Assembly (NCBI GenBank): GCA_041659005.1 | Contig: JBAZZD010000001.1 | Span: 16,366 to 80,365, forward strand | Direction: 5' to 3' | Source: Minisyncoccota bacterium | GTDB taxonomy: Bacteria > Patescibacteriota > Minisyncoccia > UBA6257 > GWB1-50-10 | DNA: 64,000 nt | In this document: piece after piece, positions 1 through 64,000 of the stretch | How the letters are laid out: each line of letters begins with the position of its first letter | How positions within the stretch are numbered: position 1 is the first letter of the stretch | The notes under the pieces: model-generated | Database searches by the model: none | What the model saw: only the letters and a program-made list of their open reading frames with translations | Told to the model about the DNA's origin: nothing | Position numbers and translations under genes: made by a program

Positions 1-102
1 ATTCCACAACTATCTTGCTGCTATTGATACTAGCATCTAAGAACCAACTAGTCAAGACAACTATCAATTTAAATAACTCCCCAAAGAAAAGTGAGTTACA
101 AA

Positions 103-372
103 TTACTTTTTCATAAGTAAATTTAATTTTTTTTCTCTAGATAAACGTTTTATCGCAGCCTCTCTACTTCGAGCATCCTTAAGAGTCTGGAACGTTTCCG
201 AATACTTCAAAACTACTGGCCTTCGTATTTTTGTGTAGTGCGCTCCTTTTTTTGCGTGATTATGTTCGTGTATCCTTTTTTCAAGATTGCTAGTGCTACC
301 AACATAGAGAGTCAAATCAACACACTCTACGATATAAACAACATACTGATTTAAGGTTACAGACTTCATCAA
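103..372 (-). CDS. Small stand-alone GIY-YIG (URI-domain, YhbQ-like) nuclease
   Basis: 89 aa. GIY-YIG signature YVVYIVEC..LYVGSTSNLEKRIHEHN. Overlaps engB start by 4 nt. Confidence 0.6.
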   Translation of the reverse strand: MMKSVTLNQYVVYIVECVDLTLYVGSTSNLEKRIHEHNHAKKGAHYTKIRRPVVLKYSETFQTLKDARSREAAIKRLSREKKLNLLMKK

Positions 373-938
373 ATTAAAATTTCTCTAAGCAATTCCTTTA
401 TACCAATTTTATCCTTTGTTGAGTAAGGAATAATTTGATGAGTCCCCACAAGTTCTTTTATTATTTCAAACTGCTTCTTATATTCTTTCTGTTTCAATTT
501 ATCTATTTTGTTCGCAACAATAATAATTTCTTTCCTATATTCCTCTAAACTATGAAGCATTTCTATGTCATCTTTGGTTGGACCAACTGAAGCATCAATT
601 ATTACAATAACCTTCTTTTGCTCACCATGAGAAGCAAAAAAATACCACCGTATCATTTCTTGAAGACTTTCTCTCTGTTCTCGCGAAACCTTTGCGTATC
701 CATATCCTGGAAGATCAACAAAATACAACAATTTGTTGATCAAAAATAGATTTATCATCTGAGTACGCCCAGGAAAAGAACTCGTCCTCGCCAGATCATT
801 TTGATTAACGAGGGAGTTAATGACGCTGGACTTACCAACGTTTGAACGCCCAATAAAAGCAATTTGTGGAACACCATCGCCAAAAATACCGTCACCCGCA
901 AGTGCACTTTTTATAAATTGAGCTGATTCTATCTTCAT
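369..938 (-). CDS. engB: Ribosome biogenesis GTP-binding protein EngB/YihA
   Basis: G1 motif GRSNVGKSSVINSL, DLPGYG G3 motif, about 190 aa. Confidence 0.8.
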   Translation of the reverse strand: MKIESAQFIKSALAGDGIFGDGVPQIAFIGRSNVGKSSVINSLVNQNDLARTSSFPGRTQMINLFLINKLLYFVDLPGYGYAKVSREQRESLQEMIRWYFFASHGEQKKVIVIIDASVGPTKDDIEMLHSLEEYRKEIIIVANKIDKLKQKEYKKQFEIIKELVGTHQIIPYSTKDKIGIKELLREILI

Positions 939-989
939 ATATTCAATATTATATCTAAAAACCGATTCTTAGAATCGGTTTTTAAATTG

Positions 990-1628
990 TTATTTCTTTG
1001 CTTTCTTCTTTTTCTCAACCGGTTTCTTAGTTGGTATTTTCTTTGTTTTTTCTTTCTTTTCAACTACCAATTCTTTTTTTTCTTCCTTTACTAGAACTGC
1101 TGGAATTAAAATCTTCATAATTCTATCAAGTTTTGCGTTTATTGCATCAAATTGTTCTTTATATTGATTTGTTGGCTTATCATTGCTTCTGTCATTACTT
1201 CTATTTATAGCACTGCCATTTTTTTCAAAACAATCACTGCAATAGACTGGCTTGTCCCCCGTTGGTTTAAATGGAACTTCGCATTGCCGCGCACATTTAT
1301 CGCATGTCGCATTAAACATCTGTTTATCTCTACTCATGAATGATGAATCTCTCTTGCCACCAAAACTTGGTTTTCTGAAATTATTTCCACCCGATCGCAC
1401 CGATCCGCCATCATTATCATGATTTCGAAAACAATCACTGCAATAGACTGGTCTATTTCCGGTTGGCTTAAAAGGAACTTCGCATTCTTTCTTGCAATCG
1501 CTGCAAATAACCTTGCTCATAACAGATCCTCTATCGCCACCGAAACTACGCTTGCCGGAATCTCTTCCGCCAAATCCCCCCCCTCCACCTCTTTCACTTG
1601 ATTTATTACCTCTTTTAAATATTTTCAT
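990..1628 (-). CDS. Protein with two tandem CxxC..CxxC zinc-ribbon modules (zf-trcl-like), Gly/Arg-rich N-terminus and Lys-rich C-terminus
   Basis: Motif C-x2-C-x5-CEVPFKPTG-x-(R/K)PVYCSDCF occurs twice. Low-complexity GGGGGFGGRD head and KKKKAKK tail. Confidence 0.5.
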   Translation of the reverse strand: MKIFKRGNKSSERGGGGGFGGRDSGKRSFGGDRGSVMSKVICSDCKKECEVPFKPTGNRPVYCSDCFRNHDNDGGSVRSGGNNFRKPSFGGKRDSSFMSRDKQMFNATCDKCARQCEVPFKPTGDKPVYCSDCFEKNGSAINRSNDRSNDKPTNQYKEQFDAINAKLDRIMKILIPAVLVKEEKKELVVEKKEKTKKIPTKKPVEKKKKAKK

Positions 1629-1714
1629 TATTTATATGTTGGATTTCCAACTACTTAGACTCTATTCCTTTTTTCGACAAACCGCAAATCGCCATTCTGG
1701 TCATGTTGTGTCAA

Positions 1715-3169
1715 CTAGTCTTTCTCTAAATCAAGAGTTTCATCGATGCGAATCTGACTAATAAATTCTGGGACGTGACTCACAAGAATCATTGCACCCG
1801 CATATTTATCAAGTGCCGCTGCAATTATCGGGAGGTGACGAAAATTCATATGATTTGTTGGCTCGTCGAGAATAAGAAGTCCTGGACGCAACAACACAAG
1901 CTGTGCAAGAGCAACCAATCCCTTCTGTCCCTCGGAAAGTGTTCCAATCTTTGCCTTCATCACGTTCTCTCCAATAAGAAATCCAGCAGCGGTAGAGCGA
2001 ACCTCACTTTCAGTAATCCGATCCATTACCGAAGAAAGAGAGTGATATACCGTATCGTCAAAATTTAGCGTGGAAAAATCCTGTCGGTAGTATCCAACTC
2101 GAACTCCGTCTGTAATTGTAGATTCTTTTCTATCTTTATGTGTAAGCGATTCGAGGAGTGTACTCTTTCCGATTCCATTCGGTCCTTTCAATAATAAATG
2201 CTGATTTTTTCTTAATGAGATATTTTTCTTTTTATTAGTGGGTTTGTGATTTTTAAAAACGGTATAAGAGGAAATATGTATTATGTCTCCAATAAGATCT
2301 TCTTGAGATGGAATTATAAATGGTCGAATGGTTTTATCCTCCTTTCTCACGTCTACCATTTCTTCTTCCATCTCTTCTGCCTTTTCACGCATCTTTTTTG
2401 CTACTAATCGCATCTGGCCTCCTTTGTGGGCAAAAAAGTTTGCCTTCTCTTTATTCGCCTCAACCTCTTTCGCGAGAAGTGCATTTTTTCTATTCTCTTT
2501 TTCAATGCGCAAAGAAATTTGCGCAACAACATCTGAATAATTTCCTACATACTGTTCAATTTTTCGTGTATACACATCGAGATATAACACTCCTTGTGTA
2601 AATGCGTTTAAAAATTCTGCATCATGTGAAATAACAATACATGTTTTTTTGTAATCAATGAGAAATTGAGTAAGGTGTGCGATTCCTTCTTTATCAAGAT
2701 TATTTGTTGGCTCATCAAGGAGAAGGAGATCAGGTTTTTGAATTAGTGCAGACGCAAGAAGAAGTCGTGCCTGCTGTCCACCAGAAAATGATTGTATCGT
2801 TCGATCGTGTGGAGCGTGTACATTAACGACCTCAAGCACCTCATCGATGCGAGGATCAATATCATATATCTTTTTGAGAAAACATTTTTCAAAAAATTCA
2901 CGTACCGTTAAATGCATTTCTCCACGAGGAATTACTTGGCGCGCAGTCGCAACACTTAATCCTTTTGCAACACTTATTGTTCCTGATTCTGGAGACAACA
3001 AACCAGTGATAAGTTGAAGCATGGTACTTTTCCCTGAACCATTCTGACCCATAAGTGCTGCTTTCCATCCATCGCGAAGCGAAAAATTAACCTCACTTAA
3101 AATGGGGTGATGATATCCGAAATCAAAGGATACTTTATCAAATCGTAATATAACTTCGTTGTGTGCCAT
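1715..3169 (-). CDS. ABC-F family ATPase (two ABC cassettes; translation factor / ribosome protection type)
   Basis: Two Walker A motifs (GQNGSGKST, GPNGIGKST). Two signature motifs (LSGGQQARL, LSEGQKGLV). Two Walker B motifs (LLLLDEPTNNLD, LLILDEPTNHMD). Charged inter-domain linker. No transmembrane domain. Confidence 0.8.
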   Translation of the reverse strand: MAHNEVILRFDKVSFDFGYHHPILSEVNFSLRDGWKAALMGQNGSGKSTMLQLITGLLSPESGTISVAKGLSVATARQVIPRGEMHLTVREFFEKCFLKKIYDIDPRIDEVLEVVNVHAPHDRTIQSFSGGQQARLLLASALIQKPDLLLLDEPTNNLDKEGIAHLTQFLIDYKKTCIVISHDAEFLNAFTQGVLYLDVYTRKIEQYVGNYSDVVAQISLRIEKENRKNALLAKEVEANKEKANFFAHKGGQMRLVAKKMREKAEEMEEEMVDVRKEDKTIRPFIIPSQEDLIGDIIHISSYTVFKNHKPTNKKKNISLRKNQHLLLKGPNGIGKSTLLESLTHKDRKESTITDGVRVGYYRQDFSTLNFDDTVYHSLSSVMDRITESEVRSTAAGFLIGENVMKAKIGTLSEGQKGLVALAQLVLLRPGLLILDEPTNHMNFRHLPIIAAALDKYAGAMILVSHVPEFISQIRIDETLDLEKD

Positions 3170-3220
3170 GAGTAATGTGTTTGTATCGTGTCAGCGCTTA
3201 ATTCTGCTAGAAAAACGGGG

Positions 3221-3382
3221 TGATGTCAATCCCGTTAGAGATAAGGGGGGTTATAAATGCTTATGATGTTTGTAAAAAATATTTAATTAATTCGTTAAGG
3301 TAAAAATATGACAAACGTGTAAAATCTCTAATGGGATCAATCCCGTTAGAGAGAATGGAGATTATAAATGCTTATATATTTG
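3221..3382 (+). repeat. Two imperfect ~50-bp direct repeats (3221-3272 and 3331-3382) in the divergent promoter region, each containing SD-like G-run plus a tiny ORF
   Basis: Shared blocks (g/a)tcaatcccgttagaga and ttataaatgcttat. Mini-ORFs ATGCTTATGATGTTTGTAAAAAATATTTAA and ATGCTTATATATTTGATTAATATGTAA, preceded by AAGGGGGG and TGGAGA respectively. Confidence 0.7.
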
Positions 3383-3414
3383 ATTAATATGTAAACGAAG
3401 ATAACAATACATAT

Positions 3415-4683
3415 ATGAACAGTCACACGATATGGGATGTGGCGGTAATAGGAGGAGGCCAATCAGGCATGATGGCGGCAGGAAGAGCGGCCGAGTTGGG
3501 TGCGCGTGTAATTCTCATAGAAAAGAATGAAACGCTGGGAAAAAAATTACTTATTACTGGCGGCGGAAGATGTAATCTCACTAATGCAGAACCTTCTACG
3601 CGTGCCTTTCTCTCAAAATTAAAGGGAAACGATAAGTTTCTTTTCTCTCCATTTGCTCAAATGGATATTGAAAAGACTATTTCTTTTTTCAATGATCGAG
3701 GCTTATCAACAAAAATAGAAGCCGGAAGGCGCGTCTTCCCCACAAGTGACAAGTCGCGTTCAGTACTCGACGTACTTGTTAAATACATGAAACAAGGAAG
3801 AGTCGAGATACTAACAAAAAGTTCAGTAAATACACTAATAAAAAATGTCGACAATACATTCAAAATAGAAATTAAAGATAGCAAACAAATCATTGCACGT
3901 AATGTTGTTATCGCAACTGGCGGCACATCGCGCCCAGAAACAGGATCAACAGGAGATGGCTTCATGTGGCTCGCGTCACTTGGACACACAGTAAAAGAAC
4001 CGAATGCGTCTCTTGTCCCAATCGCAATACACGATACGTGGGTAAAAACATTACAAGGTATTACACTAACCGATATTAAAATAAATGTACTTCAAAACGG
4101 AAAAAAACAATTTGGAAGATTAGGCAATATATTATTTACCCATTTTGGTATAAGCGGTCCCACTATTATTAATATGAGCAAAGATGTAAGAGATCTTTTA
4201 CAATATGGCACAGTCACAATTGAACTTGATCTATTTCCAAACCTTGATGATGGTGCAATAAACGAGAAGCTTAAAACACTCTTTATAAAGGAACAAAATA
4301 AAAAATTAATAAATGTTATTTGTGTACTTGCGCCCGTCGCAGCATTTCGGTCAATACTCATTAATCTATCAAAGATGAATCCAGACACATTCTGCCATAG
4401 TATCACACGAGAAGATCGTTTAGCGCTCGCAAAACTATTGAAAGGAGTGCCAATGAGCGTCAAGGAAATATTAGGAAAAGAAAAAGCAATCGTCACAAGT
4501 GGTGGTATTCCACTTACTGAAGTAGATACAAAAACAATGCAATCAAAACTACATAACAACCTATATCTCACTGGGGACATATTAGATATAGATAGACCAT
4601 CGGGCGGATATAGTCTTCAGTTATGCTGGACAACTGGATATGTTGCGGGAACCGCCGCCCGCAATGCGCTCAAAAAAAATTAA
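3415..4683 (+). CDS. HI0933/YhiN-family FAD-dependent flavoprotein (BaiN-like oxidoreductase)
   Basis: N-terminal dinucleotide-binding fold DVAVIGGGQSGMMAAGRAAELGARVILIEK followed by GGGRCNLTN, characteristic of the HI0933 family. Confidence 0.8.
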   Translation: MNSHTIWDVAVIGGGQSGMMAAGRAAELGARVILIEKNETLGKKLLITGGGRCNLTNAEPSTRAFLSKLKGNDKFLFSPFAQMDIEKTISFFNDRGLSTKIEAGRRVFPTSDKSRSVLDVLVKYMKQGRVEILTKSSVNTLIKNVDNTFKIEIKDSKQIIARNVVIATGGTSRPETGSTGDGFMWLASLGHTVKEPNASLVPIAIHDTWVKTLQGITLTDIKINVLQNGKKQFGRLGNILFTHFGISGPTIINMSKDVRDLLQYGTVTIELDLFPNLDDGAINEKLKTLFIKEQNKKLINVICVLAPVAAFRSILINLSKMNPDTFCHSITREDRLALAKLLKGVPMSVKEILGKEKAIVTSGGIPLTEVDTKTMQSKLHNNLYLTGDILDIDRPSGGYSLQLCWTTGYVAGTAARNALKKN

Positions 4684-5198
4684 TTTTCCAAAAGTGTTTT
4701 ATATATTGAGAAACTAGATAATTGATGTTTATTTAATCCTCTCGTTTCTCTTACTTCTTTCTGTTTTAATATTTTCAATTTCATTTTCAAATCAAGAGAT
4801 TTTTTTAATGCGCAATGAAATTCTTTTTCTATCCTGTTTGAACACTTCAAAAACCAAACTTCAATCTCCCACTTCACTTTTTTATGTTCTAACTTCAAAA
4901 CAATTATAAAGCCTTCAGGTCTGTTTTCTCTTTTAAATTTTTCAAAATCACCATATTCATACTTTTGAAATAGTCGTAAATCAACGAGTCTATTAAGTGC
5001 CGCGACTGATGCGCATCTCGGATTCTCACATACAACACAAATATCTATATCAGGATCGTACATAACATCTAAATCATATGCTCCACCTATTTCCACAACA
5101 CCAAACTCAGATAGAATATTTACTACATCTGTTCTCTTGAGAATTTCTGTGGCATATTTTTTTATCTTTTTTGAATATGAGATTAAATTCCTACTCAT
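4680..5198 (-). CDS. Nucleotidyltransferase-fold (MNT-like) protein
   Basis: GGAYDLDVMYDPDIDI resembles the GS-x-D-x-D Pol-beta NTase core. Overlaps the upstream HIT gene by 4 nt. Confidence 0.45.
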   Translation of the reverse strand: MSRNLISYSKKIKKYATEILKRTDVVNILSEFGVVEIGGAYDLDVMYDPDIDICVVCENPRCASVAALNRLVDLRLFQKYEYGDFEKFKRENRPEGFIIVLKLEHKKVKWEIEVWFLKCSNRIEKEFHCALKKSLDLKMKLKILKQKEVRETRGLNKHQLSSFSIYKTLLEN

Positions 5199-5578
5199 AT
5201 AGTAATTATTAAATTTTTTCTAATTTTATCGTCAAGAGTAAAGTCGCCTATTTTGCCTACTTTTCCAGTTAAATTCTGAATACCAAACTCTTTGTAACGC
5301 GGGACCAAATGCCAATGAACGTGATTCACCTCATCCATATACAGCAGGTAAACCTTTTTAACTTTTAAGGTTTTCATCATTGCTTTTCTTATATCATCCA
5401 CTCTATTCATCAAATATTCATAGTCGTTTCTTCTTAACAAGTGCAGATCTTTTACCTTTTTATTCCAAACTACAACTACATGCCCGCGAACAATTGGATT
5501 ATTGGCCAAACATGCATAAAGTTTTTTATCTTTATAGATAATGGCACTTTTAAATGGCTTAGGAAGACTGTCTTTCAT
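5195..5578 (-). CDS. HIT-family (histidine triad) hydrolase
   Basis: Histidine triad VNHVHWHLVPR. Confidence 0.65.
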   Translation of the reverse strand: MKDSLPKPFKSAIIYKDKKLYACLANNPIVRGHVVVVWNKKVKDLHLLRRNDYEYLMNRVDDIRKAMMKTLKVKKVYLLYMDEVNHVHWHLVPRYKEFGIQNLTGKVGKIGDFTLDDKIRKNLIITI

Positions 5579-5633
5579 ATATAGGCAATATCTTTATTGT
5601 AACAGTATTTTTTATTCTAAATTTGAAATCGTT

Positions 5634-6161
5634 TTAAAAATCAATTTTTAATTTTCTGCGTCTATAATAAATAATAAACGCAACATTAATCGCTATGAGT
5701 AGCACCCAATTGATAATGCTCACATATGGATATTCCCACCAATTCCAACCCAAAAGTCTTTGTGGATTATAATCTAAAAATGGATAAAATAAACGAGCCA
5801 GTGGATCGCCATGATGAGTAAACAGATCCAGAAAAATATGAAGGGCATATGGACAAATCAATATCCAATAACGTCTAGCAAAAACAACTAAAATACCAGA
5901 AAAAACTGCAAGACCAAGAAGGCCGTGACTATACCCATATAAGTCCCGACTCCACGCAGGTAAGGTACTCCAAACAAATGTTAAATCTAAACCTTGAGTA
6001 ACTTGTAAATAGAAAAAACCTGCTACAGTAGAAATTAAGTCTGGCAAAAAACCACCAACAAGGATTGGTATGAGTAATTTTGGTTGGCGAACAAAGGTCA
6101 TCCCCCAAACACCATGAGAAATGATGTCCATATATTTAGTTATATCATAAAAAACACCCAA
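5634..6161 (-). CDS. Membrane-bound metal-dependent hydrolase-like protein (YdjM/DUF457-like)
   Basis: Multiple TM helices. Conserved His residues (ISHGVWG, HIFLDLFTHHGDP). Confidence 0.35.
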   Translation of the reverse strand: MGVFYDITKYMDIISHGVWGMTFVRQPKLLIPILVGGFLPDLISTVAGFFYLQVTQGLDLTFVWSTLPAWSRDLYGYSHGLLGLAVFSGILVVFARRYWILICPYALHIFLDLFTHHGDPLARLFYPFLDYNPQRLLGWNWWEYPYVSIINWVLLIAINVAFIIYYRRRKLKIDF

Positions 6162-6200
6162 AGGTGTTTTTTATATTTCAATCATTCACTGTAATTAATT

Positions 6201-6320
6201 TTATTTGTGCTTTTTGTCTTTCTTTCTCGCTAGCATAGCCCGTTTTATTTCTAATCGTTTTTTTGTTTTGTGGGAGTGTGTTTTTATTGGTTTCCCGACT
6301 CCAGTACGTCTTTTTGCCAT
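6201..6320 (-). CDS. Possible unannotated 39-aa highly basic small protein
   Basis: Hand translation of the minus strand gives MAKRRTGVGKPIKTHSHKTKKRLEIKRAMLARKKDKKHK. Below the ORF-track length cutoff. No clear SD. Confidence 0.2.
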   Translation of the reverse strand: MAKRRTGVGKPIKTHSHKTKKRLEIKRAMLARKKDKKHK

Positions 6321-6487
6321 ATATATTGGTTAATTGTTTATGTTCTGAGTGTAACAGAAAATCCTAAGAAGGGAAACGTTCTTGTGCGTTCGCCATTGTT
6401 TAGAGAAAAAGTGATACAAAAACATAATCATGATAAGATTAGAAAATTGAGAAAAACACCCTACCCTAACACTACAATTTATCAGTT

Positions 6488-7189
6488 ATGTCAAAAAAAT
6501 ATTTAAAAGAACTATTTACACTTTTTCTTTCAATATCCGGTTATGTACCGAGTCACGCCACAATACTTAGAACGATTGCCATGACACTGGCCCTCGCTCT
6601 TTCTTTTTATTTTATTTACTTTCAAACACATAATTCGGGGCTTGCAATTGCTTATTTTGTACTTTCAGAATTCCTCTACATAGGTTTTGTATATTGCGTC
6701 CTATCAAAAAATGGCCTCCGACATTGGTTTATTAAAAAATGGGGCAATGAGGAAAGAGGATATTTAGCATTTGAGGCAATCCTTGGTTTTTTATTTTTTA
6801 ATAATGGGGCAAGTATTGCGTATATCTCATCTTCAACCACTGGAATTTTATTCGATTTCGTTCCGAAAAAACTCATACTTATATTGGTAATTGGAATGTT
6901 TGGTCTTGGTTTTATTGTTAAAATACTTGCAGCAAAAGCAATATCAATTGATATATATTACTGGAAAGATATGTTTTTAGGGAGAAAGATATGTGATTTT
7001 GTAATAACGGGACCATACAAATACTTCAAGAATCCAATGTATGGTGTCGGACAACTTCAATCATATGCAATTGCAATCTGGTATGGATCTATACTTGGCT
7101 TATTTGTCGCAGTAGTAAATCAATGTCTAGTGTTTTCCTTTTTCTTTTTAAAGGAAAGGGAATTTATAAAAAGAATTTATAAAAGCTAA
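6488..7189 (+). CDS. Integral-membrane methyltransferase, ICMT/PEMT family-like
   Basis: Multi-TM protein with C-terminal GPYKYFKNPMYGVGQLQSY motif typical of isoprenylcysteine/phospholipid methyltransferases. Confidence 0.45.
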   Translation: MSKKYLKELFTLFLSISGYVPSHATILRTIAMTLALALSFYFIYFQTHNSGLAIAYFVLSEFLYIGFVYCVLSKNGLRHWFIKKWGNEERGYLAFEAILGFLFFNNGASIAYISSSTTGILFDFVPKKLILILVIGMFGLGFIVKILAAKAISIDIYYWKDMFLGRKICDFVITGPYKYFKNPMYGVGQLQSYAIAIWYGSILGLFVAVVNQCLVFSFFFLKEREFIKRIYKS

Positions 7190-7686
7190 AAGGTTTATCT
7201 ATTTTTTGCGTAGAAATCGAATAATAAAATAAATAGCAGTTACCATAAAAAGTAGCAACCAAAACCAAGAAAAATAAATAAGATATTCATAAAAATATAA
7301 ACCAAACAGAATACCCAACGAAAGAAGGCAAATTTTTATAAGGCTAACTTCCCACCATTGAAATGTCCATGTTTTAAAAATTTTCATAATTCATTAAGGA
7401 TATTGCATATGACCTTCGTATAATGATAATCCGTGCTAGAAATATAATAACCTCTATATTTTGATTAGAATAAATTCAGTTTATTTTTCTAATTTTTGGA
7501 AAAATTTCAAGAAGTAGATGAAATAGAGGAAGTTAAAAAACAATAGATATTGCCATGGATTATATTGCCCTAAAAACCCTAGAAATCCCAAATACCAATG
7601 CTTGTCTCTCATATCTAAAATTATATCAAAAACAATCCCTTTAATTTTGCAATAAAAATAGCTCCGCATTGTAGAAGTTATAAAAA

Positions 7687-8244
7687 CTACTGAAGTGTTT
7701 TTATATTTGTCTTTAGCTCTCTTAATATTTTCGCAACAGCATCCTTGGCGTCTTTAGATTTTATTGTTAAGAGTCTTTTTCTGTTATCCAAATAGGTATC
7801 TGCCAACTTATCCGCCCAACCACCAGTTCCTCCGATAACAACAGTTGGGATATTTGACTGATATGCAATGGCTATTTCAGTAAGAGTTCCCGATCCGCCT
7901 GATATTGCAATTATAGCGTCACAAGAATTAACTAGAACAAACTCTCTACCGCCACCTCTTTCTAGGCCGGTAGAGATTACAACGTCAGTATCTCCATTTT
8001 TATCCCATATATCTTTGCCCTTGCCATAGGTGACGCCAACGGTAAATCCATTGACGCTTTTTGCTCCCCTTGAAGCTGCCGTGGAAAGCGAATCATAGTC
8101 CTTTTCTGCTCCATACACGGTTATGTTTCCGGAAAGCGCTATTTGTTTCCCAACGTCAAAAGCTATTTGTTCTATTTCTTTTGAATAATTTAAGTCCGCC
8201 GCCGAGCCCATTACCCCTATTTGATATTTTCTATTTTTTTTCAT
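7687..8244 (-). CDS. LOG/TIGR00725-family Rossmann-fold nucleotide-binding protein
   Basis: IGVMGSAAD N-terminus and GGSGTLTE (PGGxGTxxE-like) motif. Confidence 0.65.
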   Translation of the reverse strand: MKKNRKYQIGVMGSAADLNYSKEIEQIAFDVGKQIALSGNITVYGAEKDYDSLSTAASRGAKSVNGFTVGVTYGKGKDIWDKNGDTDVVISTGLERGGGREFVLVNSCDAIIAISGGSGTLTEIAIAYQSNIPTVVIGGTGGWADKLADTYLDNRKRLLTIKSKDAKDAVAKILRELKTNIKTLQ

Positions 8245-8395
8245 ACTTGTAAGATTAGTCTTCTACGGTTTGAATAAAAAGTAAAGAAACCCTACAAATA
8301 AGATTGCCACGTCAAAAAACGCCTCACATAACTGCAAGGTATTTTTAACCGCTCTCCATGGGACGTCGCTGGAGTGAATTTGGGAGAATAATACC

Positions 8396-8833
8396 CTAAA
8401 CCTTCTTCTCTAATGTATTAAAGATCTCATCCATAATCGACAATGTCCCAGCAATTGATTCTTTATTTTGAAGATAGTCTTCTCTACTAAACCATTTGGC
8501 ATATTGCCCCTCGGATGATACGATCACATCTCTCTCAAAATCATCATTTACACAAAAGAGGAAAAGATAGAGTTCTGCAGAGGAAAAATGCTTTGTCGCA
8601 GAAAGATTATATACTTTGAACAAACGAAAGTTTTCAGGGATTATATTAAGCTCTTCTTTTGATTCTCTCACTAATGCTTGCACGGGCGTTTCTGTCTCTT
8701 GGATGCCACCTCCAAAGAAGCCGAACATGTCTCCTCCACGTTCATGATTTTTGGCTCTTTTTTGCATAAATAAATATACCAATCCGTTAATCACCTTATA
8801 TGGGACAAGAACAGAAACTTTTCGTTTTTCCAT
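8396..8833 (-). CDS. NUDIX hydrolase
   Basis: NUDIX box GGGIQETETPVQALVRESKEELNI (Gx5Ex7REUxEExGU). Confidence 0.75.
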   Translation of the reverse strand: MEKRKVSVLVPYKVINGLVYLFMQKRAKNHERGGDMFGFFGGGIQETETPVQALVRESKEELNIIPENFRLFKVYNLSATKHFSSAELYLFLFCVNDDFERDVIVSSEGQYAKWFSREDYLQNKESIAGTLSIMDEIFNTLEKKV

Positions 8834-8942
8834 GACATCATTAAATCATTTCATAATTTTAAAGTCTACAAAAAGAAAAAATAACCCATATTCTATGTGG
8901 GCTATTTTTTGCTCTAGGGATGCGACTCTAACTTATCAAAAC

Positions 8943-9560
8943 CTAGTGATTATATTGTTGAATCTTAAATACATGTATTTCTTCTGCACTAGAGTCCTCA
9001 GATAACTCCAATAATTCAGAATTTCCAAAATGAAACATCATTAATACCTGCTTCCAATCTAAATTATAGTAAGTCGCATAAATCATTTTCCCAAAATCGC
9101 CATGAGTGACTAAGAGTATATTTCCGTTTGTGTATTTTTCCTTTAGGGAGATGAGCAGCTTTTTAGCGCGCGCAACTAATTGAGGAAATGTTTCTGATCC
9201 TTCGGGGCTTAGGAAATAACAGATGGTATCAGTCTCAATAATGTCTGGGAAACACATTTCTTTTATTTTCTTTTGTTGCTGACCCGTCATAACGCCAAAA
9301 TCTCGCTCAATTAAATCAGCAAGTGGTTCAGGCTTCTTATTACCAATAATATTGGTAATTATTTCTGCTGTTTTATATGCCCGCTGAAGCGGAGATGAAT
9401 AGACATAATCAAAATAAATTCCAGTCTCTTTTATCTTTTCTGCAGTCTCTTTCGCTTGCTCAATCCCCTTTTCTGATAATGGTTGATCACGATGACCATT
9501 TAAAATACCACTCGCATTATCGAGATCTTGTCCGTGTCTAGCTAAATAAATTTTGAGCAT
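8943..9560 (-). CDS. Histidine phosphatase (phosphoglycerate mutase) family protein
   Basis: N-terminal IYLARHGQ (RHG catalytic motif) and downstream LLVTHGDFG. Confidence 0.7.
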   Translation of the reverse strand: MLKIYLARHGQDLDNASGILNGHRDQPLSEKGIEQAKETAEKIKETGIYFDYVYSSPLQRAYKTAEIITNIIGNKKPEPLADLIERDFGVMTGQQQKKIKEMCFPDIIETDTICYFLSPEGSETFPQLVARAKKLLISLKEKYTNGNILLVTHGDFGKMIYATYYNLDWKQVLMMFHFGNSELLELSEDSSAEEIHVFKIQQYNH

Positions 9561-9730
9561 ATTAATAAAAGTTCTGGTGTCACATCCACCCTCTAGATGG
9601 TATGGAGTTTCTGGACTGTCCTATCTCCGTCAAAAGTCATTATTTTCGCTAACAAAATTTTGACAGGGATGAGTCGGTTTCACCAAATTTATCTGCTCTG
9701 CCAGTGGGACGCCGTTGGAAATAATTTAGT

Positions 9731-9758
9731 GGAATAAAAATCCCCATAGTATGGGGAT
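9731..9758 (-). terminator. Rho-independent terminator candidate downstream of 9803..10318
   Basis: Hairpin TCCCCAT/ATGGGGA followed on the minus strand by a T-run. Confidence 0.45.
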
Positions 9759-9802
9759 GTCTCAAGTTTTGCTTAACTTTTGAAAAATTAAGCAAATTCC
9801 GA

Positions 9803-10318
9803 TTACATTTTTCTGCTGTCATATGCCCAATGTAAAACAGCCTGTCTTTGAGTGGGACGGCAGGTCAAATCTTTCGTTCGGCAATTCTTTCTTATCTGTG
9901 ATATATGTCGACGGATTGCTTTCCATCGCTTGATCTGTAGTTCATCTTCAATGGGAAGTCTTCTACCCATATAGTATCGGCAATACCACTGAAACCAACC
10001 TCTTGGATCATCCTTGTAAATCCAACCTTTTTTTCTCCAAACGGACAAGGGCTGACTGGCGTTCACTTTAAAAAAATTCAGCGTGTCATCATGATGTTCC
10101 GGCGAAAGTTTGGCGCGCGTAAACCAGTCTTTGGGAAACTCTTTCTTGCAATCGGTCATATATTTGCCGCCAAAAACGCCGAGCATGAGCATCTGTTTTG
10201 GCGTAAGCTCCGGTTTGAAATCCGGATGAAAATTTCGTCCCACCGGTTCGGTAAGTTGGTATTTGTAGCCCCTCTGGAATTTATCGTTTACTTTGACGGT
10301 CTTTTTCATAGATTTCAT
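9803..10318 (-). CDS. Hypothetical protein
   Basis: 171-aa ORF with Trp/Arg-rich segments (GWFQWYCRYYMGRR). No family recognised. Confidence 0.4.
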   Translation of the reverse strand: MKSMKKTVKVNDKFQRGYKYQLTEPVGRNFHPDFKPELTPKQMLMLGVFGGKYMTDCKKEFPKDWFTRAKLSPEHHDDTLNFFKVNASQPLSVWRKKGWIYKDDPRGWFQWYCRYYMGRRLPIEDELQIKRWKAIRRHISQIRKNCRTKDLTCRPTQRQAVLHWAYDSRKM

Positions 10319-10423
10319 TATTGACGATTATACCACTCTTTATATAATTTTATGGTATAATATTATTATATGTGTTGGAGGTCGAAACGCATACTGAGTA
10401 AAATTAAAAACTAACAAAACATT

Positions 10424-10630
10424 ATGAACAAACTCAATGCTTTCGACTGGCTTGCTGTGGTACTAGTTATCGTCGGTGGCCTAAACTGGGGATTAGTCGG
10501 TATTTTCAACTTTGATCTCGTGACCACCATCTTCGGTGATATGTCCGCGCTCTCAAGAGTCGTGTACGCGCTCGTCGGACTTGCTGCCGTCTATCTCGCC
10601 GCTATATCCATGAAGCTTGCTAAGCAGTAA
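10424..10630 (+). CDS. DUF378-family small membrane protein
   Basis: 68 aa, two TM helices, conserved GGLNWGLVG motif. Confidence 0.6.
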   Translation: MNKLNAFDWLAVVLVIVGGLNWGLVGIFNFDLVTTIFGDMSALSRVVYALVGLAAVYLAAISMKLAKQ

Positions 10631-10661
10631 GCTTTTTCTATTTAAATAAAAATCAAACAAG

Positions 10662-10691
10662 AAACCGTCTCTTTAACGAGCGGTTTTTTGT
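10662..10691. terminator. Bidirectional rho-independent terminator between convergent genes
   Basis: AACCGTCTC..GAGCGGTT hairpin followed by TTTTTTG. Confidence 0.5.
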
Positions 10692-10693
10692 TG

Positions 10694-11368
10694 TCATTCA
10701 ATCTCAATCATTACTTCGTTTCTATTGAGCCACGGGGCGGTAAATGGCGCATTGTATCCAGCATATTCAGGTAATCCTTTCGGCATAATAGAATCTCGTT
10801 CTAAAAATTTGAGTAGTTCTTGTTTTTTATCTGCGACACGATCAGCATTTCTAAACCACGAAAACCTCAACGCTGCCACTTTTCGTGCCTCTTGGGGAAC
10901 AATCTTCACTTCGGGATTATTTGGTTTTGGCAGTGTCTCAAGTGAATATTCAAACGGCATAACAAATGAGATAATCCTTTTTGTATTATTTCCGGTTTCA
11001 ACTACCGGCGCAGTCATGGTCAAGACCTCACTCTCTTTTTCCATGACCGGAGTGGTCATTGCTATCTTTTCGGACTCTGCCTCTGTTACTGGAGCGGTCA
11101 TGGCAATGCCGGTTTGTTTCGTGTTATTGCCGAAAATATAATCAGCGAGAACACGGAAGCCTTGATTGAGCGCTTCATTATAAGTACCGGATACTTCAAC
11201 TTTAGCGGTAAGATATGGTTTATACAAACGTATTTCGTACCCCTCACTCTTCTCTACGACAGTATATTCAGGTGTTTTTACTGAGCGATTTAAAAAATAA
11301 CTAACCGCCGTCCACACGAGAAGTATGGCGACGATAACCAAAAGTATTATGTATATGATTTTTTTCAT
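10694..11368 (-). CDS. SOUL heme-binding family protein with N-terminal TM anchor
   Basis: YEIRLYKP..A..GF..L..YIFGNN pattern and repeated IAMTAPV segments typical of SOUL/HBP proteins. Confidence 0.55.
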   Translation of the reverse strand: MKKIIYIILLVIVAILLVWTAVSYFLNRSVKTPEYTVVEKSEGYEIRLYKPYLTAKVEVSGTYNEALNQGFRVLADYIFGNNTKQTGIAMTAPVTEAESEKIAMTTPVMEKESEVLTMTAPVVETGNNTKRIISFVMPFEYSLETLPKPNNPEVKIVPQEARKVAALRFSWFRNADRVADKKQELLKFLERDSIMPKGLPEYAGYNAPFTAPWLNRNEVMIEIE

Positions 11369-11547
11369 TTGTATAGGAGCTAACAGATTGATTATAACAA
11401 ATAATTATAATAATGATTAAAATTCTCCGCTCCGATGGATAGCGGATGTTAGAACTATAATTGAGAAACAAGAAGGATATATTCATATTCCTGACTTTAA
11501 AATGTATGCTGATTTATAGTTCACCTCACCACTCCACTCACTGTATT

Positions 11548-13050
11548 TTATTGCTTTGTTGTAACTTTTACTTCTGGATAATTAGATAATATCTCACTAG
11601 GAAAAGAAGCGTCGCTATTATTAAGATACTTATCAAAAAAAGATAAGATATAATCGTTAGTTATCCGTTTCATTGTATTGGCATCTATTTTACCAGTCAT
11701 GCCAATAAATTTAGTGCCTGGCATTATTATCTGATTATCATCAAAATTCATATGCTTACTACCTGAAATTGTAACCAAATAAAGCTTATTTTTGAATTGA
11801 TTAATAATAAAATCATTTACTCCAGAAAACGGTTCACTATACATTGTTATAAAAGGTTGCTGAATTTCACCACTAATCACACCGCCCCACTGAAATCCAT
11901 CCATATTAACACCAGCTTTGAAACGATTATCAATTAAACAAACCTGACCAGCCACTGCCCCCCCCATTGAATGGCCCAAAATTCCTAGACGAGATAAATC
12001 AAGTTTATTATAAAAAATATTGTCTTGTTGTAAATTAATTTTTTCTATTTCATTAATCATAAATTGAATATCATCTGTTCGCACATGCAAAACGGTATTC
12101 ATAAATACATCGCTATTCAATATTTGTTTGGCAATTTCTTTTTTTTCATTTACATCAATACTTGTCCAAAATTTTTGCCAAAGCGGCGTAGTAGTCCTTT
12201 GACCTTGTTGATAACTTTCAAGATGTTCTTTGCTAAATGGTATTATTTTACCATCGGAAGAAACTATAGATTGAGATTCATAGGGCTGATTTAAAGCAAA
12301 TACAATATAACCATGACTAGCTAACTCCTCCATCAATATCTGATAATCATCATAATTTGATAAAAAACCATTTGAAAATACAAGTACTGGATATACTGAC
12401 TGTTGATTTGAAACTGGTATATCTAAGTATGAATTAGTTTTTATCAAATTATAATGTCCAAAAATAAAGTTAGGTGTTCCTCCAGATTCAATTGAACCAA
12501 TCAGCGAGGTATCTTTTCTATAAATCATTGAATTTCCTACGGTCAAATCAGCTGGATACCATATTCTAGATATAAATTCACGATGATCAGTTGAATCTTC
12601 GGTAAATACTTCGGGGCGATTTATATCAGAAAAAGACATAAATGTCGTTCCTACTGCATAGTTACCACTTGGCTTTGGTAAGTTCACCACGGGAAATAAA
12701 TACAAAACAAAACCTGAAATTATTAAATATAATAAACCAAAAATAATAAGAATATATCTTAATATTTTAAATTTTCGTGACCCTATTTTGTTTATATGAT
12801 CTTCTTTTAATATTTCAATTTTTCTTCGTTTGATTCTAATTATACTTATTATACTAATAATGAATAAAATACTAGTTAAAATATATATTGGAATCATTTG
12901 CCACTGATATTTTACAAAAATTAGATGAATTACTATCAAGAATACCGTTAAGCCAGATAAAAAATTCATCCAATGTGATCTTCTTATTCCTGAAAATAAA
13001 AATCCAATTAAGGCTAGAAACAATAATGTGAAAATTGAAATTTTAAACAT
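11548..13050 (-). CDS. Membrane-anchored alpha/beta-hydrolase (lipase/esterase-like)
   Basis: Multi-TM N-terminus. GHSMGG nucleophile elbow (GxSxG). Confidence 0.6.
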   Translation of the reverse strand: MFKISIFTLLFLALIGFLFSGIRRSHWMNFLSGLTVFLIVIHLIFVKYQWQMIPIYILTSILFIISIISIIRIKRRKIEILKEDHINKIGSRKFKILRYILIIFGLLYLIISGFVLYLFPVVNLPKPSGNYAVGTTFMSFSDINRPEVFTEDSTDHREFISRIWYPADLTVGNSMIYRKDTSLIGSIESGGTPNFIFGHYNLIKTNSYLDIPVSNQQSVYPVLVFSNGFLSNYDDYQILMEELASHGYIVFALNQPYESQSIVSSDGKIIPFSKEHLESYQQGQRTTTPLWQKFWTSIDVNEKKEIAKQILNSDVFMNTVLHVRTDDIQFMINEIEKINLQQDNIFYNKLDLSRLGILGHSMGGAVAGQVCLIDNRFKAGVNMDGFQWGGVISGEIQQPFITMYSEPFSGVNDFIINQFKNKLYLVTISGSKHMNFDDNQIIMPGTKFIGMTGKIDANTMKRITNDYILSFFDKYLNNSDASFPSEILSNYPEVKVTTKQ

Positions 13051-13257
13051 AAATTAAATGTATTGTTTTATTATTGATAATACCACCACTTGAACAAATA
13101 AAAAACACTGATTATATCAATGTTTTTTTAAATGGCTCCGAGCTGTGCAGGAACTTAGAACCGTTATTTTAAGCGGTTGGCACTCCTACGAAATGGACGC
13201 GGCCGTTAAAATGCTCCGGGGAGAGGAACCGTTCGACTTGATTGATTAAAAAGTCAG

Positions 13258-14367
13258 TTACTTATTTTTTAAACCTTCTAAGTACTCATCCACCGCTTTG
13301 ATAAATATCTTAGGTTTTGCCAAATGAACATCATGTATGGCGTTTACTTTTACCACTTTAATATCTTTGATAATCGAACGGATTTTCTCAACATTGTTAT
13401 TATCCAACGCACCGATCAACCCCCAAGTTTTATGTCTCGACCAATATGCATGTATCAATAAAACAGGACATTTAATTTTTTTCAGTGTTTCTTCCGGATC
13501 AAAACCTTCGGTTAGTCTTCCGTCAATTGTCGCTTTTGAAAAATCGACATCATACTCACTTATAAATTTTAATCCTGCCCTTTGGTCAAACCTGGCATTA
13601 AGCAAATCATATTTTCTGGATGGACGAATTTTTTTATTAAATTCAAGGCTCATTGCTCTATAACTTGCTATAAAAGAAGGCATAAACAAAAGCTTTTCTT
13701 TACCTTCTATTGGAATCCCTTGTTTAGCGAAAAAGCCTTTTATGTCTCTTTTTGGTTTTCCAAGTGTTTCTATCGCGGTTTCAAAAAGGCGATACATGAA
13801 TTTTTCTTCTTTGATTCTTGGATACATTGAAGAAAAAAGAGGAGGGTCTTCGCTAATTGCTACAGAAACATTTTCGGGAGCATTGGCTGCCAGCCAAAGC
13901 GAAAGGATGCCTCCCGAAGAAAGTCCGGATACAATCGCGGGGTTTTTGATAACATTTTTCAAAAATTCTTTAAGGTCTTCCCCGATGATGTTATATGAAT
14001 ATTTTCCAGGAGTGTGCGTTGATTTTCCATGGCCCCTAATATCAACAACAAAAACGTGATAATTTTTTGAAAAATGAGGCATCACAAGTTCATATCCCTG
14101 CCAGAACTCCATTTGACCCGGAATAAATAACAACGAAGGACCATTACTTGGACCCTCAACATAATTTAAAGTTACTTTACCGGTATTAAATTTCTTTTCA
14201 GTAAATCCTTTGGGGATAGTTTCAACAGAAAGTCTAAACGGATTAAAAGTCTTTACAAGTAAAAAAACTATTACTCCCAGAAATATCCAGAATCCAGGCA
14301 CATGATAAACTACCATGGCTAAAATCGCCAATATCCCTAAAGCACCGTAAATGATCGCCCTGCTCAT
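13258..14367 (-). CDS. Alpha/beta-hydrolase fold protein with N-terminal TM
   Basis: VVDIRGHGKS and GLSSGG (GxSxG) motifs. Confidence 0.65.
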   Translation of the reverse strand: MSRAIIYGALGILAILAMVVYHVPGFWIFLGVIVFLLVKTFNPFRLSVETIPKGFTEKKFNTGKVTLNYVEGPSNGPSLLFIPGQMEFWQGYELVMPHFSKNYHVFVVDIRGHGKSTHTPGKYSYNIIGEDLKEFLKNVIKNPAIVSGLSSGGILSLWLAANAPENVSVAISEDPPLFSSMYPRIKEEKFMYRLFETAIETLGKPKRDIKGFFAKQGIPIEGKEKLLFMPSFIASYRAMSLEFNKKIRPSRKYDLLNARFDQRAGLKFISEYDVDFSKATIDGRLTEGFDPEETLKKIKCPVLLIHAYWSRHKTWGLIGALDNNNVEKIRSIIKDIKVVKVNAIHDVHLAKPKIFIKAVDEYLEGLKNK

Positions 14368-14417
14368 TTGTGTATTTTTATTATACCAGTATTCAATATG
14401 TAAAATATTTCCATAAA

Positions 14418-14702
14418 CTATTTCTTTTCTTTAGGCGGTCCCCACTGCCAGCGTGGTTTTTCTCCTTTCCAATATCCGAAAATGAATATAAGCGCAATCA
14501 TGAGCAGAAAGCCCAAGAGTGCCGCACCTGGTGCGTCATCGGTATCTCCAACATAAATACCGGCAATAACAATAGCTATTCCGATGATCACAATAAGCCA
14601 GCCTTGCCATTTCACCGGCACCCAGCCCCAGCCGTAGAGCTTGGCCTTGAACCAGTAACCCTGCGGATTGTCTTTTAAATATTTTATGTATTGTTTAAAC
14701 AT
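14418..14702 (-). CDS. Small 2-TM membrane protein, last gene of the defense-like operon
   Basis: 94 aa. Two hydrophobic helices. W-rich (WGWVPVKWQGW). 18-nt gap to the upstream gene. Confidence 0.4.
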   Translation of the reverse strand: MFKQYIKYLKDNPQGYWFKAKLYGWGWVPVKWQGWLIVIIGIAIVIAGIYVGDTDDAPGAALLGFLLMIALIFIFGYWKGEKPRWQWGPPKEKK

Positions 14703-14720
14703 ATATATTATCTGTTGTTT

Positions 14721-15284
14721 TTAATGCGATAGAAACTTTCCTAATAATCGCTCTTTAACCTGATAAAGCTCTTCTTTAGTAAACACATCCTGATAATCCC
14801 AAAGACGTCCATTTGAACTAAAAGCGTTCAAATAGTGCTCACAGTAAATTTTTGGATTAATAAAGATCGTGTCATCGCGTTTTTCCCAGCCTAGAGCGGA
14901 GGTGTAATCATAGCCAATATCGTAACCGCCGATACCAAGCCATTGATGAGCGAGTATATTACGCCAATTATGGATTGATTCGGCCACCTGAGAAAACCTC
15001 GTGTCAGATGTATCACCGTCAACAAATTTCTCCAAAAATAATTTATATCCCTCAGGACCGCTTTTGTTGAAAAAACCTTCGGAGATCGTAAGTGCGACCG
15101 CGTGAATACCAAGAAACATAAGTGATGTTTGATAGTGATCATCCTCGGTTGTTAAACGAATTTCGTTGTTAAAGAAATTAGCAATAGAATTCAAAAGTGT
15201 TTCTATAATTTCTACAGGAGAACCATTTTGAAAACGTTTGATTCTTTTCTCCAGTGGCTCCAAATTGTGTGCTCGATTTTCCAT
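14721..15284 (-). CDS. Hypothetical protein with HEPN-like Rx4H motif
   Basis: WRNILAHQW matches the R-x4-H-x-aromatic HEPN signature. Co-operonic with the STAND-like gene. Confidence 0.4.
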   Translation of the reverse strand: MENRAHNLEPLEKRIKRFQNGSPVEIIETLLNSIANFFNNEIRLTTEDDHYQTSLMFLGIHAVALTISEGFFNKSGPEGYKLFLEKFVDGDTSDTRFSQVAESIHNWRNILAHQWLGIGGYDIGYDYTSALGWEKRDDTIFINPKIYCEHYLNAFSSNGRLWDYQDVFTKEELYQVKERLLGKFLSH

Positions 15285-15296
15285 CGTTGTTAATAA

Positions 15297-16166
15297 TTAA
15301 GGGTTACAAAATCTTATATAAACTCTTCGTAATTTATTACATAATTCGGGAATATTTTTTTTATCGACGTCTTCTGATTTAGGTATTTTATAATCACGAT
15401 GCACCATTTTATTTACCTCGTTTTTAAATACCCTGACTAAACTACACAAATCCTCAACCAAATCTTTGAAATCATAAAAGGCAGATGAATTTGCCTTTAA
15501 ATTATCAATTAATTTATCAAGATTTAAAATTCTTCCGTTAGTTGTGTCATACCATAATTGGTGATTTTGCTGTATATATTTTCCATTTTCATCCCGTTCC
15601 CTGAAAACTATTTCAAAAACTCTATGAATTATGCATTCTATTAATTTTCTGGTTAGAATCATCACGGCTAAATAAAGTCCTTCTCTATAGCTCTCATTTA
15701 TTTCTTTTTTTATGTAATCTAAAAATGGATCATTAAAATCATACTGTAAAAAATCTAAACTATTTTGAACCCCACTTATTTCTTCTTCTAATAATTCTAT
15801 TTTGTTTTGCGAAATATCTAGTTTGAAATTGGATTTTTTTACTTCGTCTAATAATTCTGGATACCATTTTTTAATATAGGTTCCGTAATAATTCCAGTTA
15901 TCTCTTTGTGTATTTTTTATTTTTTCATCAAAAATTACTTTCTCTAAAATGGCTAAATATCTATATGAAGGAACTCTTTGCATAAACTGAGCAAAATTAT
16001 TTTGCTCAGTACTCATGAATGAATAGGCCTCAAAGTTACTATAAAAATTATCGGGTAAATTAATCCCGTTAGCTTTTAAAAAATCAACAAATCCACCATT
16101 TTCATAACAGTGTATGTATAGCTTTTCAGATAATTCCCATATTCTGTTATTAATTATTAAAGCCAT
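15297..16166 (-). CDS. Hypothetical protein (operon partner of the Mrr-NTPase gene)
   Basis: 289-aa ORF, 3-nt gap to the upstream gene. No family recognised. Confidence 0.45.
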   Translation of the reverse strand: MALIINNRIWELSEKLYIHCYENGGFVDFLKANGINLPDNFYSNFEAYSFMSTEQNNFAQFMQRVPSYRYLAILEKVIFDEKIKNTQRDNWNYYGTYIKKWYPELLDEVKKSNFKLDISQNKIELLEEEISGVQNSLDFLQYDFNDPFLDYIKKEINESYREGLYLAVMILTRKLIECIIHRVFEIVFRERDENGKYIQQNHQLWYDTTNGRILNLDKLIDNLKANSSAFYDFKDLVEDLCSLVRVFKNEVNKMVHRDYKIPKSEDVDKKNIPELCNKLRRVYIRFCNP

Positions 16167-16169
16167 ATT

Positions 16170-19100
16170 TTACGATTTTGGCGATATAAGTTCCTCACCT
16201 TCATCTAGGTGTCTTTTTATATCGTCAGCGATTGATCCAGTTAAAGAATCTACATAGTTTTTTATAACTCCTGGCTGGCACTTGGCGCTTATTTTTTCTA
16301 ATGCTTCTTTTTTATTTACTAATGCAGGTGGAGCTTGCCCTACTGTGGAACTATAACTACCACTTATCACCTGATGAGTAAAAACGTCTTTTGCTTCATC
16401 TAACACCCCTGCTTTTTCGGCCGCCATCAAAAAATTCAAAAACAAATCAATTGTATCTGCACCAAAAGAGATGCCAAAAAAAGCATTAGTAGCTATTTTC
16501 AAACTTTCTGCGTCTCCAGTCTTTATTTTGTCACCAATATAGTGCAATAAATAGTCGCCGTGTTCACTATCATGACCACCAATGCTTTTACCCAAAAATC
16601 CATCAATATCGAAAGAGAATAAAAGTTCCTCATTTCGCCAAAAATTAATTTTATCCATCAATTTTGCAAAATCATCATAGTTCTTAATTAGCTCCGTAGC
16701 CGAACGAAAACCGTCAAAGGGAATTGCATCAAATTTTTCAGCGCCTCTATTTTTAAAATATTCGCTCTGTTTTTTGAGACGATATTCAACCAATTCAATA
16801 AACTGATCCAAATCACCATTAAGTGCAAATTTTAATAGATCGTCTGTGTGATAATCTACCGAAGGGATATCTTTTATTATTTCAAATAATTTTTTACGAA
16901 TTTTATCTAAATCACCGCTTGGTAAATTCCAATTTACGGCATTGTGAACTAGAAAATCGAACATATCTAATACGTTGCTGTTGACTACACCACTTAAAGA
17001 CTGCTCAAGAATATTCACAACCTGGTTTTTTTCTGTTTGATCCCTGTCCTTAAAAATAAAATAAGAACGATGAAGAATAAGATTCTTAAGATAATCATCT
17101 GCTTTCTCAATAATCTGAGATATCCACGGCATAAATTCTGCCGTAGAAACATTATGTCGTATTATAAGGTCTAAAAGATTGTCTACAGCTTGGCGTTGAA
17201 GATTATTTAAATCTCCTAAGATTCGGCTAGCATATTTCATTATGTATTGTTTATCCCTATCGGAGGCAACTCTATAAATTCCGAGATGGAATCTATTAGG
17301 AACACTACTCAACAAATTTTCATCATCTACGATCTCAATAAATGATTGGTTATTGAATTTAGACCAAGTCTCAACTAAAGGAATAGTCTGCCATTGAGTA
17401 ATTCCCTTCACTTCATTCTCAAGTTCATATAAGTATTTAATAATCTCGGCTCTGCTTTTATATTTATTAGATAGCCTTTTTACTACCTCATCCAACTCTT
17501 CCTGTGGAAAATCATGAAGTCGAAAGTGATTATGAACAAGCCAAGACCATCTATCGCTCTCGGGGGCTCCAGACTCTATTTTTTTAAAATCGGAAATAAT
17601 CAAATCATGAGCCACAAAATATCGAAAAATAATGTATTCCATTGATCTCGGAAAATTTCTAAGTATGCCAGCAATTTTATCGCTCAAATCTAAATAAATA
17701 TTATTATTAGCCCAATATCTAACAAGAACGTCTTCGATAGAACTAAGCACCTCATGAGAACTTGTTTCGCTAATTAATTTCTCTAACCATTCAATAGCTT
17801 TTGTTTTATCGGATAGAATCCTCTTCCAAAAATCATCGCTTGTGGAGGTTGCCTCGTGACCGATGTCATCAACAATTTCCACGCCTATTTTTTTAATCTT
17901 GTCATTGGAGTGAAGAACCAACTTTTTCAGGACATCCATTCCTACATCTCTAAACTCATCCACTGGTTTTTTGTATATACCTTCATAACGCAGAATTCTT
18001 CTACCAAAAGTTATTTGGTTACCGTAACTTTCCCTATGTTCATGCGATCCAGAAAGGGATTCCAAGACACCATCGCTAGCAAGCCTTGCTTCGAGTTCGG
18101 TACAATTTCCTTTGCTAACCCAATCCAATAATTCCTTTAGTGATTGAGTAGCTGAAGCTATATTTACTTCAATGGGTGATATCGCTTGTTTTATAAGACT
18201 AGCGGGCTTGTAATTATCGTAAGTACCCTTAAGGTCTTTCTGGGCAAGATAAAGAATCAATTTTAATATTGCTTTTTCAAATCCAGGTACATGCAAAACA
18301 TGGTAAATGACTGGCCCATAAGTATCCCGATTTAGTCCATATGAATTCTGTGTATTCGATGAATTTACATAGGCATAAACCAAACTGATTGCCTCTTCAG
18401 GGGCTAAAAAAGCAATAGAAGCAGCGAGTTCTAATATTTTAGATTTAGATGAATCGGATGTCTCAGATGTTTCATTAATCCATTTTTGGAAAAGCTCCTT
18501 CACGGCTTCGTTCGCCGAATTCGTATCCTTATGTCTAGATGCAGCTGCCAAATTTGCTGTGAGTTGTTTAGGGTAGATAGATAACCAATTCTCAAACATT
18601 TCGTTCGCTAAATCTTTTCCATTTTCTTTATCTAATTCTACAGAAAGATAGATATCTCCTTTCATGTCAGGATTAAATCTTATCGAGGCGCCAACAACAC
18701 GAAGAATTTTTGCCTCAATAAGTTTATTCAGAGCTTCGTTTATTAAATCTACTTTTAATTCCAAAACAGTTGCCAACTTATCAAGCACATTATTTCCACG
18801 TTTTTCTTTTGAAAATGGGACAATAATAGATAGCTCTCTTAAAAAAGCCTTTGAGTTGCGTTCATCTAATACACCCTTAAGTGCGTTTACGGTTTCTTGG
18901 TCTAAATTATCTTTAATCTGCTTTTTAACTTGACTCGGGTTTAAGTCGCCACCCTTAATAAGTTTTCCTGTCGTGATTATTAAAAACAAATTTCCATTTA
19001 GTTCTTTTACGATTCTTTCTGGATGATTAATCTTTTTTGAATCAGCTGCTAGATTTAAAATTTCTATAAGTTCCTTCTCGGAAAGATGAGGTAACTCAAG

Positions 19101-20027
19101 TAAATTATAATTATCTACCCGCTGCGAATCCGCTAAATTCTTAACAATTTCTTTCCCAGAACTGCGACAAGACAAGACAACCTTTAACTTTCCAGGAGAA
19201 AATGTCTTAGTGTGAGCAATTAATTTTCTTGTATCGTCTAAATATCTTTCAGCGTCATCTAGAAATATCAAGGAATTCTTTTCGTGATCTAACTCATTGA
19301 TAGCTTCGTTAATATCTCTAATCCCAGGTCGACAAAACCATGTTTGAATACCTGGCCATAAAGAATCGCCATTTTTTCCAGATTCTACAATAAAATGTGT
19401 TTTTCCATAGCCACCTCCAGAATGAACAATAAGAAGATTAGATGTATTTTTTTGTATAAATTCCTTTAAAATATTTACTGATTCTTCTCGGCCGACAAAA
19501 ACTCCTTTAAGAAGCGGCTCTGATTCGGCGAATACATGAGCTGGAACGAATGTTGGTTCTTGGGGATCGCCAAAGTAGTTATGCCTTAATAGCGGATATT
19601 GAGTTGTTTTACTTTCTAAGTTGGCTCGCGGCCAAATAAATAACTGATCGACGAATTTTTTATTTTCGTTTAGCTTCTCAAGTTTACCTATATGATCGTC
19701 GGTGCCTATTCTCAAATCAGCATTTGTCGCAACCAGTAAAAAATTCACTTTATTCTTCTTTGCCTTTTCTAACTCCTTTTTAATCTCTCTCTGTAATTGT
19801 TTATAGGCTGCCTCAAGATTATGTTTGGTCCATTTCGCTTGGAAATTCCAAACACCCTTAAGACCCATATATGGTCCGTCATAACGCCCATCCCAACCGC
19901 CATCTGCTCCAATTTCCGGATTGCTTGAGAGAAAAGCGGGGTGGTTAATTTCTAATGCAAAAAGATCGTTTACTAAACGTTGGAAGTCTCTATCATTATT
20001 GATTTTATTCCAATCTAGGTTTTTCAT
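16170..20027 (-). CDS. Large defense-like protein: N-terminal Mrr-like restriction endonuclease domain + P-loop (STAND-like) NTPase + long helical-repeat C-terminus (Avs-like architecture)
   Basis: N-terminus GADGGWDGRYDG..FQAKW (Mrr_cat-like PD-(D/E)xK). Walker A LIVHSGGGYGKTHF. Walker B LIFLDDAERY. About 950 aa of helical repeats. Start overlaps the res stop (ATGA). Confidence 0.6.
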   Translation of the reverse strand: MKNLDWNKINNDRDFQRLVNDLFALEINHPAFLSSNPEIGADGGWDGRYDGPYMGLKGVWNFQAKWTKHNLEAAYKQLQREIKKELEKAKKNKVNFLLVATNADLRIGTDDHIGKLEKLNENKKFVDQLFIWPRANLESKTTQYPLLRHNYFGDPQEPTFVPAHVFAESEPLLKGVFVGREESVNILKEFIQKNTSNLLIVHSGGGYGKTHFIVESGKNGDSLWPGIQTWFCRPGIRDINEAINELDHEKNSLIFLDDAERYLDDTRKLIAHTKTFSPGKLKVVLSCRSSGKEIVKNLADSQRVDNYNLLELPHLSEKELIEILNLAADSKKINHPERIVKELNGNLFLIITTGKLIKGGDLNPSQVKKQIKDNLDQETVNALKGVLDERNSKAFLRELSIIVPFSKEKRGNNVLDKLATVLELKVDLINEALNKLIEAKILRVVGASIRFNPDMKGDIYLSVELDKENGKDLANEMFENWLSIYPKQLTANLAAASRHKDTNSANEAVKELFQKWINETSETSDSSKSKILELAASIAFLAPEEAISLVYAYVNSSNTQNSYGLNRDTYGPVIYHVLHVPGFEKAILKLILYLAQKDLKGTYDNYKPASLIKQAISPIEVNIASATQSLKELLDWVSKGNCTELEARLASDGVLESLSGSHEHRESYGNQITFGRRILRYEGIYKKPVDEFRDVGMDVLKKLVLHSNDKIKKIGVEIVDDIGHEATSTSDDFWKRILSDKTKAIEWLEKLISETSSHEVLSSIEDVLVRYWANNNIYLDLSDKIAGILRNFPRSMEYIIFRYFVAHDLIISDFKKIESGAPESDRWSWLVHNHFRLHDFPQEELDEVVKRLSNKYKSRAEIIKYLYELENEVKGITQWQTIPLVETWSKFNNQSFIEIVDDENLLSSVPNRFHLGIYRVASDRDKQYIMKYASRILGDLNNLQRQAVDNLLDLIIRHNVSTAEFMPWISQIIEKADDYLKNLILHRSYFIFKDRDQTEKNQVVNILEQSLSGVVNSNVLDMFDFLVHNAVNWNLPSGDLDKIRKKLFEIIKDIPSVDYHTDDLLKFALNGDLDQFIELVEYRLKKQSEYFKNRGAEKFDAIPFDGFRSATELIKNYDDFAKLMDKINFWRNEELLFSFDIDGFLGKSIGGHDSEHGDYLLHYIGDKIKTGDAESLKIATNAFFGISFGADTIDLFLNFLMAAEKAGVLDEAKDVFTHQVISGSYSSTVGQAPPALVNKKEALEKISAKCQPGVIKNYVDSLTGSIADDIKRHLDEGEELISPKS

Positions 20028-22387
20028 AATTCAAGTGCCATCCATTCTTTCCAATCATCCTGTTCGCATTTCTCCCAATCATAAATAGCCTTGTCGCTGA
20101 TGTGCCAGGCACGATTGCGTTCAATGACAATACCGCCGAAAAGCTTCTTGTTTTTCTGATCGGCAATGTATTTCTGCAAAGCTTCGGCTTTAGCTTTGGT
20201 GTAGGTTATACCGTCCCGATCACCGGAGTCTTTGACTTCAAACAAACCGATTCGACCGTCGGCAAACTTCACTAAATAGTCCGGGTAGAACGTATAGATG
20301 CCTCCGGCATATTCGTACTTTATGCCAAAGTAATCCTGCTTATTCTCTCCATTTTTCCACCACCAATCAATCTTAGAGGCGTTGTCGTTCAAGAATGACT
20401 CAAACTCACGTTCTGGCTTTGAGCGATCCACATTGAGATAACACGGATCATAAGCATACTTTTTCGCTTTTACGATTTCATCGGTGTACTCGTTATAAAA
20501 CTGCTCAGGCTGAAGCTCAAAAGGATATCGCTGTTCGCTTTCCTCGATACGCTCTCGGACTTCCTGCTCTTTAACAGCCTTATAGTTATCAATCGCCGTA
20601 GCCAGTACGTGCTCAAAGTAGCCACGATTTTTATCGTGCAAGAAAACCTTCTGCGCCATGAGCATATTTTCCTCACCCCAGCTCTTTGAGCCGAGCACCC
20701 CCTGAAACCAGAGATAGATGGCCGCTTTAACCGACGGGACCGAACGCTTCACGTTCTTGAAAGGTCCGAGATTGTTTTTAATGGTCTGCTCAAAAAAGAC
20801 CATGAGCTCGTCGGCCGCCACCTGAAGCTTGGCAAAACCTTCGGCACCGAGCTTACCCTCAAGCTCATCAAAACTTTTTATATCCAAATGCGTATCGGCG
20901 ATAATTTCTTGCTGATACTTCTTGATATTGAGATCAACGCCCTTGCTCTCAACTTTCTTGGCGTTCTCCGCTGGTTTATTTTTGCGTGATACGCCAAAGT
21001 ATTTATTGGCTGTTTCTTCAAAGACATCGTGGAAGCTGGATGTGACATCGCCATAATCCGCTCGAGCTTTGTAGTACGACTCTATCTTGAGCGATTTGTA
21101 ATCCTTTGTGCGTCCAGCTCGCAAATGCTTGATGATGTTCGGATTGTATTCTTCCTTTTTAACTTCGATTGATTTGAGATTGGTATAGATATAACCACGA
21201 TTGAGCATTTCGTGTCCGTAGTGTCGCTGTTCCGGCATACGCAAAATACGGCCAACAGTTTGGATTTCAAAGACGATATTATGTGTCTCTCGAAACTTCA
21301 CAAGAATGTGTGCTCGAGGACAATCCCAGCCGGTATCAATGGCTTGCTTGAAAATAAGAAATTCAATCTCGTTATCCGGCTCGGCGATCCAATCAATAAG
21401 CTCTGACTTCTGTTCGGCCAGCCAGATAGCCAGCTTGCCGTTGCCGTGCCCATCTTTACGTTCAACGATACTCTTACCAGCCAGAAATTTCTTCACTGCT
21501 TCGATCTTTTGGTCACCAGCTTCTGCGGTAGGAATCTGTACCAGAACCAAAGGATTGATATGTGATCCTTCTTTTTCAAATACCTTTTTAAGTTCTAGAC
21601 GCTTACGATAGGCGGCCTCGAGTACAGCTGATTGTGAGTCATCTTCGGAAGCGGCGATTTTCTCTATATCCTCGTTGATGATGATTTCTTTCTTAATCAT
21701 ACCTTCGTCAATCACATCTTTCGGCTCGACTATGACATAGCCAGCACCGCCTCGAGCCAGTTCCTGGGTAAAACCGAGCTCCTGCTGTGGCCGACGGGGA
21801 GTAGCGGACATTTCGATCACAATATCTGCACCGATAAGGTCGCGGAGCTCATTTGCCCGGGCTGTGTCAGCACTTACGTGGCTCTCATCAATAATAAGAA
21901 TGATTTTACGTTGCTCTCTGGTCTTCTCGAGCACATCCCGAAAATTTAACTTCTCGCCGTCTTTCATGACCAAGTTTTTCCAATCTCCGGATTCACGTTC
22001 CTTGCTTCGAAGTTTTTCCCAGTTGGCGACCACGACTTCGTTTTGCACGATCCGTTCACGCCCACCGCTAAAGGCATTCTCGACAGATGTAACTCGAGGG
22101 AAACCAGCGAATACCTTTTCGAGCGAATGTTTGCTCTGTAAATGAAGCTCACCCTTACCGATACTCATCCAAACAAAGCAAAAATCTTCTTTGGGGAGTT
22201 CTTTGATAATACCCTCGATGTACTTAGCCATCATGATGGTCTTACCCGAACCAGTGGGAGATTGAAAGACGCACACTTCGCCCGGGCCGTCATAACCCAA
22301 AAGCTTGACCGTTGTTTCGATCAGCTGATTAACGGCTTTTTCTTGATAAGGTTTAAGATCAATATTCATAAATTTGTTTATATACAT
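20024..22387 (-). CDS. res: Type III restriction enzyme Res subunit (SF2 helicase + endonuclease)
   Basis: Walker A FQSPTGSGKT and IIDESH (DEAH-like) box. Overlaps mod by 29 nt. Confidence 0.75.
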   Translation of the reverse strand: MYINKFMNIDLKPYQEKAVNQLIETTVKLLGYDGPGEVCVFQSPTGSGKTIMMAKYIEGIIKELPKEDFCFVWMSIGKGELHLQSKHSLEKVFAGFPRVTSVENAFSGGRERIVQNEVVVANWEKLRSKERESGDWKNLVMKDGEKLNFRDVLEKTREQRKIILIIDESHVSADTARANELRDLIGADIVIEMSATPRRPQQELGFTQELARGGAGYVIVEPKDVIDEGMIKKEIIINEDIEKIAASEDDSQSAVLEAAYRKRLELKKVFEKEGSHINPLVLVQIPTAEAGDQKIEAVKKFLAGKSIVERKDGHGNGKLAIWLAEQKSELIDWIAEPDNEIEFLIFKQAIDTGWDCPRAHILVKFRETHNIVFEIQTVGRILRMPEQRHYGHEMLNRGYIYTNLKSIEVKKEEYNPNIIKHLRAGRTKDYKSLKIESYYKARADYGDVTSSFHDVFEETANKYFGVSRKNKPAENAKKVESKGVDLNIKKYQQEIIADTHLDIKSFDELEGKLGAEGFAKLQVAADELMVFFEQTIKNNLGPFKNVKRSVPSVKAAIYLWFQGVLGSKSWGEENMLMAQKVFLHDKNRGYFEHVLATAIDNYKAVKEQEVRERIEESEQRYPFELQPEQFYNEYTDEIVKAKKYAYDPCYLNVDRSKPEREFESFLNDNASKIDWWWKNGENKQDYFGIKYEYAGGIYTFYPDYLVKFADGRIGLFEVKDSGDRDGITYTKAKAEALQKYIADQKNKKLFGGIVIERNRAWHISDKAIYDWEKCEQDDWKEWMALEL

Positions 22388-24089
22388 CTAATATCTTTTG
22401 AGGAATGGGTTCGAGCGTAACACCATGCCAGTTAGCGAACTCTGTTTTTGAAAGACCTGTGGCATCGAGCGTGAAGCAGTAAAGTATTTTCTCACCATCA
22501 ATTTCCTTTAGCTCTTTTTTCAAGGCGGGCAATGATTTACGGTCCAAAGAATAGTAAACAGCCAGCGTTTTATTGCCTTGTTGGAATATACGATAGTGAT
22601 CGGTCTTTTTTACTTCATCAAACACGCCTTCTCGCAAACAAAGCATCTCGGTGCATTCCTGTGTAATCCGTATCTTAAAGTCATCGCCGTTGGCGTTCTT
22701 TTTTACGAATTTTGTCTTGAAATATTTAAGAGAGCCACCCGTACCCGGCACTTTTACATTTTCAGAATTTTTATATCCTCCAGATACATTTTTCAGTCGA
22801 GGATAGCAAACTTCCGTACAAATATTGCCCTCGTCATTAGTACAAAGTATAAATTCTCTTTTTCCACCGTCCTGATTAAGTTCAAGAACTGCGTGACCCG
22901 TAGTACCTGAACCGGCAAAAAAATCGAGAACAATCCCGTCTTTTTTGATGGAGAGATTGATACATTTTTTAATTAGCTCAACTGATTTAGGGAAGTCAAA
23001 AAGATGCTGATGAAACATACTTTTCAAAACCTCTTTCCCGTTTTCGTTGTTTATGTTTTTATCTAACCATAAAGCTTTTTCTTTGGTTGTAGCTGTTTCT
23101 CCATTCTGCTTTATAAGACGATCTTTTCTATAGACTCGCCAAGCACCTGTTGAAACCTTTTTACCGACAAGATCAGTTATTTCCTTGGCGACTTTTTCTT
23201 TACCCCATGTCCAGCAACCGTCTTCGTTTTTAGAGTTGCGTGGGTAGACCTCAACATAGCCTTTCTTGTTAGTTAAAGAAACTACACCATTTTTTAAATC
23301 AACAAAAAGTGGGTAATAAAGATTTGGTCGGTTCTTTCGATTAAAGACAGGGTTACGATTTCTTAATTCCAAGAGACGATATTTCCCTTTCTCGTCCTCT
23401 TTATCATATTCGGCCAGCATTTCCTCACCTTTAGTAGGTTCTATAATTTGTGCAATGTTAAAATCCTTGGCGAAAACTAAAATATATTCAAAAGTTTTTG
23501 CGAAATGTTTATCAAGCGTTCTGCCTCGCGGATTTAGTTGGACAACAAGTTGAGCAATAAAGTTTTTCTCTCCAAAAATATCATCACATAATAGTTTAAG
23601 GTGCGAGACTTCATTGTCGTCTATGCTAATGAAAATAACCCCGGAGTCCTTAAGTAGGTTTTTTGCGAGCTGAATTCTCTTTGCCATAAAAGAGAGCCAT
23701 TTACTGTGCCGATATGCATCTTCTCTGTCGACGTAATTGTCATTATATTTAAAGTCCTTGTTGCCCGTGTTATACGGCGGATCAATATAGATCACATCAA
23801 CCTTACCTTGATGCGTAAAATTCAAAACTGAGAGAGCATGATAATTATCTCCCTCGATCAAAATATTAACCGGCCTGGACGGGTCCTTGTCAGTAATTTC
23901 CTTAGAACCGATTTCTTTTAGTACCGGTAAAGCATTCTCTGCATCTTTCTCAAATTGTTCTTTGACTTTTTCCTCATCCCAAATAAGCCCGTACTTCTTT
24001 CGGGACTCCAACTTCTCAACAATTTTGACTAACTCTTCTTTGCTGAGTTGGGAGTAGTCTTTTCCATTTTTGGCGATTTCCTTTTGCAT
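22359..24089 (-). CDS. mod: Type III R-M DNA methyltransferase Mod subunit (N6A/N4C beta-class)
   Basis: Motif IV IYIDPPYNTGN and motif I VLDFFAGSGTTGHAV. Confidence 0.8.
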   Translation of the reverse strand: MQKEIAKNGKDYSQLSKEELVKIVEKLESRKKYGLIWDEEKVKEQFEKDAENALPVLKEIGSKEITDKDPSRPVNILIEGDNYHALSVLNFTHQGKVDVIYIDPPYNTGNKDFKYNDNYVDREDAYRHSKWLSFMAKRIQLAKNLLKDSGVIFISIDDNEVSHLKLLCDDIFGEKNFIAQLVVQLNPRGRTLDKHFAKTFEYILVFAKDFNIAQIIEPTKGEEMLAEYDKEDEKGKYRLLELRNRNPVFNRKNRPNLYYPLFVDLKNGVVSLTNKKGYVEVYPRNSKNEDGCWTWGKEKVAKEITDLVGKKVSTGAWRVYRKDRLIKQNGETATTKEKALWLDKNINNENGKEVLKSMFHQHLFDFPKSVELIKKCINLSIKKDGIVLDFFAGSGTTGHAVLELNQDGGKREFILCTNDEGNICTEVCYPRLKNVSGGYKNSENVKVPGTGGSLKYFKTKFVKKNANGDDFKIRITQECTEMLCLREGVFDEVKKTDHYRIFQQGNKTLAVYYSLDRKSLPALKKELKEIDGEKILYCFTLDATGLSKTEFANWHGVTLEPIPQKILDVYKQIYEY

Positions 24090-24095
24090 AAAATT

Positions 24096-24287
24096 TTATT
24101 TCTTCTTACGTTTAACATTGCTCGTGTCCTCAAGAAAAGCATTTAGGTCCGACTGCTTGATCCGCCAGACTCCGAGCTTGGATGCTTTAAGCCGGCCGGC
24201 TTCGATGTACCGTGTGACCGTGCGTGTATGCACTCGTAAAATTTTAGCGACTTCCTCAATCGTAAAAAGTTTTTCGATTTCGTTCAT
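24096..24287 (-). CDS. Excisionase-family/MerR-like HTH DNA-binding protein
   Basis: 63 aa. LFTIEEVAKILRVHTRTVTRYIEAGRLKASKLG matches the Xis-family HTH. Immediately upstream of mod. Confidence 0.7.
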   Translation of the reverse strand: MNEIEKLFTIEEVAKILRVHTRTVTRYIEAGRLKASKLGVWRIKQSDLNAFLEDTSNVKRKKK

Positions 24288-24400
24288 AAAAATATATTAG
24301 TCGTTGATACCATTTTACCGCTTCTGCTTTTCGTTGTCAAAAACGCCGTCTTTTGTCATAATGAGCTTAACAACAAAAAGAGCACACTGTTTTAACAATA

Positions 24401-24470
24401 AGGATATCACTATATCACTCTGTTGATATAGTAAGTGGCTTTACTATCTCAGTTGATTGATATAGTAAAT
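24401..24470. repeat. Iteron/operator-like cluster of short direct and inverted repeats
   Basis: GATATCACTATATCAC. Two copies of TTGATATAGTAA and its inverse TTACTATCTCA within 70 bp. Confidence 0.4.
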
Positions 24471-24618
24471 TTAGTGAATGCCAATGCAACAAAAGTGTAT
24501 TACTGTCGAAAAGTGAACTGGAAAGGACTTTAAACACCCTTTCCAGTTAAAAAACGAAGCTGAACTCCATTAACTTCTTGTCAGCTTTTGTCAGATCAGC
24601 TGTCCACAGAAATGGGTG

Positions 24619-24648
24619 TTGACGGTCCCTAGAGAAATCCGCTAAAAT
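24619..24648 (+). promoter_or_regulatory. Sigma70-like promoter candidate
   Basis: TTGACG (24619-24624), 18-bp spacer, TAAAAT (24643-24648). Confidence 0.35.
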
Positions 24649-24654
24649 ATACAT

Positions 24655-24790
24655 ATCAGAGTTAGTTGGTCTGACGGCGACTGAATTCTCAGTCTAAACG
24701 TGACGGGACTACGACTACTGTTATCAGCACTGCCATTTGGTGTGTGCATTTGATGACAAGAGTCGTGGTCCCGTTTTTTGTTTTCCAGCT
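24655..24790 (+). ncRNA. Candidate small RNA (promoter to strong intrinsic terminator, no ORF)
   Basis: Internal hairpin GACTGAattcTCAGTC. Terminal 14-bp stem ACGGGACTACGACT/AGTCGTGGTCCCGT (24703-24774) followed by TTTTTTGTTTT. Confidence 0.3.
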
Positions 24791-24895
24791 CGCTCTGCTG
24801 ATAAATAATTTCCCTCTGAGGCTAAGGTGCCTCGATTAGACCGACGAATTTGATTAGACGGATAAAGGCTAGCTCCCGGCAGGGGCCAGCCTTTT

Positions 24896-25096
24896 ATGTT
24901 GCCCCAAGAAGCAATCCAAGAATTTAAAACACTGTACGAAAAACGCTACGGCGTAAAGCTCTCCGATGAGGAGGCTGCTTTGCGCGCGAATAATCTTTTC
25001 AAACTTTACAAGATCACCTACATGGGTGAGCCAAACATCGACGACTTCAAAGAAAAAGTAGTGAAAAGCCATGACCTCAACACCAACCACAATTAG
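24896..25096 (+). CDS. Hypothetical small protein
   Basis: 66-aa ORF in the GC-rich segment. No family recognised. Confidence 0.3.
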   Translation: MLPQEAIQEFKTLYEKRYGVKLSDEEAALRANNLFKLYKITYMGEPNIDDFKEKVVKSHDLNTNHN

Positions 25097-25379
25097 CGAA
25101 ATACAGTTCTACCCGGTTAAACCCCAGGACGGCCTCCTTGGGTTTGTTTCGTTTGTCCTGGACAGCAAATTCTGGATGGGATCGGTGGCTGTTTTCTCCA
25201 GGCGCGAGGGCGGATACCGGCTTGTGTATCCAACACGCAAAGTTGCCGGACAAAACATTAATATTTTTCATCCAATTAACCACGAAGTCGGCATCCTGGT
25301 CGAAAAAGCCGTCAGTGAAAAAGTAGCTGAAATATTTAGTGAATCATATGAACAAACCGAACCGGACAACACGTGGTAA
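25071..25379 (+). CDS. SpoVG-family protein
   Basis: ISEIQFYPV..DGLLGFVSFVLD..F.....V....EGGYRLVYPTRK....INIFHPIN..VG..VEKAV aligns with the conserved SpoVG core (..HPIN..). Confidence 0.6.
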   Translation: MTSTPTTISEIQFYPVKPQDGLLGFVSFVLDSKFWMGSVAVFSRREGGYRLVYPTRKVAGQNINIFHPINHEVGILVEKAVSEKVAEIFSESYEQTEPDNTW

Positions 25380-25779
25380 AAGCTTAAATTTCTTTCCGGC
25401 TCCTCACCTGGTCTTCGATGACGACCGGCTGAAGAATTCGCTCACGCACGCCGAGCGGGATTTTCTCATGGTTATCTGCCACCTCTCAAACCGCTATGCA
25501 AATGCAGCCGGCTGGTTTTGGCATACCGATCGATTGTTTACCACGCGCGAAGACAAGGAGCGCGGGTTCGCTTCGTTTGGGTTTAGCAGATCAACATGCC
25601 GCCGGGTGAGAAAGAAGCTTGCCGGTCTTGGACTGATAGAAACCAGACCGGGAACATCGGAACGTGGCCGGTGGGCCGGAACTTTGTATCGCCTTAACCC
25701 CAGACTTCTCCAGCCTGCCGGGGTTCATAATGAAGCACGGTCAGGTGTCTTAGAGAATCATGGCCCGGGTCCACCATGA
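25339..25779 (+). CDS. Hypothetical protein with winged-helix-like C-terminal region
   Basis: CRRVRKKLAGLGLIETR resembles a wHTH recognition helix/wing. GC-rich codon usage. True start uncertain (overlaps SpoVG-like ORF). Confidence 0.35.
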   Translation: MNHMNKPNRTTRGKSLNFFPAPHLVFDDDRLKNSLTHAERDFLMVICHLSNRYANAAGWFWHTDRLFTTREDKERGFASFGFSRSTCRRVRKKLAGLGLIETRPGTSERGRWAGTLYRLNPRLLQPAGVHNEARSGVLENHGPGPP

Positions 25780-26063
25780 AGCACTTAGTAATAAAGATTG
25801 AGTAAGAAAGAAACAATAAGAGAGCTTAAATAAAGCGAGATGGCTCGTCAAAAATTAAAAAATAGGGGTTGGGCAAAGCTTGGGTGAAACTTGGGCAGAT
25901 TTTCGAGAAGATAACCAAATAAAAGGCGAACAAAATCGGTACAAGAATAGATACCCAACCTGTAAATAAAGGCGTAAAATGTAAGTAATTAAGTGTTTGA
26001 CTTCTTTCGACCTTAGGACCATGTTGTGCTTAGGTCGAGAAAATAATTAATGAAAACAATCAT

Positions 26064-26927
26064 ATGACAAACAAAGCCAAAATAACCACCGTAATCGCCC
26101 TTGTAGCGGTCTTTGGTGCAGGATTCGGGGTTTATTACCTTCTAGGAAACAAAGCACCGCGCGGAGGCACGAATACAGACGTAGCCTCAATTACGACATT
26201 CGAGCAATGCTCTGAGGCCGGTTACCCGATCGTTAAGCATTATCCAGATCAGTGCAAAACTCCGGACGGTAGAATTTTTGTAAACGACAATCCTCCAAGC
26301 CAAACAGAGCTTGTGAAAGCCGAGCAAACAATTCGAACGTTCATGGGAGAGCTGAATCTGGAGTTGCAATACACCGGACAAAATAATCATCCCACGAATT
26401 TTGCCGTCTTAAGCAACGTTAAACAGAACGACGGCGGATTTACGGCCGACAATCCCGAAGAATGGGACCGGCCGGTCTACATCTTCCAGCAAACAGATTA
26501 CATCAACGACCGCTGCGAAGTTTATCAATATCAGGTAACGCAAAAAACGAATCAGGTCGTGGAAATCGGAATTGTCTATCCGATAGAACGCAACGCTACC
26601 ACGCCAGGTAATTGCCCTGGTAACGGATCGCTGGAAACTCCGCTGAAGACCAAAGCTGAAATCGAACAAATTGCCTTCGCTTATTTCGGCAGAGACCCGG
26701 AACACACGAAATTCATGCTTCGCTCCGACATCCAGCTTAAATACATCTCAAGCAAACCAGGCGCAGCAAACCCGGCTGCCAATGAATGGCAATGGGAAGA
26801 CAAAAACGCCTCACTGCCGGACGGACTGACCGGCGATCCGTGGCAGCACCCGATTGCCAGAATCATAATATCAAGTGGCGGTAAACTGATTTACTATCTG
26901 AACACCACCGACTTATTCCAAAACTAA
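26064..26927 (+). CDS. Secreted/membrane-anchored hypothetical protein
   Basis: N-terminal TM/signal (ITTVIALVAVFGAGFGVYYLL). GC-rich. No family recognised. Confidence 0.5.
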   Translation: MTNKAKITTVIALVAVFGAGFGVYYLLGNKAPRGGTNTDVASITTFEQCSEAGYPIVKHYPDQCKTPDGRIFVNDNPPSQTELVKAEQTIRTFMGELNLELQYTGQNNHPTNFAVLSNVKQNDGGFTADNPEEWDRPVYIFQQTDYINDRCEVYQYQVTQKTNQVVEIGIVYPIERNATTPGNCPGNGSLETPLKTKAEIEQIAFAYFGRDPEHTKFMLRSDIQLKYISSKPGAANPAANEWQWEDKNASLPDGLTGDPWQHPIARIIISSGGKLIYYLNTTDLFQN

Positions 26928-26928
26928 T

Positions 26929-28512
26929 ATGAACCAGGAAGTACAACCAAAACTCAAGTACTTCCTCTACGCTCGAAAATCTTCAGAACAAGAAGACAGA
27001 CAGGTCCTTTCGATTGACTCGCAAAAGAGCGAATTGGAAGCACTCGCAAAACGGGAAAAGCTTCAGATTGTGGAGCGTCTCGAAGAATCCTATTCAGCCA
27101 AAGCACCAGGCCGGGAGATCTTTAACGCGATGATAAAACGAATAGAGAAAGGTGAAGCGGAGGGCATTGTTGCGTGGCATCCGAACCGGCTCTCACGTAA
27201 TTCCGTGGACACCGGCTACCTGGTCTACCTTATGGACCAGAATAAACTCCTCGAAATCCGAACACCCGGACAGGCATTTAAGAATTCGCCAAATGATAAA
27301 TTTTTACTAAACCTCCTGTGCAGCCAAGCCAAACTCGAAAACGACAACAAGGGCGTGGACGTAAAACGTGGACTCAGGCGCAAAGTAGAGATGGGCTGGC
27401 ATCCGGGCGTTGCTCCAATCGGCTATATGAATACGCCGGACAAAATGAAAGGTTTTAAGACGATCCGCAAAGACCCGAAGATGTTTCCGATAATCCGGAA
27501 AATGTTCGATATGATTTTGAGCGGTACATACACCGCGCCACGTGTCCATGAAATTGCCGTCAATCAATGGGGCTTAAAGAAACTCGCCCGAAGCGGTTTC
27601 TACCGCGTGCTTTACAATTCCTTTTACTACAGTTGGTTTGAGTGGCCGGCCGGATCGGGCAACTGGCACAAGGGCAAGCACGAACCGATGATCACGCGCG
27701 ATGAATATGACCGCGTTCAGGCACTCCTTGGCCGTGGCAGCAAGCCAAAACCAGAAGCACATTCATTCGCATATACCGGAATGATCCGATGTGGTGAATG
27801 CGGATGCATGGTAACGGCCGAGAATAAAATAAAGAAAAATAAGAACGGCAATGTCCACCACTACACTTATTACCACTGCACGAAACGCAAAGGTCCATGC
27901 GCTCAGAAATGCATAGAAGTGAAAGAAATGGAAAAGCAGATTACCGGCACGCTTGCTAAAGTCCGGCCACCGGAAGAATTCCACGGCTGGGCAATGAAGT
28001 GGCTGCAGAACGAGAACGGTCGCGAAGCGGCCGACCGCAATGCGATCCTCTCTAATCAGCAGAAAAATTACGAAGCATGTGTGCGGAAACTGGACGCGCT
28101 TATAGATATGCGTGCAGCTGGGGAAATTAGTGAAGAAGAATTTGCACGAAAAAAATCAACGATCAATCAGGAGAAAGCAAAACTGCATGAGCTTTTGAAT
28201 GATACTGACGCGCGGGTGGACAGCTGGCTGCAGACGGCCGATAACGTGATCAAGTTCGCAACAGACGCCAAAGAAGCATTTACGGAACGGGGCCAGCACG
28301 CGAGAAAAGTCATTTTATCCGCCTTAGGTTCGAACCTCCTCCTAAAGGACAAAAACATAAGCATTGACACGGATTCTGCGCTTCTGCCGATGATTCTCGT
28401 CTCAAATTCGTCCGCAAAAAATTCTGGCACGTTCGAACCTCCGAATGAAGGCTCTAATAAAGAGAAAAGCCACGCTTTTGACGTGGCAAATCCCATGTGG
28501 CTCCCCGGGTAG
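26929..28512 (+). CDS. Large serine recombinase (phage-integrase type)
   Basis: Resolvase N-terminal domain YARKSSEQEDRQVLSIDSQ with catalytic Ser. Recombinase domain. C-terminal zinc ribbon CGECGCMV..YYHCTKRKGPCAQKC. Last ~14 nt overlap tRNA-Asn. Confidence 0.85.
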   Translation: MNQEVQPKLKYFLYARKSSEQEDRQVLSIDSQKSELEALAKREKLQIVERLEESYSAKAPGREIFNAMIKRIEKGEAEGIVAWHPNRLSRNSVDTGYLVYLMDQNKLLEIRTPGQAFKNSPNDKFLLNLLCSQAKLENDNKGVDVKRGLRRKVEMGWHPGVAPIGYMNTPDKMKGFKTIRKDPKMFPIIRKMFDMILSGTYTAPRVHEIAVNQWGLKKLARSGFYRVLYNSFYYSWFEWPAGSGNWHKGKHEPMITRDEYDRVQALLGRGSKPKPEAHSFAYTGMIRCGECGCMVTAENKIKKNKNGNVHHYTYYHCTKRKGPCAQKCIEVKEMEKQITGTLAKVRPPEEFHGWAMKWLQNENGREAADRNAILSNQQKNYEACVRKLDALIDMRAAGEISEEEFARKKSTINQEKAKLHELLNDTDARVDSWLQTADNVIKFATDAKEAFTERGQHARKVILSALGSNLLLKDKNISIDTDSALLPMILVSNSSAKNSGTFEPPNEGSNKEKSHAFDVANPMWLPG

Positions 28513-28572
28513 GACTCGAACCTACAACCATCGCGTTAACAGCGCGCCGCTCAACCATTGAGCTACCGGGGA
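28498..28572 (-). tRNA. tRNA-Asn (GTT)
   Basis: Hand-folded cloverleaf. Acceptor TCCCCGG/CCGGGGA. D-arm GCTC-AATGGTT-GAGC. Anticodon loop CTGTTAA. T-arm GTAGG-TTCGAGT-CCTAC. Encoded CCA. Confidence 0.8.
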
Positions 28573-28642
28573 ATATTGTTTCCTATAAGGAACATAAGCA
28601 ATTGTAACAAAAAAGCGCCCAATGTAAAGTTCATTGTGACGC

Positions 28643-29023
28643 TTAAAAAACTCTTATAATCTCTAAAATTTGACCCTTTACCGATTCCTTCATATCCTCC
28701 TCTTCTTCGGAAACTACAACTATCGGAATTAATGGATGACTCTTCCTATGCCCCTCAACTAGATGGAGCCCAGTAACCTGAATGGGAATGACAACTCTCT
28801 CTAATCGCATAACTACGATATAAAAATCAATTCCGTCTATAATGTCTGCATATCCAAATTTCGGAGTCTTTATAAACTCAAGTATTTGCTTTTCTTTTTT
28901 CATCTTTGCGAGAACATCGAAAACTAAACCCTCTCGCCTATCACCTCGTTCTGCTGATCCTGGAAGATCATTCATCGATCGTTTCAGTATTCGCTCACGG
29001 AGCGACTCAAAACTGGAATCCAT
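28643..29023 (-). CDS. Hypothetical protein
   Basis: 126-aa ORF between two tRNA loci. No family recognised. Confidence 0.4.
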   Translation of the reverse strand: MDSSFESLRERILKRSMNDLPGSAERGDRREGLVFDVLAKMKKEKQILEFIKTPKFGYADIIDGIDFYIVVMRLERVVIPIQVTGLHLVEGHRKSHPLIPIVVVSEEEEDMKESVKGQILEIIRVF

Positions 29024-29209
29024 ATAGTCGCCTCAAATTTGTTAGTATGTTTAAGAACCTGTTTAGTATGCACCAAAACAAGAAAAAAATGCAACATTGA
29101 AAAAAAACGCGATCTTTTGTATAGTAAACTTCATACTTAAGAAAACTGATAATCATGAAGCCCCTATAGCTCAGTTGGTAGATCCGCCGTGGCGGACTCT
29201 TAAGCAAAT

Positions 29210-29464
29210 ATGTTCTTCGTCTATTTAATAAAAAGTAAAACATCAGGAAAAATATATATTGGACAAACGATAAATCTTGAAAAAAGATTAATGCGGCACA
29301 ATGGAATACTTCCAACAAAAAATTCATCATTCACTAATAAACAAGGGGAAAATTGGGAGGTACTATATACAGAACAATTTAAAACAAGAACAGAAGCAAA
29401 AAAGAGAGAAAGAGAATTAAAATCAGGAAAAGGTAGAGAATTTCTTAAAAATCTAATACAGTAG
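29210..29464 (+). CDS. Small GIY-YIG (URI/YhbQ-like) nuclease, copy 1
   Basis: 84 aa. FFVYLIKSKTSGKIYIGQTINLEKRLMRHN is the GIY-YIG core. Confidence 0.6.
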   Translation: MFFVYLIKSKTSGKIYIGQTINLEKRLMRHNGILPTKNSSFTNKQGENWEVLYTEQFKTRTEAKKRERELKSGKGREFLKNLIQ

Positions 29465-29520
29465 TAATAAGCCCCTATAGCTCAGTTGGTAGATCCGCCG
29501 TGGCGGACTCTTAAGCAAAT

Positions 29521-29775
29521 ATGTTCTTCGTCTATTTAATAAAAAGTAAAACATCAGGAAAAATATATATTGGACAAACGATAAATCTTGAAAAAAGATT
29601 AATGCGGCACAATGGAATACTTCCAACAAAAAATTCATCATTCACTAATAAACAAGGGGAAAATTGGGAGGTACTATATACAGAACAATTTAAAACAAGA
29701 ACAGAAGCAAAAAAGAGAGAAAGAGAATTAAAATCAGGAAAAGGTAGAGAATTTCTTAAAAATCTAATACAGTAG
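29521..29775 (+). CDS. Small GIY-YIG (URI/YhbQ-like) nuclease, copy 2 (identical)
   Basis: Identical translation to 29210..29464. Confidence 0.6.
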   Translation: MFFVYLIKSKTSGKIYIGQTINLEKRLMRHNGILPTKNSSFTNKQGENWEVLYTEQFKTRTEAKKRERELKSGKGREFLKNLIQ

Positions 29776-29781
29776 TAATAA

Positions 29782-29854
29782 GCCCCTATAGCTCAGTTGG
29801 TAGAGCAGTTGCCTCTTAAGCAAACGGTCCTAGGTTCAAATCCTAGTGGGGGCA
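29782..29854 (+). tRNA. tRNA-Lys (CTT)
   Basis: Cloverleaf. GCCCCTA acceptor. D-arm GCTC-AGTTGGTA-GAGC. Anticodon loop CTCTTAA. T-arm CTAGG-TTCAAAT-CCTAG. 3' acceptor TGGGGGC+A. CCA not encoded. Confidence 0.8.
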
Positions 29855-29860
29855 CAAATT

Positions 29861-29890
29861 AAAAAATCCAAATTTGTTTGGGTTTTTTAA
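29861..29890 (+). terminator. Weak intrinsic terminator after tRNA-Lys
   Basis: AAAAAATCCAAAtttgTTTGGGTTTTTT. Confidence 0.4.
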
Positions 29891-29994
29891 TTTCTACTAG
29901 AATTTGAACAAAAGAGGGGTCGGGAGAACATTTCGGTCTCCCGCGTAGGAAATAGCCCGAAGGGCGTTTAGAAACCGAAGGTTTCTAAGGAGCG

Positions 29995-30024
29995 GAGCGA
30001 CGTTCAATTCCCTAGTGGGGGCAC
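29995..30024 (+). other. Diverged partial tRNA-Lys 3' fragment (T-loop + 3' acceptor strand) at the end of a structured ~130-nt segment
   Basis: GTTCAATTCCCTAGTGGGGGCACAA compared with the intact GGTTCAAATCCTAGTGGGGGCACAA. Preceded by three GAA-loop hairpins (GGGAGA..TCTCCC, GCCCgaaGGGC, TTAGAAACCgaaGGTTTCTAA). Confidence 0.5.
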
Positions 30025-30126
30025 AAATACCAAATTCCTACAGAGATGTCAGAATTTGAATTTTTAATTATTAATTTCTAATTTTTAAATAATAAGAATT
30101 CGAACACTTTCAGTCTACCTAATAAA

Positions 30127-30154
30127 ATCCCCCAAATACGGGGGTTATTTTTTA
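30127..30154. terminator. Bidirectional rho-independent terminator
   Basis: CCCCCaaatacGGGGG followed by TTATTTTTTA. Confidence 0.55.
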
Positions 30155-30390
30155 TCTTCATTTTTTTCTGAACGTTTTAAGCGTCCTTCAAGGATATATT
30201 TTTCTCCAAATACTTTAGCTCCTCCATGTGTGACATAATGTTCTGCGGCTTCTTCTCTGGTAGGTGTACGTCCCAATTTTTGAGACGCGTAATACATATT
30301 GTCCGCGCCAAGTATTTCTTTTTTCTCAAGTTCGAGATATTCAGCAAGAGATAATACTAATTTCCCTGTTTCAGGATCTGTTCTTGCCAT
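30145..30390 (-). CDS. Hypothetical small protein
   Basis: 81-aa ORF. No family recognised. Confidence 0.35.
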   Translation of the reverse strand: MARTDPETGKLVLSLAEYLELEKKEILGADNMYYASQKLGRTPTREEAAEHYVTHGGAKVFGEKYILEGRLKRSEKNEDKK

Positions 30391-30468
30391 TACAACTCCA
30401 AATTGTTAATAGTGCTAAAAATGATACTACTCAATACAGAAAAAATCAAAAAATGATAAATTTCAGAA

Positions 30469-31392
30469 TTATCGATCAAAGATAGAAATGAGATATGCAT
30501 CAACCTCGCGTTGAGTGAGATCGTAAAAATTTTTATTTTCGTCGTGAAGTTTTTTCGCAAGTGCCACCCCTACAAATCGCCAATGCCATGGCTCATATTG
30601 ATAATATGCATTTCCCTTTGGATACGAAAGAATAAACCCATATCGATATGCATTTTCTACAAGCCATTTATATTCAGGTTTACTTTCAAAATCTTTTACT
30701 AATTTTTTTATTATCGGAGTTGTAAAATCAACGGTCGTACCAAGTTGATGTTCTGAATATCCTTGATCAGCAGAAAATTGATTCGCACCAGAACCATAGA
30801 GTACTTTATATCCAGTCTTTACAGATATTTGATCGTCAAACGAACGGTATGCTGAAACAATCTTTAGATTTACTCCAGCATTTTTGGCATCGGACATCAT
30901 CACCGAGAGAAAAGGAATTACGTCCCCGTGAAAATACAACTCCCCTTCTGTATTAAGAAGATACTGTCCATCTATTCTCGAAAGTTTTGAAGGAATATAA
31001 TTCTCGCTCAAAAAATAAATTTTAGAATATTTCTTTAGAAGTTCCTTATCGGTTTGGCTTAGTTTTTGTAATGTCCCCACCACTCCTGATATGCTCCGGA
31101 TCTGAGATTCAAACATTGTATTTTTTGCCTGTTCCGTCTGAAGATTATTTGAAAGATTTGAATTAGTAGTCTTCTCGCTATTAAGTAAGTCGGTTAAATC
31201 AATATTCTCAACTTTAGCACGCAAAAAAAGTTCTTTTATATGAACCAGTGATCGCTCAGACAATGAGATTTCGCTCATTAATGATTTATTCTTTTCTATT
31301 GAATCAAAATAAAAAAATGCTCCATAGGCAAATCCACTAATAGTCAAAAGCATGACAAAGATAAAAATAACTCTTTTTATGTTAATTCCCAT
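30469..31392 (-). CDS. M15-family D-alanyl-D-alanine carboxypeptidase (VanY/LdcB-like) with TM anchor and coiled-coil
   Basis: SAYRSFDDQ. SEHQLGTTVDF (H-x6-D zinc site). EPWHWRF motif. Confidence 0.75.
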   Translation of the reverse strand: MGINIKRVIFIFVMLLTISGFAYGAFFYFDSIEKNKSLMSEISLSERSLVHIKELFLRAKVENIDLTDLLNSEKTTNSNLSNNLQTEQAKNTMFESQIRSISGVVGTLQKLSQTDKELLKKYSKIYFLSENYIPSKLSRIDGQYLLNTEGELYFHGDVIPFLSVMMSDAKNAGVNLKIVSAYRSFDDQISVKTGYKVLYGSGANQFSADQGYSEHQLGTTVDFTTPIIKKLVKDFESKPEYKWLVENAYRYGFILSYPKGNAYYQYEPWHWRFVGVALAKKLHDENKNFYDLTQREVDAYLISIFDR

Positions 31393-31434
31393 ATATCAAG
31401 ATTCTACCACAATAATTTGAAGTGAAGTTTTTAA

Positions 31435-32535
31435 TTATTTCAAAATTTCCCAAAGTTTTGGATCGCTTTCCCCATCAATACGAAATATCATAATCCCTCT
31501 AAGTCCATATTTCTTTGCAAGTTTTATTTTGTCTTGAATTGCATATGCATCAGAAAATGAAATAAATCGCAAAGAACTTGTAGTGTTGCCGAGTGTTGAA
31601 GATGCATATGTTAATCCAAATTCGCCGGCGCTGTTCCTCGCTCCATTTTTATTAGTGCGCGTGAGAATCTCTGATACATCATTGTAGGTGACACTCCGCA
31701 ATTTTTCATATTTTACAGTACTTGATGATTCAGTTGTTGAAAGTGCATACTCATATCCAAAATTTGCAACACCAAGTATTAGTTTTTCTTTTTTAATAGA
31801 TTTAAGTGTCTCTTTTATCACCTTCTCAGTCCATTCTTTGTCCGCCACTGGCATATAATAGTTCCCTTTTATCTGTTTCTTCTTATTTAAGAGTAAATCA
31901 ATAGATCCTTGTCCGTATGCCATAATACGCACTTCATCGCATACTTTTCCTAATTCCTTAAAATCATTTGCATATTCAAGATCTTTTGGAATTTTTACAA
32001 AACGGGAGGACACGGGAGTTCTCGCCTCAATAGTACATGAAAGCATCTTTTTTCTTTTTGTTAATTCTTTCTTTAATTCAGTTAAAAATTTAGTAAAATA
32101 TACTCGCGTATCTGCAAATTTATTTTCATAATCAATATCAACACCATCAAAATCATTTTGATCAATAAGTGTAATTATATTTTTTATATGTATACTACGG
32201 AGCGTTGAAGAAGAAAGTATTGTATGTATCTCATTGCCTTTCATCCATGAGATCGTGGGAATAATTGTTTTTCCTTCACTTCCCGCAAGCTCAAGTAACT
32301 GAAGCCAACTCTCTTCTTGTAATTTCATTGCATCCCATATTTTTCCATTTTTTTGAACCTCATACGAAAATGGGCTAATTGTCCTTATTTTTGAAATATT
32401 TTTTGCGACTTCTGGAACTGCAGCAATTCGTTTCCAGTAAGGAATCCATACACCATAAGAAAATTTTGTTGCGCTAAGAACAAACATTGGCGCAATAAAA
32501 ACTACTATGCCTAAAAATACACACAACCGCTTCAT
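31435..32535 (-). CDS. Secreted GH18-like glycoside hydrolase
   Basis: Signal peptide. Catalytic-type motif FDGVDIDYE (DGxDxDWE-like). Confidence 0.6.
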   Translation of the reverse strand: MKRLCVFLGIVVFIAPMFVLSATKFSYGVWIPYWKRIAAVPEVAKNISKIRTISPFSYEVQKNGKIWDAMKLQEESWLQLLELAGSEGKTIIPTISWMKGNEIHTILSSSTLRSIHIKNIITLIDQNDFDGVDIDYENKFADTRVYFTKFLTELKKELTKRKKMLSCTIEARTPVSSRFVKIPKDLEYANDFKELGKVCDEVRIMAYGQGSIDLLLNKKKQIKGNYYMPVADKEWTEKVIKETLKSIKKEKLILGVANFGYEYALSTTESSSTVKYEKLRSVTYNDVSEILTRTNKNGARNSAGEFGLTYASSTLGNTTSSLRFISFSDAYAIQDKIKLAKKYGLRGIMIFRIDGESDPKLWEILK

Positions 32536-32592
32536 TGTTTTGTATCCTATATCCTTTTCTTATGATTCGCAATTAAAACCGTCCTTAAATTC

Positions 32593-35307
32593 CTATGAAC
32601 AGCCCCCCGATGAGGTGCCACACTGAAGACACGTTTGACAGGTTCCTGTACGAACCATCATTCCTCCACACTTTTTACACACCGTGTCCCCCGCTGCTTG
32701 TCCTTTACTGAACGTCGTCCTTGCTTCTGTATCTATTGGATTCTTCGCCATTACTGAAACCGATGTTTTTAACTCTTTTATTTCAATATGATTTCCGTTC
32801 TCTGCTGGTAACATACCAAATTCAGAAAGATCGTCAGCAGAAAGAAAACGAAGTGAAAGATACCTGAAAATATAATCAGCAATACTCGTTGCTATTTTTA
32901 TATTCGGATTTTCGGTAAACCCGGCCGGTTCAAATCGTGTATAAATAAATTTACGAGCAAACTCTCTAAATGGGACTCCATATTGAAGTGCCATGGAGAC
33001 CGAAATTGCAAATGTATCTAAAAGTCCAGAAAGGGTACTTCCTTGTTTTGACATCCGAATAAAAATTTCTGCAAGTGTTCCGTCTTCAAACATGCTATAG
33101 GTGAGATATCCACTATGTCCGGCAATAGAAAATTTGTGAGTTTCAGAAACTCTGGTCATCGGCAGTCTTTTCCTCAAAGGGATCTCGCTATGTTTTTGTG
33201 AATTCTTTTTTTCTGAAGTGTTAAGAGGTTGTGTTGCTTTTGATCCATCACGATACACGGCAAATGCCTTTATTCCAAGTTTCCACGCCATAAGATATGA
33301 CTCAGCAATCTCATCAACGCTTGTCTCATTTGGCATGTTAAATGTTTTTGAAATTGCCCCAGAAATAAATGGTTGAACTGCCGCAACCATTTTTACATGA
33401 CCCCTCCAAGAAATAGTACGGCTACCTTTTGCTGGACGCGCCGCACAATCAAATATCGGAAGGTGTGAATCTTTGAGATGTGGAGCTCCTTCGATTGTTG
33501 CCTCACTCGCAATCCAAGAAAGAATTTCACTTCTCTCGGTTTCATTGTATCCAAGTTTTGAGAGTGCTGGCTCAACACATGAATTTACAATCTTCATCCA
33601 TCCCCCACCAACCAACTGTTTCATTTTTACAATTGCAAAATCTGGCTCAACACCAGTGGTGTCGCAATCCATCATAAATGAAATTGTCCCTGTTGGTGCA
33701 AGAACTGTCACTTGTGCATTTCTATATCCCGATTTTTCTCCAAGTTCATACGCTTCATCCCAAACAATCTGTGCTTCCTTTCCAAGTTTCTTATCATCAA
33801 GATACATTATGTCAACATTTCGGGATGCCACTTGATGCATTTTTATTATTTGAAGCATTGCCTCACGGTTTATTTCATACGCCTCAAAGACACCCATCCG
33901 CTTTGCAATGACCGATGAGAAACGGTATGCCTCTCCAGACATGAGTGAGGTAATCGCACCCGCCCACGCACGCCCCTCTTCTGAATCATAAGGAATTCCT
34001 TTTGTCATAAGGAGAGCTCCTAAGTTTGCATATCCAAGCCCCAATTGACGCATTTTATGTGTATTTTCGCCTATTCTATCGGTAGGATAACTCGATGCAT
34101 CAATGATAATTTCTTGGGCAAGAATGAAAATATCAACTGCGTGCCGAAATTCTTTTACGGCGAATGTGCCGTCCGCACGAGTAAATTTCATTAAATTAAT
34201 TGACGCGAGATTGCACGCGGAGTTATCAACGTGCATATACTCCGAACATGGATTTGATGCGTTAATTCTTCCTGAATTCGGACATGTATGCCACTTATTA
34301 ATTGTCGTATCAAATTGCACACCTGGATCTCCACATTCCCACGCAGCTTTTGCAATTTCATTTAGTATGTCGCGTGCACGATATGTTTCAGCAACACGTT
34401 TTGAAACAATATGTTTTGTTTGCCACTCTCCATCTTTTTCTGCAGCATCCATAAATTCGTCAGAGATGCGCACCGAATTATTCGCATTCTGATATTGAAT
34501 TGAATTCCATGCGTCGTCATTTAAATCTCCCATATTAAATCCAGCGTCCATTAGTGCGTGAATTTTTTTCTCTTCTGCTGCTTTTGTACGAATGAACTCC
34601 AAAATATCTGGATGATCAATGTTTAATACAACCATTTTCGCAGCACGTCGTGTTGTTCCACCAGACTTAATCATTCCCGCAACTGAATCTGCACCACGCA
34701 TAAATGAAATTGGACCAGATGCCTGTCCACCCTTAGAAAGTGGTTCACTTTTTGAACGAAGTGAAGAAAGATTTATTCCTGCTCCAGAACCACCTTTGAA
34801 AATTAATCCTTCAGTTTTTATCCAATCAAGAATAGAACGCATATCATCTTCTACTGAAAGAATAAAACATGCGGAACATTGCGGCTTCTCTTTTGTTCCA
34901 ACATTAAACCATACAGGACTATTAAATGACCCCTTTTGATTTAATAATATATGTATCAATTCATCTTCAAAAATTTGTGCTTGTTTTATATTTGTAAAAT
35001 ATCCAAACTTCTCTCCCCATGTACGAATTGTTTTTGCAACGCGTGTTATCATCTGTTTCGCACTTTCTTCTCTATCAGATGATCCAAGTTTCCCACGAAA
35101 ATATTTTGATACAGTAATATTCACTGCGTTTGGCGACCAAAATTCTGGAAATTCAACATTTGATTGTTTAAAGGAGGCAACACTTGCATCACGAATAACC
35201 CAACGAACTTCATCAAACGGATGTATATTTTCTTTTGTAAACATCCGACGTAGCGTGATCTGACTTTTTGTTTTTACTGTTCCTTTTTCTAGTTTCCTCG
35301 TTGCCAT
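32593..35307 (-). CDS. nrdJ: Class II (adenosylcobalamin-dependent) ribonucleoside-triphosphate/diphosphate reductase
   Basis: 904 aa. Active-site region NPCSEYMHVDNSACNLASINL. C-terminal CxxC..CxxC zinc ribbon. Confidence 0.85.
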   Translation of the reverse strand: MATRKLEKGTVKTKSQITLRRMFTKENIHPFDEVRWVIRDASVASFKQSNVEFPEFWSPNAVNITVSKYFRGKLGSSDREESAKQMITRVAKTIRTWGEKFGYFTNIKQAQIFEDELIHILLNQKGSFNSPVWFNVGTKEKPQCSACFILSVEDDMRSILDWIKTEGLIFKGGSGAGINLSSLRSKSEPLSKGGQASGPISFMRGADSVAGMIKSGGTTRRAAKMVVLNIDHPDILEFIRTKAAEEKKIHALMDAGFNMGDLNDDAWNSIQYQNANNSVRISDEFMDAAEKDGEWQTKHIVSKRVAETYRARDILNEIAKAAWECGDPGVQFDTTINKWHTCPNSGRINASNPCSEYMHVDNSACNLASINLMKFTRADGTFAVKEFRHAVDIFILAQEIIIDASSYPTDRIGENTHKMRQLGLGYANLGALLMTKGIPYDSEEGRAWAGAITSLMSGEAYRFSSVIAKRMGVFEAYEINREAMLQIIKMHQVASRNVDIMYLDDKKLGKEAQIVWDEAYELGEKSGYRNAQVTVLAPTGTISFMMDCDTTGVEPDFAIVKMKQLVGGGWMKIVNSCVEPALSKLGYNETERSEILSWIASEATIEGAPHLKDSHLPIFDCAARPAKGSRTISWRGHVKMVAAVQPFISGAISKTFNMPNETSVDEIAESYLMAWKLGIKAFAVYRDGSKATQPLNTSEKKNSQKHSEIPLRKRLPMTRVSETHKFSIAGHSGYLTYSMFEDGTLAEIFIRMSKQGSTLSGLLDTFAISVSMALQYGVPFREFARKFIYTRFEPAGFTENPNIKIATSIADYIFRYLSLRFLSADDLSEFGMLPAENGNHIEIKELKTSVSVMAKNPIDTEARTTFSKGQAAGDTVCKKCGGMMVRTGTCQTCLQCGTSSGGCS

Positions 35308-35469
35308 GCACTCACTCTACCATAGGTATAAATCTTTACTATGTTCACAACTCCATGACAATATAAAGAACTGAGCCAACTGTCCACCCCAGATACCATT
35401 TGATACATTTTTATACAAAAAACACTCACAAAAACACATTTATAGAATATTTTTGTGGCACAAAACCGT

Positions 35470-36687
35470 CTATTTTTTCTTCTTTCTCAAAAATGCTGGT
35501 ATTTCCCACTCTTCTTCACTCTCAGTTTCAGGTAATTTCTGTTTTTCTTCAGAGGATTTTGCTTTTTCTTTAAATTCCTCCTGTTTTTGTGCCTCGTGGT
35601 GTGTAATCTTCGGTATCTCCTCCGTCATAAAAAGTGTTGGAGCTATCATTCTCTGCGAAAATACCCCATTAAAACCAGTCGCAATTACTGTTACCTTTAT
35701 GCTCTTATCCTTCAAGCTCCTATCATAATATGAACCAAAAATAACTCGAGCATTTGCATCAAGTCCTGAGGATACCGCACTTGCAATCTCATGCACCTCC
35801 ACCATTTTTATATCTTTTCCTCCCGCAATACTAAATAATACACTTCGGGCACCATCAATTGATATTTCAAGGAGTGGTGAGTTAAGTGCTGCCTGTATTG
35901 CCTTGTTGGCCCTGTCGCTGCCTGATCCCAATCCGATACCAATAAGCGTAGTTCCTGCGTCTTTTAATGTTGCACGAACATCCGCAAAATCAACGTTAAT
36001 AAGCCCAGGAGTGTTTATGAGTTCAGCAAGTGATTGTACTCCGTTTTTAAGTATTTCATCAATAAACCCAAATGCCTTTGCCATTGAGGTTTCTTTATCT
36101 ATTAAACTGAAAATTCTGTCATTTGGAATTACAACTAACGCGTCAACCTTGTCCTTCAAGCGAGTAATTCCTTCTTGCGCAATTTGCGTACGTTGTGAAC
36201 CCTCAAACATGAATGGCTTTGTAATAATTCCAATAGTTAATATTCCTTTTTCTTTTGCAACTTCCGCAACAACTGGCGCAGCACCAGTTCCCGTTCCGCC
36301 ACCAAACCCTGCCGTCACAAACACAATATCTGCTCCATCAACTAATTCTCCAATTTCAGATCGATTTTCTTCTGCTGCCTGTTTTCCAATTTCTGGATTC
36401 ATTCCAGCTCCAAGTCCACGAGTTAATGCCTTCCCAATATACACTTTGCGATGGGCAGAAACAAAATCAAGATCCTGTGCGTCAGTATTAATTGCGATAA
36501 ATTCAACTCCACGAACGCGTTCTGGCGACTCCATCATTCGTGATATCGCATTCCCTCCTCCACCACCAACACCAATTACCTTAATTTTTGCTGGTTGCAC
36601 AGAAGATTTTTTTACTATCTTTTGCATCTTTGAAATTTTCTCTTCAACTTTTTTTGACGCAGATAATTTGGTTTGTTTTTTCTTCAT
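35470..36687 (-). CDS. ftsZ: Cell division GTPase FtsZ
   Basis: GVGGGGGNAI. Tubulin signature GGGTGTGAAPVVA. Confidence 0.9.
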   Translation of the reverse strand: MKKKQTKLSASKKVEEKISKMQKIVKKSSVQPAKIKVIGVGGGGGNAISRMMESPERVRGVEFIAINTDAQDLDFVSAHRKVYIGKALTRGLGAGMNPEIGKQAAEENRSEIGELVDGADIVFVTAGFGGGTGTGAAPVVAEVAKEKGILTIGIITKPFMFEGSQRTQIAQEGITRLKDKVDALVVIPNDRIFSLIDKETSMAKAFGFIDEILKNGVQSLAELINTPGLINVDFADVRATLKDAGTTLIGIGLGSGSDRANKAIQAALNSPLLEISIDGARSVLFSIAGGKDIKMVEVHEIASAVSSGLDANARVIFGSYYDRSLKDKSIKVTVIATGFNGVFSQRMIAPTLFMTEEIPKITHHEAQKQEEFKEKAKSSEEKQKLPETESEEEWEIPAFLRKKKK

Positions 36688-36740
36688 TATTCAAAATTTG
36701 TATTATTTATTAGTACCACACTCTCCCATTCTATTCAATT

Positions 36741-37967
36741 TTATGGAATCAAATTCTTCATAAAAGACATTGCCCGGTCTGAGAATTTAGATCCCCATAC
36801 TTCTTTTTTTTCTTCACTCATTCCCCACAATAGCAATCCAAGCGCACTTGAAAATTCAGGATCATCTAGTAAATCATGATACGTTGGTGTAGTGATTTCA
36901 AATGGAGTGAGATCAGGAAATCCAACCTGAATCGGAAGATGAAGCTTTTCTCTCATATACTCAGTAATTCCTGGCAATTTTACTCCTCCTCCAGTAAGTA
37001 CTACTCCACCAGGGAGTTGGACAGTTCTTCCAAGTGTTACTAAATCTTTACTAATTACATCAATTATTTGCTCAAGACGAGCTTCAATAATTTCACATAA
37101 AAATCTCTTCGAAATATCTCCGTGTGCAGAAGGATCTAAATCAGAAAGGTTAATAGTTTCTTTTTTTGGTATTGTTCGCGCAATTGCATATCCATACCCA
37201 GTTTTTAATTTTTCGGCAATTGCAATTGAAGTTGTAAAACCAATAGCAATATCATTTGTTACATATCCCATACCAATTGGAATACACCGCGTATGTAACA
37301 CCTTCCCCTCCTCATACACAGCGATTGTTGTAGTTCCAAAACCAAAATCAACGAGTAAAACACCAAGATCTTTTTGTCGTTTTGAGAGTGATGCCCGTGC
37401 GGACGCAAGTGGATTAAAAATTACACCACCGACAGTAAGCCCTGCACGCTCAGCATTTTTTAGTAATGCATTTACATGCGGAGCAAATGCTTCAACAATA
37501 AGCGTACTTACTTCGAGTCGATTTCCAGTCATTCCAAGTGGATCGGCAATATCCCCAACATCATCAACAAAAAATTCTCTCACCACATTGTGAAGTACAA
37601 GTTTGTTATTCGCAAGTTTTACTGCTCGAGACGCCTGTACTACTCGATCAATGTCATCTTGTTGAATCTCTTGATCTGCACGAGCAACCGCAACAATCCC
37701 ACGAGACATTCTTGACCACACTTGCTCACTGGAAAAGTTTAAGAAAACATTTTTTGTTGCGCTCTTTGAAATACGTTCAAGGTCTTGTGTTATGCTTCGT
37801 AAACACTGACTAGCATCTTCAACATCAGTAAGTACTCCACGTTTAAATCCTTGTGATGGCTGCTTAAAAGCGGTCACCACTGAGAGTGTTCCATCTTTTT
37901 TAGGAGTCGCAACAACTCCTTTCACTTGCGATGATCCAATATCTAAACTTGTAATAATTGTTGCCAT
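36741..37967 (-). CDS. ftsA: Cell division protein FtsA (actin-like ATPase)
   Basis: N-terminal LDIGSSQVKGVV phosphate-1 motif. About 408 aa. Immediately upstream of ftsZ. Confidence 0.85.
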   Translation of the reverse strand: MATIITSLDIGSSQVKGVVATPKKDGTLSVVTAFKQPSQGFKRGVLTDVEDASQCLRSITQDLERISKSATKNVFLNFSSEQVWSRMSRGIVAVARADQEIQQDDIDRVVQASRAVKLANNKLVLHNVVREFFVDDVGDIADPLGMTGNRLEVSTLIVEAFAPHVNALLKNAERAGLTVGGVIFNPLASARASLSKRQKDLGVLLVDFGFGTTTIAVYEEGKVLHTRCIPIGMGYVTNDIAIGFTTSIAIAEKLKTGYGYAIARTIPKKETINLSDLDPSAHGDISKRFLCEIIEARLEQIIDVISKDLVTLGRTVQLPGGVVLTGGGVKLPGITEYMREKLHLPIQVGFPDLTPFEITTPTYHDLLDDPEFSSALGLLLWGMSEEKKEVWGSKFSDRAMSFMKNLIP

Positions 37968-38022
37968 TGGTAGATATAAAAAATCCTAAATCCTGCGCCG
38001 CACACATTGTGATTCGAAGAAT

Positions 38023-38442
38023 TTAAGACTTAACAATAAAAGAAAGAATCTCATCCTCGACCCCTTCCATTACTATCCTATCACGTTTTTCTTCGTGCGT
38101 GTATCCCAATAAATGCAACAAGCCATGGACAGCAAGAAGTTCAATATCTTGTCTCTGTTTTTTAATGAATTCTGGAGCAAGATATACTTCGCCGAGATAA
38201 TTGTGCTTATCAGCACGCGGAAATCCATGCGTCTCAAAACTCAACACATTAGTGATTTTTTCTATCCCACGAGTCACATTATTTATTGTGCGCATTTGAC
38301 TGTTCGTAACAAGATAAACTTCAACAGTCCCCTTCTTTTTTAATTTTTTAAGTGCTTTTTCACATGCATTTTTTGCAACCGCCGCATATCCATCATATCC
38401 TTTTTTTGAAACAATAAGCTCTACCAATTCCATATATTTCAA
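38023..38442 (-). CDS. ybeY: rRNA maturation RNase YbeY
   Basis: Metal-binding HGLLHLLGYTHEE (H-x3-H-x5-H). Confidence 0.85.
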   Translation of the reverse strand: MKYMELVELIVSKKGYDGYAAVAKNACEKALKKLKKKGTVEVYLVTNSQMRTINNVTRGIEKITNVLSFETHGFPRADKHNYLGEVYLAPEFIKKQRQDIELLAVHGLLHLLGYTHEEKRDRIVMEGVEDEILSFIVKS

Positions 38443-38445
38443 TTG

Positions 38446-38481
38446 TACCTCAAAACAAAAAAATCTGCTTTTTAGGCAGAT
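38446..38481 (-). terminator. Hairpin + T-run between yqeY-like gene and ybeY (terminator/attenuator candidate)
   Basis: ATCTGC..GCAGAT stem followed on the minus strand by a T-run. Confidence 0.35.
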
Positions 38482-38482
38482 T

Positions 38483-38941
38483 TTATTTTAGTATTTCTTT
38501 TATAATTTTCGTCACCACAGTTCCATCTACCTTTCCTTTCAAATCTTTCATCACTATACCCATTACCTTTCCAAAATCTGACGCTGGTGGATTTCCCATT
38601 GTTTCTATTTGTTTCTGAATAATTATCCGAACCTCTTCTTCATCCATTTGTGGAGGAAGAAACTTCTCAATAATTATAAGTTCTTTTTTTTCTTTATCCG
38701 CGAGATCACTGCGATTGCCCTGTGTATATAATCCAATTGCTTCTTTTCGTTTTTTTACCTCGCGCGTCACCACCTCAATAACCTCTTCTTCGGAAAGTTC
38801 TGACGCTCCAGTCTTTCCTCTTTTTTCTATTTCCCTATTTTGAAGTGCCGCTAAAAGCAATCTGAGCGTTTCTACAACGCTCATATTCCTTGCCCGCAAC
38901 GCCTCAGTATATTCATTATGAATTGTCGCTTGCGTCGCCAT
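38483..38941 (-). CDS. GatB/YqeY-domain protein
   Basis: 152 aa. EALRARNMSVVETLRLLLAAL matches the YqeY family N-terminus. Confidence 0.75.
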   Translation of the reverse strand: MATQATIHNEYTEALRARNMSVVETLRLLLAALQNREIEKRGKTGASELSEEEVIEVVTREVKKRKEAIGLYTQGNRSDLADKEKKELIIIEKFLPPQMDEEEVRIIIQKQIETMGNPPASDFGKVMGIVMKDLKGKVDGTVVTKIIKEILK

Positions 38942-38951
38942 AGTAAATAAA

Positions 38952-39167
38952 TTACTTATGTCCGTATTTTTTTATCTTAGCCATCTCGGATCGCTTCTCA
39001 ATACGATACAATGCCGCTCCACGTCGTTTGGTCTTATTTGCTGTTCTGGTCGTAAATGTACGTTTACGAGTTTCTTTTACCAATCCACTTTGTTGTACCT
39101 TTCTATTAAAACGATAAATAAGTGAGTTTGGAGCCTCTCCTTCTCTTTTTCTTGCTTCAATTGCCAT
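38952..39167 (-). CDS. rpsU: 30S ribosomal protein S21
   Basis: 71 aa, basic. SLIYRFNRKVQQSGLVKETRKRTF pattern of bS21. Confidence 0.8.
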   Translation of the reverse strand: MAIEARKREGEAPNSLIYRFNRKVQQSGLVKETRKRTFTTRTANKTKRRGAALYRIEKRSEMAKIKKYGHK

Positions 39168-39582
39168 GTTTGTTATTTATAATGCGATTTTTTATTTCTG
39201 TCAACGATTCGCTTGGTGAATTTTGAACAACGCTGTGAATAGAATTTCCCCCATCATTTTTCCACCGAGGAATTATGTGAATATGTAAGTGATCAACGGC
39301 CTGCCCTGCACATTTTCCATGATTGATCCCGATAGTAAATCCGTCGGGATTTAGACACTCTTTAAGAATTTTTGTCACTTTCTTTAACGCAGTAAAAATA
39401 TTCAATATTTCTGAATCAGCAACATCAAGAATAGTCTCACAATGAATTTTTGGAAGTATCATCGTGTGACCCGGCGCAATCGGATGAATATCAAGCACTG
39501 CACGAACATGCTCATCTTCATAAATTGTCTCAGAAGAAAATGTGCCGTTTGCTATATTACAAAAAATACAATCTTCCTTCAT
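39157..39582 (-). CDS. HIT-family (Hint-like) hydrolase
   Basis: CIFCNI N-terminus. Histidine triad DHLHIHIIPR. Confidence 0.8.
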   Translation of the reverse strand: MKEDCIFCNIANGTFSSETIYEDEHVRAVLDIHPIAPGHTMILPKIHCETILDVADSEILNIFTALKKVTKILKECLNPDGFTIGINHGKCAGQAVDHLHIHIIPRWKNDGGNSIHSVVQNSPSESLTEIKNRIINNKHGN

Positions 39583-39586
39583 GAGT

Positions 39587-40867
39587 TTATTTTAGCCATT
39601 TTCTTACCTGTTCGGGAAGTTTCTCGGCAAGAAGTATTTCTTGTGCTCCTGTTTTTATATTCCGAATTATTACCGTTCCTTCAAATGCCTCCTTCTGCCC
39701 AACAATAAGCGTAACCCCCGCCTCTTTCTCTGCCGCTTTCAATTGTAATCGCAAAGTCTTTTTTCCCAGCTCTTCAGCAACAGGAATTCCCGCACTACGA
39801 AGCTCATTAATAAGTCGAACGCTCATTTTTTTTGCTTGTTCCCCTACTGCAATAAAAAATGCTTTTGGTTTTTCTTTTTTTTGTGGGTGGAGTCCTTTTG
39901 TCTTCATTCGCTCCATTACTCGACATAAACTAAGAGCAACCCCAACACCATGAATTGTCTTTCCAAATAACATCTCTGCCAAATAATCATATCTGCCACC
40001 ACCAGCAAGCGAAAGCAGATCACCACCCGAAACGATTTCGAACACGGTACGATTATAATATTCTTTTTCGCGAACAAAATAGGGATCTGGTTCGTACGAA
40101 ATTCCATTCTCCTCAACAAATTCAAGTACGGATTTAAAATGGTTATTGCATCCCTGACAAAGAAAATCAAGAATGATTGGCGCATCAGCGCGTAATGCTT
40201 TACATGAATTCTCTTCACATAAAAAACAGTGCATTGGGTTTGTTTCAACTGTTTCTTTACAATCCTCACATAACTTTTGTTTCTTTAGATATGCTTTTAA
40301 TTTATCACGATAGTTACTTCTACACACCTTGCATCCCATTGTATTAATTTTTACTTTAAGTTCAGTAAATTTTAGTTGTTTTAACATCCCAATCGCGGCA
40401 AGCATTACCTGTACGTCATACACGGGATCATTGTCTCCAACAATATCAAACCCCCATTGTTTTATTTCTCGTTCAAATCCATCTTTTATTTTTCCATTAC
40501 GAAACACTGGACCGTATTGAAATACACGAAGTGGGGAAGAAAAATATCCAAGTCTATGTTCTACATAGCTGCGAAGTACTGGCGCAGAAAGATCCGCGCG
40601 CAATGCCAGCTTTCCCTCTTTTGTTTCAATCCTAAATAATCGTTTTTCTGCTTGTTCCTTACATGTGCCGGCGCTTTTTAAAAATAGATCTACGTTTTCA
40701 ACAATGGGAGTTTCGATATATGCAAAATCAAAAATATCTGCAACTGAATGTCCCGCATCAAGAATTGCACGCCACCACTCACCATCTTTTGGATGAAGGT
40801 CTTTCATTCCTTGAACACTTACGATATCTTGTGGTGATTTTGTATTTTTTTGTTTTTTCATTTGCAT
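39587..40867 (-). CDS. hisS: Histidyl-tRNA synthetase
   Basis: Class II motifs: LRVFQYGPVFRNGK and LAGGGRYDYL. Anticodon-binding C-terminus. Cys-rich insertion. Confidence 0.85.
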   Translation of the reverse strand: MQMKKQKNTKSPQDIVSVQGMKDLHPKDGEWWRAILDAGHSVADIFDFAYIETPIVENVDLFLKSAGTCKEQAEKRLFRIETKEGKLALRADLSAPVLRSYVEHRLGYFSSPLRVFQYGPVFRNGKIKDGFEREIKQWGFDIVGDNDPVYDVQVMLAAIGMLKQLKFTELKVKINTMGCKVCRSNYRDKLKAYLKKQKLCEDCKETVETNPMHCFLCEENSCKALRADAPIILDFLCQGCNNHFKSVLEFVEENGISYEPDPYFVREKEYYNRTVFEIVSGGDLLSLAGGGRYDYLAEMLFGKTIHGVGVALSLCRVMERMKTKGLHPQKKEKPKAFFIAVGEQAKKMSVRLINELRSAGIPVAEELGKKTLRLQLKAAEKEAGVTLIVGQKEAFEGTVIIRNIKTGAQEILLAEKLPEQVRKWLK

Positions 40868-40874
40868 ATATTAA

Positions 40875-41417
40875 TTAATATGTTGCAGGCTTAAATGCAC
40901 TCACTGCGTTAAATGGCCAAAGACGAAGCTTCACCACACCAGTCACCTCTCCTCGTGTAAGCGAACCCCACGAACGTGAATCATAACTGAAATCACGATT
41001 ATCTCCCATAACAAAGTATTCGTTTAGAGAAAGCGTCTCGTCAACATCTTTTTGAATACTCATTCCTGATATATATGATTCTTTCAATTCAATCTTTTTT
41101 TCGTCTACTCCATATACTACGACGGAATCGCCTCGCACCACCACTCTTTCTCCCGGAAGACCAATGATGCGCTTTATGTAATAGGTTTTGTGATCACCTG
41201 GATATTTAAACACAACCACTTCACCACGCATGGGCTCTCTAAATCGATACGCAAGCTCGTCAACCAAAAGATAGTCCCCATCTTTAAAATTTGGTTCCAT
41301 GCTTGATCCGCTCACTAAAAACGGTTGTGCAATAAAAGTTCGTACTAACAGGACTGCGATCACTGCGACAGCAACTGTTTCAACGACTTCGAATAAAGAC
41401 CAGAAAAATTTTCTCAT
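40875..41417 (-). CDS. lepB: Signal peptidase I
   Basis: GSSMEPNF catalytic Ser box and KRIIGLPGE box. Confidence 0.8.
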   Translation of the reverse strand: MRKFFWSLFEVVETVAVAVIAVLLVRTFIAQPFLVSGSSMEPNFKDGDYLLVDELAYRFREPMRGEVVVFKYPGDHKTYYIKRIIGLPGERVVVRGDSVVVYGVDEKKIELKESYISGMSIQKDVDETLSLNEYFVMGDNRDFSYDSRSWGSLTRGEVTGVVKLRLWPFNAVSAFKPATY

Positions 41418-41471
41418 GTATGTATGGGTAAGTAGCGGTCTAGCTCTTAGTATGCGATAATTTTACTCAAG

Positions 41472-42008
41472 ATGACCAGAGAGTTCAACCCTCACACTAT
41501 ATCCCTCATTGTCGGACTTGGGAACCCTGGAAAAGAATATGAAAATACATTTCACAATGCAGGCCGATTGATTATTGAAACAATTCTTAAAACTCAATCG
41601 CTTTCTTCTCCAAAACATTCGTTTTCATATACAAAAATTGGACAGTTCACTTTTATGATTCCTAATATTTACATGAATGAATCGGGACTAGCAGTTAATG
41701 ACGCACTTACTTATTTCAAGTTTTTACATTCCTCGCTCCTCATCATTCATGATGATGCCGATTTACAAATTGGAACCGCAAAACTGCAATTTGGAAGAGG
41801 AGACGCCGGACATAATGGAATAAAATCAATCGTCAAAGCACTTGATACAGAAGAATTTTGGAGATTCCGCATAGGAATACGAAGAGAAGAAAGTGAGGGA
41901 GAAAAGAGAAGAAAAGCAGAATCGTTTGTTCTCTCTCAAATAAAAAAATCTGAGAAGAAAATTTTTCAATTGGAGGCTGAAACAATAAAAAAAATGCTAG
42001 TAATCTAA
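41472..42008 (+). CDS. pth: Peptidyl-tRNA hydrolase
   Basis: LIVGLGNPGKEYENTFHNAGRL and GHNGIKS motifs. Confidence 0.85.
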   Translation: MTREFNPHTISLIVGLGNPGKEYENTFHNAGRLIIETILKTQSLSSPKHSFSYTKIGQFTFMIPNIYMNESGLAVNDALTYFKFLHSSLLIIHDDADLQIGTAKLQFGRGDAGHNGIKSIVKALDTEEFWRFRIGIRREESEGEKRRKAESFVLSQIKKSEKKIFQLEAETIKKMLVI

Positions 42009-42029
42009 TACTCTTCTAAAAAGAGTATT
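42007..42029. terminator. Hairpin between convergent pth and downstream gene
   Basis: AATACTCTTctaaaAAGAGTATT. Confidence 0.35.
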
Positions 42030-42034
42030 ATTGT

Positions 42035-43531
42035 TTACTGAGAAAATCTGAAAGAAATTTGGAAACCAACTGAACCATCATCTCTTGTAGCAATCTGAGA
42101 AACAAGAAGATTTACATCAGTAAAATCTTTCTCTTTTGTAAGAACATTTTTAAAATCAACAATTGAATTAGTATCCGCTCCATGCGCAAGCATAGAGATT
42201 GAATCACCTACATTTCCAACATCAATTTTATCAATTGTAATTCCACTTGCTTTTGTGATTGTTTGAATTCTACTAAAAAACAGCGGCCATTGTTTTTTGG
42301 TTAATTCGATTGTACTAACATTTCTAACAAGGGAATTGAAAATATTCACATCACTTTCTAAGCGGGCAAGTTCTTCTTTTGGAATATTTGCACTAAAAAT
42401 CGCAAGATTGCTCCGTGTTTTTGAAAGTTCATTTCCAATAATATATGCGCTTCCCGCAAAAAAAATAAATAAAAGTCCAAGCACAGAAACATAAATCCCC
42501 CTCCATAAATATATAAACCGTATTGTCTGCTCTCTAAGAAAGAAGTCTCCTGAAGAAGTTGACATAAAATTGATTGCATCCCCAAATTTATACGAAGCAT
42601 TTTCTCTCAGGGCCGCTCCAATTACTGCATACCATGACGACGGAATATTCCACGATGGAATGGAAAAAAGTACGGTAGGAAGTGAAAAACGAGTTTGCAC
42701 AAATTTCTGCATTCCTTCTTCGAATCCCGGAGCAACCAAAAATACTCTCTCGGGTGCTTCGCGAAATTTACTAACAGAAAAATTTATTACACGTTGGAAT
42801 TCATCTGCAACAACCGACTCGAAATAGTCTTTTGTAATTTCTTTTTTATCTCCCTGTATTGATCCCCATGATTTAAAATAATCAAAATACAATGATTTAT
42901 TCTTTATAATTGATAAATTCATACCGTCAGAAGAAATATGCATAAGTAGTGCTGGCTTTTCTCCTGTTATATTTGCAAGCGCAATAAGTCTGGCAAGCGA
43001 GAGCGAAGGAAATTCAAATGCCACAGTAGAAAACCGTGATTCCTCAAGCGCATGTCGAATTGTATCAACAAATGCCTTATCAACAAATGCTCCCAATAAT
43101 TCAAACTGATCTTGTGTCTCGCGTGCTATTTGCCAACTCATGTATGAATGGTCAATAGACATCGGAGAAATCATTTGAATATTTAAATTTGCCGATTCCT
43201 TTAATTTATCTAATCCAATATTTGGAACAGTGAAGCTTTGTGTATACACACCAGAAGAAGGAAGGATAATCGTTAATGGGATAGTTACTTTGGGATCATT
43301 TAAGAGGGCATTATGAAGTTGTGCTAATGCATCTTTAAATTTATTTACATCAATTACTCGTCCTTCTCGAATCACTCCATAAGGAAGTTTTATTGTAAGC
43401 GGACGCACATTGCCTGCCTCAATAGAAAGATACTGCAGCGCTGCATCCGTTATCAAAAGCCCGCCAACATTTGGTTTCGAACTTAACCGTTCAAGAAAAT
43501 ATTTTATCTTTTGAGTTATTTTAGAATCCAT
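42035..43531 (-). CDS. PilM-like (actin-fold) N-terminus fused to TM/PilN-like region; putative type IV pilus/competence assembly protein
   Basis: N-terminal VGGLLITDAALQYLSIE resembles the PilM/FtsA-like fold. Single TM around residue 340. Weak. Confidence 0.35.
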   Translation of the reverse strand: MDSKITQKIKYFLERLSSKPNVGGLLITDAALQYLSIEAGNVRPLTIKLPYGVIREGRVIDVNKFKDALAQLHNALLNDPKVTIPLTIILPSSGVYTQSFTVPNIGLDKLKESANLNIQMISPMSIDHSYMSWQIARETQDQFELLGAFVDKAFVDTIRHALEESRFSTVAFEFPSLSLARLIALANITGEKPALLMHISSDGMNLSIIKNKSLYFDYFKSWGSIQGDKKEITKDYFESVVADEFQRVINFSVSKFREAPERVFLVAPGFEEGMQKFVQTRFSLPTVLFSIPSWNIPSSWYAVIGAALRENASYKFGDAINFMSTSSGDFFLREQTIRFIYLWRGIYVSVLGLLFIFFAGSAYIIGNELSKTRSNLAIFSANIPKEELARLESDVNIFNSLVRNVSTIELTKKQWPLFFSRIQTITKASGITIDKIDVGNVGDSISMLAHGADTNSIVDFKNVLTKEKDFTDVNLLVSQIATRDDGSVGFQISFRFSQ

Positions 43532-43542
43532 TGTTTTGCTGC

Positions 43543-43989
43543 TTACTGTACAGGACGTTCATTCACTGATCGTAGTTCCGCAAGCCCCGTTGTCGTGTCC
43601 ATTAATAATACTGCAACGAGTTTGCGCTGTCTTGTTCCTGCGGCTCCCAATGCAGTAATTGTATATTCACAATTTTCTCCTACTAATTCGCGCGATGAAG
43701 AAATATTCGCAGTATCTTGATCAATATTAAATGAATAAGGAGAAAGATCGCCGCACAAAGAACCAAGGCGTACAAGACGAATTTGAGCATCACGAATTCC
43801 GGATGATGCCACTGAAAGTGCACGAGCAGAAAGACGCTCTCCCATTCCAGAACTGCTCAAAAAATATGTTACAAACGATCCAGCAACCGCAATTTCCAAG
43901 ATAAGTCCACTGATAAGAATAATAAATGCGAGCGTTGCCTGTCCTGTTAGAAATTTAACGGGATAGAGTTTAATTTCATTTTTATACAT
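43543..43989 (-). CDS. Hypothetical N-terminal-TM protein (possible pilin-like/PilO-like)
   Basis: Hydrophobic N-terminus LTGQATLAFIILISGLILEIAV. Weak pilin-like. Confidence 0.25.
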   Translation of the reverse strand: MYKNEIKLYPVKFLTGQATLAFIILISGLILEIAVAGSFVTYFLSSSGMGERLSARALSVASSGIRDAQIRLVRLGSLCGDLSPYSFNIDQDTANISSSRELVGENCEYTITALGAAGTRQRKLVAVLLMDTTTGLAELRSVNERPVQ

Positions 43990-44118
43990 AAATTAGGTGT
44001 CAACGAAATAACGAACGGGAATGCAATTATTATCTCCACCGAAACCCGCCGGTACTTATTGCGCACCATTATAATCATCATAGCAAAAATCCGATGCGGT
44101 TGCATCGGATTTTTCATG

Positions 44119-44574
44119 TTATTTCTTTTCTTCCTGTTGTGGAGCCTGCTGAACTGGAGCTTGTTGTGCTGGCACTTGTTGCTGCACTTGTTGTTGTCCC
44201 GGTTGCGGAGCAAGATCAGGATTTTGAGTAAACACCTTTGCAAGTTCACTATCGTCGCGAAGTGTTGTAAACCATACAACCTCCGAACGATTAATCTTCA
44301 TAAAATCCGACGGACCCCAAAAGACATTCTTAAATCGCTGAACGCTTACTGGATTCTTTTGATCGGCTTGGTTTACCTGCAAGAGATATGGCTCTTTCAA
44401 ACCAAAATATGGAAATCGAACCAGCTTTCCAAAATATAAATCGCCCGTTTTTAAATACACCGCAGTATAAGTTGGCTTCCCAATCAACTCTTTAACTATC
44501 ACGAACCCTGCGAGTAAGACGAGAAGAACAATTATAACAATAAGAAGGACCTTGTTTGTTTTATTTATGCTCAT
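44119..44574 (-). CDS. Membrane-anchored protein with Q/P-rich C-terminal tail
   Basis: N-terminal TM. C-terminal QQQVQQQVPAQQAPVQQAPQQEEKK. Confidence 0.3.
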   Translation of the reverse strand: MSINKTNKVLLIVIIVLLVLLAGFVIVKELIGKPTYTAVYLKTGDLYFGKLVRFPYFGLKEPYLLQVNQADQKNPVSVQRFKNVFWGPSDFMKINRSEVVWFTTLRDDSELAKVFTQNPDLAPQPGQQQVQQQVPAQQAPVQQAPQQEEKK

Positions 44575-44598
44575 AGAAATATTATAGCATACTGCATT

Positions 44599-45516
44599 TT
44601 ATTGATTATGAAATGACTCATAGATGTTTAATATTGCTTTTATTGCGTCTCCAACCGAAATATTATTCTGCCGATATGGAACGTCGGTAACATCTCCTGC
44701 TGCCCAAATACCCTTGCATGTCGTCGCTTGCGTTCGGGCGTCAACAATAATCGCTCCATATTGATTGACCTCCACAAGTCCAGAAACAAGCCCACTATTC
44801 GGAGTTGCCCCAATTTCTACAAACACCCCTTCAACCGCAAAAGCTCTTTCTCCTCCTGTTTTTAAATCAGTAAATACAATTTCTGTAACCATTCCGTTCC
44901 CCTTTATTTCTTTCGTTTCCGCATCATAAATAATTTCTACCTTTTCCTCATTCTTTATTTTTTCTTGTGTTATTGGATCTCCTTTTAATTCTTTTCCGTG
45001 GTGCAATAAAAATATTTTTTTGGCATAGGGAATTAAATCAATTACTGCCTCAAGTGCCGAATTCCCCCCACCAACAACCGCAACCGACTTATCCCCAAAC
45101 AATGGGGCATCACAGATTGAACAATAAAATACACCCCTTCCTTCAAATTCTTTTTCTCCAGAAACATTTAATTTCTTTCGTCCGCTTCCCGAAGCAATAA
45201 GCACTGTTTTTGTTTCAAATTGTTTTAATTTTGTTGATACAATAAATGTTCCATCATCTTTTTTCTCAATGTGTTCTACTCGTTCTCCTTCGACAATTTC
45301 TATTTCTTTTTGTGTACGCAAATGTTTTTCAAACGACTGAGCAAGTTCAAGTCCAGAAATAGATGGTATGCCGATCCAATTCTGTATGTCGGCGGAAACT
45401 ACAGACTGTCCGCCGAAGGAATCTGTTATCACAAGTGCATGCAATCGTTTTCTCCCCGCATAAACCCCCGCGGATGTAGCCGCTGGTCCACCACCAATAA
45501 TTATAAGATCATACAT
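44599..45516 (-). CDS. trxB: Thioredoxin-disulfide reductase
   Basis: FAD motif IIGGGPAATSAG. Redox CSICD. NADPH motif VVGGGNSALE. Confidence 0.85.
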   Translation of the reverse strand: MYDLIIIGGGPAATSAGVYAGRKRLHALVITDSFGGQSVVSADIQNWIGIPSISGLELAQSFEKHLRTQKEIEIVEGERVEHIEKKDDGTFIVSTKLKQFETKTVLIASGSGRKKLNVSGEKEFEGRGVFYCSICDAPLFGDKSVAVVGGGNSALEAVIDLIPYAKKIFLLHHGKELKGDPITQEKIKNEEKVEIIYDAETKEIKGNGMVTEIVFTDLKTGGERAFAVEGVFVEIGATPNSGLVSGLVEVNQYGAIIVDARTQATTCKGIWAAGDVTDVPYRQNNISVGDAIKAILNIYESFHNQ

Positions 45517-45559
45517 AAATTTATAAGATTTAAATTAGAATTTAAAATGTTCAAATTGG

Positions 45560-45727
45560 TCATTATTCTTCTGGTGGAGTGAAATTCCACATGACAAACA
45601 GAGAAATGAGGCATCCAGAAAGAATATTGCTCCACAACGCAATATTATATGAGGAGAATCCAAGTATCCATGGAGAGACAAGAACCCAAATCCCCAAACC
45701 AAATACTAACCAATAATTCCAACTCAT
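45560..45727 (-). CDS. Possible 55-aa SPW-motif small membrane protein (unannotated)
   Basis: Hand translation MSWNYWLVFGLGIWVLVSPWILGFSSYNIALWSNILSGCLISLFVMWNFTPPEE. Below the ORF-track cutoff. Confidence 0.25.
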
Positions 45728-45761
45728 AATAATAGTATAGGATGATTTTAAAAAAATAAAA

Positions 45762-45789
45762 ACTGTCCAGTTTAAACGGGACAGTTTTT
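45762..45789. terminator. Bidirectional intrinsic terminator
   Basis: AAAAACTGTCCagtttaaacGGGACAGTTTTT. Confidence 0.55.
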
Positions 45790-45811
45790 AAATGGGAAAT
45801 TCTTATTTCTA

Positions 45812-46618
45812 TTACTTTTGATTCAACACTTCTTCCATAGCCGTCTTGAATTGTTCCACGGGCATATATCCATTAAGTGGAAGATATTGTCCATTTGGAG
45901 CAATAACAACTGAGTATGGGGTTCCTTGAAGTCCTGAATTATTTCCATCATCAATATTTGTCTGAATTAATTTATCAAACTTTCCTGAGGTCAGACACTT
46001 TTTAAAATCCTCTTGATCAATCCCAACTTCTGTTGCAAATTTTGGAAGTAGCGTTAAATCAAGACCGTCATTTGATTTTGTTGATTCAAATATTTTATCA
46101 ACATAATTCCAAAATGCATTCTCTCCGCCCAAGTTCGCAGCACATTCTGTCGCAATTGCTTCCTGTTTTGCCTGTTTATGTAACGCGGCAAGCGGAAAAT
46201 TTCTCAAAATAAATTGAATTTTTCCTGGCATTTCTTTCATAACCTGTTTCAATACGAGATGATATTCTTTGCAATATGGACACTCAAGATCAGTGAACCC
46301 AATAATTTTTATCGGTGCGCTATCTGGCCCAAGTTTGTGGTCCTTATCCGAAATTGGTCTCACATTTTTTGGCAATCGTTCGCTTGCCACATTTGGATTT
46401 TTTGCCTCATTTCCCACAACATTGTTTTCTTCGTTATTATTTCCAGTCTGTTTCCCTGCATTAAAAAATACCGCCCCCGCAATTAATGCGGCAGCAATAA
46501 GAATACTTGCGGGAAGTAAATAATCTTTATTTTTTTTCGTTTCTTTATGTTCTTCGTGTTCCATAGAAATAATTATAATATATATGACTTCTAATGCAAT
46601 AAAAGATTTTTTTATCAT
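45812..46618 (-). CDS. DsbA-like thioredoxin-fold thiol:disulfide oxidoreductase with N-terminal TM
   Basis: CPYC active site in a thioredoxin-like domain. TM anchor. Confidence 0.7.
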   Translation of the reverse strand: MIKKSFIALEVIYIIIISMEHEEHKETKKNKDYLLPASILIAAALIAGAVFFNAGKQTGNNNEENNVVGNEAKNPNVASERLPKNVRPISDKDHKLGPDSAPIKIIGFTDLECPYCKEYHLVLKQVMKEMPGKIQFILRNFPLAALHKQAKQEAIATECAANLGGENAFWNYVDKIFESTKSNDGLDLTLLPKFATEVGIDQEDFKKCLTSGKFDKLIQTNIDDGNNSGLQGTPYSVVIAPNGQYLPLNGYMPVEQFKTAMEEVLNQK

Positions 46619-46695
46619 CTACATTAAATTCAAAATATTGACAAGTTCCTCAGTTCGTTCTATTATAGAATTATCATTAATAAAAGGGAGGCAAA

Positions 46696-47094
46696 ATGCC
46701 TACTAAAAAGTTTTATTCATATAATTTTATGAATAATGTTCCAGCAAACGAATTAAAAAACAGCGCATCGGTATTCATGAATGTCCCACTCTCTAACTTT
46801 AAAAGAAGTGCGGGTTGCGCGCATGGAAGTGCTGAAAATCTACAAGAATCCGACATTGGGAAAAAATTTGATGTCGAAATATTGGATCCGGTAAAAATTG
46901 GAATTTGCACGCTAGTTGGTTTTGGATTTGATGCAATTCCAGATCCTAAATTTAGAGAAGTGTGTAAAGAAGCATCCAAAGAAGGAGACAATCCGTTTTT
47001 TGGACACCTTGTCCCAATATTTATCCAAGAAAACGAAGGGAAACAAACAATTATTGCAGTAAAAGCAATATTTTGTGATGCGACTCCGAAATAA
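46696..47094 (+). CDS. Hypothetical protein
   Basis: 132-aa ORF followed by a terminator. No family recognised. Confidence 0.35.
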   Translation: MPTKKFYSYNFMNNVPANELKNSASVFMNVPLSNFKRSAGCAHGSAENLQESDIGKKFDVEILDPVKIGICTLVGFGFDAIPDPKFREVCKEASKEGDNPFFGHLVPIFIQENEGKQTIIAVKAIFCDATPK

Positions 47095-47112
47095 AGAAAA
47101 AATCAAATCACA

Positions 47113-47142
47113 TCCCCCGCTTCCGCGGGGATTTTTATTTTA
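47113..47142 (+). terminator. Rho-independent terminator
   Basis: CCCCGCttccGCGGGG followed by ATTTTTATTTT. Confidence 0.55.
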
Positions 47143-47160
47143 TTTCCTTCTTATAAAATA

Positions 47161-47198
47161 TGATAACAGTTACCAACGGCCGTTGGTAACTGTTATCA
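47161..47198. repeat. Palindromic element copy A (perfect 38-bp palindrome)
   Basis: TGATAACAGTTACCAACGG|CCGTTGGTAACTGTTATCA. Confidence 0.9.
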
Positions 47199-47251
47199 GC
47201 CCTACTCTTAGGTAGACACTTCCGCTCAGAATCAATGAGATTGCTGTCTAA

Positions 47252-49357
47252 TTATTTTTTTCCGATTTTTATCCACCATTCGTGCGGAGATTGGCTTGTT
47301 TCGGTATATGAGCATGTTCCGCTACACGCTTCATTCTTCCCTGGACCAATTCCCCACCCTGCTCGCCCAATAGTTGGAGTATCCGTGTTCTTACTCGCAA
47401 TTTTCCACCCCATATCGGTTCCTCGATAAGCCCCAGGCACGTCAAGCCCAAACCAATATGGAACTTCTGGATCAAGTGTTATTGGATTTTCAAAACTAAG
47501 TATGACCTCGGTGCCCTGATCAATTGAAGTATAATTTCCGATCTGAGCTTTTCCGATAACCGTATCAAAATCAGGAAGTCCAGATGGAAACGACGGATAC
47601 ATAATCAGTCGTAATCCAGAGTCGTACACACTATGTTTCCACGTCTTTAGGCCAACCACATCAAATGTTGTTGTTGAATGCACCAATATATTTTGATATT
47701 CTGCCTCATCATTATCAGTATTATATGCGGGTGAATTTCCTGCGTGATATTTATAATCATCTGATTCAGTTTGGGATATGAGAACAGTTGGAGCTACTAG
47801 CCCAATACTTTCGCTAACGATTTCTGAATAATTTCCATCAGTATCTTTCGCGCGAATATGCGCATACGTCGGAAATTCCATTCCGGTAATAAATGATGTG
47901 GTTGTGTTTCCTCCAACATCTTTCCACACAAGAGAACTTGTGGCAGTTGACGAAGAAATCGCAACATCATTTACTAACCCCCCATCTCTTGAATCTAAAT
48001 CGATTGGATTATTCCATTGTAACGTTATAGAAGATTTATTTGTTGTATATTCTGATTGAATTGGTCCATTGGAAACAGGATTTTCCCCTTTATTTTCTTC
48101 TGAATTAAAATAGTATCGCGTTGCATCACGAGTTATTGGATTAAAATATCGTTCCGACGCCGTAAGATCCAATGAATAAAATGCAAATGTTACATAATCA
48201 CTTGGCAAAAACTGCATTTGTCCCTCTGGCAGAACTGGTTTTAAAATAATCACATTATCTTCGGTATAATTTATGCTGTAATTTCCTGATCCTGGCCCGT
48301 ATCCAAGACAATTTCCGGCTCCTCCTGGGAATACCACATCTTTTGTCTGCGACTCATATCCATGACATCCAGGAAATCTAAGCGTGAGCGTATCGGGTAA
48401 ATTTTCAAATTCTTTTGTTTGTCCAGTAAGCTCTGCGTCTTTATTAAAGTACACCACTAATTTTCGTTCATGATTCTGGTCATTAAAATCAGGTATGAAC
48501 GGATATTGTTCTGTGGTTAATTCAATAATTGGTTCACTATTTCGCGTTCCAAAATATACCTGACCCACATAACTTGGTACTGAAATAGAAATGTCTACAG
48601 GAGCGGAACACGCATAATCACGATCGCACGCCTTTAATTGAAATGAATAGTCTTTTCCAACATACAGAGGAACATATGAAAATGTGGTTGAAGCGGTATG
48701 TACAATTTGCGTTGTGCTTGTACCAGAAACCAGCGTGACATCATACCACGCACCATTTCCCTCACTATCCGTTGACGTGCTCCACGAAAAATTAATTACA
48801 TTGCTATTTTGAATATATTCAGCGTATGTCTCTTTTCCATTTTGTTTTTCAGGGGGCGGTGGGGCATCACGTGGCTCGATCATGCTTGCACCATTTTGTG
48901 GAGTTGGATTATCTCGTACTTCAAAATCCGAATGCATAAGTTCCGTGTCGCATGCATTTCCTTGAAATTCTCCCGAACCATTTGTGATTGCAGAGGCACA
49001 CATATTTCCATTCCACGCACGTCGCTCAAGTGACTTTCCATTTGATAAATCAAAGTCTTTGTAATTTACAAAATCAACAACATCAACATCATTTACTGAC
49101 TCAATTTTCTCGTCATTTTTTACCAAAAATACGAGTCCGCCAGTTTGCGCACTAGACATTGAAAATGTGCGATGGGAAAGATCGGGCGTGGTTGATGCAC
49201 TATATCCATCGTCTCCATTAACACTTAGTCCACGCGCGATAAGAAAATATACTTCTCCACGAATTGAGGAGGATGCAATAAAATTTTTCTTAGAAACCGT
49301 CTCGGGTGTTATTTCCTCTGCTAATCCAGACGCATATTGAATTGACCATCCAGTCAT
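47252..49357 (-). CDS. Large Ser/Thr/Asn-rich putative surface protein
   Basis: 701 aa. beta-rich low-complexity composition. Directly downstream (different frame) of the LTD/PKD protein. Confidence 0.5.
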   Translation of the reverse strand: MTGWSIQYASGLAEEITPETVSKKNFIASSSIRGEVYFLIARGLSVNGDDGYSASTTPDLSHRTFSMSSAQTGGLVFLVKNDEKIESVNDVDVVDFVNYKDFDLSNGKSLERRAWNGNMCASAITNGSGEFQGNACDTELMHSDFEVRDNPTPQNGASMIEPRDAPPPPEKQNGKETYAEYIQNSNVINFSWSTSTDSEGNGAWYDVTLVSGTSTTQIVHTASTTFSYVPLYVGKDYSFQLKACDRDYACSAPVDISISVPSYVGQVYFGTRNSEPIIELTTEQYPFIPDFNDQNHERKLVVYFNKDAELTGQTKEFENLPDTLTLRFPGCHGYESQTKDVVFPGGAGNCLGYGPGSGNYSINYTEDNVIILKPVLPEGQMQFLPSDYVTFAFYSLDLTASERYFNPITRDATRYYFNSEENKGENPVSNGPIQSEYTTNKSSITLQWNNPIDLDSRDGGLVNDVAISSSTATSSLVWKDVGGNTTTSFITGMEFPTYAHIRAKDTDGNYSEIVSESIGLVAPTVLISQTESDDYKYHAGNSPAYNTDNDEAEYQNILVHSTTTFDVVGLKTWKHSVYDSGLRLIMYPSFPSGLPDFDTVIGKAQIGNYTSIDQGTEVILSFENPITLDPEVPYWFGLDVPGAYRGTDMGWKIASKNTDTPTIGRAGWGIGPGKNEACSGTCSYTETSQSPHEWWIKIGKK

Positions 49358-49448
49358 ATCAATGGTGCTTGTGCTTGGATTGTATAGCTCAATAAATTCA
49401 TCCCCCGCATCTACTCCTCCATACTGAATTTCAGAAATTACTATGTGA

Positions 49449-51731
49449 TCAGCTTTCCTCCCCCCCGCTTGGTTCTATTGATACCGTAGTAGTCGCAAGT
49501 GTATATTCATCTTCATTGTCATACACGCTAACTTCAGCGATATAAGTTCCAACAGTAGAATAGGTATGCTCTGTTGTGTTTATCACCGACGTAAATTCTG
49601 TCTCATCGCCAAATTTCCATATATATTTTTCAATTATTCCATCGGGATCAGTTGAAGATGCAAACAGTGTTACCACATCGCGTTCCTTTGGTTCGCCTGG
49701 GGTAAATGAGAATTCAACAATTGGTTTTTGATTTGTATGTGGCGGAGTATATTTATTTTCTTCTCCTGGTGTTGGCGTTGACGGATACCAAGAATTCGCA
49801 ATCTTCTGTAATGAATTTCCATCGCCATTCGCACCATACGAACTAAAATATTCTGCCTCTCCTAAATTGCGAACATTTCCAAACATCGCAAGTGTATCGC
49901 GAGTATTTGAAAGGGCCATGGCGCTTTTCCACAACGAACCAACATAATTGGGGAAATTTTCTAAAAATTTCTCTGGCGAATTCGCAATAACTCCATATTC
50001 ATGTGACACAAGAACATCATTCCCACGCCATAACGAGAGGGCATGCTTTTGTCCTGATTCTACAAACCGAAGATTCTTTATTGTCACCGTTGAAGTTCCC
50101 GAGTTATATATTTCTACCCATTCACTCCCCGTATCACTTCCCACCGCATTATACATAATCTCCGTGATATCAATTTTTACGTTTGGATATTCGTCAGTCA
50201 CAACATATGCGCCACCAGAACCGCCGCTTGATGCCGCTCGCGTAGTTGTATTACCTGCTGTCTGCGTTGACGTCGCGACGGTCGTAGTGGTGATGGTCGT
50301 CGTTGTAATTGTTGTGGTTGTGATTATCTGCTGAGCTGCCTCAGTTGTTGTCGCAATAAATTCAGATCGAATTGGTCTTTCAAAAACTACTTCTTGTTGT
50401 GGTTGTATTTCTAATTGTGTCTGCATCTCCTGTTGTTCTTCTGGTTGCTCTACCAACTCCACATTATTTTCTTTATTTACCAATTCTTCGTTTGTGTTAT
50501 CTATTATTATTTCTGGAATAATTGTTTCACTATCAGAAACAACCAAATTAGATGACGCATCATTTTTTGTCTTTTGTTGAGGATCTCCACTTATGAGCGA
50601 AATGATTGCGTCAGAAACGGTTCCAAATAATTCCGCAACCGCATTAAATGCGCGCCCCGCCTCACCAATAAATGAAAATGCTGGCGTACGAAATGCATGC
50701 CGATCAATTCCTAAAATATGTGGTGCGAACTCATTCGCAATTTTCTGATCCTCCCCCTGCTTCAAAAATAATTCAATTACTCCCGCGCCGCCCTGAACTG
50801 CTTTTGATGCAAGCCGAGAAAAATATGAACCGAGAATAATTTTACTTTCAGAAAAAATTAATTCCTTTTTTAGTGAAACGGTATCGCTATTTTTTCTTTT
50901 AACCTCGGCTATTTTGAATTTTTCTCCCTTTTCATTAATCACATATGCATAATTTCCATCAGTATTAACAACTTTCGGATTTTCATATTTTGGATCGTTA
51001 ATCGTATCTTTTGAAAAGAAATATTTATTTGAGTATTCCGCCATTGCACCTAACGAATCCTGAATTGTCGCGAACGAAACTACTGGCTTTCCTTCTTTTA
51101 TAAGCACCTCGGGAATATGTAAATTTTTAATTGAACTACTATTCCACACAACAGCGTACGCCTCATAGGGAGAGCCCTCGTCTCCCGTCACTTCCTTGAG
51201 TGGCGCATGTGAATCATTCCGCGTATGATCGGGCATCGCCATATCTTCGAACAAGTGAAGCGCATGTCCCAATGCTTTCATTGCTGCTTCTCTGTCGTTT
51301 TTTGCATATGCTTGAAGTCCAGTTCTCCACGAATTGTCTCCTCCATATCGCACATAATCATACTGCGCCAGGTCGTTCACCGCCCATTCAGGTACCGAAA
51401 GTGGCTCTCGCGAGATAATCCCCACACGAGCAAATGCTTGTGTTGCAAGTGCTGGAGTATCCCCTTGGTGTTCCCCTGTCCATCCCTCATTTCTCACAGG
51501 ATCATAAAAATGATTCACCCATCGAGGTGTAATGTCCTCATTTTTACTTCCTTCAATAATCAGTTTCTGATCACTTTCAGAAATTTTTGTGTCAGGATGC
51601 GTGAGATTATAAAATCTCAAAATTTCCTGAGTGAGTGCAGGATGAGTAGTGTCGTCGTCATACGCAAATACAGAAGGTACTGAGCACAGAAATATTCCCA
51701 AGAAAACAAACAAAGTTTTCCTAAAATTCAT
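49449..51731 (-). CDS. Secreted large protein with lamin-tail-domain (LTD)-like and PKD-like regions and a Thr-rich linker
   Basis: Signal peptide MNFRKTLFVFLGIFLCSVPSVFA. TTTITTTTITTTTV linker. LTD-like ITEIMYNAVGSDTGSEWVEIYNSG. C-terminal PKD-like DPDGIIEKYIWKFGD. Confidence 0.6.
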   Translation of the reverse strand: MNFRKTLFVFLGIFLCSVPSVFAYDDDTTHPALTQEILRFYNLTHPDTKISESDQKLIIEGSKNEDITPRWVNHFYDPVRNEGWTGEHQGDTPALATQAFARVGIISREPLSVPEWAVNDLAQYDYVRYGGDNSWRTGLQAYAKNDREAAMKALGHALHLFEDMAMPDHTRNDSHAPLKEVTGDEGSPYEAYAVVWNSSSIKNLHIPEVLIKEGKPVVSFATIQDSLGAMAEYSNKYFFSKDTINDPKYENPKVVNTDGNYAYVINEKGEKFKIAEVKRKNSDTVSLKKELIFSESKIILGSYFSRLASKAVQGGAGVIELFLKQGEDQKIANEFAPHILGIDRHAFRTPAFSFIGEAGRAFNAVAELFGTVSDAIISLISGDPQQKTKNDASSNLVVSDSETIIPEIIIDNTNEELVNKENNVELVEQPEEQQEMQTQLEIQPQQEVVFERPIRSEFIATTTEAAQQIITTTTITTTTITTTTVATSTQTAGNTTTRAASSGGSGGAYVVTDEYPNVKIDITEIMYNAVGSDTGSEWVEIYNSGTSTVTIKNLRFVESGQKHALSLWRGNDVLVSHEYGVIANSPEKFLENFPNYVGSLWKSAMALSNTRDTLAMFGNVRNLGEAEYFSSYGANGDGNSLQKIANSWYPSTPTPGEENKYTPPHTNQKPIVEFSFTPGEPKERDVVTLFASSTDPDGIIEKYIWKFGDETEFTSVINTTEHTYSTVGTYIAEVSVYDNEDEYTLATTTVSIEPSGGEES

Positions 51732-51746
51732 TGTTGTGTAATTAAA

Positions 51747-52265
51747 TTAGATTTCTATAATTTTCCAAATTCCGTTCGGATACAGTTTCAAATTTAAAAG
51801 TATATCTCCATTGAAACCAAATCGCTGATTCTCTTGAGAATAAATTCCATCATTATTCAAAATCTTTTTGATTTCCGAAATATATATATTTACTTCTTGT
51901 TTCTCTGATTTTTTTAGTTTTTCTAGCTCTTTCTGTTGTCTTGTCCCAATAAAATACTTACTCGCAAGTTCATAGTCCCCTTTTTCAACTGCAGAAATAT
52001 AGAGAGAAAGTGTCTCCTGTGGAGTCTTCCCACCATAAGTATCTTTCATCGCCTCTTCATAATCCGCTTTTTGAATATCAAGAATCACTTGGTTTAGCTG
52101 ATCCACTGCCCGCATGTTCTGCCATCTATCATATTCAGCGAGTAAAAAGATCACAGCAACAACTGTAATGATAATCAGTATAAAAATCACAAATTTCCGC
52201 ACTGCTTTTGTAGATTGTGAAGGTTGTGGGAGGGGTTGAAGTATTTTTTGTATTTCTGGATTCAT
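51747..52265 (-). CDS. Membrane-anchored hypothetical protein
   Basis: 172 aa, single N-terminal TM. Confidence 0.4.
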   Translation of the reverse strand: MNPEIQKILQPLPQPSQSTKAVRKFVIFILIIITVVAVIFLLAEYDRWQNMRAVDQLNQVILDIQKADYEEAMKDTYGGKTPQETLSLYISAVEKGDYELASKYFIGTRQQKELEKLKKSEKQEVNIYISEIKKILNNDGIYSQENQRFGFNGDILLNLKLYPNGIWKIIEI

Positions 52266-52271
52266 AAAAAG

Positions 52272-52517
52272 TTATTTGTTAGTTTGTTCCTCGCTTGCCA
52301 TCGGAAGAAACTGAGTTGTGCGCGTATCATTTAATACATTATCAATTTTTGCCTGTTGATTTTGCTCATACACAGAAATTGAATAAAGCCCCGTTATCGC
52401 AAACGAAACGATTCCCAAAAATCCAATAACAAAATACCAATACGCGGATCTGCGATGATGGTTAAGATCAAGTGTATTCACACTTGGAAGTTGTGGAGGA
52501 ATAATAAAAGTTTCCAT
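52272..52517 (-). CDS. Small membrane protein
   Basis: 81 aa, one TM. Confidence 0.35.
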   Translation of the reverse strand: METFIIPPQLPSVNTLDLNHHRRSAYWYFVIGFLGIVSFAITGLYSISVYEQNQQAKIDNVLNDTRTTQFLPMASEEQTNK

Positions 52518-52610
52518 AAAAAACGAACACGATTTACATGTTCGTTGTTCTTTCTTATTTTTATTGTATCAAAAAAAATATTTCATTTTTTATTATTCCT
52601 GTGGATAACT

Positions 52611-52726
52611 TAGGACTCGCAAAGATTGTAAACTTTTTTGAGCCCGCTCCATATATCGACAAGCCGACTTGTCGATATATAGGCCGCTTGGCCAAGTCCT
52701 AGTCTCAAAAAAATTTACAATCTTTT
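52611..52726. repeat. Complex nested inverted-repeat region with perfect 13-bp-arm palindrome core (52651-52680)
   Basis: ATATATCGACAAGccgaCTTGTCGATATAT at the centre. Flanking modules TAGGACT and AAAGATTGTAAAyTTTTTTGAG present in both orientations. Confidence 0.6.
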
Positions 52727-52949
52727 CTCGTTGGGGAAAATGGAGACTTGGGGATTTAGTCTCCTTACGCAGAAATATTTGCTCATTTTAAAAAAAGAAA
52801 AAATCTTAGTCTCCAAAAATCTATAACCCTCTCTCGTTTGTAAGGTAAAGATTTTATAATTCAATCTCCTCATCAAATCTGTTGAAGTCCGACTTCAACA
52901 GATTGTCTCAATAGATCGGAAAGTAATAAAAAGACCCCATAGCGAGGTC

Positions 52950-53426
52950 TTACTCTTTATTAGCACCGAGAGATATGAGTTCCGAGAATAAATCCATTGA
53001 TGTTCGTCCTTCAACTTTAGAGACAAGAGATGAATCAACTTCGCGCTCGTTCCAAGTAAGCGACGTTGGTCCTCCCATAACGTCCATAACAGTGGAAATT
53101 CCACGCTCCTCATCAGTTCTTAGGAGAACACCAATCGCATAGACATTAGGAGCAATTGGCCACCGCACTACTTGTCTCCCCTTCAATGCATCGGGAAACA
53201 TTTCCTGAATAAACGCTTTTTTTATTATATGTTTCTTAATTTTCTTCAATAATTCCTTTAGAAAGCCGGTCGCCATAATAATTGGAATCACGAGAAGAAT
53301 CTTAAAAATAAAATTGTCCGTAATAATTCCCAATGGACCCGAAATAATATTCCAAAAAAGATAGATGAGTGCCACCATTATCCATGGAACTAACCCACCT
53401 CGAAAATATCTAATTAAAATTTTCAT
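52950..53426 (-). CDS. Multi-TM membrane protein, hypothetical
   Basis: 158 aa, about 3 TM helices. Confidence 0.4.
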   Translation of the reverse strand: MKILIRYFRGGLVPWIMVALIYLFWNIISGPLGIITDNFIFKILLVIPIIMATGFLKELLKKIKKHIIKKAFIQEMFPDALKGRQVVRWPIAPNVYAIGVLLRTDEERGISTVMDVMGGPTSLTWNEREVDSSLVSKVEGRTSMDLFSELISLGANKE

Positions 53427-53515
53427 CGTTCTACACTCCTTTCAATTTTTAAAATGCTGTGCATACTATGCATTTTATTTGATAAATATGCAAATTAGGG
53501 TAGTATGAAAGCGTT

Positions 53516-54841
53516 ATGGGAATTCACAAAAAATCCCTTCTCCTCATTGGGGATATCATCGTGCTCTATATAGCACTTGCGGGTACACTCCTCGTTCGAT
53601 ATCGCAATATCGGCCTATTTAAAGAGAACTGGAGCCTACACATCGCCCCATTCTCCATAATCTTCATCCTGTGGATCATTGTGTTTTACTGGACCGATCT
53701 CTACCGCTATAAAGCGTTCAGGAGCCGCGAATGGCTACTAAAGGCACTATCAGGCGGGATTATACTCTCAGCAGGACTTTCAATAATTTTCTTCTATCTA
53801 TTTCCTACCGTTTTTGGAGTCATGCCAAAAACAAACCTCCTTATTTTTAGTGCTGTTTCTTTTTTTCTTTTGTATTTTTGGCGAATGCGCATTCGAACGT
53901 TATTCGTAAAAAATGCAGCAAACACTATTGTGCTCGGTAATACCCCACTCCTTTCTTCCACTGTTCAATTTTTAAAAGAAAACCCACAAATCGGATTTAA
54001 CGTTACCGAATGGATTCAGGTAGTAACAAAAGAAGCACTTGAATCTCTCCCAACAAAAATAACACAAACTGATTCGCATCTTATTGTTGTACAAAAAAAC
54101 GCATTAACCGATCCAAAAACACTTTCAGCACTCTATAAACTTCTTCCACTTGAAACATCCGTAATGACTTTTTCAAATTTTTACGAAGCGGTTTTTGAAA
54201 AGGAACCAATAGAAGAACTCAACGAAAGCTGGTTCATTGAACACATCACCGTTCGCAGACCACTCTACGATATGGTAAAACGCACAACTGACATTGTTGC
54301 CGCAATTATGATGATTATTATTTTCATTCTCCCATCCATATTTATCGCATTATTTATAAAACTCTCATCGAGTGGGAAAATTATTTATTCACAAATACGC
54401 ATAGGAAAAAATAATATTCCATTCACACTCTACAAATTTAGGAGTATGCGGGCAGATGCCGAAAAAGATGGCGCACAATGGTCAAAAGAAAATGACAATC
54501 GCACTACAAAAATTGGAAAATTTTTACGATACACACATCTTGATGAACTTCCACAAACATGGAATATACTCCGCGGAGATATCTCGCTTGTTGGCCCTCG
54601 TCCTGAACGCCCAGAATTTACTAAAACACTTGAAAAAGAAATTCCGTTTTACAACATTCGCCACATCATCCGCCCAGGATTCACCGGACACGCACAGGTA
54701 AATTATCGTTATGGCGCATCGGTAGAAGATTCAAAAGAAAAGCTCGCATACGACATTTATTACATAAAACATCGCTCAACTATTACCGACAATTTCATTG
54801 TCCTCAAAACAGTGAAAATGATATTCGTAAAACTTATTTAA
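53516..54841 (+). CDS. Polyprenyl-phosphate sugar phosphotransferase (WbaP/EpsL-like bacterial sugar transferase)
   Basis: N-terminal TM region. C-terminal domain YKFRSMRADAE..LDELPQ..NILRGDISLVGPRPERPEF (PF02397-type). Confidence 0.8.
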   Translation: MGIHKKSLLLIGDIIVLYIALAGTLLVRYRNIGLFKENWSLHIAPFSIIFILWIIVFYWTDLYRYKAFRSREWLLKALSGGIILSAGLSIIFFYLFPTVFGVMPKTNLLIFSAVSFFLLYFWRMRIRTLFVKNAANTIVLGNTPLLSSTVQFLKENPQIGFNVTEWIQVVTKEALESLPTKITQTDSHLIVVQKNALTDPKTLSALYKLLPLETSVMTFSNFYEAVFEKEPIEELNESWFIEHITVRRPLYDMVKRTTDIVAAIMMIIIFILPSIFIALFIKLSSSGKIIYSQIRIGKNNIPFTLYKFRSMRADAEKDGAQWSKENDNRTTKIGKFLRYTHLDELPQTWNILRGDISLVGPRPERPEFTKTLEKEIPFYNIRHIIRPGFTGHAQVNYRYGASVEDSKEKLAYDIYYIKHRSTITDNFIVLKTVKMIFVKLI

Positions 54842-54872
54842 AAATATTTCAATAAAGTCTTATATCCCAAAA

Positions 54873-54910
54873 TGATAACAGTTACCAACGACCGTCGGTA
54901 ACTGTTATCA
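54873..54910. repeat. Palindromic element copy B
   Basis: TGATAACAGTTACCAACGACCGTCGGTAACTGTTATCA (one mismatch in the stem). Confidence 0.9.
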
Positions 54911-54924
54911 TTTAGCATTAATGT

Positions 54925-55518
54925 TTATTTAGTTACTGTCCCTCGTTTTGTTACCTCAAATACATGAACGTAATTAAATATTCCTAAGTCATAAAGATCC
55001 TCGATGAAATTTTTGGGGATTTTTTTATTTCCAATCCATACACTTTGCTGTAAAAGCGAAAACCCCATTTCCTTTAACGTCTCGCGGATCCAACTCCGTT
55101 TTTCTTTTATCTTCTCTGGTATATCAAATGCAACAATAGTATAATTTTTCTGATTCTCACATAAATATTCCCTTGGTTTTTTCTTTCGTATTTCCTTTAT
55201 TGAGTCCCTTCCATCCCCCGACAGTTTCCACTTCTTGCTTTTTCGTTCTACGAGTCCCTGTTTTTCAAGGCTAAGAAGTACGTTATAAAACGAAATTTTT
55301 GTATTCCTCGGTATTTTTATCTCTTTTTTATTTTTTATAGGAACTCCAAAATAAGCATGGGCATAACGATTATGCATATCAGTCGGATTGAGGAAAATAT
55401 TTGCGAAAATTTCAGCAGTAGAAAATGCACCCTCCTTCAAAACTTCTAAGACGAGGTGTGACTTCGTTCCCCATCTTTTTTTCTTTTTTATTGAAATTAA
55501 TTTTTTATCCATAATCAT
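54925..55518 (-). CDS. Winged-helix DNA-binding protein with C-terminal Cas2/VapD-like ferredoxin-fold domain (PaaX-like architecture)
   Basis: wHTH-like LVLEVLKEGAFSTAEIFANIF..LSLEKQGLVERK. C-terminal TIVAFDIPEKIKEKRSWIRETLKEMGFSLLQQSVWIG resembles the Cas2 beta1-alpha1-beta2 core (YDV..R..v...L...G.RvQ.SVf). Confidence 0.45.
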   Translation of the reverse strand: MIMDKKLISIKKKKRWGTKSHLVLEVLKEGAFSTAEIFANIFLNPTDMHNRYAHAYFGVPIKNKKEIKIPRNTKISFYNVLLSLEKQGLVERKSKKWKLSGDGRDSIKEIRKKKPREYLCENQKNYTIVAFDIPEKIKEKRSWIRETLKEMGFSLLQQSVWIGNKKIPKNFIEDLYDLGIFNYVHVFEVTKRGTVTK

Positions 55519-55550
55519 TTTCTTTGTTTTCTTTATTTCAGTATACCACA

Positions 55551-55592
55551 GGTGATAACAGTTACCGACGACCGTCGGTAACTGTTATCACC
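55551..55592. repeat. Palindromic element copy C (perfect 20-bp arms, AC centre)
   Basis: GGTGATAACAGTTACCGACGacCGTCGGTAACTGTTATCACC. Confidence 0.9.
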
Positions 55593-55695
55593 CCCTGTTG
55601 TGTATATATTAATTAATTTTTTATGAAGAATAAACAAGAATCAGATAAAGCAAGGGTGGAATTTTAGAGAAAAATAGGTACAATGGGATATATCT

Positions 55696-57156
55696 ATGAT
55701 ACCGAAGATTAAGTCATTCCTTTTTGAAAACAAGACAGAGGCACAAACAATTGCAAAAAACACCTTTTGGCTTACATTCGGAATGATCGTGAGCCGTTCT
55801 ATTCGAGCAATAATGATCATGTACGCCGCTCGAGTCCTTGGAACTGAAGGATACGGTGTTTTTTCATACGCACTCAGTTTTGCCGGACTTTTTGGTGTAT
55901 TTTCTGATATGGGGCTCTCTGGAATTCTCACAAGACAAGCCGTCCAAGAACCAGAAAAAATAAAAACATATATTTCGACCACGTTTTTTCTTAAACTTAT
56001 TGCACTTGTTGTTACTATATTTATCACTATCTTCATTGGACCTTACCTTACCAATGTTAAGGGGATTCAAGAACTTCTCATCGTGGTAAGTGCGCTTCTT
56101 GCATTTGACTCGCTTCGTGGATTTGCGTTTTCTATCGCACGAGCAAAAAATAAAATGCAAATTGAGTCTGGCGCAAATGTCCTCACCGATGGACTCATTA
56201 CCCTCTTAGGAATTCTCGCGTTATTTTTATATCCATCAGCAAAATTTCTTGCATATGGATACACAATGGGTGTAGTTCTGGGGACCACAATAACATTTTT
56301 TATTCTTCATAAAGATTTTTCAGGAATCTTCAATCATTTCAATAAAGAAACTGCAAAACTTGTACTTCGTAGTTCATGGCCATTTGCGCTTATGGGGCTT
56401 TTTGGCGGACTGATGATTAACATAGACGTACTTGTCATTGGATGGTTTCGAACTGCGCATGATTTAGGACTGTACGGAGCCGCGCAACGACCAATTGTGT
56501 TTTTATATGTGCTTCCTTCATTATTTGCCGCAAGCATTTTCCCAATTATAAGTCGCTACGTAAAGGAAAAAAAAACTGATTTGATAAAACGAATGATAGA
56601 AAAATCCATTTCCATTTCAATGATGTTTGCATTTCCTCTTCTTGTTGGAGGCGTTATCGTTGGGGTTCCGCTTACAGTATTTATCTTTGGGGGCGCATTC
56701 ATTGATGCATCATCACCATTTCAAATATTACTTCTCACCGTACCGTTAGTATTTGCCGGTTCAATTATGGGAAATGTATTGTTTGCGCACAACAAACAAA
56801 AAACATTTATTGTTGGATACGGACTTGGCGCACTTGCAAATATTGTGCTTGATCTTATTCTTATACCTCCTTATGGCGTAACCGGTTCAGCATTCGCAAC
56901 TCTTGTTTCTCAAATTTTCTCCAATGGATGGCTTTGGCTTAATATGCAAAAAACAATTCCGTTTTCTTTGTTTCCGCATATAAAAAAAATCATAATCGCA
57001 TCTATTGGAATGGGAATTGTGTGTTTTCTCGTTTCCACACTTTCTCCTCATGTGCTTTTCACTATAGGAACGGGGGGCGCCGTATATCTTGGATTGCTTA
57101 TCTTACAAAAAGAGCCACTTTTACAAAAACTCAACCCAAAAATGTTAGTGGAGTAG
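55696..57156 (+). CDS. Wzx-type polysaccharide/oligosaccharide flippase (MOP superfamily)
   Basis: 486 aa, about 12-14 TM helices. N-terminus typical of PST family (TFWLTFGMIVSRSIRAIMIMYAARVLG). Confidence 0.75.
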   Translation: MIPKIKSFLFENKTEAQTIAKNTFWLTFGMIVSRSIRAIMIMYAARVLGTEGYGVFSYALSFAGLFGVFSDMGLSGILTRQAVQEPEKIKTYISTTFFLKLIALVVTIFITIFIGPYLTNVKGIQELLIVVSALLAFDSLRGFAFSIARAKNKMQIESGANVLTDGLITLLGILALFLYPSAKFLAYGYTMGVVLGTTITFFILHKDFSGIFNHFNKETAKLVLRSSWPFALMGLFGGLMINIDVLVIGWFRTAHDLGLYGAAQRPIVFLYVLPSLFAASIFPIISRYVKEKKTDLIKRMIEKSISISMMFAFPLLVGGVIVGVPLTVFIFGGAFIDASSPFQILLLTVPLVFAGSIMGNVLFAHNKQKTFIVGYGLGALANIVLDLILIPPYGVTGSAFATLVSQIFSNGWLWLNMQKTIPFSLFPHIKKIIIASIGMGIVCFLVSTLSPHVLFTIGTGGAVYLGLLILQKEPLLQKLNPKMLVE

Positions 57157-57163
57157 TAATCAT

Positions 57164-57203
57164 ATGATAATCAATAAAAACGACCGTTTTTATTGATTAT
57201 CAT
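57164..57203. repeat. Palindromic element copy D (perfect 19-bp arms, AC centre, same ends and centre as A-C but different middle)
   Basis: ATGATAATCAATAAAAACGacCGTTTTTATTGATTATCAT. Confidence 0.9.
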
Positions 57204-57274
57204 AGTTCCTTTCAAATATGAAAGGGAATTGTTGACATATGAAAATCCATTTTGCTTTTTACCTATTTAAACAT

Positions 57275-58021
57275 TTAAATCAAAAACTGTGTTAGTTTTG
57301 AAAGTATTCTTCGAGCAATAAAGAACGAAGGAATTTTTAGATTATTAACCAGCCAAGCCCTTTTTAATTCTTTCCAACCAATCCTTCTCTGCCCAATATC
57401 GCGTCCGGAAGCGCCACCATTATACATTCGGACCAAAACGCGCGGGAAATATTTTATGTTTACCCTATAAATTTTTAAAATCCTTAAAATAAATTCATAG
57501 TCGCCTGCTATCTTAAAATTAGAGTTAAACAAACCGCATTTTTCATAAACCGTTCGGTGCAAAAATAAAGCGGGATGCGGGATAATCCAACCATTATTTA
57601 ATTTATTTTCCCGATACTCCCCCGCCCGCCATATTCTTGTCATCTTATTAACATCAGTAGAAAAATATCCCACGTCACCGTAAACTGCCTCAATCTTTTC
57701 ATCCCTAAAAGCTTCAATGACATTTGCTAAAACTTTATCGTTATCAAATAAGTCATCAGAATTTAAAATCCCGATAATTTTCCCGCTGGCCATTTTAATT
57801 CCCCTATTCATCGCATCGTAGATACCGTTATCTTTTTCACTTACCCAATAAAAGATTTTATCGTTATATTTTTTTATAATATCAACAGTTCCGTCGGTTG
57901 ATCCACCATCAATAACAATATGTTCTACATCAACATTCTTCTGAGAAAGAACGCCCTGAATCGTAGCCTCTATGGTTAGAACACTGTTATAACAAGGAGT
58001 TACAATAGAAATTTTCATCAT
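57275..58021 (-). CDS. Family 2 glycosyltransferase
   Basis: ISIVTPCYNS, HIVIDGGSTDGT, DDL motifs. Confidence 0.8.
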   Translation of the reverse strand: MMKISIVTPCYNSVLTIEATIQGVLSQKNVDVEHIVIDGGSTDGTVDIIKKYNDKIFYWVSEKDNGIYDAMNRGIKMASGKIIGILNSDDLFDNDKVLANVIEAFRDEKIEAVYGDVGYFSTDVNKMTRIWRAGEYRENKLNNGWIIPHPALFLHRTVYEKCGLFNSNFKIAGDYEFILRILKIYRVNIKYFPRVLVRMYNGGASGRDIGQRRIGWKELKRAWLVNNLKIPSFFIARRILSKLTQFLI

Positions 58022-59169
58022 TGATATACTTGTTCTATGCGCCTTGCAATGATGCGGGGATCGAATTCTTTACTAACAAGATCTTTTCCTGCAATAATAT
58101 AATTATTGCGAATTTTGTCGTTAGTATAGGTTTGTAAAAGCGCCTCAGCAATTACTTTCTCATTTAAAGAAACAACACTCCCCGCTCCATATTGTGAAAC
58201 AACATCACTGATACCAACATATTCTGAGATAACAATTGGTACCCCAACTGCAAGTGCCTCAGCGGGAGCCATTCCAAAATTCTCTGAATAAGAAGTAAGC
58301 GCAAACACGCGAGCTTCGCGCAAAAGCATTAAACGATCATTTCCCGATACAAGCCCAGTAAAAATTACCCTGTTTGAGATATTAAGATCGCGAATAATAT
58401 TCTGTAATGAATGTAATGTGTTTTCATCTGGACCAGCAATTACTAACTGCGCGTCTTCCATCTCTTCCTTCTCACACAAAAGAGAGAACGCATGAACTAA
58501 ATAGTCAATTCCTTTTTTCCAATTAAGGCGTCCAAAATACAAAATATATTTTCCCCGCATGATTCCAAAATGTTTAAAAATTTGTTCATCCAAGAAAAAA
58601 TTGTTTAACTCGCCTACATCCAATGCGTTGGGAATAACACACGATGGAAGAGAAAGTTTTGTAAAAGAGAGAAACTCTTTTTTTTCAAAGTTTGAAGTAA
58701 AATGGATTAATTTTGCGTGCTTATAGATATTTTTTAGGATTATCTGATATAATAACATTTTTTTAAAAAAGCTCTTTTTTTTCACAAGTGCGACATCCAT
58801 AGAACCGCGAGGAGAAAAAACAAATGGGCGCTCATGACACACAAAAAATTTTCCTGAAATCCAACACATCGGATCCCAAGTAAGATGGATATGAAATATA
58901 TCGAATGACTTATGAGTTTTTCTTAAAGCAGAAATAAAAGAAAATGAAAATCTCCATGTCCGCACCCCCCAAGAAGAAAAATAGTGGACTACTACCCCAT
59001 CAATAATTTTCTCACGCGAAATATTTTCAGAAAGTCCGAACGTTGTCGTATACACAGAAACTGAATGCCCCAATTTAACAAGTTCGGAAGCAAGTAAATG
59101 TACCGAACGAATGGGACCACCCCATCTAACCGACGGATAGTATGCTGGAATAATAAAGCAGATTTTCAT
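58018..59169 (-). CDS. Family 4 (GT-B) glycosyltransferase
   Basis: C-terminal SENFGMAPAEALAVGVPIV (EX7E). Confidence 0.75.
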   Translation of the reverse strand: MKICFIIPAYYPSVRWGGPIRSVHLLASELVKLGHSVSVYTTTFGLSENISREKIIDGVVVHYFSSWGVRTWRFSFSFISALRKTHKSFDIFHIHLTWDPMCWISGKFFVCHERPFVFSPRGSMDVALVKKKSFFKKMLLYQIILKNIYKHAKLIHFTSNFEKKEFLSFTKLSLPSCVIPNALDVGELNNFFLDEQIFKHFGIMRGKYILYFGRLNWKKGIDYLVHAFSLLCEKEEMEDAQLVIAGPDENTLHSLQNIIRDLNISNRVIFTGLVSGNDRLMLLREARVFALTSYSENFGMAPAEALAVGVPIVISEYVGISDVVSQYGAGSVVSLNEKVIAEALLQTYTNDKIRNNYIIAGKDLVSKEFDPRIIARRIEQVYQ

Positions 59170-59184
59170 AAAAACAAATTGAAA

Positions 59185-59856
59185 TCATTTTAAAAAACTA
59201 TAGAAAAATCTTAAAATAGATCTAACAAAATTTTCTAGTTTTTCCTTAAAGATAAGCTTTTTTAAATAACAACTCTTAAAATCACTATCTTGAATAGAAC
59301 TAATTCTCTTGCCAACAATCATACTAAACAGAGAAATATCCTTTAAATCATTTTCTATAAAAGAGTTTTCCTTTCTCATCTTAACGAAAACTCCAGAAGC
59401 CTCAGGATCATCTTTTAAAGAAAATATTTTAAAATCAGAAAATATCTTTTGCATGTCTTCTTTTTCATACCGCCAAAAATCATAAGGATAAGCATGAAAA
59501 TGAAAACCGCGAGATCGAGTTGTTATTATAATTGTTCCTTCCGGTTTACAAATTTTTTTTATATTTGATATAACGGTTTTCCAATCCCTTACATGTTCCA
59601 TTAATTCCGTTGAAATAACGACATCAAAGCTTTCTTTGCCAAACTTATCCACAAGGGAAGAGGCATCACACACGAAATCAACTCCAGGACCATCTTTTAT
59701 ATCAACCCCAATATATTTCTTTGGATTCAACAGGCCAACAATCGATCTGACGCTTCCATTTACGTCATATGAACCAACTTCTATAACATCTTTGCCCTCT
59801 ATTTCGTTTCTTTCTATATTCTCCGCAACATATAATATACAACTTACATGACACAT
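59185..59856 (-). CDS. Class I SAM-dependent methyltransferase
   Basis: Motif I-like VIEVGSYDVNG, FDVVISTELMEHV, KPEGTIIIT. Confidence 0.55.
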   Translation of the reverse strand: MCHVSCILYVAENIERNEIEGKDVIEVGSYDVNGSVRSIVGLLNPKKYIGVDIKDGPGVDFVCDASSLVDKFGKESFDVVISTELMEHVRDWKTVISNIKKICKPEGTIIITTRSRGFHFHAYPYDFWRYEKEDMQKIFSDFKIFSLKDDPEASGVFVKMRKENSFIENDLKDISLFSMIVGKRISSIQDSDFKSCYLKKLIFKEKLENFVRSILRFFYSFLK

Positions 59857-59877
59857 AAAATAAATTTTAAAATATAA

Positions 59878-60849
59878 TTAATATCCTACGACTGTTATGT
59901 ATTTATTTTCGAAATACTCTTTTTTATTTTTGTAATATTCCCAATCAATTCCGTTTTTCTGAAATACAATTTGTGGAATATTTCCATAATACGAAGCAAA
60001 TGCGCCAAACGTACTATTAGAGCCTATTATACAGTCCACCATAGAAAGTTCAAGTAGGTCTCCAATGCTTTTTTCGTTGCGCTCTAAAAAAACATTGAGC
60101 CCAGAAAATATATCTAAATTAACATCACCGTCAGAAAAGACTAGAAAAACAACATTAGAAACATTCAATGAAAAAAAATCTATGTATTTCCGCAATATGA
60201 TCATAATTTCTTCATCAGAGAAATAAAATAATCCATTGGCAAAATAAAGATAATCTCCTTTTCGAATATGTACCCCAACGACAGTCGCATATGATTCCCT
60301 GTATTTCTTAATGCGCTCTCGAGCAGTAATGATGTATTGTTCTTTTGGCAAAAAATACTCCTTTATCTCACTTCTATATTTCAAGATGCCAACAGGATTA
60401 CGAAATAGCCAACCACTAAAATACAGAAAACTTTTTGTTTTTTCTCTATCAAATTCTAATATCTCTTGAGAGGTGCATTGCGAAGGAGGTAAATAAACAG
60501 GAATATTATGTTCGCAATCATGAGTCGCTCGCAGTATATGATCTGGATTTATTAGTTTTATAATGACAACACAAAATTGGTACAATTTTCTCATTACACA
60601 CCTATACCCACGAGCACAAATGGAATTATCGTTTTTAAAGTGAAAATAAATGAATTCTAAAAAATCAAAAAGAAAATTTCCAGAAGAAAAATGAAAATAC
60701 TTTCCATATTCAAAAAATGAATAATTATTACATTTATATTTTTTTTCTAAGCAATATGCGTATACACTCACGAAAAGCCACAATTGGTTCGCAAGCTGCC
60801 CCCCATTGTGTTCTAAAATAATTATCTTCTTCATTTTTTGGTAAAACAA
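59878..60849 (-). CDS. GT11-like (alpha-1,2-fucosyltransferase family) glycosyltransferase
   Basis: GVHIRKGDY matches the GT11 HxRRGDY motif. Confidence 0.5.
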   Translation of the reverse strand: MFYQKMKKIIILEHNGGQLANQLWLFVSVYAYCLEKKYKCNNYSFFEYGKYFHFSSGNFLFDFLEFIYFHFKNDNSICARGYRCVMRKLYQFCVVIIKLINPDHILRATHDCEHNIPVYLPPSQCTSQEILEFDREKTKSFLYFSGWLFRNPVGILKYRSEIKEYFLPKEQYIITARERIKKYRESYATVVGVHIRKGDYLYFANGLFYFSDEEIMIILRKYIDFFSLNVSNVVFLVFSDGDVNLDIFSGLNVFLERNEKSIGDLLELSMVDCIIGSNSTFGAFASYYGNIPQIVFQKNGIDWEYYKNKKEYFENKYITVVGY

Positions 60850-61568
60850 AACATACCGGTCCCAAACCCTCTCGCAGCGTCGTATGCATTAAATATTTCC
60901 TTTCCGTATAAGTACTTTTCTTCGATACACGAAAGTCCAGAAAAAATCTTAAAAACATAATCCCTCGTAAATGCTCTATGTGCATTACAATACGATATAT
61001 TCTCACGATCAACAGGAACAGAAATATATAAAAATCCCCCAGGGGCAAGCACGCGACAAAGCTCCTTTGCTGCTTTTTCTGATCCAAATGCATCTATTGA
61101 ATCTCCATAACGACCCAAACCAATATGCTCAATAACACAAATAGAACTTAGGGACGCAATGCTTCCATCATCAAAAGAAAGAGAGCAAATATTCCCCTTC
61201 ATGAACGACAATCCTTGAAGAGGAAGTTCAACCGGGCGTATATCTATCATCGTTGTCGGAACATACTGAGAAATAATACTCACCAAACCTATATGAGATC
61301 CAACGTCACAATGACGAGTGGGTTTGTGTTTAAAAATCATGGAAGCGCACCATGCATTTTGATAGAAATAAATAGGATCAATGGGGGTTATTTTCGTCTT
61401 ATCAGAAAAAATTGGATACAAATATAAAATTGATGCTCTGAATTCCTTATTTTTCTTTTGAGAATAGAAACTCAAAAAAAACATTGGAGCTTCATAAAAA
61501 AATCTAAAAACATTAAAACGAATGCCCCTCAAACAAGAAAATAATCGATATAATAATTTTAAAAACAT
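60831..61568 (-). CDS. Methyltransferase-like protein (DUF268-like)
   Basis: CDVGSHIGLVS (motif I-like), LAPGGFLYISVP. Confidence 0.4.
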   Translation of the reverse strand: MFLKLLYRLFSCLRGIRFNVFRFFYEAPMFFLSFYSQKKNKEFRASILYLYPIFSDKTKITPIDPIYFYQNAWCASMIFKHKPTRHCDVGSHIGLVSIISQYVPTTMIDIRPVELPLQGLSFMKGNICSLSFDDGSIASLSSICVIEHIGLGRYGDSIDAFGSEKAAKELCRVLAPGGFLYISVPVDRENISYCNAHRAFTRDYVFKIFSGLSCIEEKYLYGKEIFNAYDAARGFGTGMFCFTKK

Positions 61569-61571
61569 AAA

Positions 61572-62813
61572 CTAAGATTTTGACGCGACACTATTTTCAA
61601 AAGCACGAACAATACCAGAAATGTCATGAGCATGATCATAACTGGAAATAATTTCACGAGAACGTATTCCAAATTGATTTCTTTTAGAAGAATTATTGAT
61701 AAGATCACTTAAATATCGAGAAAGATATTTAATGTTACCCAACGGAAAAACAAAACCGTTCTCTCCGTGATGAACAAGATCAACTCCACATCCAACCATA
61801 TCAGAAACGATAATAGGAAGACCAAAATTCATCGCTTCATTTACAACAAGTCCCCACGTTTCTCCTGATCCCGATGGCAAAACAAAAATATCGGCAAGAA
61901 TATAAAATTCCGAAATTTCAGACGGATACCTAATTCCAAGAAGAGTAACATTTTTTATATTGTTGTCTGCGACATATTTTTCAATATCTCCTCTTAGTGG
62001 GCCATCTCCGACAAAAACGAGAACAGCATTATCCAATTGAGTATTATGAAAAGCAGAAAGCAAATCCAACGGTCTTTTCTTTTCTATCAATTTCCCAACG
62101 AATAACACGACTATGGAAGAAGGATTTATTCCAATTTTAATCTTTTTCTCATTTTTTTTAGATCGCAACGTCTCTGCTTGTTTTTGAAAAAAGATATTAT
62201 CTACGGAATACGGAACAAAAAATAATTTAGAATCTGGAATTCCATAGAATTGGTAAAACTTCTTATTTTGCTCTCCAATATAAAGAAATGCGGAAATAAA
62301 AGGAAATAACACCTTCCCCAAAAGAATCTTTTTTATAAAAATGTTAAATCGAGACTTTAAAATCTCTTGATTATATGGACTTTCAACACGAAGAAATATA
62401 GGAATTTTAAAAAAACGCGCCGCGAAAAAAGTTAACCAGTTAGAAAAAAAGTTCCAGCTATGCATGAAAATCGCATCATGATGAGCGGTCTTTATATTCC
62501 AAATAATTGAGGGATTTATGAGACTGAAAAAACTTCCAAAATTAGGAGAAAAAGAAAAATTTTTTAAAAACCGATAATTAATTCCAGTAAGAATATCTTT
62601 GTCATACCATTTAACAACTCTATTAAAAGTTTTATCAAGTCCTTCTTTTATCCCAAAATCAGAACAAAAATAAATACGCTCCTCTAAAATTTCATTATTA
62701 TGTATCTCTCTAAAAAGTCCCAAAAAATAATGTATGGGATGAGACATTATGACGCCAAGTGTATACTTCTTCTTCATACAAACGAAATTAAATTTCTCAA
62801 AATAACGCTCCAC
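61572..62813 (-). CDS. Family 4 glycosyltransferase
   Basis: SGSGETWGLVVNEAMNFGLPIIVSD (EX7E motif). Confidence 0.7.
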   Translation of the reverse strand: MERYFEKFNFVCMKKKYTLGVIMSHPIHYFLGLFREIHNNEILEERIYFCSDFGIKEGLDKTFNRVVKWYDKDILTGINYRFLKNFSFSPNFGSFFSLINPSIIWNIKTAHHDAIFMHSWNFFSNWLTFFAARFFKIPIFLRVESPYNQEILKSRFNIFIKKILLGKVLFPFISAFLYIGEQNKKFYQFYGIPDSKLFFVPYSVDNIFFQKQAETLRSKKNEKKIKIGINPSSIVVLFVGKLIEKKRPLDLLSAFHNTQLDNAVLVFVGDGPLRGDIEKYVADNNIKNVTLLGIRYPSEISEFYILADIFVLPSGSGETWGLVVNEAMNFGLPIIVSDMVGCGVDLVHHGENGFVFPLGNIKYLSRYLSDLINNSSKRNQFGIRSREIISSYDHAHDISGIVRAFENSVASKS

Positions 62814-63880
62814 CTTTTGCCAATAGCAGCAATATTAAATCTTTCAGTAAAAATATTAAATGCATTAGTAGAAATGACAGACATTAGATTAGCATCATTT
62901 TTTAAAAGATACAAAGCATTAATGATCGATTCTGAATCAGCAAAATTACAAAAAATTATATCTCTCTTATCGGAAAAAACAGATAAAACGGCAACCCCAC
63001 GCGCAGTAATAATTGGCTTTTTCATCGCACATGCATCATAAATCTTTGTTGGAACAACAAGGTTTGCTTGTTGAGTGTCGCCAAATTGTCCCAAACAAAT
63101 ATCCATATCTGCCATAATTTCAGCTAACTTCTCCGGAGAGACTACATCATAAAATTGTATATTTTTCAATTTTAGCTTTTTTGCTACATCAATAGTCTCC
63201 AATTTTAATGGGCCATCTCCAATAACAATAAATGTAAATGTGGCATCGTTACGCAATGTAAGTTTATAAGCAGCGTCAACAATGTATTTCATCCCGTGAA
63301 GAGGATAGAAGCTCGAAACACAAAAAATTTTAATGGCTTCATGTTGTTTCATTTTTCTAGGATAATAAATTTCATTATCAGAACCAACGGGAATAAAGCA
63401 AAGTTTTTTAAATGGAATATGAAAAACTTCATGAAAATAATGCATGTGTTCGCTTGTATCCAAAATAACAAGATCGGAAAAAAAACAGGATAAAAAATCT
63501 AAACAAAAAAAATATATTCCATATATTGAAAATGGTTTAAATTTCTTTAGATCGCGAACAAGAACATGAAAATAAGAGATGAACGCATCAAAAACAAGCG
63601 GCTTTCTAAAAAAAATAGAAAATATTTTTGCCACAAAAACATAAGATTGTCCTGCGGCACTTACTATAATACAATCTACATCCGATATAACAGAAAAAAG
63701 ATCACGACTTAAAAAATATAATCGTAATATTTTATTTTTATTCGAATTATTGCACTCAATAACTGAAATGCCCACACCTCTTAATGCTTTTATTGTAATA
63801 CGAACTCGCGCATATGACGGATCATAACTACCAAAATAAACAACTTTCATATAATTCCTATTACTTATCTTTTTAGGCAT
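62774..63880 (-). CDS. GT-B (GT4/GT1-like) glycosyltransferase
   Basis: C-terminal VPTKIYDACAMKKPIITARG resembles the GT-B nucleotide-sugar binding region. Confidence 0.55.
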   Translation of the reverse strand: MPKKISNRNYMKVVYFGSYDPSYARVRITIKALRGVGISVIECNNSNKNKILRLYFLSRDLFSVISDVDCIIVSAAGQSYVFVAKIFSIFFRKPLVFDAFISYFHVLVRDLKKFKPFSIYGIYFFCLDFLSCFFSDLVILDTSEHMHYFHEVFHIPFKKLCFIPVGSDNEIYYPRKMKQHEAIKIFCVSSFYPLHGMKYIVDAAYKLTLRNDATFTFIVIGDGPLKLETIDVAKKLKLKNIQFYDVVSPEKLAEIMADMDICLGQFGDTQQANLVVPTKIYDACAMKKPIITARGVAVLSVFSDKRDIIFCNFADSESIINALYLLKNDANLMSVISTNAFNIFTERFNIAAIGKRWSVILRNLISFV

Positions 63881-64000
63881 GTGCGATTCATTTTTTTATT
63901 ATCTCTACTTAAAAAATCTATTAATAACAAATAGTGCCCAAACTCTGGACCAGTGCAATCTTCTAGCTGCAAATGCGTTAAGAATTTTTGACGTCTCTTT

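Follow-up and report, generated by a model that had tools for sequence, protein, structure and literature searches.

A conserved structured RNA and candidate transcription attenuator preceding the recombinase operon in a family of small integrative elements from Patescibacteria

Why should a mobile element keep a promoter, two hairpins and a run of U residues in front of its operon with no gene of meaningful size among them? This is the question raised by positions 24619-24790 of the window, by which we mean the whole 64,000-nt stretch of DNA from a Minisyncoccota bacterium that was analyzed. An initial annotation made from the letters alone had read the interval as a small RNA of about 130 nt that has a promoter and a terminator to itself and lies among the control sequences of a mobile element, and had suggested a regulatory RNA, for example of the antisense or copy-control type. 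Patescibacteria (CPR), to which the host belongs, are mostly uncultured, and little is known about their gene regulation or the movement of their DNA.

The placement in a mobile-element control region was borne out. The unit is part of an island some 8.5 kb long that is rich in GC (0.44-0.48 compared with 0.33-0.38 in the flanks) and adjoins a tRNA-Asn gene, which is overlapped by the last codons of a large serine recombinase gene. The left side of the island carries, on the minus strand, Type III restriction and methylase genes as cargo as well as a 63-aa excisionase-family gene (HTH_17) followed by two palindromic operators; RadC-methyltransferase genes are the cargo in related islands. The operators, the genes of the plus-strand core operon and the tRNA gene are the following:

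24409-24432 and 24440-24469, two palindromic operators after the HTH_17 gene
24896-25096, plus strand, conserved 66-aa ORF, gene 1 of the operon, MLPQEAIQEFK...RANNLFKLYKITY
25071-25379, plus strand, SpoVG-like gene (102 aa), overlapped by the 66-aa ORF
25339-25779, plus strand, Rep-like wHTH gene (146 aa)
26064-26927, plus strand, membrane protein gene (287 aa)
26929-28512, plus strand, large serine recombinase gene (527 aa)
28498-28572, tRNA-Asn gene adjoining the island

The 102-aa protein matched Pfam PF04026 over profile positions 2-79 of 82 with 28.1 bits (E = 2.3e-6), which is under the cut-off of 29.6, and is therefore named only SpoVG-like; its database homologues carry PF04026. For the 146-aa protein a weak match to the N-terminal part of a phage replication initiator was obtained (phrog_270, E = 2.7e-6), limited to the DNA-binding domain. 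The 66-aa protein belonged to no Pfam, PHROG or NCBIfam family and all of its homologues are annotated as hypothetical. AlphaFold2 modeled it as a plain two-helix hairpin (mean pLDDT 80), for which Foldseek found no match below E = 1 in the PDB.

The RNA unit itself and the elements just upstream of it were delimited as follows, all on the plus strand:

24577-24595, plus strand, two direct repeats TTGTCAG-N4-TTGTCAG with an 11-bp period, from a MAFFT alignment
24619-24648, plus strand, sigma-70-type promoter: -35 TTGACG (24619-24624), 18-nt spacer, -10 TAAAAT (24643-24648), 10/12 in the scan
24663-24678, plus strand, invariant 5' motif, family consensus AGUUNGYCUGACGGC, near-invariant columns in alignment A3
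24679-24694, plus strand, hairpin P1, GACUGA-AUUC-UCAGUC
24695-24702, plus strand, conserved P1-P2 linker, consensus CUAAACGNG
24703-24784, plus strand, long intrinsic terminator P2, consisting of outer stem, inner stem, variable tip and U-run

The promoter hexamers and the 18-nt spacer were present as annotated, with a predicted transcription start at about 24655. Taken as a single-sequence match, such a promoter is of a quality no better than chance (17 found versus 15.9 expected from shuffles in 10 kb). Comparison among relatives gave a different picture, since hexamers with 10-11 of 12 matches were found at the same fixed position in 42 of 50 distinct loci around a spacer of freely variable sequence; the alignments gave TTGAC (-35) and TAnnAT (-10) as the family hexamers kept in place. 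Between the TTGTCAG repeats and the -35 hexamer, just upstream of the latter, a conserved TCCACAG was detected. In the MAFFT alignment the repeats and TCCACAG were kept in most related loci and missing in L004, L006 and L085, where the upstream flank has been replaced. Together they are probably a DNA-binding site for a regulator. In one of these three loci, L004, the -35 hexamer is precisely the point from which the sequence is homologous to the window. A separate observation concerns GTCAG-type motifs, which occur upstream of the promoter and again at +15.

Folding of the plus strand, a check suggested with the initial annotation, yielded -60 kcal/mol (z = -7.4) with none of 200 shuffles as good, and the minus strand reached -45 kcal/mol (z = -5.2). 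The RNAalifold consensus of the RNA contains 29 pairs. Across 41 distinct sequences 99% of the RNA cells were paired compared with 27-57% for slid controls, and compensatory double changes were observed at nine of the RNA pairs. About 13% of the paired RNA cells are G.U, which fixes the strand as plus, as a G.U pair becomes an A.C mismatch on the opposite strand. The covariance model likewise scored 83-136 bits on the plus strand and at most 48 bits on the minus strand, with exactly one plus-strand copy per locus and a single copy in the 64-kb window.

The internal hairpin reported earlier corresponds to P1, only its position having been given loosely, as about 55 nt downstream; it starts 31 nt past the -10 hexamer. 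P1 is present in four versions that keep the stem (GACUG/CAGUC, GUUCC/GGAAC, GUCCG/CGGAC and GCCUG/CAGGC), with double-sided changes in five of its six pairs and a centre ranging from 2 to 8 nt in length. It is an almost perfect palindrome at the DNA level with very few G.U pairs. In L001, an otherwise near-identical element, the whole hairpin has been swapped for GTTCCGATCAATCGGAAC with preservation of the stem.

The terminator P2 is built on an outer stem of 14 bp, in which ACGGGACTACGACT (24703-24716) pairs with AGTCGTGGTCCCGT (24761-24774) including one U.G pair, and it is followed by the T-run that the initial annotation had recorded, TTTTTTGTTTT, at 24774-24784. The annotated stem and the 44 nt enclosed by it held up, the open loop did not: these 44 nt are themselves helical, with an inner stem (24720-24727 with 24750-24757) and a variable tip. 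A terminator scan missed P2 because the tool permits only loops of 3-8 nt. In the alignment, P2 comprises 20 pairs with 99-100% of cells paired and many G.U pairs, and a run of at least four U residues lies 3' of it in all aligned loci. The transcript terminated here has a predicted length of about 125-130 nt. The only ORFs overlapping the RNA are mechanical ones of 35 aa (minus strand) and 31 aa (plus strand), which agrees with the earlier statement that no meaningful ORF is present and leaves no leader peptide ORF. Both P2 and the unpaired motifs are conserved in sequence to a degree that termination would not demand, and the extra conservation of the P2 stem hints at an additional role. Judged by these comparisons of sequence, the unit is a genuine structured RNA that is conserved from its promoter to its terminator.

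The RNA could be followed through a family of related elements. An exact look-up of the SpoVG-like protein led to four metagenome contigs whose copies of the RNA show hardly any variation; by a homologue search the family was assigned to Patescibacteria, and scans of genomes and metagenome contigs collected 160 further loci. With positions 24610-24899 as the query, nhmmer matched 62 related loci in Patescibacteria genomes and metagenomes, all on the operon strand, and nearly all alignments stopped at the ATG of the 66-aa ORF. No Rfam family was recovered for the RNA at either gathering or permissive thresholds: at the gathering threshold the whole window contained two tRNAs only, and with Rfam 15 at E up to 10 no family overlapped 24650-24790 within the region 24300-25100 searched. 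The matches nearby (LhrC, mir-7 and IS605-orfB-I) scored 14-20 bits against gathering scores of 52-110. Searches for the RNA region by blastn in phage and plasmid collections gave no match, and neither an exact-pattern scan nor a SpoVG-based scan found a copy in viral contigs. Within the incomplete coverage of the searchable literature, the RNA and its element family are undescribed. We define the candidate RNA family by alignment A3 and covariance model R1.

How the RNA might work was indicated by folding the alignment cut before the 3' strand of P2. This revealed a second possible pairing partner for the invariant 5' motif, on the same strand as the RNA:

24699-24717, plus strand, proposed 3' strand of an antiterminator, overlapping the 5' arm of P2

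In this form 24663-24667 pair with 24713-24717, 24669-24672 with 24706-24709 and 24675-24676 with 24699-24700, and the linker 24695-24702 contributes internal-loop residues and a 2-bp helix. The 11 pairs between the 5' motif and the 5' arm of P2 were formed in 98.4% of cells compared with 24-55% for slid partners, counted on the same alignment that had yielded the pairs. Covariation was confined to two pairs and few independent lineages, one pair being C-G in 23, U-A in 12 and U.G in 6 sequences with no C.A, and the other G.U in 16, A-U in 10 and U-A in 9. In L025, L026 and L110 the 5' domain is unrelated in sequence, and there GACAGAAG...AGCCC pairs with GGGCU...CUUCUGUU of the terminator 5' arm. 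Since the antiterminator uses the 5' arm of P2, the antiterminator and the terminator are mutually exclusive. The need of this pairing for the 5' motif would account for the invariance of the latter, and P1 would be swappable without correlated change elsewhere because it merely caps the antiterminator helix. Including P1, the antiterminator reached -15 to -26 kcal/mol (z = -0.6 to -3.3) compared with -60 kcal/mol for the terminator form. In the L024-type sequence another fold had a lower energy, and for the four short variants (L012, L014, L016 and L092) the antiterminator was not predicted. With the antiterminator weak and the terminator far stronger, termination would be the default and read-through would need a stabilizing factor.

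The position of the RNA relative to the operon was fixed. It was found together with about 100 nt of downstream leader in 62 of 62 loci, in the same order and ending at the ATG of the 66-aa ORF, and was followed in every case by the 66-aa, SpoVG-like and 146-aa genes as well as by the recombinase gene wherever the contig was long enough; in the loci scanned it was never seen apart from the leader and operon. A separate operon promoter past the terminator was considered and, as a conserved feature, rejected. Across distinct loci the best matches between terminator and ATG were mostly 6-7 of 12 with inconsistent hexamers. An AT-rich box with -10-like hexamers recurs at a fairly constant 84-98 nt before the ATG; in the window and its close relatives it yields 9 of 12 promoter matches just past the U-run (TTTCCA-16-AATAAT), and it may be a weak second promoter. 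In L095, L101, L020, L106, L018 and L102 the U-run passes straight into the conserved leader without any spacer. Among the cases that would speak against a small RNA, the initial annotation had listed a 5' UTR from which transcription reads through into the downstream ORF. As far as the fixed linkage, the lack of a conserved second promoter and the exclusive alternative pairing can tell, it is this leader reading that is favored.

The leader downstream of the RNA contains a further structured region whose conservation at least equals that of the RNA:

24811-24895, plus strand, conserved second leader domain with two alternative folds

One of the folds is a long-range helix of 24811-24831 with 24867-24885, which was 95% paired in the RNAalifold consensus with double-sided changes at six pairs. 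Competing with this helix is a local hairpin formed by GGCUAGCUCC/GGGGCCAGCC (24867-24891), which is followed by UUUU (24892-24895) and then directly by the AUG; it was 85% paired and is the minimum-energy fold in the window. The tip of the domain carries two iteron-like GATTAGAC repeats at 24834 and 24852. In more distant elements the genes for the 66-aa protein, the SpoVG-like protein and the recombinase are retained (36-61% identity), and the RNA was not found there by profile. These elements possess direct repeats and, after them, an intrinsic terminator with a U-run that often reaches right up to the same start codon, for example CCCCTTTTTATGTTGCC. With a terminator at the same AUG in these elements, guarding of the operon by a terminator appears to belong to the general design of the wider family, to which the RNA-bearing family would add a dedicated promoter and a structured switch ahead of the terminator-guarded operon.

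Taking these observations together, our preferred reading, held with somewhat more confidence than doubt, is that the RNA is a structured 5' leader and transcription attenuator of the core operon in small integrative elements of Patescibacteria. RNA polymerase would start at about 24655 from the near-consensus promoter, and in the emerging RNA the 5' motif (24663-24676) would pair with the first half of P2 (24699-24717) in a weak antiterminator capped by P1. If this structure were not stabilized, P2 would form and transcription would stop at the U-run at about 24779-24784, releasing the RNA of about 125-130 nt. If it were held, the polymerase would continue through the second domain (24811-24895) with its alternative folds and the hairpin-UUUU before the AUG, giving an mRNA for the 66-aa, SpoVG-like, Rep-like wHTH, membrane protein and large serine recombinase genes. 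We infer that termination and read-through both occur and that read-through is regulated.

The reading closest to the initial annotation is an independent trans-acting sRNA of about 125-130 nt that binds or titrates a protein or base-pairs elsewhere, with the operon transcribed from a promoter in the AT-rich box. The strong promoter and very strong terminator would suit such an RNA, as would the conservation of P2 and the unpaired motifs past the needs of termination, the 9/12 match TTTCCA-16-AATAAT past the U-run of the window and close relatives, the -10-like hexamers recurring 84-98 nt before the ATG, and the RNA binding reported for SpoVG (Burke and Portnoy 2016, cited in PMC13123087). However, the downstream promoter-like match is limited to the closest relatives and several loci leave no room for it, and the RNA does not occur apart from its leader and operon. 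The target search suggested earlier came out negative as well: the 64-kb window contains no site complementary to the 5' motif, duplexes with the translation starts of the core genes scored no better than those of shuffled RNA (z around 0), and a column-pair scan gave no conserved helix between RNA and leader. The 5' motif is, moreover, already accounted for by the antiterminator pairing, and we consider a trans-acting sRNA unlikely, if still a serious contender. Less probable again is processive or promoter-proximal antitermination as in lambda PR'/6S RNA with Q, N/nut or HK022 put, in which the short RNA would be a by-product, a polymerase modified by a factor or by the RNA itself would ignore both P2 and the hairpin before the AUG, and the 5' motif with P1 would serve as a nut-like loading site. 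Two tandem terminator-like hairpins before gene 1, a conserved linear motif followed by a lineage-specific hairpin, and the terminator guarding of the same operon in more distant elements are all in line with this model. It has, however, no need of the complementarity between 5' motif and terminator arm, no N-, Q- or LoaP-like protein was present among the proteins scanned, and P1 type did not co-vary with the core proteins, which are 98-100% identical between the window (type A) and L001 (type B).

A role in replication of an excised circular form, as a control or primer RNA, is suggested by the Rep-like wHTH gene with its weak phrog_270 match (E = 2.7e-6) and by direct repeats, namely the iteron-like GATTAGAC pair in the leader and those that precede the terminator of more distant elements. 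However, this Rep match is a weak one limited to the DNA-binding domain, and known copy-control RNAs are antisense to their leader, whereas no gene on the opposite strand, no conserved antisense promoter and no complementary target was found here. The antisense or copy-control function proposed initially finds no backing in these results, and replication control altogether appears very improbable to us. The lowest probability of all was given to a DNA-level element, such as operator palindromes, an oriT, a single-strand origin or a recombination site. The near-perfect palindrome of P1 with its very few G.U pairs and the GTCAG-type motifs upstream of the promoter and at +15 would fit an element of this kind. 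Against it stand the strand-specific G.U pairs (about 13%) in P2 and the other helices, the strong strand asymmetry of the covariance-model scores, the conserved positions of promoter and U-run, and the 2-8 nt variation of the P1 centre, which would be beyond the tolerance of a dimeric DNA binder.

Several narrower candidates were tried and rejected. P1 as the binding site of the 146-aa wHTH protein, an idea prompted by differences in both between L001 and L002, failed on the protein identities: this protein of the window, whose P1 is of type A, is 99% identical to that of L001 (type B) and only 70% identical to that of L002 (type A); no core region co-varying with P1 type was found. Contacts of the RNA with its own leader, by kissing loops or antisense pairing, came down by eye to matches of 5-6 nt that are not conserved across P1 types, and the column-pair scan revealed no new conserved inter-domain helix of at least 5 bp. 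Folding of one sequence alone joined GUUGGUCU to AGACCGAC of the leader; in the type-B leader the complement is missing, and this helix was not among the conserved helices of the scan. Counter-transcript attenuation of the pT181/pIP501 type was dismissed, as there is no conserved minus-strand promoter in the RNA or the leader. Comparison by eye with consensus features of ANTAR, TRAP, T-box and nut boxA elements did not fit any of them.

Among known systems, the mechanism proposed for the attenuator resembles two classes, as far as an analogy can carry, without a match to known members of either. In the BglG/SacY/LicT leaders an antiterminator hairpin (RAT) overlaps the 5' arm of a terminator and is stabilized by a bound factor. 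The RNA described here would share with them a short antiterminator overlapping the terminator 5' arm, conserved internal loops and termination as the default. It differs in having neither a RAT consensus nor an Rfam match, no CAT-PRD protein among the neighboring proteins scanned, an unusually long and sequence-conserved terminator, and a recombinase operon downstream instead of one for sugar utilization. In transcriptional ON riboswitches, for example the adenine riboswitch of the pbuE leader, an alternative helix competes with an intrinsic terminator, and the structured leader, conserved junction nucleotides and helix-terminator competition have their counterparts here. Unlike these riboswitches, the RNA has no Rfam match at E up to 10, its putative sensing helix is small and P1 is freely exchangeable.

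With regard to biological role, the closest analogy would be to the leader terminators of mobile elements. In the lambda PR'-tR' 6S RNA region, pCF10 prgQ/IRS1 and Tn916 orf12, only read-through expresses the late, transfer or recombination genes, and a strong promoter, a short terminated leader RNA and gated mobile-element genes are common to them and to the present locus. Their control is exerted by Q at the promoter, by the Anti-Q counter-transcript or by ribosome-mediated attenuation, whereas the locus studied here has no conserved antisense promoter and no leader peptide ORF and shows an internal pairing of 5' motif and terminator arm. The copy-control RNAs ColE1 RNAI, R1 CopA, pIP501 RNAIII and pT181 RNAI/II are antisense to the leader they control. 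They too are small structured RNAs transcribed as separate promoter-to-terminator units from the control regions of mobile replicons, and in pT181 and pIP501 the target leader carries an attenuator terminator; in contrast, the RNA analyzed here is on the sense strand and has no conserved antisense partner or complementarity. P4 CI RNA and the c4 RNA of P1/P7 are leader-derived and need complementary sites further down the same transcript. These RNAs likewise come from the 5' part of the operon they control, but no conserved complementary sites and no Rfam c4 match were found here. Overall, the RNA represents an undescribed family absent from Rfam 15 for which classical attenuation is the most likely mechanism.

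The factor that would hold the antiterminator could be the SpoVG-like nucleic-acid-binding protein encoded in the operon, a host factor or a small molecule. RNA binding has been reported for SpoVG proteins (Burke and Portnoy 2016, via PMC13123087), which would make the SpoVG-like protein of the operon a reasonable effector candidate. A host factor and a small-molecule ligand are no less plausible. The RNA has conserved internal-loop nucleotides that point to no particular ligand, and the downstream genes are non-metabolic. As a tentative extension of the attenuator reading, which we regard as possible and rather less than probable, the RNA may be a previously unrecognized sensing element, be it an orphan riboswitch or the target of a novel type of RNA-binding antiterminator, possibly the SpoVG-like or the 66-aa protein, that acts with the second domain to couple a signal from host, symbiont or element to expression of the recombinase.

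As an attenuator at the head of a recombinase operon, the RNA would provide a concrete control point for the mobility of widespread islands with defense cargo, and a possible partner for the SpoVG-like proteins of mobile elements. Should its effector prove to be a small molecule or a new class of protein, a new attenuation system would be added to those known. If the sensing-element reading is true, it would be this RNA that decides when the islands of Patescibacteria excise and move.

The DNA on the left side of the promoter of the proposed leader RNA holds the following elements, the leftward promoter having been found by promoter scan and the others in the sequence itself:

24340-24312, - strand direction: leftward near-consensus promoter, TTGACA-17-TAAAAT
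24409-24469: pair of operator-like palindromes, ACTATATCA-N6-TGATATAGT and TTTACTATCTCA-N6-TGATATAGTAAA
24516-24548: perfect 11-bp hairpin, AACTGGAAAGG/CCTTTCCAGTT, bordered by an A-run and, at the opposite flank, by CACTTTTC
24577-24595: direct repeats TTGTCAG-N4-TTGTCAG upstream of the -35 element, kept in most related loci of the alignment

The inverted core of the direct repeats, CTGAC, falls within the invariant 5' motif of the RNA (24670-24675, at about +15), and the nucleotides of this motif could therefore double as a putative DNA operator. More distant elements carry different direct repeats with a spacing of 11-12 bp at the equivalent position. The palindromes are located between the leftward gene of the excisionase family (HTH_17) and the RNA promoter, and together with the leftward promoter they resemble the control region of a divergent genetic switch. 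Alignment of the relatives placed the hairpin in the close metagenome relatives L001-L003 as well, and its terminator-like structure makes it a candidate for ending leftward transcription.

A same-strand ORF ending in ...FYR* was observed about 330 nt upstream of the homologue of the 66-aa ORF in more distant loci (L030-L059 and L120-L159), where it is followed by two or three direct repeats, a terminator hairpin and the 66-aa gene, in this order. The product of this ORF could be a regulator acting on the direct repeats or on the terminator of these loci.

Within the putative leader, the inner 5' strand of the terminator P2 contains UUAUCAGCA (24721-24729), a perfect complement of UGCUGAUAA, which lies shortly after the U-run (24796-24804). 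Inspection of the alignment by eye revealed that this complementarity is absent from the relatives with the type B version of the small hairpin P1, and the pairing may represent another alternative fold of read-through transcripts or mere chance. The second leader domain, between the RNA and the start of the 66-aa ORF, contains a further repeat in its variable tip:

24834-24862: two GATTAGAC(C/G)GA direct repeats, 18 nt apart

According to the alignment, GATTAGA recurs in the P2 tip of L025 and L026, variants with an unrelated 5' domain, and this motif, like the GATTAGAC(C/G)GA repeats, may be bound by a protein.

The three small genes downstream of the leader (24896-25779) share sequence at their borders: 26 nt are common to the 66-aa ORF and the SpoVG-like gene, and 41 nt to the latter and the 146-aa Rep-like gene, taken as the longest reading frame. 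These overlaps suggest translational coupling. Between L002 and the window the 146-aa gene is 70% identical, while its flanking genes are ~100% identical; judged by sequence comparison, this gene is a mosaic hot spot. It is followed by a gap:

25780-26063: intergenic region of 284 nt separating the 146-aa gene from that of the 287-aa membrane protein

Even among otherwise near-identical elements this region is highly variable (~50 differences per 100 nt), and it might harbor a second promoter or another RNA.

At the far end of the operon, two features meet:

26929-28512, + strand: serine recombinase ORF
28498-28572, - strand: tRNA-Asn

The final 15 nt of the recombinase ORF (28498-28512) overlap the 3' end of the tRNA, which is consistent with integration of the island at or in the tRNA-Asn gene. 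The window and L001-L004 share core modules that are otherwise near-identical but differ in their cargo, which consists of Type III res/mod genes and a translationally coupled 1285-aa ORF in the window (16170-24089), of RadC-methyltransferase genes in L001-L003, and of an N6_N4 methylase transcribed in the direction of the RNA in L004. This island family is a small defence-cargo shuttle of Patescibacteria.

Follow-up and report, generated by a model that had tools for sequence, protein, structure and literature searches.

Integrative elements of tRNA genes, and the cis-mobilizable elements (CIMEs) that derive from them and lack genes, bracket their insert with direct repeats of the tRNA 3′ end, with the functional end regenerated and the original one displaced, and can stand as tandem units behind one tRNA. 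Integron attC sites and the attP site of CTX phage, in which two inverted sites lie ~90 nt apart, have two inverted arms around a variable centre and conserve structure more than sequence. MITEs and REPINs are small, non-coding, hairpin-forming, multi-copy intergenic elements that often lie beside terminators and break assemblies where copies are identical. A fourth comparison is offered by tRNA-like RNAs, among them tmRNA, mascRNA, the bacterial Y-RNA-like YrlA and minihelices. Finally, group I introns occur at an unusual site, position 35/36, of tRNAs in CPR bacteria (Patescibacteria) (PMC13011429); they are different from the elements described here, which we call T'-core-T elements after their parts. 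Our literature search found no description of such elements, and the family is apparently undescribed.

The window, the whole 64,000-nt stretch of Minisyncoccota DNA that was analysed, holds a segment with three hairpins that lies 3′ of an intact tRNA-Lys gene and ends in a diverged tRNA-Lys 3′ fragment. The earlier note had reported both the hairpins and the fragment, and reading the sequence confirmed all of them. The locus is laid out as follows.

29097-29125, + strand reading of the tRNA-Lys locus: promoter-like site
29158-29779: perfect tandem repeat of a 311-bp unit, two copies, both with a tRNA-Lys 5′ fragment and an 84-aa GIY-YIG ORF
29782-29855, +: intact tRNA-Lys(CTT) (ARAGORN; Rfam tRNA, 70.8 bits)
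29834-29854, +: final 21 nt of tRNA-Lys (T), GTTCAAATCCTAGTGGGGGCA, source of both arm copies
29856-29893, +: F1, terminator hairpin directly 3′ of tRNA-Lys, an inverted repeat with 17-bp arms and then a T-run
29889-29909, +: T', inverted copy of the tRNA-Lys 3′ end
29889-29896: outer part of T', AATTTCTA, U-rich, for which only G.U pairs are possible with TGGGGGC
29897-29909, +: inner 13 nt of T', CTAGAATTTGAAC, complementary to GTTCAAATCCTAG
29910-30001, +: structured core of type 2 (from fold z, homologues and covariation)
29914-29921, +: core motif GAGGGGTC
29921-29943: first hairpin, H1, CGGGAGA (29921-29927) with TCTCCCG (29937-29943), read from the sequence
29944-29954, +: core joiner CGTAGGAAATA
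29955-29965: second (extra) hairpin, GCCC-GAA-GGGC, read from the sequence
29968-29988: third hairpin, H2, TTAGAAACC-GAA-GGTTTCTAA, read from the sequence
29989-30001, +: core tail GGAGCGGAGCGAC
30002-30023, +: T (pseudo 3′ end), GTTCAATTCCCTAGTGGGGGCA, diverged direct copy of tRNA-Lys positions 53-73
30029-30146, +: F2, original tRNA-Lys 3′ flank (by orthology to L012, L101, L006, L005 and L009)
30032-30057: decayed terminator hairpin of F2
~30055-30088: conserved AT-rich block of F2, TTTGAATTTTTAATTATTAATTTCTAATTTTTAAA
30095-30105: second, truncated T'-like site in F2, AGAATTCGAAC
30126-30146: bidirectional terminator of F2

Beyond the segment, ~120 nt of AT-rich spacer lead up to the terminator, which is followed by a convergent 81-aa ORF and a VanY gene. 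The 169-nt insert contains no ORF of at least 40 aa, as is the case for every other family copy, and a small ORF behind the AAGGAG/GGGAGA motif was rejected because it extends over only 4-13 codons and is unconserved. A promoter in the AT-rich block (30055-30088) was likewise dropped when the promoter scan gave it no score.

A copy of the tRNA 3′ end lies on either side of the segment, inverted on the left (T') and direct on the right (T). An 18-nt stretch of the tRNA-Lys 3′ end, CCTAGTGGGGGCACAAAT, recurs letter for letter in direct orientation (29842-29859 and 30011-30028); the exact repeat runs past T to 30028 (CAAAT) and spans ~27 nt if divergence is allowed; the 13-mer CCTAGTGGGGGCA has just two sites in the 64 kb, the tRNA 3′ end and the fragment, where 0.01 would be expected. 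T', which starts three bases past the terminator and faces T, matches the reverse complement of the tRNA-Lys T-loop and T-stem 3′ strand at 12 of its inner 13 positions (0.13 expected per window) and bears a T-loop variant, TTCAAAT, that is unusual and specific to the tRNA-Lys of the window. This inverted copy had been overlooked when it was stated that no matching 5′ acceptor strand lies nearby. Since T' can pair at 12 of 13 positions and its U-rich outer part can add G.U pairs with TGGGGGC, the segment is closed by a long-range helix and is not open-ended. Its predicted fold has a free energy of -44.5 kcal/mol (z = -2.8), with 1 of 200 shuffled sequences doing equally well.

The segment did not resemble any catalogued RNA. 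ARAGORN called only the two true tRNAs and placed no tRNA or tmRNA in the segment, cmscan against Rfam at E<=10 gave no tRNA match in 29856-30060, and none of the 4,227 models of Rfam 15, group I introns and self-cleaving ribozymes included, matched the window segment. For L078, L010 and L008, which represent core types 1, 3, 4 and 5, only tRNAs scored above threshold. The proposal of a tRNA-like small RNA, which the earlier note had wanted checked in this way, is thus unsupported as it was stated, there being neither a cloverleaf nor a match to a tRNA or tmRNA model; an RNA with a closing helix made of tRNA-derived strands is possible. T is a true copy of the T-stem 3′ strand, acceptor 3′ strand and discriminator, and the paired L037 5′ strand reproduces the tRNA 5′ acceptor strand, so that the closing helix there resembles the acceptor/T-stem stack of a minihelix. 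Unlike tRNA-like RNAs, however, the segment lacks a D arm, an anticodon arm and a T loop, its T-loop bases are paired, and the part complementary to the acceptor is degenerate in most copies, the window's among them. We also rejected a tmRNA or permuted tmRNA: the 5′ GGGGTC and GGATTCGA(A)C recall a tmRNA 5′ region, but ARAGORN and Rfam gave no match, the segment is too short, a complementary acceptor is missing and no GGGG 5′ strand pairs with the 3′ end. A minus-strand tRNA or pseudogene as the origin of GGATTCGAACC was discarded, judged by eye, for want of T-stem partners, and a hammerhead or C/D-box RNA because the candidate motifs (CTGATGA in L078; GTGATGA..CTGA in L156 and L006) are unconserved among homologues.

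To place the segment in its genomic history, we compared related tRNA-Lys loci, reached via homologues of the neighbouring 81-aa protein. Contigs that encode an identical 81-aa protein also carry an identical element. The DNA from 30011 onwards aligns with the flank directly 3′ of the intact tRNA-Lys in L012 and with the flank 3′ of the equivalent pseudo-fragment in L005, L006, L009 and L101 (scores 96-122), whereas for the DNA 3′ of the true tRNA in the window the only alignment is with the matching stretch of L101 (106, versus 22-37 elsewhere). From this orthology it follows that T and its flank represent the ancestral tRNA end and that 29856-30010 was inserted; on these alignments, the T fragment is the displaced original 3′ end of tRNA-Lys. 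In L012 the first position is empty, and tRNA-Lys adjoins the flank directly. The comparison, suggested by the earlier note, thus bore out one half of its att-site remnant: a direct repeat bounds the insert, the flank continues past the distal repeat and T behaves as an attR-type displaced tRNA end. The word remnant did not survive: arms, core and a terminator of its own make the 169-nt insert a full member of a conserved, structured family, and it holds no integrase remnant; with no ORF, it has neither an integrase or recombinase gene nor cargo inside.

The second T'-like site, truncated in the window before the terminator, heads a complete second element in L009 and a type-2-like first hairpin in L012, and the AT-rich block 5′ of it is conserved in L012, L101 and L009. 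In L009 and L010, a GC hairpin of 19 nt sits inside the displaced tRNA-Lys 3′ fragment and breaks it in two, TGGG[CCTGCCTGCGGTAGGCAGG]GGCA.

We surveyed all 613 ARAGORN tRNAs in 278 sequences for a second copy of the 3′ end within 450-500 nt downstream. Tandem tRNA genes aside, the pattern was found only in CPR bacteria and some metagenome contigs; the genome-contig scan returned mostly ordinary tRNA-Lys genes (GGAG in the anticodon stem), and these loci served as controls. The elements have the order tRNA, usually a terminator, T', a structured core of 50-120 nt and T. They sit behind seven tRNA species, Lys, Arg (TCG and CCT), Asn, Ala, Ser, Ile and Gln, and their arms vary with, and fit, the local tRNA. 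Examples outside the window are listed below.

tRNA-Lys: L005, L006, L101, L078 and L080 (Paceibacterota relatives, Parcubacteria and Saccharibacteria)
tRNA-Arg(TCG): L101 (Parcubacteria LiPW_41)
tRNA-Arg(CCT): L037 (Patescibacteria REEB161)
tRNA-Asn: L080 (Saccharibacteria)
tRNA-Ala(CGC): L101 (Parcubacteria LiPW_41)
tRNA-Ser(CGA): L133 (metagenome contig)
tRNA-Ile(TAT): L156 (metagenome contig)
tRNA-Gln, decayed: L142 (metagenome contig, which looks archaeal from its A1:U72 tRNA)

The T' of L037 is the reverse complement of its tRNA-Arg end over 21 nt without a mismatch, and none of the three tRNA transcription units in the 8 kb of L101 examined lacks an element. At least six types of core can be told apart by sequence; a purine-rich ..GRGAGA.. 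just 5′ of T is common to types 1 and 3-5, and types 5 and 6 have CGGTGCCC in common. The window segment is therefore a real, non-random member of a recurrent family, of which we examined only ~17 copies.

This recurrence bears on one alternative, an inert scar left by a large element that integrated into tRNA-Lys and lost nearly everything, leaving attL and attR ~170 nt apart with incidental hairpins. Such a scar would leave the tRNA 3′ end repeated in direct orientation, with host flank on the far side, as is seen here, and tRNA genes do serve as integration targets in this genome, where an 18.8-kb island with a large serine recombinase lies at the neighbouring tRNA-Asn. However, the compact layout recurs at ~17 loci and seven tRNA species, its length stays within 70-170 nt and integrase fragments are absent throughout; lineages as far apart as phyla have homologous cores with compensatory changes, and T' is left unexplained. 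We regard the scar as improbable, and as already disfavoured.

The island itself occupies window positions ~9695-28497, between tRNA-Asn (28498-28572, minus strand) and a His_Phos gene as judged against L006, and is GC-rich (41-49% GC versus ~36%); its 527-aa large serine recombinase (26929-28512) overlaps the tRNA-Asn 3′ end. The island junctions are GGGGAGCC|ACATGG and GGCAGAGCA|GATAAATTTGG, where L006 reads GGGGAGCA|GATAAATTTGG. A link between the cassette and this island was rejected, because the border has no copy of the tRNA-Asn end and no T'-core. A repeated motif of ~27 nt, TTCCAACGGCGTCCCACTGGCAGAGCA, which weakly resembles the tRNA-Asn 3′ end (12/21), occurs in the window at 9694-9730 (-) and ~8350-8375 (-) and in L006 at 6555-6586 and 7150-7176. 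It marks the far border of the island and the borders of the His_Phos+NUDIX and 147-aa ORF blocks downstream of tRNA-Asn, and its copies may mark where successive integrations each left an attR-type scar.

The tRNA-Lys 5′ fragments upstream had been grouped with the 3′ segment, but they belong to an independent GIY-YIG mosaic, as L006 has the 3′ element and no GIY-YIG gene. We separate the two because no GIY-YIG gene lies near the other copies of the element and because GIY-YIG homologues carry tRNA 5′ copies of their own. A single interrupted tRNA gene, made of the 5′ fragment, GIY-YIG ORF, RNA and 3′ fragment, was rejected on the same L006 arrangement, on the absence of an intron model match and on the published position of CPR tRNA introns at 35/36 (PMC13011429). 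All GIY-YIG homologues sampled (44-67% identity; loci L278-L284) lie directly 5′ of or overlap a tRNA gene (Lys-CTT, Lys-TTT or Asn-GTT), and each is preceded by a partial tRNA 5′ copy with part of the D/anticodon arm swapped for a palindrome, TCCGCC-N2-4-GGCGGA. In L278 and L284, the intact tRNA is followed by a matching 3′ partial copy with the same GC palindrome. The near-identical strain L001 has one GIY-YIG unit where the window has two, and the ORF of L005 is internally deleted. Beside the mosaic on the CPR contig L278, ARAGORN called a 'tRNA-Pyl(CTA)' at 1301-1375, directly 5′ of a tRNA-Arg; an erroneous call is probable, or else a tRNA that is degenerate or suppressor-like. At ~2400-2830 (+) of L037, an intact tRNA-Lys(CTT) and the ~50-nt inverted repeats on either side of it lie together within another tRNA-Lys-like gene, a degenerate one whose split falls between anticodon positions 35 and 36, the insertion site reported for group I introns of Patescibacteria (PMC13011429).

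We then examined the core. The window, L101-Arg and L037-Arg have in common GAGGGG(K)C, H1, the joiner YGKNGGARRNAT and a GAAACC..GGTTTC hairpin, and the H1 stems differ by compensatory changes (GGGAGA/TCTCCC, GGGAAAAC/GTTTTCCC and GGGGAACC/GGTTCCCC). A covariance model, R1, built from the alignment of these three sequences scored the window itself at 121.8 bits and found its homologues at L101 1706-1834, L037 5946-6090(-) and L006 7225-7337 (79-129 bits; E 1e-20 to 1e-35). The L006 copy (79 bits, E 3e-20) is a fourth, independent member of type 2, with arms of the tRNA-Asn type; the window has every part of the type, with terminator, inverted tRNA-end copy, core parts and direct tRNA-end copy all present. 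Across the four type-2 sequences, 95% of pair cells are standard, compared with 33-59% when the partners are slid by 1-3 columns, and 10 pairs have changed on both sides; four type-5 sequences gave 90% compared with 39-50%, and 24 such pairs. In neither type did any of 500 shuffles reach the observed value. From these alignments the fold is clearly under selection, albeit in small samples of four sequences per type.

Homology and covariation of this kind also argue against local mutation as a sufficient explanation, that is, a by-product of template switching or foldback at the terminator hairpin plus unequal crossing-over, with neither function nor mobility. T, F1 and T' do form one extended palindrome centred on the terminator, and L006 contains a perfect 94-nt tandem duplication of T and its flank, as would be expected of such events. 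But local mutation explains neither homologous cores at unrelated tRNAs and in distant lineages, nor the covariation, nor the conservation of F1 with the element, and we consider it very unlikely.

What moves, and what stays, could be read from the flanks. F1 is near-identical between the window and L101-Lys and similar in L101-Arg and L006-Asn (A-tract, CCAAR..YTTGG stem, T-tract), whereas the F2 flanks 3′ of T are locus-specific; the inserted unit is therefore F1, T' and core together. In all 14 family members compared, the reverse complement of T' is closer to the true tRNA end than to pseudo-T, and pseudo-T is what decays: the window's has an indel, that of L009 a hairpin insertion, and those of L080-Lys and L142 are heavily decayed. 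A cassette that would bring the functional tRNA end with it, or be kept matched to that end, as the displaced host end drifts, fits this pattern.

Core types turn over at a fixed site. The window, L005 and L006, whose neighbouring proteins are ~80% identical, have core types 2, 3 and 1, respectively, at the same tRNA-Lys site, with unrelated sequence of the same outline between tRNA and T. In the L005 element, T is of the Lys type but T' is that of another type of tRNA, and L006 has a 764-nt piece, including a type-2 element, that is missing from the window. That type-2 element lies 2 kb from its tRNA-Asn; a 'long version with cargo' was rejected in favour of later insertions between the two, each ending in an Asn-3′-like sequence. 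A type-3 core is identical over exactly 98 nt in L009 and L034, which differ in their right flanks, probably reflecting an assembly break at the repeat with an inferred k = 99. Copies within one genome are old and diverged with their structure kept, as for the Lys and Asn copies of L080 and the three types in L101.

The explanation that we rank first, although we hold it tentatively and at slightly under an even chance, is that 29856-30010 is a non-autonomous, gene-less insertion cassette that needs its fold for its own maintenance; its family, present in CPR bacteria and in one or more archaeal-looking contigs, would target the 3′ ends of tRNA genes. The cassette would consist of the terminator F1, the inverted T-loop-to-discriminator segment T' and a multi-hairpin core of 50-120 nt. 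It would sit between the functional tRNA 3′ end and T, the displaced original end with its original terminator and flank. Gain or exchange would occur by recombination inside the tRNA 3′-end repeat, through either a site-specific recombinase acting in trans or homology-anchored replacement in which the conserved tRNA would serve as anchor. Paired T and T', together with the core, would provide a folded single strand that the element needs, either as single-stranded DNA, in the manner of integron attC and CTX phage attP, or as read-through RNA. Counted in favour of the cassette are displacement of the original end, recurrence at seven tRNA species, a selected fold, an F1 that travels with the element and core turnover.

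Compared with the described systems, the cassette behaves like integrative elements of tRNA genes and CIMEs in sharing the repeat-bracketed insert, the displaced end and the tandem units (the second T'-like site in the window; two elements in L009). It differs from them in its size of only 70-170 nt, in lacking an integrase or any other gene and in having T' and a covarying multi-hairpin core, neither of which is an attP-arm feature. The likeness to attC and CTX attP, for which we compared the systems by eye only, lies in the inverted arms around a 50-120-nt centre and in an arm helix with a conserved irregularity, a bulge or mismatch past the inner 6 bp; as with integrated CTX, a hairpin adjoins the regenerated target. 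The inner ends of type 2 (..GAAC / GTTC..) recall the AAC/GTT triplets of attC, but TTTGAAC / GTTCAAT does not fully match the consensus RYYYAAC / GTTRRRY, and the other types have no GTT on the T side. Unlike attC, the cassette has arms that are 13-21-nt copies of the local tRNA in place of R/L boxes, a core that is partly conserved in sequence, and no attI or cassette ORFs; a Pfam search of seven neighbouring ORFs found no integron integrase within ~3 kb of the element, and a role for single-stranded DNA is suggested by analogy. From MITEs, which it recalls in size, hairpins and the assembly break of L009/L034, the cassette is set apart by insertion confined to tRNA 3′ ends, a duplicated target of 18-33 nt and the absence of family-wide terminal inverted repeats. 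Since its terminal repeats differ according to the tRNA beside them, a transposase that recognises fixed ends is ruled out.

Several observations weigh against the cassette. None of the copies has a recombinase linked to it, searches of viral contigs and of phage and plasmid collections turned up no autonomous relative with genes of its own, and viral-contig scans and BLAST searches for a phage or plasmid origin were all negative. Classical integration leaves T' unexplained. Old, diverged copies with kept structure and near-invariant junction strands fit a functional RNA better than a recombination site; the stability of the tRNA-strand fold and the GNRA hairpin tips point away from the cassette as well, and the copies examined number only ~17.

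These last observations lead to the explanation that we rank second, and which is not mutually exclusive with the first: a gene for a small structured RNA that is linked to the tRNA and would be made either by read-through of the tRNA-Lys gene or by processing of its transcript. The T'/T closing helix would imitate the acceptor/T-stem stack, RNase Z, RNase P and the CCA-adding enzyme could set the ends, and the conserved core is proposed to be the functional part, either protein-binding or catalytic. Some junction strands are near-invariant between Saccharibacteria and Parcubacteria while the hairpins between them vary with compensatory changes, as expected for an RNA. The tRNA-strand fold is more stable than that of the opposite strand in 14 of 16 copies, and the consensus helices contain 16 and 10 G.U pairs versus 2 and 1 A.C pairs, a count biased by structure prediction on the tRNA strand. 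Type-2 relatives have GNRA tips (GGGA, GGAA and GAAA), no terminator intervenes between tRNA and T' in L133 and L078, F1 and F2 are both kept as hairpins despite different stems, and the L006-Asn copy retains its fold and a perfect 13-nt T' at 2 kb from the tRNA. In the window, by contrast, a strong terminator ends 3 nt 5′ of T' and the promoter scan scored no promoter-like site between F1 and T'. The orthologous site holds different core types in close relatives, which is unexpected for a housekeeping RNA; the decaying part is pseudo-T, the supposed 3′ strand of the closing helix (L080-Lys, L009 and L142); and no Rfam family matches. The C-GAA-G triloop, moreover, is a classic stable hairpin motif of DNA and would fit a DNA element equally well. 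Taken together, we consider an RNA gene possible but unlikely.

More doubtful still, yet worth stating for its reach, is that T'-core-T elements may constitute a new class of functional folded nucleic acid common to CPR bacteria and DPANN-like archaea, in RNA or attC-like form. As RNA, they may be ribozymes, guides or scaffolds whose T' arm addresses a particular tRNA or tRNA gene 3′ end; as DNA, they may form an integrase-independent, attC-like cassette system with tRNA genes as docking platforms. CPR genomes are ~1 Mb in size, with little spare DNA. If true, either form would amount to an unrecognised coupling of mobile or regulatory modules to tRNA genes in minimal genomes: a conserved, covarying, tRNA-addressed element would be either an RNA player in a stripped-down RNA metabolism or a minimalist site-specific mobile DNA. 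Mobile DNA of this kind would help to account for tRNA loci that vary between strains or break the assembly in metagenome-assembled genomes, and covariance models from the family could be used to annotate tRNA-adjacent loci.

Follow-up and report, generated by a model that had tools for sequence, protein, structure and literature searches.

We identified four 38-bp palindromes in a 64-kb window, the whole stretch of DNA that was analysed, from a Candidatus Paceibacterota (CPR) genome, and the comparative evidence below suggests that they are probably DNA-binding sites of a 197-aa protein, mini-PaaX, that is encoded between the second and the third of them. A gene flanked by two such palindromes recurs across CPR bacteria, and the arrangement appears to be undescribed: literature searches on PaaX/Cas2, on Cas2-like domains with winged helices and on palindromes in Patescibacteria brought up no description of the module. 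The features discussed here are the following, in window coordinates:

47161..47198, no strand: palindrome A, a solo copy whose centre, ACGGCCGT, is fully symmetric
54873..54910, no strand: palindrome B, the downstream copy of the cassette; paired region to 54870-54913, one A.C mismatch
54925..55518, minus strand: mini-PaaX gene, 197 aa, winged helix plus Cas2-like domain by profile and fold matches
55540..55548, minus strand: candidate extended -10 of the mini-PaaX promoter, TGgTATACT, predicted by reading the sequence
55553..55590, no strand: palindrome C, the upstream copy and putative operator; paired region to 55551-55592
57165..57202, no strand: palindrome D, a solo copy with a different yet self-complementary middle; paired region to 57163-57204

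The four palindromes share the core TGATAA-N9-ACGRCCGT-N9-TTATCA, with starts at 47161, 54873, 55553 and 57165. All copies reported in a preliminary description of this DNA were found, its longer coordinates for C and D taking in extra paired flanking bases. The pattern had no match in 100 dinucleotide-preserving shuffles of the window, and when hairpins were ranked across the whole 64 kb, copies A-D occupied the top four places. Folding as single-stranded DNA gave energies between -15.6 and -21.2 kcal/mol (z-scores from -8.5 to -9.5). Pairing is perfect in A, perfect save for the central AC dinucleotide in C and D, and broken by the single mismatch in B; the asymmetric AC centre is oriented alike in B, C and D. 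The arms GATAACAGTTACC are common to A, B and C. Copy D has TGATAA, TA at arm positions 11-12 and the centre ACGACCGT in common with them, and is changed at 6 of the 9 middle positions relative to A-C, with each change mirrored in the opposite arm. In every copy the outer hexamers TGATAA/TTATCA are separated by N26, and the elements are bare 38-bp palindromes without any internal segment. Non-palindromic TGATAA-N26-TTATCA sites were not found above chance in the window: allowing up to two mismatches gave 12 matches compared to 8.6 expected, and the 8 that fall outside the four palindromes, including one in a promoter region (46639-46676), look like chance matches. Rfam at gathering thresholds returned two tRNAs only in the whole window and nothing at the palindromes. 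Since the palindromes recur in the independently assembled metagenome contigs L075 and L101, the latter with a copy identical to A, they are not an assembly artefact; the metagenome scan added one further variant only, in L097 from the same sample.

A pattern search of the window placed all four copies within one 10-kb stretch (47161-57202), with 7,712, 680 and 1,612 bp between successive copies and whole genes inside these intervals. As had been described, A, B and D are at convergent gene ends and C separates the starts of two divergent genes, the 197-aa gene and wzx. Palindrome A lies 53 bp past the stop of a 701-aa fn3 surface-protein gene on the minus strand and 66 bp past a 132-aa ORF on the plus strand that has its own terminator at 47115-47140. 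Comparison of this ORF with mini-PaaX by hhalign gave a probability of 0.2% and no match, so it is not a decayed mini-PaaX and copy A is no obvious scar of a lost cassette. Palindrome B is 14 bp past the mini-PaaX stop and 31 bp past the Bac_transf stop, and palindrome D is 8 bp past the wzx stop and 72 bp past that of a GT2 gene, both at convergent junctions. Copy D also marks the point where the conserved part of the glycan locus gives way to a glycosyltransferase region that varies between genomes.

The mini-PaaX protein, a truncated PaaX, has an N-terminal MarR/PadR-like winged helix at about residues 19-112, with a profile match spanning residues 11-124, and a C-terminal Cas2-like ferredoxin-fold domain at about residues 120-189 with the motif FDIPE...R.W.R...QQSVW. 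PF20803 PaaX_M matched residues 126-193 (E 2e-13), and the AF2 model (pLDDT 80) had E. coli PaaX (8a39) as its top PDB match, followed by PadR/MarR regulators and Cas2. The Cas2 model TIGR01573 scored up to 29 bits (cutoff 24.5) over the N-terminal half of the model only, and the PaaX equivalog TIGR02277 gave 16.2 bits, far below its cutoff of 264.55. A search of the 197-aa protein for the PaaX_C domain gave no match, the protein ending at residue 197; neither a recombinase nor a transposase domain was found in it, and PADLOC returned partial Cas2 and winged-helix matches only and no defence system. The most conserved residues are in the Cas2-like domain and include the Cas2-type Asp of FDIPE. 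The genes around mini-PaaX encode Bac_transf, the Wzx flippase, glycosyltransferases and surface proteins. The family comprises 826 clusters at 50% identity (E<=1e-30); within the genome collection scanned with the profile, all members detected belonged to CPR bacteria, and a protein scan of viral contigs found no relatives. Genomes carry several paralogues in unrelated contexts, including the neighbourhoods of rplJ and hrcA.

This domain order, a winged helix and then a Cas2-like dimerisation domain, is that of PaaX, known from phenylacetate catabolism in E. coli and Pseudomonas. The E. coli PaaX box, quoted in a review as TGATTC-N27-GAATCA (PMC9493321), spans 39 bp compared to 38 bp here, and in both cases 6-bp inverted half-sites begin with TGAT, geometry alone being compared. 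Furthermore, PaaX represses its own promoter by steric hindrance, occluding RNA polymerase (PMC9493321), and copy C abuts the predicted -10 box of its regulator. However, mini-PaaX is without the C-terminal phenylacetyl-CoA-binding domain, has no paa genes nearby and scores far below the equivalog cutoff; its site, in which the CGRYCG centre is invariant, is self-complementary over nearly the full length, a second copy stands immediately downstream of the gene, and the family was restricted to CPR in the collection scanned. With Cas2, of the Cas2/VapD fold, mini-PaaX shares the beta1-alpha1 signature (a hydrophobic strand, then D-I), a structural alignment with Cas2 chains and an association with palindromic repeats of CRISPR-repeat-like length, whereas its Cas2-like domain is fused to a winged helix and matches only the N-terminal half of the Cas2 model. 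The palindromes are not a CRISPR array: there is no repeat-spacer structure, no cas genes are evident beside the cassette, and successive copies are separated by 680-7,700 bp that contain whole genes, instead of by short spacers of ~25-50 bp.

The family data cover 65 loci (890 kb) from diverse CPR lineages, found with a 7-sequence alignment of mini-PaaX homologues, with 63 further loci beyond the window containing homologues. Because sites selected as palindromes would have made the covariation count circular, the test was anchored on CGRYCG, and a hexamer was scored as a palindrome centre if at least 11 of 15 pairs formed around it. Among hexamers adjoining mini-PaaX gene ends 91 of 111 (82%) were palindrome centres, compared to 19 of 825 (2.3%) elsewhere in the 65 loci. 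Strictly defined palindromes lay within 260 bp of the mini-PaaX gene in 66 of 77 cases, and a looser census of 64 genes counted 44 upstream, 49 downstream and 16 solo copies. A typical locus has one 30-52-bp palindrome upstream and another downstream of the gene, and the length can vary even within one locus (34 vs 52 bp in L051). The arms vary between genomes and the CGRYCG centre is the sole family-wide invariant; in a short subfamily the conserved block is the compact central TGTCCGGCCGGACA. The position of the palindromes is conserved in the orthologous glycan loci L002, L006, L004 and L074, and the position and orientation of the cassette are kept in orthologous loci down to 51% protein identity. 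Paralogues in one genome have different palindromes (L050/L054 vs L051; also L058, L061, L064 and L065), which would count as cognate specificity in favour of an operator function. In L074, the orthologous regulator (54% identical) has a D-type sequence as its flanking palindrome, and a protein of this clade would thus use sites whose resemblance to A-C is confined to the ends, the TA step and the centre. Comparison across loci does not fit REP/BIME or MITE-like repeats, which were among the candidates first proposed: the palindromes resemble REP/BIME, as they resemble bidirectional intrinsic terminators and attC, in being intergenic and in some cases lying between convergent genes, but they have low copy numbers (the 64 kb contain four, none more than 10 kb from the regulator), they are tied to one gene, and their arms are lineage-specific. 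The comparison favours another of those candidates, operators of a dedicated regulator, with the adjacent 197-aa winged-helix protein as the putative regulator.

Of 42 upstream copies, 36 had a -10-like hexamer on the gene side, which carried a TGn extension (TGnTATAAT-type) in 16, compared to 17-20 of 42-48 (35-48%) and 2-5 with TGn on three control sides, and no promoter excess was seen at downstream and solo copies. In the window, the divergent promoter region contains palindrome C, with 34 bp separating it from the start codon of mini-PaaX and 105 bp from that of wzx, and the candidate TGgTATACT is 7 nt downstream of the palindrome, a layout found alike in L002, L004 and L074. A predicted -10 box abutting the upstream copy indicates an autoregulatory operator.

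If the palindromes were RNA hairpins at transcription-unit boundaries, serving independently of any protein as bidirectional terminators, as insulators or to stabilise mRNA 3' ends, this would fit the convergent positions of A, B and D, their long, stable stems, and the L009 and L023 copies that are likewise at transcription-unit ends; in a permissive scan for hairpins with T-rich tails, A on the minus strand and D on the plus strand, and only these, passed. However, T-tracts after downstream copies were not enriched compared to the three control sides, and none were in excess at solo copies. There was also no preference for G.U-type mismatches on the sense strand (13 sense vs 11 antisense in upstream copies, 11 vs 11 in downstream copies), and about half of all mismatches were of the transversion type. 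The lack of promoter or T-tract excess and of a G.U strand bias means that downstream and solo copies are not canonical terminators, whereas canonical GC-stem/T-tract terminators, such as that at 47115-47140, do exist in the same genome. Furthermore, C and 44 other upstream copies are on predicted promoters, upstream of the -10 box and hence outside the gene's transcript, and RNA hairpins would not explain why the copies are strictly linked to one gene family or why their arms are lineage-specific. We consider it quite unlikely that termination, as suggested in the preliminary description, or a related RNA function is what these elements are for. Recombination sites of the lox/dif/attC type, with inverted arms and a 6-bp core, that bound exchangeable or excisable modules are an explanation to which we give very little credence. 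Solo copies would then be scars or empty sites, and the cassette would be selfish or addiction-like, with its DNA-binding domain fused to a Cas2/VapD-like domain. The palindromes do have the architecture of recombinase core sites, two copies bracket the gene, the AC centre has one orientation in B, C and D, and D borders conserved genes on one side and unrelated glycosyltransferase genes on the other (between the window and L074, Bac_transf is 85% and Wzx 70% identical, and the 248-aa ORFs beyond wzx have no significant similarity). The regulator, at 54% identity, also evolves faster than these neighbours, and its paralogues are scattered over unrelated contexts. Against this stand the conserved position and orientation of the cassette, the protein's want of a recombinase or transposase domain, the lack of relatives in viral contigs, and the loci themselves, among which no near-identical multicopy cassettes were seen. 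Simple cut-and-paste, with excision at palindrome centres and reinsertion into solo sites, needs identical copies and is incompatible with L050, whose upstream copy departs from the downstream one at 5 compensated positions, with arms that are still self-complementary. Integron attC sites share conserved ends and a variable yet paired middle, but the stems here are perfect or have a single mismatch, lack extrahelical bases, bulges and GTTRRRY boxes, and end in TGATAA/TTATCA.

The compensatory covariation first noted in copy D was correct and generalises: paired upstream and downstream copies showed 16 compensated and 17 one-sided differences, and no change of both arms without pairing. Outer arms are wholly different between proteins that are 76-84% identical, yet they are perfectly self-complementary. 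As far as sequence can tell, the mirrored middle shows that the arms would pair with each other at some stage in vivo. Such symmetric covariation could come from selection for a hairpin or from quasipalindrome correction. The latter, in the Ripley model, is a mutational process of intramolecular template switching; it explains mirrored arm changes and varying palindrome length without selection on sequence, but it provides no function and leaves the existence of the sites and their gene linkage unexplained. The pattern from which selection had been deduced is real, but selection for the hairpin is not forced, because template switching within the palindrome gives the same pattern; a dimeric-protein site, the other alternative offered, leaves symmetry at apparently unread positions unexplained if a simple dimer-operator model is taken alone. 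It is unlikely that the functional form itself is a hairpin, whether single-stranded or extruded from the DNA, or an extruded cruciform. A structure-specific protein would then read the stem together with the C(GRYC)G loop at its apex, perhaps via the Cas2-like domain, and possibly nick this structure, the stem being free to change as long as it is paired. Freely varying but paired arms fit this, as do a sole invariant that corresponds to the would-be loop with its closing pairs, a central dinucleotide that may be non-complementary (AC/GT) as expected of a loop, the conserved residues of the Cas2-like domain, and folds with z about -9. However, the G+C-rich centre disfavours spontaneous cruciform extrusion, and a degenerate R/Y at the dyad is equally given by a symmetric dimer on double-stranded CGR half-sites. 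Moreover, outer TGATAA and the TA step are kept across A-C, D and L074 despite their different middles, which argues for sequence reading along the duplex, and the 30-52 bp length range fits mutational extension better than a fixed structural need. We know of no nuclease activity in the homologous PaaX domain, which counts against nicking. A broader version, in which the winged-helix/Cas2-like gene and its two palindromes form an autonomous module, is also improbable; a Cas2-like dimer would recognise, and perhaps cut, the CGRYCG apex of extruded hairpins, making the cassette a selfish or addiction-type element or a means of dividing gene clusters into units that are insulated or exchangeable. 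If true, a Cas2-domain protein with its own cognate palindromic repeats may bear on how Cas2-family proteins met palindromic repeats.

Returning to the operator reading, we infer binding, its stoichiometry, repression and the roles of B, D and A as follows. A mini-PaaX dimer, joined via the Cas2-like domain as in PaaX and Cas2, would cover ~38-40 bp whose conserved elements are the outer hexamers with 26 bp between them, a TA step at a distance of ~8-9 bp from the dyad, and CGRYCG at the centre. Copy C would occupy the -35/spacer region of mini-PaaX's own predicted TGnTATACT promoter, beside the divergent wzx promoter, and its occupancy would repress both, giving autoregulation and control of the flippase gene. 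B, D and A, at 3' ends of glycan and surface-protein transcription units, would be secondary sites of the same protein, either auxiliary operators looping to C or, at convergent junctions, insulators or roadblocks formed by the protein. What keeps the middle symmetric would be either selection for extrusion as a hairpin or cruciform or quasipalindrome correction by template switching. In lambda (OL/OR), phage 186 (FL/FR) and lac (O1-O3), a repressor gene or promoter is known to be flanked by identical operators at separations of a few hundred bp to a few kb, and the sites flanking mini-PaaX may be analogous, although each is a single 38-bp palindrome and the downstream one abuts the stop codon. 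Several observations count against operators: three of the four copies are off promoters, and a classical repressor-operator role explains only C; the invariant across the family is the central CGRYCG and not the distal half-sites, so the wide-spaced PaaX-like geometry may not hold family-wide; outer arms that are free to change, even within L050, and stay self-complementary are unpredicted by a plain dimer-operator model; and the sequence match of mini-PaaX to true PaaX is weak.

To our knowledge, very few regulators can be recognised in CPR bacteria (Patescibacteria), whose transcriptional control is almost entirely unexplored. Here a large, uncharacterised CPR protein family is linked to a clearly defined cis-element, and the cognate site of each protein would be predictable directly from the flanks of its own gene. 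Self-bracketing perfect palindromes with symmetric arm drift offer a natural system for separating hairpin selection from template-switch repair, and the mini-PaaX module one for asking what a Cas2-like domain does outside CRISPR. The system is tied to cell-surface glycan clusters in the window and in at least one distant lineage, that of L023, which also has four copies of the palindrome in a glycosyltransferase cluster.

The four palindromes (copies A to D) reported in the preliminary description are present in the window and share the 38-bp core TGATAA-N9-ACGRCCGT-N9-TTATCA. This pattern occurred 0 times in 100 dinucleotide-preserving shuffles, and A to D rank as the top four short-loop inverted repeats across the 64 kb of the window. 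Folded as single-stranded DNA, they reach -15.6 to -21.2 kcal/mol (z -8.5 to -9.5). Their setting, drawn from the ORF listing and Pfam, is as follows.

Palindromes A to D and the genes around them
132-aa ORF, + strand, with its own terminator at 47115-47140; precedes A
47161-47198, palindrome A, 38-bp core
701-aa fn3 protein, - strand, after A, then more surface-protein genes
Bac_transf, 441 aa, + strand; precedes B
54873-54910, palindrome B, 38-bp core
54925-55518, - strand, 197-aa protein (mini-PaaX), between B and C
55553-55590, palindrome C, 38-bp core
Wzx flippase, 486 aa, + strand, between C and D
57165-57202, palindrome D, 38-bp core
GT2 glycosyltransferase, - strand, beyond D; last gene in the - strand ORF run 57275-63880, which is taken to be an operon

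Thus, gene order and strands place A, B and D where genes converge and C where they diverge, in agreement with what had been claimed, and within the window the palindromes mark the borders of successive transcription units in the glycan/surface-protein cluster. The best-supported reading, in which we have moderate confidence, is that they are putative binding sites of the adjacent mini-PaaX.

The 197-aa protein has an identical counterpart, annotated as hypothetical, in a Candidatus Paceibacterota MAG. Its N-terminal domain is a MarR/PadR-like winged helix, and its C-terminal domain matches Pfam PaaX_M ("PaaX central Cas2-like domain") at 2e-13; Cas2 models match the latter weakly but reproducibly, with TIGR01573 reaching up to 29 bits in family members (cutoff 24.5). 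The AlphaFold model (pLDDT 80) comprises a winged helix and a beta-alpha-beta-beta-alpha-beta domain, and among solved structures it matches E. coli PaaX (8a39) best, with PadR/MarR regulators and Cas2 next. The C-terminal effector domain of PaaX is absent, hence the name mini-PaaX. Family members, nearly all 180-205 aa long, form 826 clusters (50% identity) at E<=1e-30 and 3,028 at E<=1e-10. When one genome per species was scanned, 63 homologous loci came up, all from CPR/Patescibacteria.

A palindrome scan of these 63 loci revealed palindromes beside the gene also in Saccharibacteria, Wolfebacteria, Portnoybacteria, Kerfeldbacteria and others. Typically, a 30-52-bp near-perfect palindrome is followed by a 10-100 bp spacer, the mini-PaaX gene and the same palindrome again, the downstream copy beginning anywhere from 27 nt ahead of the stop codon's end to 60 nt beyond it. 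By strict criteria, 66 of 77 palindromes lie <=260 bp from a mini-PaaX gene; a looser census of 64 genes counted 44 copies upstream, 49 downstream and 16 solo, and arms were most often 20 nt long. The link was confirmed by a test anchored on CGRYCG hexamers and hence involving no selection for palindromy: 91 of 111 such hexamers near gene ends were palindrome centres (>=11 of 15 pairs), compared to 19 of 825 elsewhere in the same loci. Furthermore, paralogues in one genome bear different palindromes (related loci L050/L054 versus L051; L058, L061, L064, L065), and specificity therefore tracks the adjacent gene, not a common host factor. The cassette of gene and both palindromes also occurs in unrelated contexts, for example beside hrcA, a DNA alkylation-repair gene or an ORF whose translation looks L10-like by eye. 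Intergenic gaps always set it apart from its neighbours, whose orientation has no fixed pattern. A REP/MITE nature of the palindromes was not supported, and there is little support for recombination sites or a selfish cassette. In several lineages a ~205-aa membrane-anchored protein with the motif GGKTPEETL...GDI..ASKYF and no Pfam match is conserved 3' of the cassette (L020 11116-11748; L036 3626-4255; L039 10503-11123; L043 11144-11755).

In orthologous glycan loci the mini-PaaX gene keeps its position, divergent from wzx and convergent with Bac_transf, and long palindromes again flank it, their sequences changed symmetrically.

Regulators and palindromes of orthologous glycan loci
L002: regulator 58% identical to that of the window; upstream palindrome TGTTAACACTTACCGGCGACCGCCGGTAAGTGTTAACA, downstream a 46-bp version
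L004: regulator 51% identical; upstream palindrome CTGTACCCCTATAACGACGGCCGTCGTTATAGGGGTACAG
L074: regulator 54% identical; on both sides the D-type sequence TGATAATCAATAAAAACGGCCG...

Between the window and L074, identity is 54% for the regulator (54925-55518 versus L074 2194-2808), 85% for Bac_transf and 70% for Wzx; the regulator and its palindromes diverge much faster than the neighbouring genes. The 248-aa ORFs past wzx showed no significant similarity between the two, so the region beyond copy D appears to differ.

On the strand of the gene, TGgTATACT comes 7 nt after copy C and the start codon another 21 nt on, and TGnTATAAT stands at the equivalent position in L002, L004, L074, L026 and L014. 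Family-wide, 36 of 42 upstream copies had a -10-like hexamer 9-50 nt from the dyad on the side facing the gene, in 16 cases with TGn, compared to 17-20 of 42-48 (TGn in 2-5) on three control sides. This enrichment places the upstream copy in the -35/spacer region of the regulator's predicted promoter, which is a classic position for autorepression. PaaX, too, represses its own Px promoter (PMC9493321). Downstream copies across the family showed neither promoter enrichment compared to the control sides nor enrichment of T-tracts, and a permissive terminator scan was passed only by A (- strand) and D (+ strand). Thus, these copies are not canonical terminators, and the bidirectional terminators initially suggested are not supported. 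Of the three candidates of the preliminary description, operators, terminators and REP/MITE elements, it is operators of the adjacent regulator that gene linkage and promoter overlap favour. Copy C could serve as an autoregulatory operator, also facing the wzx promoter, and B, D and A might be secondary sites at transcription-unit ends, perhaps with a looping or roadblock role.

The centre C-G-R|Y-C-G (CGATCG, CGGCCG, CGACCG/CGGTCG) is the sole family-wide invariant; A is preferred at position 4, positions 8-11 are A/T-rich, and a subfamily with shorter proteins has the extended core TGTCCGG|CCGGACA. Copies A-C, D and those of L097 and L074 have in common the outer hexamer (TGATAA or TGTTAA), a TA step and the centre, which L002 and L006 share with one or two changes; in the window's clade the positions between these elements vary freely. 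D differs from A-C at 6 of 9 middle positions per arm, each change mirrored on the opposite arm, while TGATAA, the TA step (arm positions 11-12) and the centre are retained. Between upstream and downstream copies at 19 loci, 309 pair positions were unchanged, 16 were compensated on both arms, 17 were changed on one arm only and in none had both arms changed without pairing; independent arms would yield <1 compensated change, and since the sites were picked as palindromes these counts carry some ascertainment bias. The proteins of L050, L052, L053 and L054 are 76-84% identical, and their palindromes have the inner 12 nt of the arm in common; their outer arms bear no relation to each other, although every palindrome is perfectly self-complementary, and the two L050 copies differ at five outer positions, 5/5 mirrored. 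In one cassette of L051 the copies are 34 bp and 52 bp long (4318-4351, 5006-5057) with the same inner sequence, and symmetry therefore grew outward in one copy. The compensatory covariation seen at the outset is thus real and general, and it reaches positions that the protein evidently does not read at the sequence level.

Two explanations of this symmetry remain: selection for an extruded DNA hairpin or cruciform, and intra-palindrome template switching (quasipalindrome correction), which also needs arm pairing in vivo. There was no signature of RNA pairing: G.U-type mismatches were as common on one strand as on the other, and mismatches of transversion type made up half of the total. The hairpin potential of the palindromes is a real property.

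The E. coli PaaX site, quoted as TGATTC-N27-GAATCA (PMC9493321), has about the same span, 39 bp compared to 38 bp here (TGATAA-N26-TTATCA), and half-site type and protein architecture are alike except for the effector domain; this likeness is a geometric resemblance, not demonstrated binding. The palindrome/mini-PaaX module, of which no description was found in the searchable literature, is widespread in CPR bacteria and fits best as a variant on the theme of PaaX-type repressor and operator.

The palindrome copies are not randomly scattered, and beyond these four the window has no sites in excess of chance. Searching for TGATAA-N10-CGRYCG-N10-TTATCA across metagenomes recovered the same organism's copies on the fragmentary contigs L075 (B, C and D) and L101 (A), as well as L074 and ~24 non-palindromic chance matches. 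An additional compensated variant, TGATAATAGTTATCAACGACCGTTGATAACTATTATCA, lies at L097 592-629 in the same metagenome, 30 bp past the gene of a 151-aa membrane protein, with a GGQ-motif release-factor-like gene nearby; it belongs either to the window's genome, as an extra solo copy elsewhere, or to a close relative. Palindrome-separated units also occur in L009, with a copy on either side of a divergent operon encoding a 1,536-aa protein among others, and in L023, with four copies among GT4 glycosyltransferases, a methyltransferase and a GDP-mannose dehydratase. One family palindrome of L023 (8392-8433) is not intergenic but lies inside a GT4 glycosyltransferase frame (ORF 7710-8912, Glycos_transf_1 domain).

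In the window, 46639-46676 matches TGATAA-N26-TTATCA with one mismatch (TGACAA...TTATCA) around a non-palindromic middle, overlapping a strong promoter-like sequence (TTGACA-17-TATTAT) that precedes the 132-aa ORF; the match is probably due to chance, because hits total 12 compared to 8.6 expected. A further conserved but unrelated palindrome, AATCTGTTGAAGTC-C-GACTTCAACAGATT, occupies 52876-52904, where it separates the 158-aa gene from the 81-aa gene in the surface-protein operon. It recurs at the same location in genomes with a regulator of only 58% identity (L002 12775-12809; L006 12659-12699, with a second copy at 18038-18076) and could be an operator, attenuator or processing site. The same intergenic stretch holds another 30-bp palindrome, ATATATCGACAAGCCGACTTGTCGATATAT, at 52651-52680. 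Finally, G+C rises to 0.44-0.48 at 20000-29000, compared to 0.30-0.39 elsewhere; this region, which may be a foreign island, ends by tRNA-Asn (28498-28572, - strand) and tRNA-Lys (29782-29855, + strand).

Follow-up and report, generated by a model that had tools for sequence, protein, structure and literature searches.

The window, as we will call the whole stretch of 64,000 nucleotides analysed here, comes from an uncultured member of Candidatus Paceibacterota (Patescibacteria/CPR) and contains a cluster of surface-glycan genes in which a single gene is transcribed against its immediate neighbors. This gene (54925..55518, minus strand) codes for a protein of 197 aa with a winged-helix (wHTH) domain followed by a Cas2-like domain (PaaX_M) and will be referred to as the regulator. 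It lies between a polyprenyl-phosphate glycosyl-phosphotransferase of the Bac_transf family (PGT, 53516..54841, plus strand) and a Wzx-type flippase (Polysacc_synt; wzx, 55696..57156, plus strand). Glycosyltransferases and methyltransferases (57275-63880, minus strand) follow beyond wzx, and large proteins with PKD and fn3 domains (47252-51731, minus strand) are found on the other side. NCBI and JGI both start the regulator at the third codon, so that their protein (P0001, with 100% identity to the window protein) has 195 aa; it is annotated there as 'hypothetical protein, Candidatus Paceibacterota'.

Four near-perfect palindromes of 38 nt are found around these genes, a 36-nt version of the pattern having no match in 100 shuffles of the window. 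Palindrome B (54873-54910) lies 14 nt past the stop codon of the regulator, between the convergent PGT and regulator genes, and palindrome C (core 55553-55590, stem 55551-55592) is found 32-34 nt before its start codon, between the divergent regulator and wzx. The first-pass annotation, made from the sequence alone, had described the gene as bracketed by these two copies at distances of 15 and 33 nt, and this was essentially right. Palindrome A (47161-47198) is an extra copy between convergent genes, and the fourth, D (57163-57204), missing from that first list, is located between the 3' ends of wzx and of the glycosyltransferase operon, so that wzx is itself bracketed by C and D. D has the length, the ends (TGATAA/TTATCA) and the centre (ACGACCGT) of the other three and differs from them in the middle, which is still self-complementary; only TGATAA and the centre are common to all. 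A, B and D are all at the 3' ends of convergent genes, away from promoters, and the control of the glycan cluster considered in the first-pass annotation is no more than a possibility. The symmetry covers approximately 40 bp, a length beyond what a pair of wHTH domains would be expected to require. Both B (54882-54911, plus strand) and A (47160-47189, minus strand) contain a promoter-like sequence in which TTACCA and TGnTATCAT are separated by 18 nt. At B it is directed, antisense, towards the 3' end of the regulator gene, and at A its direction is outward from the fn3 operon; it is a match to the consensus only.

Two other regions of the window deserve a brief description. A type III restriction-modification pair is formed by a Res helicase-nuclease (20024-22384, minus strand) and an N6/N4 DNA methylase (22359-24086, minus strand), and is adjoined by an ORF of 1,284 aa with no Pfam match (16170-20024, minus strand). 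At 29158-29855 two identical tandem units of 311 nt precede an intact tRNA-Lys(CTT) (29782-29855). Each unit begins with the 5' part of this tRNA, interrupted by a GC hairpin, and contains an ORF of 57 aa that matches the C-terminal half of a GIY-YIG nuclease (E=4e-4, below threshold). These units are either a decayed insertion beside the tRNA gene or an assembly artefact.

Domain architecture of the regulator

The C-terminal part of the protein (residues 118-196; 54931..55167, minus strand) is a Cas2-like domain, in which residues 126-193 match PF20803 (PaaX_M, Cas2-like) with 50.5 bits against a cut-off of 24; PaaX of Escherichia coli itself reaches 33.5 bits. The N-terminal part (approximately residues 19-112; 55183..55464, minus strand) has the wHTH fold and gives no match at E<=1 to PF07848, the N-terminal wHTH of PaaX, its alignment with the PaaX recognition helix being reached only by profile comparison. 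In such a comparison (hhalign, family profile against E. coli PaaX) both proteins are collinear from the recognition helix through the Cas2-like domain (E=8e-4). The AF2 model of the window protein has a Cas2 fold with the beta1 aspartate motif, its Foldseek matches include Cas2 chains, and the profile of the domain matches Cas2 6jhz, the signature in common being FD[LM]P..R..GF..Q.SV[YW]. The PaaX-like combination of a wHTH with a Cas2-like ferredoxin fold, read originally from the ORF alone, is therefore correct by PF20803, structure model, Foldseek and profile alignment alike.

PaaX, a repressor responsive to phenylacetyl-CoA that is known from E. coli and Pseudomonas (PDB 8A39, 3L09), differs from the window protein in carrying a third domain, PaaX_C (residues 190-280 in E. 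coli), proposed to be the effector-binding part. The window protein stops at residue 197, directly after the Cas2-like domain, and does not match PF08223 (PaaX_C); since the effector domain is missing, no signal can be proposed for the regulator. The PaaX equivalog model is far from being reached (TIGR02277, 16.2 bits versus a cut-off of 264.55), and no paa genes are found near the gene, whose neighbors are involved in glycan synthesis. The curated thresholds for Cas2 are not reached either (PF09827, 19.4 versus 23.8; TIGR01573, 23.3 versus 24.5), which makes the window protein neither a member of the PaaX equivalog nor a Cas2. It resembles Cas2, especially that of type II-A, in fold, beta1 aspartate motif and signature residues, and differs in its fusion to a wHTH and in the lack of cas1, a CRISPR array or other cas genes. 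No CRISPR-like array was found in the window and PADLOC gave no match of Cas1 strength among its 47 ORFs of at least 150 aa. Both absences had been remarked upon at the outset, and a CRISPR-Cas context was rejected.

Across the family the Cas2-like domain is highly conserved and the N-terminal wHTH is variable. In the family alignment the residues F131-D-I-P-E135, R141, R145 and S159-V160 are invariant, and W143, Q157 and W161 are nearly so (at least 90%). Type II-A Cas2 shares the resulting signature (FDIPE...R..R...QxSVW); E. coli PaaX has lost it, the aligned residues there being SEGLD and APSLM. Given that the family has kept what PaaX has lost, a catalytic role of the Cas2-like domain is possible, and the conservation of the signature exceeds what a pure role in dimerisation needs.

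Palindromes and promoters across the family

An exhaustive profile search found 5,211 clusters (50% identity) at E<=1e-3, of which 767 at E<=1e-30. The homologues are about 190-200 aa long and all have PF20803; nearly all of the best 150 have between 180 and 205 aa. Relatives are encoded at 266 loci (one genome per GTDB species), and all 80 loci retrieved out of these 266 came from Patescibacteria, a restriction that, among the loci retrieved, sets the family apart from PaaX. Several genomes have two to four paralogues.

The association of gene and palindrome was examined at 82 loci (985 kb). Long palindromes centred on CGRYCG were within 100 nt of the gene in 67 out of 85 cases, versus 7 out of 94 for palindromes with other centres, and in 67 of the 74 gene-proximal palindromes overall the centre was CGATCG, CGGCCG or CGACCG/CGGTCG. 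When sites were picked by their centre alone, at least one was found within 200 nt of 52 of the 73 genes, and 23 of these 73 had sites on both sides. The density amounts to 2.45 sites per kb in the gene flanks versus 0.018 per kb elsewhere, roughly 140-fold over background. The palindromes have 30-50 nt, and their centres are located at a median of 53 nt before the start (upstream) and 41.5 nt past the stop (downstream).

The arms of these palindromes behave very differently from their centre. They vary freely from genome to genome, and are nevertheless 89% identical between two sites around one gene versus 41% on average between the sites of paralogues in one genome (median 33%, the random level). 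Copies within a locus share the centre (distance 1-4) and the outer arm (approximately 12-17) and vary at distances 5-11. At L086, whose protein is 52-54% identical, the orthologous gene is bracketed by palindromes of the D type. These observations taken together indicate that the palindromes are very probably the regulator's own sites, and the proposal that the protein is a palindrome-binding, autoregulating regulator gains strong comparative support from the pairing across the family and from the private arms, as well as from the geometry and promoter position described below.

A way to look at the function of these sites is to examine their position with respect to the promoter. On the strand of the regulator, an extended -10 element (TGGTATACT, 55540..55548, minus strand) begins 2 nt downstream of palindrome C. 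Equivalent upstream palindromes are present in L001, L006, L004 and L086 (downstream ones in L001, L006 and L086), and in all five orthologous cassettes, the window included, an extended -10 of the type TGnTAnnnT is found 2-7 nt past the upstream palindrome (TGATATAAT in L001, L006 and L086; TGGTATAAT in L004). A -10-like box abuts the edge of the palindrome in many other family loci. With the -10 directly past the palindrome, a bound dimer would cover the -35 and spacer region.

The operator of E. coli PaaX consists of two distal inverted hexamers, TGATTC(N27)GAATCA, spanning 39 bp, and steric hindrance is the reported mechanism by which PaaX represses its own promoter (review PMC9493321). 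The window palindrome, TGATAA-N26-TTATCA (38 bp), has the same geometry of distal inverted half-sites, and the positions that are conserved within a locus coincide with these distal hexamers. The placement at the gene's own promoter is of the autorepression type in both. Unlike the PaaX operator, the proposed operator of the window is near-perfectly palindromic over its full length, with CGRYCG conserved at the core.

The situation of wzx, on the other side of palindrome C, is less clear. A TACAAT box lies about 11 nt upstream of its start (55679-55684 in the window) and is conserved at L092, a relative without the regulator (approximately 6345-6350). Since this box is kept with and without the cassette, wzx may have a promoter of its own outside of it, which makes control of wzx by C uncertain.

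Dispersed solo copies of the flanking palindromes also exist and are sparse in the incomplete genomes compared. The 13 solo sites that could be classified were found mostly between convergent genes (7), with 5 between tandem genes and 1 between divergent ones. Neither these nor A, B and D are explained by an operator at a promoter. A scan of JGI metagenome contigs for TGATAA-N8-RACGRYCGTY-N8-TTATCA recovered only six contigs, two of them from one organism. Solo palindromes of the form TGATAA...CGRYCG...TTATCA were seen on L088 (12311-12348), L089 (6499-6536) and L090 (592-629), and a PaaX-like ORF, recognised by its FDIPE or QQSVW motif, was not found on the stretches of these three contigs that were examined.

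The preference for convergent 3' regions invites an explanation in terms of transcript ends. The palindromes could serve chiefly as hairpins, in RNA or in DNA, that terminate transcription in both directions, attenuate it or stabilise the 3' ends of mRNAs, and the protein could bind or process the RNA hairpins. Relatives of Cas2 and VapD can be RNases. The predicted hairpins are indeed very stable (z-scores -7.4 to -9.4), and palindrome A on the minus strand, with its T-rich tail, passes a terminator scan, D doing so weakly and B and C failing. Among the differences between arms, in sites picked by centre alone, 37 were compensated, 33 affected both arms without compensation and 162 affected one arm, i.e., compensated differences are in excess and the symmetry is not absolute. 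We had at first counted 68 symmetric versus 9 one-arm differences and discarded this apparent proof of a hairpin by perfect symmetry, as the count was biased by the selection of near-perfect palindromes. To our mind, template-switch correction of quasi-palindromes could also yield compensated differences. Several observations speak against a role in the transcript. Most copies lack a U-tract, and canonical terminators are found next to A (47115-47130) and to the downstream copy of L001. The upstream copy precedes the conserved -10 and would not be transcribed from the gene's own promoter. The CGACCG/CGGTCG centres do not clearly favor one strand over the other with respect to the gene (9 versus 5 in a manual tally), and Rfam at gathering thresholds gave nothing at the palindromes, the only matches in the window being two tRNAs. 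On balance this explanation appears quite improbable to us. A simple terminator was rejected as an improbable account of most copies, given the missing U-tracts and the separate canonical terminators beside some of them.

The neighbors of the family are heterogeneous, including TrxB-like, MurJ/Wzx, Bac_transf, LepA/EF-G and UvrC proteins, and a uniform functional context was rejected; the link with glycans holds only for the window's own clade. At L043 msrA, located approximately 7 kb from the regulator, is bracketed by palindromes of the same type as those that accompany the regulator itself, which is how a regulon target would look. In this Harrisonbacteria genome the msrA region is located at 15340-16154 and the palindromes have a TTTTGACGATCGTCAAAA core. 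TrxB-like genes are the commonest family neighbors (8 of 139). Together, msrA and the TrxB-like neighbors give a hint of a redox theme for some members.

Presence and absence of the cassette

The window, L001, L006, L086 and L004 all have the gene in the interval from PGT to wzx, on the strand opposite to these two. At L092 PGT and wzx are adjacent and co-directional, separated by a 35-nt spacer, and neither the regulator gene nor any long palindrome is found within 11 kb. The L092 PGT is 85% identical to that of the window and 96% to that of L006, and two outgroups (PGT 49-51% identical) have the same empty arrangement. By blastn the stretch of the window without counterpart in L092 is 54841-55661. 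The cassette can hence be described as palindrome B, the gene, palindrome C and some 70 nt beyond C (approximately 54841-55661, 821 nt), with the edges of the indel 31 nt outside B and about 70 nt outside C. The joint absence of gene and palindromes in L092 is a further argument, at the level of sequence, for the tie between them.

The same stretch also stands out by its divergence. Compared with L001, identity is about 0.83-0.9 before the block (about 0.83 in PGT), falls to 0.55-0.67 exactly over 54840-55674 and rises again to 0.83-0.95 in wzx. Genomes with PGTs of 85-90% identity have regulators that share only 47-58%; between L001 and L004 the figures are 60% for the regulator and 56% for PGT. 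A second case of presence and absence is provided by L084, in which a block of 1,221 nt is found exactly between the stop codon of a DUF4012 gene and the start codon of lepA, and holds a small zinc-ribbon-like ORF followed by the gene with one palindrome on either side of it. DUF4012 and lepA adjoin (0-20 nt apart) in four relatives (L096-L099; LepA 70-89% identical). The extra ORF of L084 (1414-1746; 111 aa, two CxxC pairs) is followed by its own terminator-like hairpin.

The first-pass annotation had raised the possibility of a mobile cassette and had proposed checking its presence in related genomes. The clean indel and the divergence with respect to the flanks give substance to the idea as far as an exchangeable accessory unit is concerned. 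Hallmarks of a transposon were not found: neither a target-site duplication nor conserved termini outside the palindromes were seen, and no genome had near-identical copies of the cassette, the paralogues being old and divergent. A classical IS was rejected on these grounds and by the extra ORF of the L084 insertion.

A more elaborate version of this idea is a selfish, palindrome-bounded cassette similar to REP/RAYT or IS200 elements. The protein would recognise extruded hairpins or cruciforms, stem base and loop being read by the wHTH and the Cas2-like domain, and the retained acidic site of Cas2 type would nick or process them for mobility or maintenance; occlusion of the promoter would be secondary, as for transposases that bind their own terminal repeats. 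Much of the above would fit. The gene is bracketed on both sides at 23 of 73 loci, every gene copy has arms of its own, which is also seen in REP/RAYT families, and near-perfect stems surround a conserved loop or centre. Presence and absence was clean in the two cases tested (PGT/wzx, and DUF4012/lepA in L084 versus L096-L099), the edges of the far more diverged block are sharp, the solo copies lie mostly between convergent genes, like REPs, and the family has kept the Cas2 signature residues that E. coli PaaX lacks. The likeness to REP/RAYT systems extends to the small single gene between two palindrome copies, to the private palindrome of each gene family and to the solo palindromes in intergenic 3' regions. 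Furthermore, true RAYT-like genes exist in the same phylum, bracketed by another class of palindromes: two Y1_Tnp (RAYT/IS200-like) genes at L081 are surrounded by palindromes with a GAAGTCCGACTTC core.

On the other hand, the window protein is not an HUH/Y1 enzyme (Y1_Tnp gives no match) and is homologous to an established repressor, PaaX; we know of no recombinase or transposase with the Cas2 fold. The hallmarks of transposition listed above are missing, the edges lie well outside both palindromes, and L084 has an additional gene in its insertion. The solo copies are few (0.018 per kb) compared to those of REP/RAYT systems, and here the palindrome abuts a promoter. The insertion site is moreover the same in genomes whose PGTs are only 55% identical. 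All considered, we regard a selfish cassette as rather unlikely. It is a still less likely and more speculative proposition that wHTH-Cas2-like proteins and their private CGRYCG palindromes constitute an unrecognised class of hairpin-bounded cassettes, selfish or domesticated, with a Cas2-type nuclease acting on hairpins or cruciforms; if true, they would be REP/RAYT analogues that work without an HUH enzyme, and Cas2 would have a free-living relative capable of specific DNA binding.

A solo copy of the GAAGTCCGACTTC-core class is also found in the window, where a REP-like palindrome (AATCTGTTGAAGTCCGACTTCAACAGATT, 52876-52904) is located in an ORF-free stretch of 430 nt. L001 (8775-8809) and L006 have kept it at the equivalent location.

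The resemblance of the domain to both Cas2 and VapD suggested another reading, a single-chain module of the toxin-antitoxin type or a defence module, in which a VapD/Cas2-type nuclease 'toxin' would be fused to an autoregulatory, antitoxin-like wHTH domain. Several genomes do have divergent copies in unrelated contexts, behaving as accessory indels, and palindromic operators at the promoter recall the autoregulation of toxin-antitoxin systems. A partner gene is absent, PADLOC gives no defence-system match beyond weak matches to Cas2, and the architecture is collinear with that of the repressor PaaX; the second palindrome and the solo sites would be left unexplained. This reading seems very improbable to us.

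Proposed mode of action and significance

The interpretation that we prefer is that of an autoregulated, dimeric PaaX-like repressor that travels together with its operators as an accessory cassette, to which we would assign a probability of roughly 0.55. The protein would be a transcription factor of PaaX type that has lost the C-terminal effector domain. The Cas2-like domain would form the dimer, and the two winged-helix domains would read the distal TGATAA...TTATCA half-sites, some 26 bp apart, with the family-wide CGRYCG core lying on the dyad, under the conserved Cas2-like dimer. The variability patterns of protein and DNA match, from which we infer that the private outer arms are recognised by the variable wHTH, with the conserved dimer positioned on CGRYCG. 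Compared with local winged-helix repressors of the PadR/MarR type, the dimer would here be formed through the Cas2-like domain, and the operator has roughly double the length.

A dimer bound at palindrome C, directly next to the regulator's own extended -10, would repress the promoter of the regulator, i.e., the gene would be autoregulated. B, A and D might be additional binding sites at the ends of operons. Among the possible roles for such extra sites are roadblocks, anchors of loops bracketing a gene (B-C, C-D, or the msrA of L043) and a behavior similar to that of REPs. The regulator and its sites would have been inserted as an accessory cassette into the interval between PGT and wzx, two genes that adjoin in the same orientation where the cassette is missing. 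An autoregulated repressor of this kind and the other explanations that we have considered are not fully exclusive.

In the literature library that was searched we found no paper linking PaaX to Cas2 or Cas2-like domains or to the candidate phyla radiation, or describing the family, and a literature search combining Patescibacteria, transcription factor, palindrome and PaaX gave nothing relevant. What is new here is the phylum-wide scale of the family and the rule that the arms are private and the CGRYCG core is universal, together with the conserved junction of operator and promoter and the existence of the unit as an indel inserted into the PGT-wzx operon.

To our knowledge, gene regulation has hardly been explored in the Candidate Phyla Radiation, whose members encode few recognisable transcription factors. 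Each member of the family described here has a DNA site that is predictable from sequence, making regulon prediction and simple in vitro tests possible. The retention of signature residues by a Cas2-like domain that is found outside of CRISPR and tied to specific palindromic DNA bears on the uses of the Cas2 fold and on the origin of PaaX-type regulators. For the organisms themselves, the cassette splits a surface-glycan operon (PGT-wzx) in some strains and not in close relatives, and its presence or absence could underlie strain-level differences in the expression of surface glycans.
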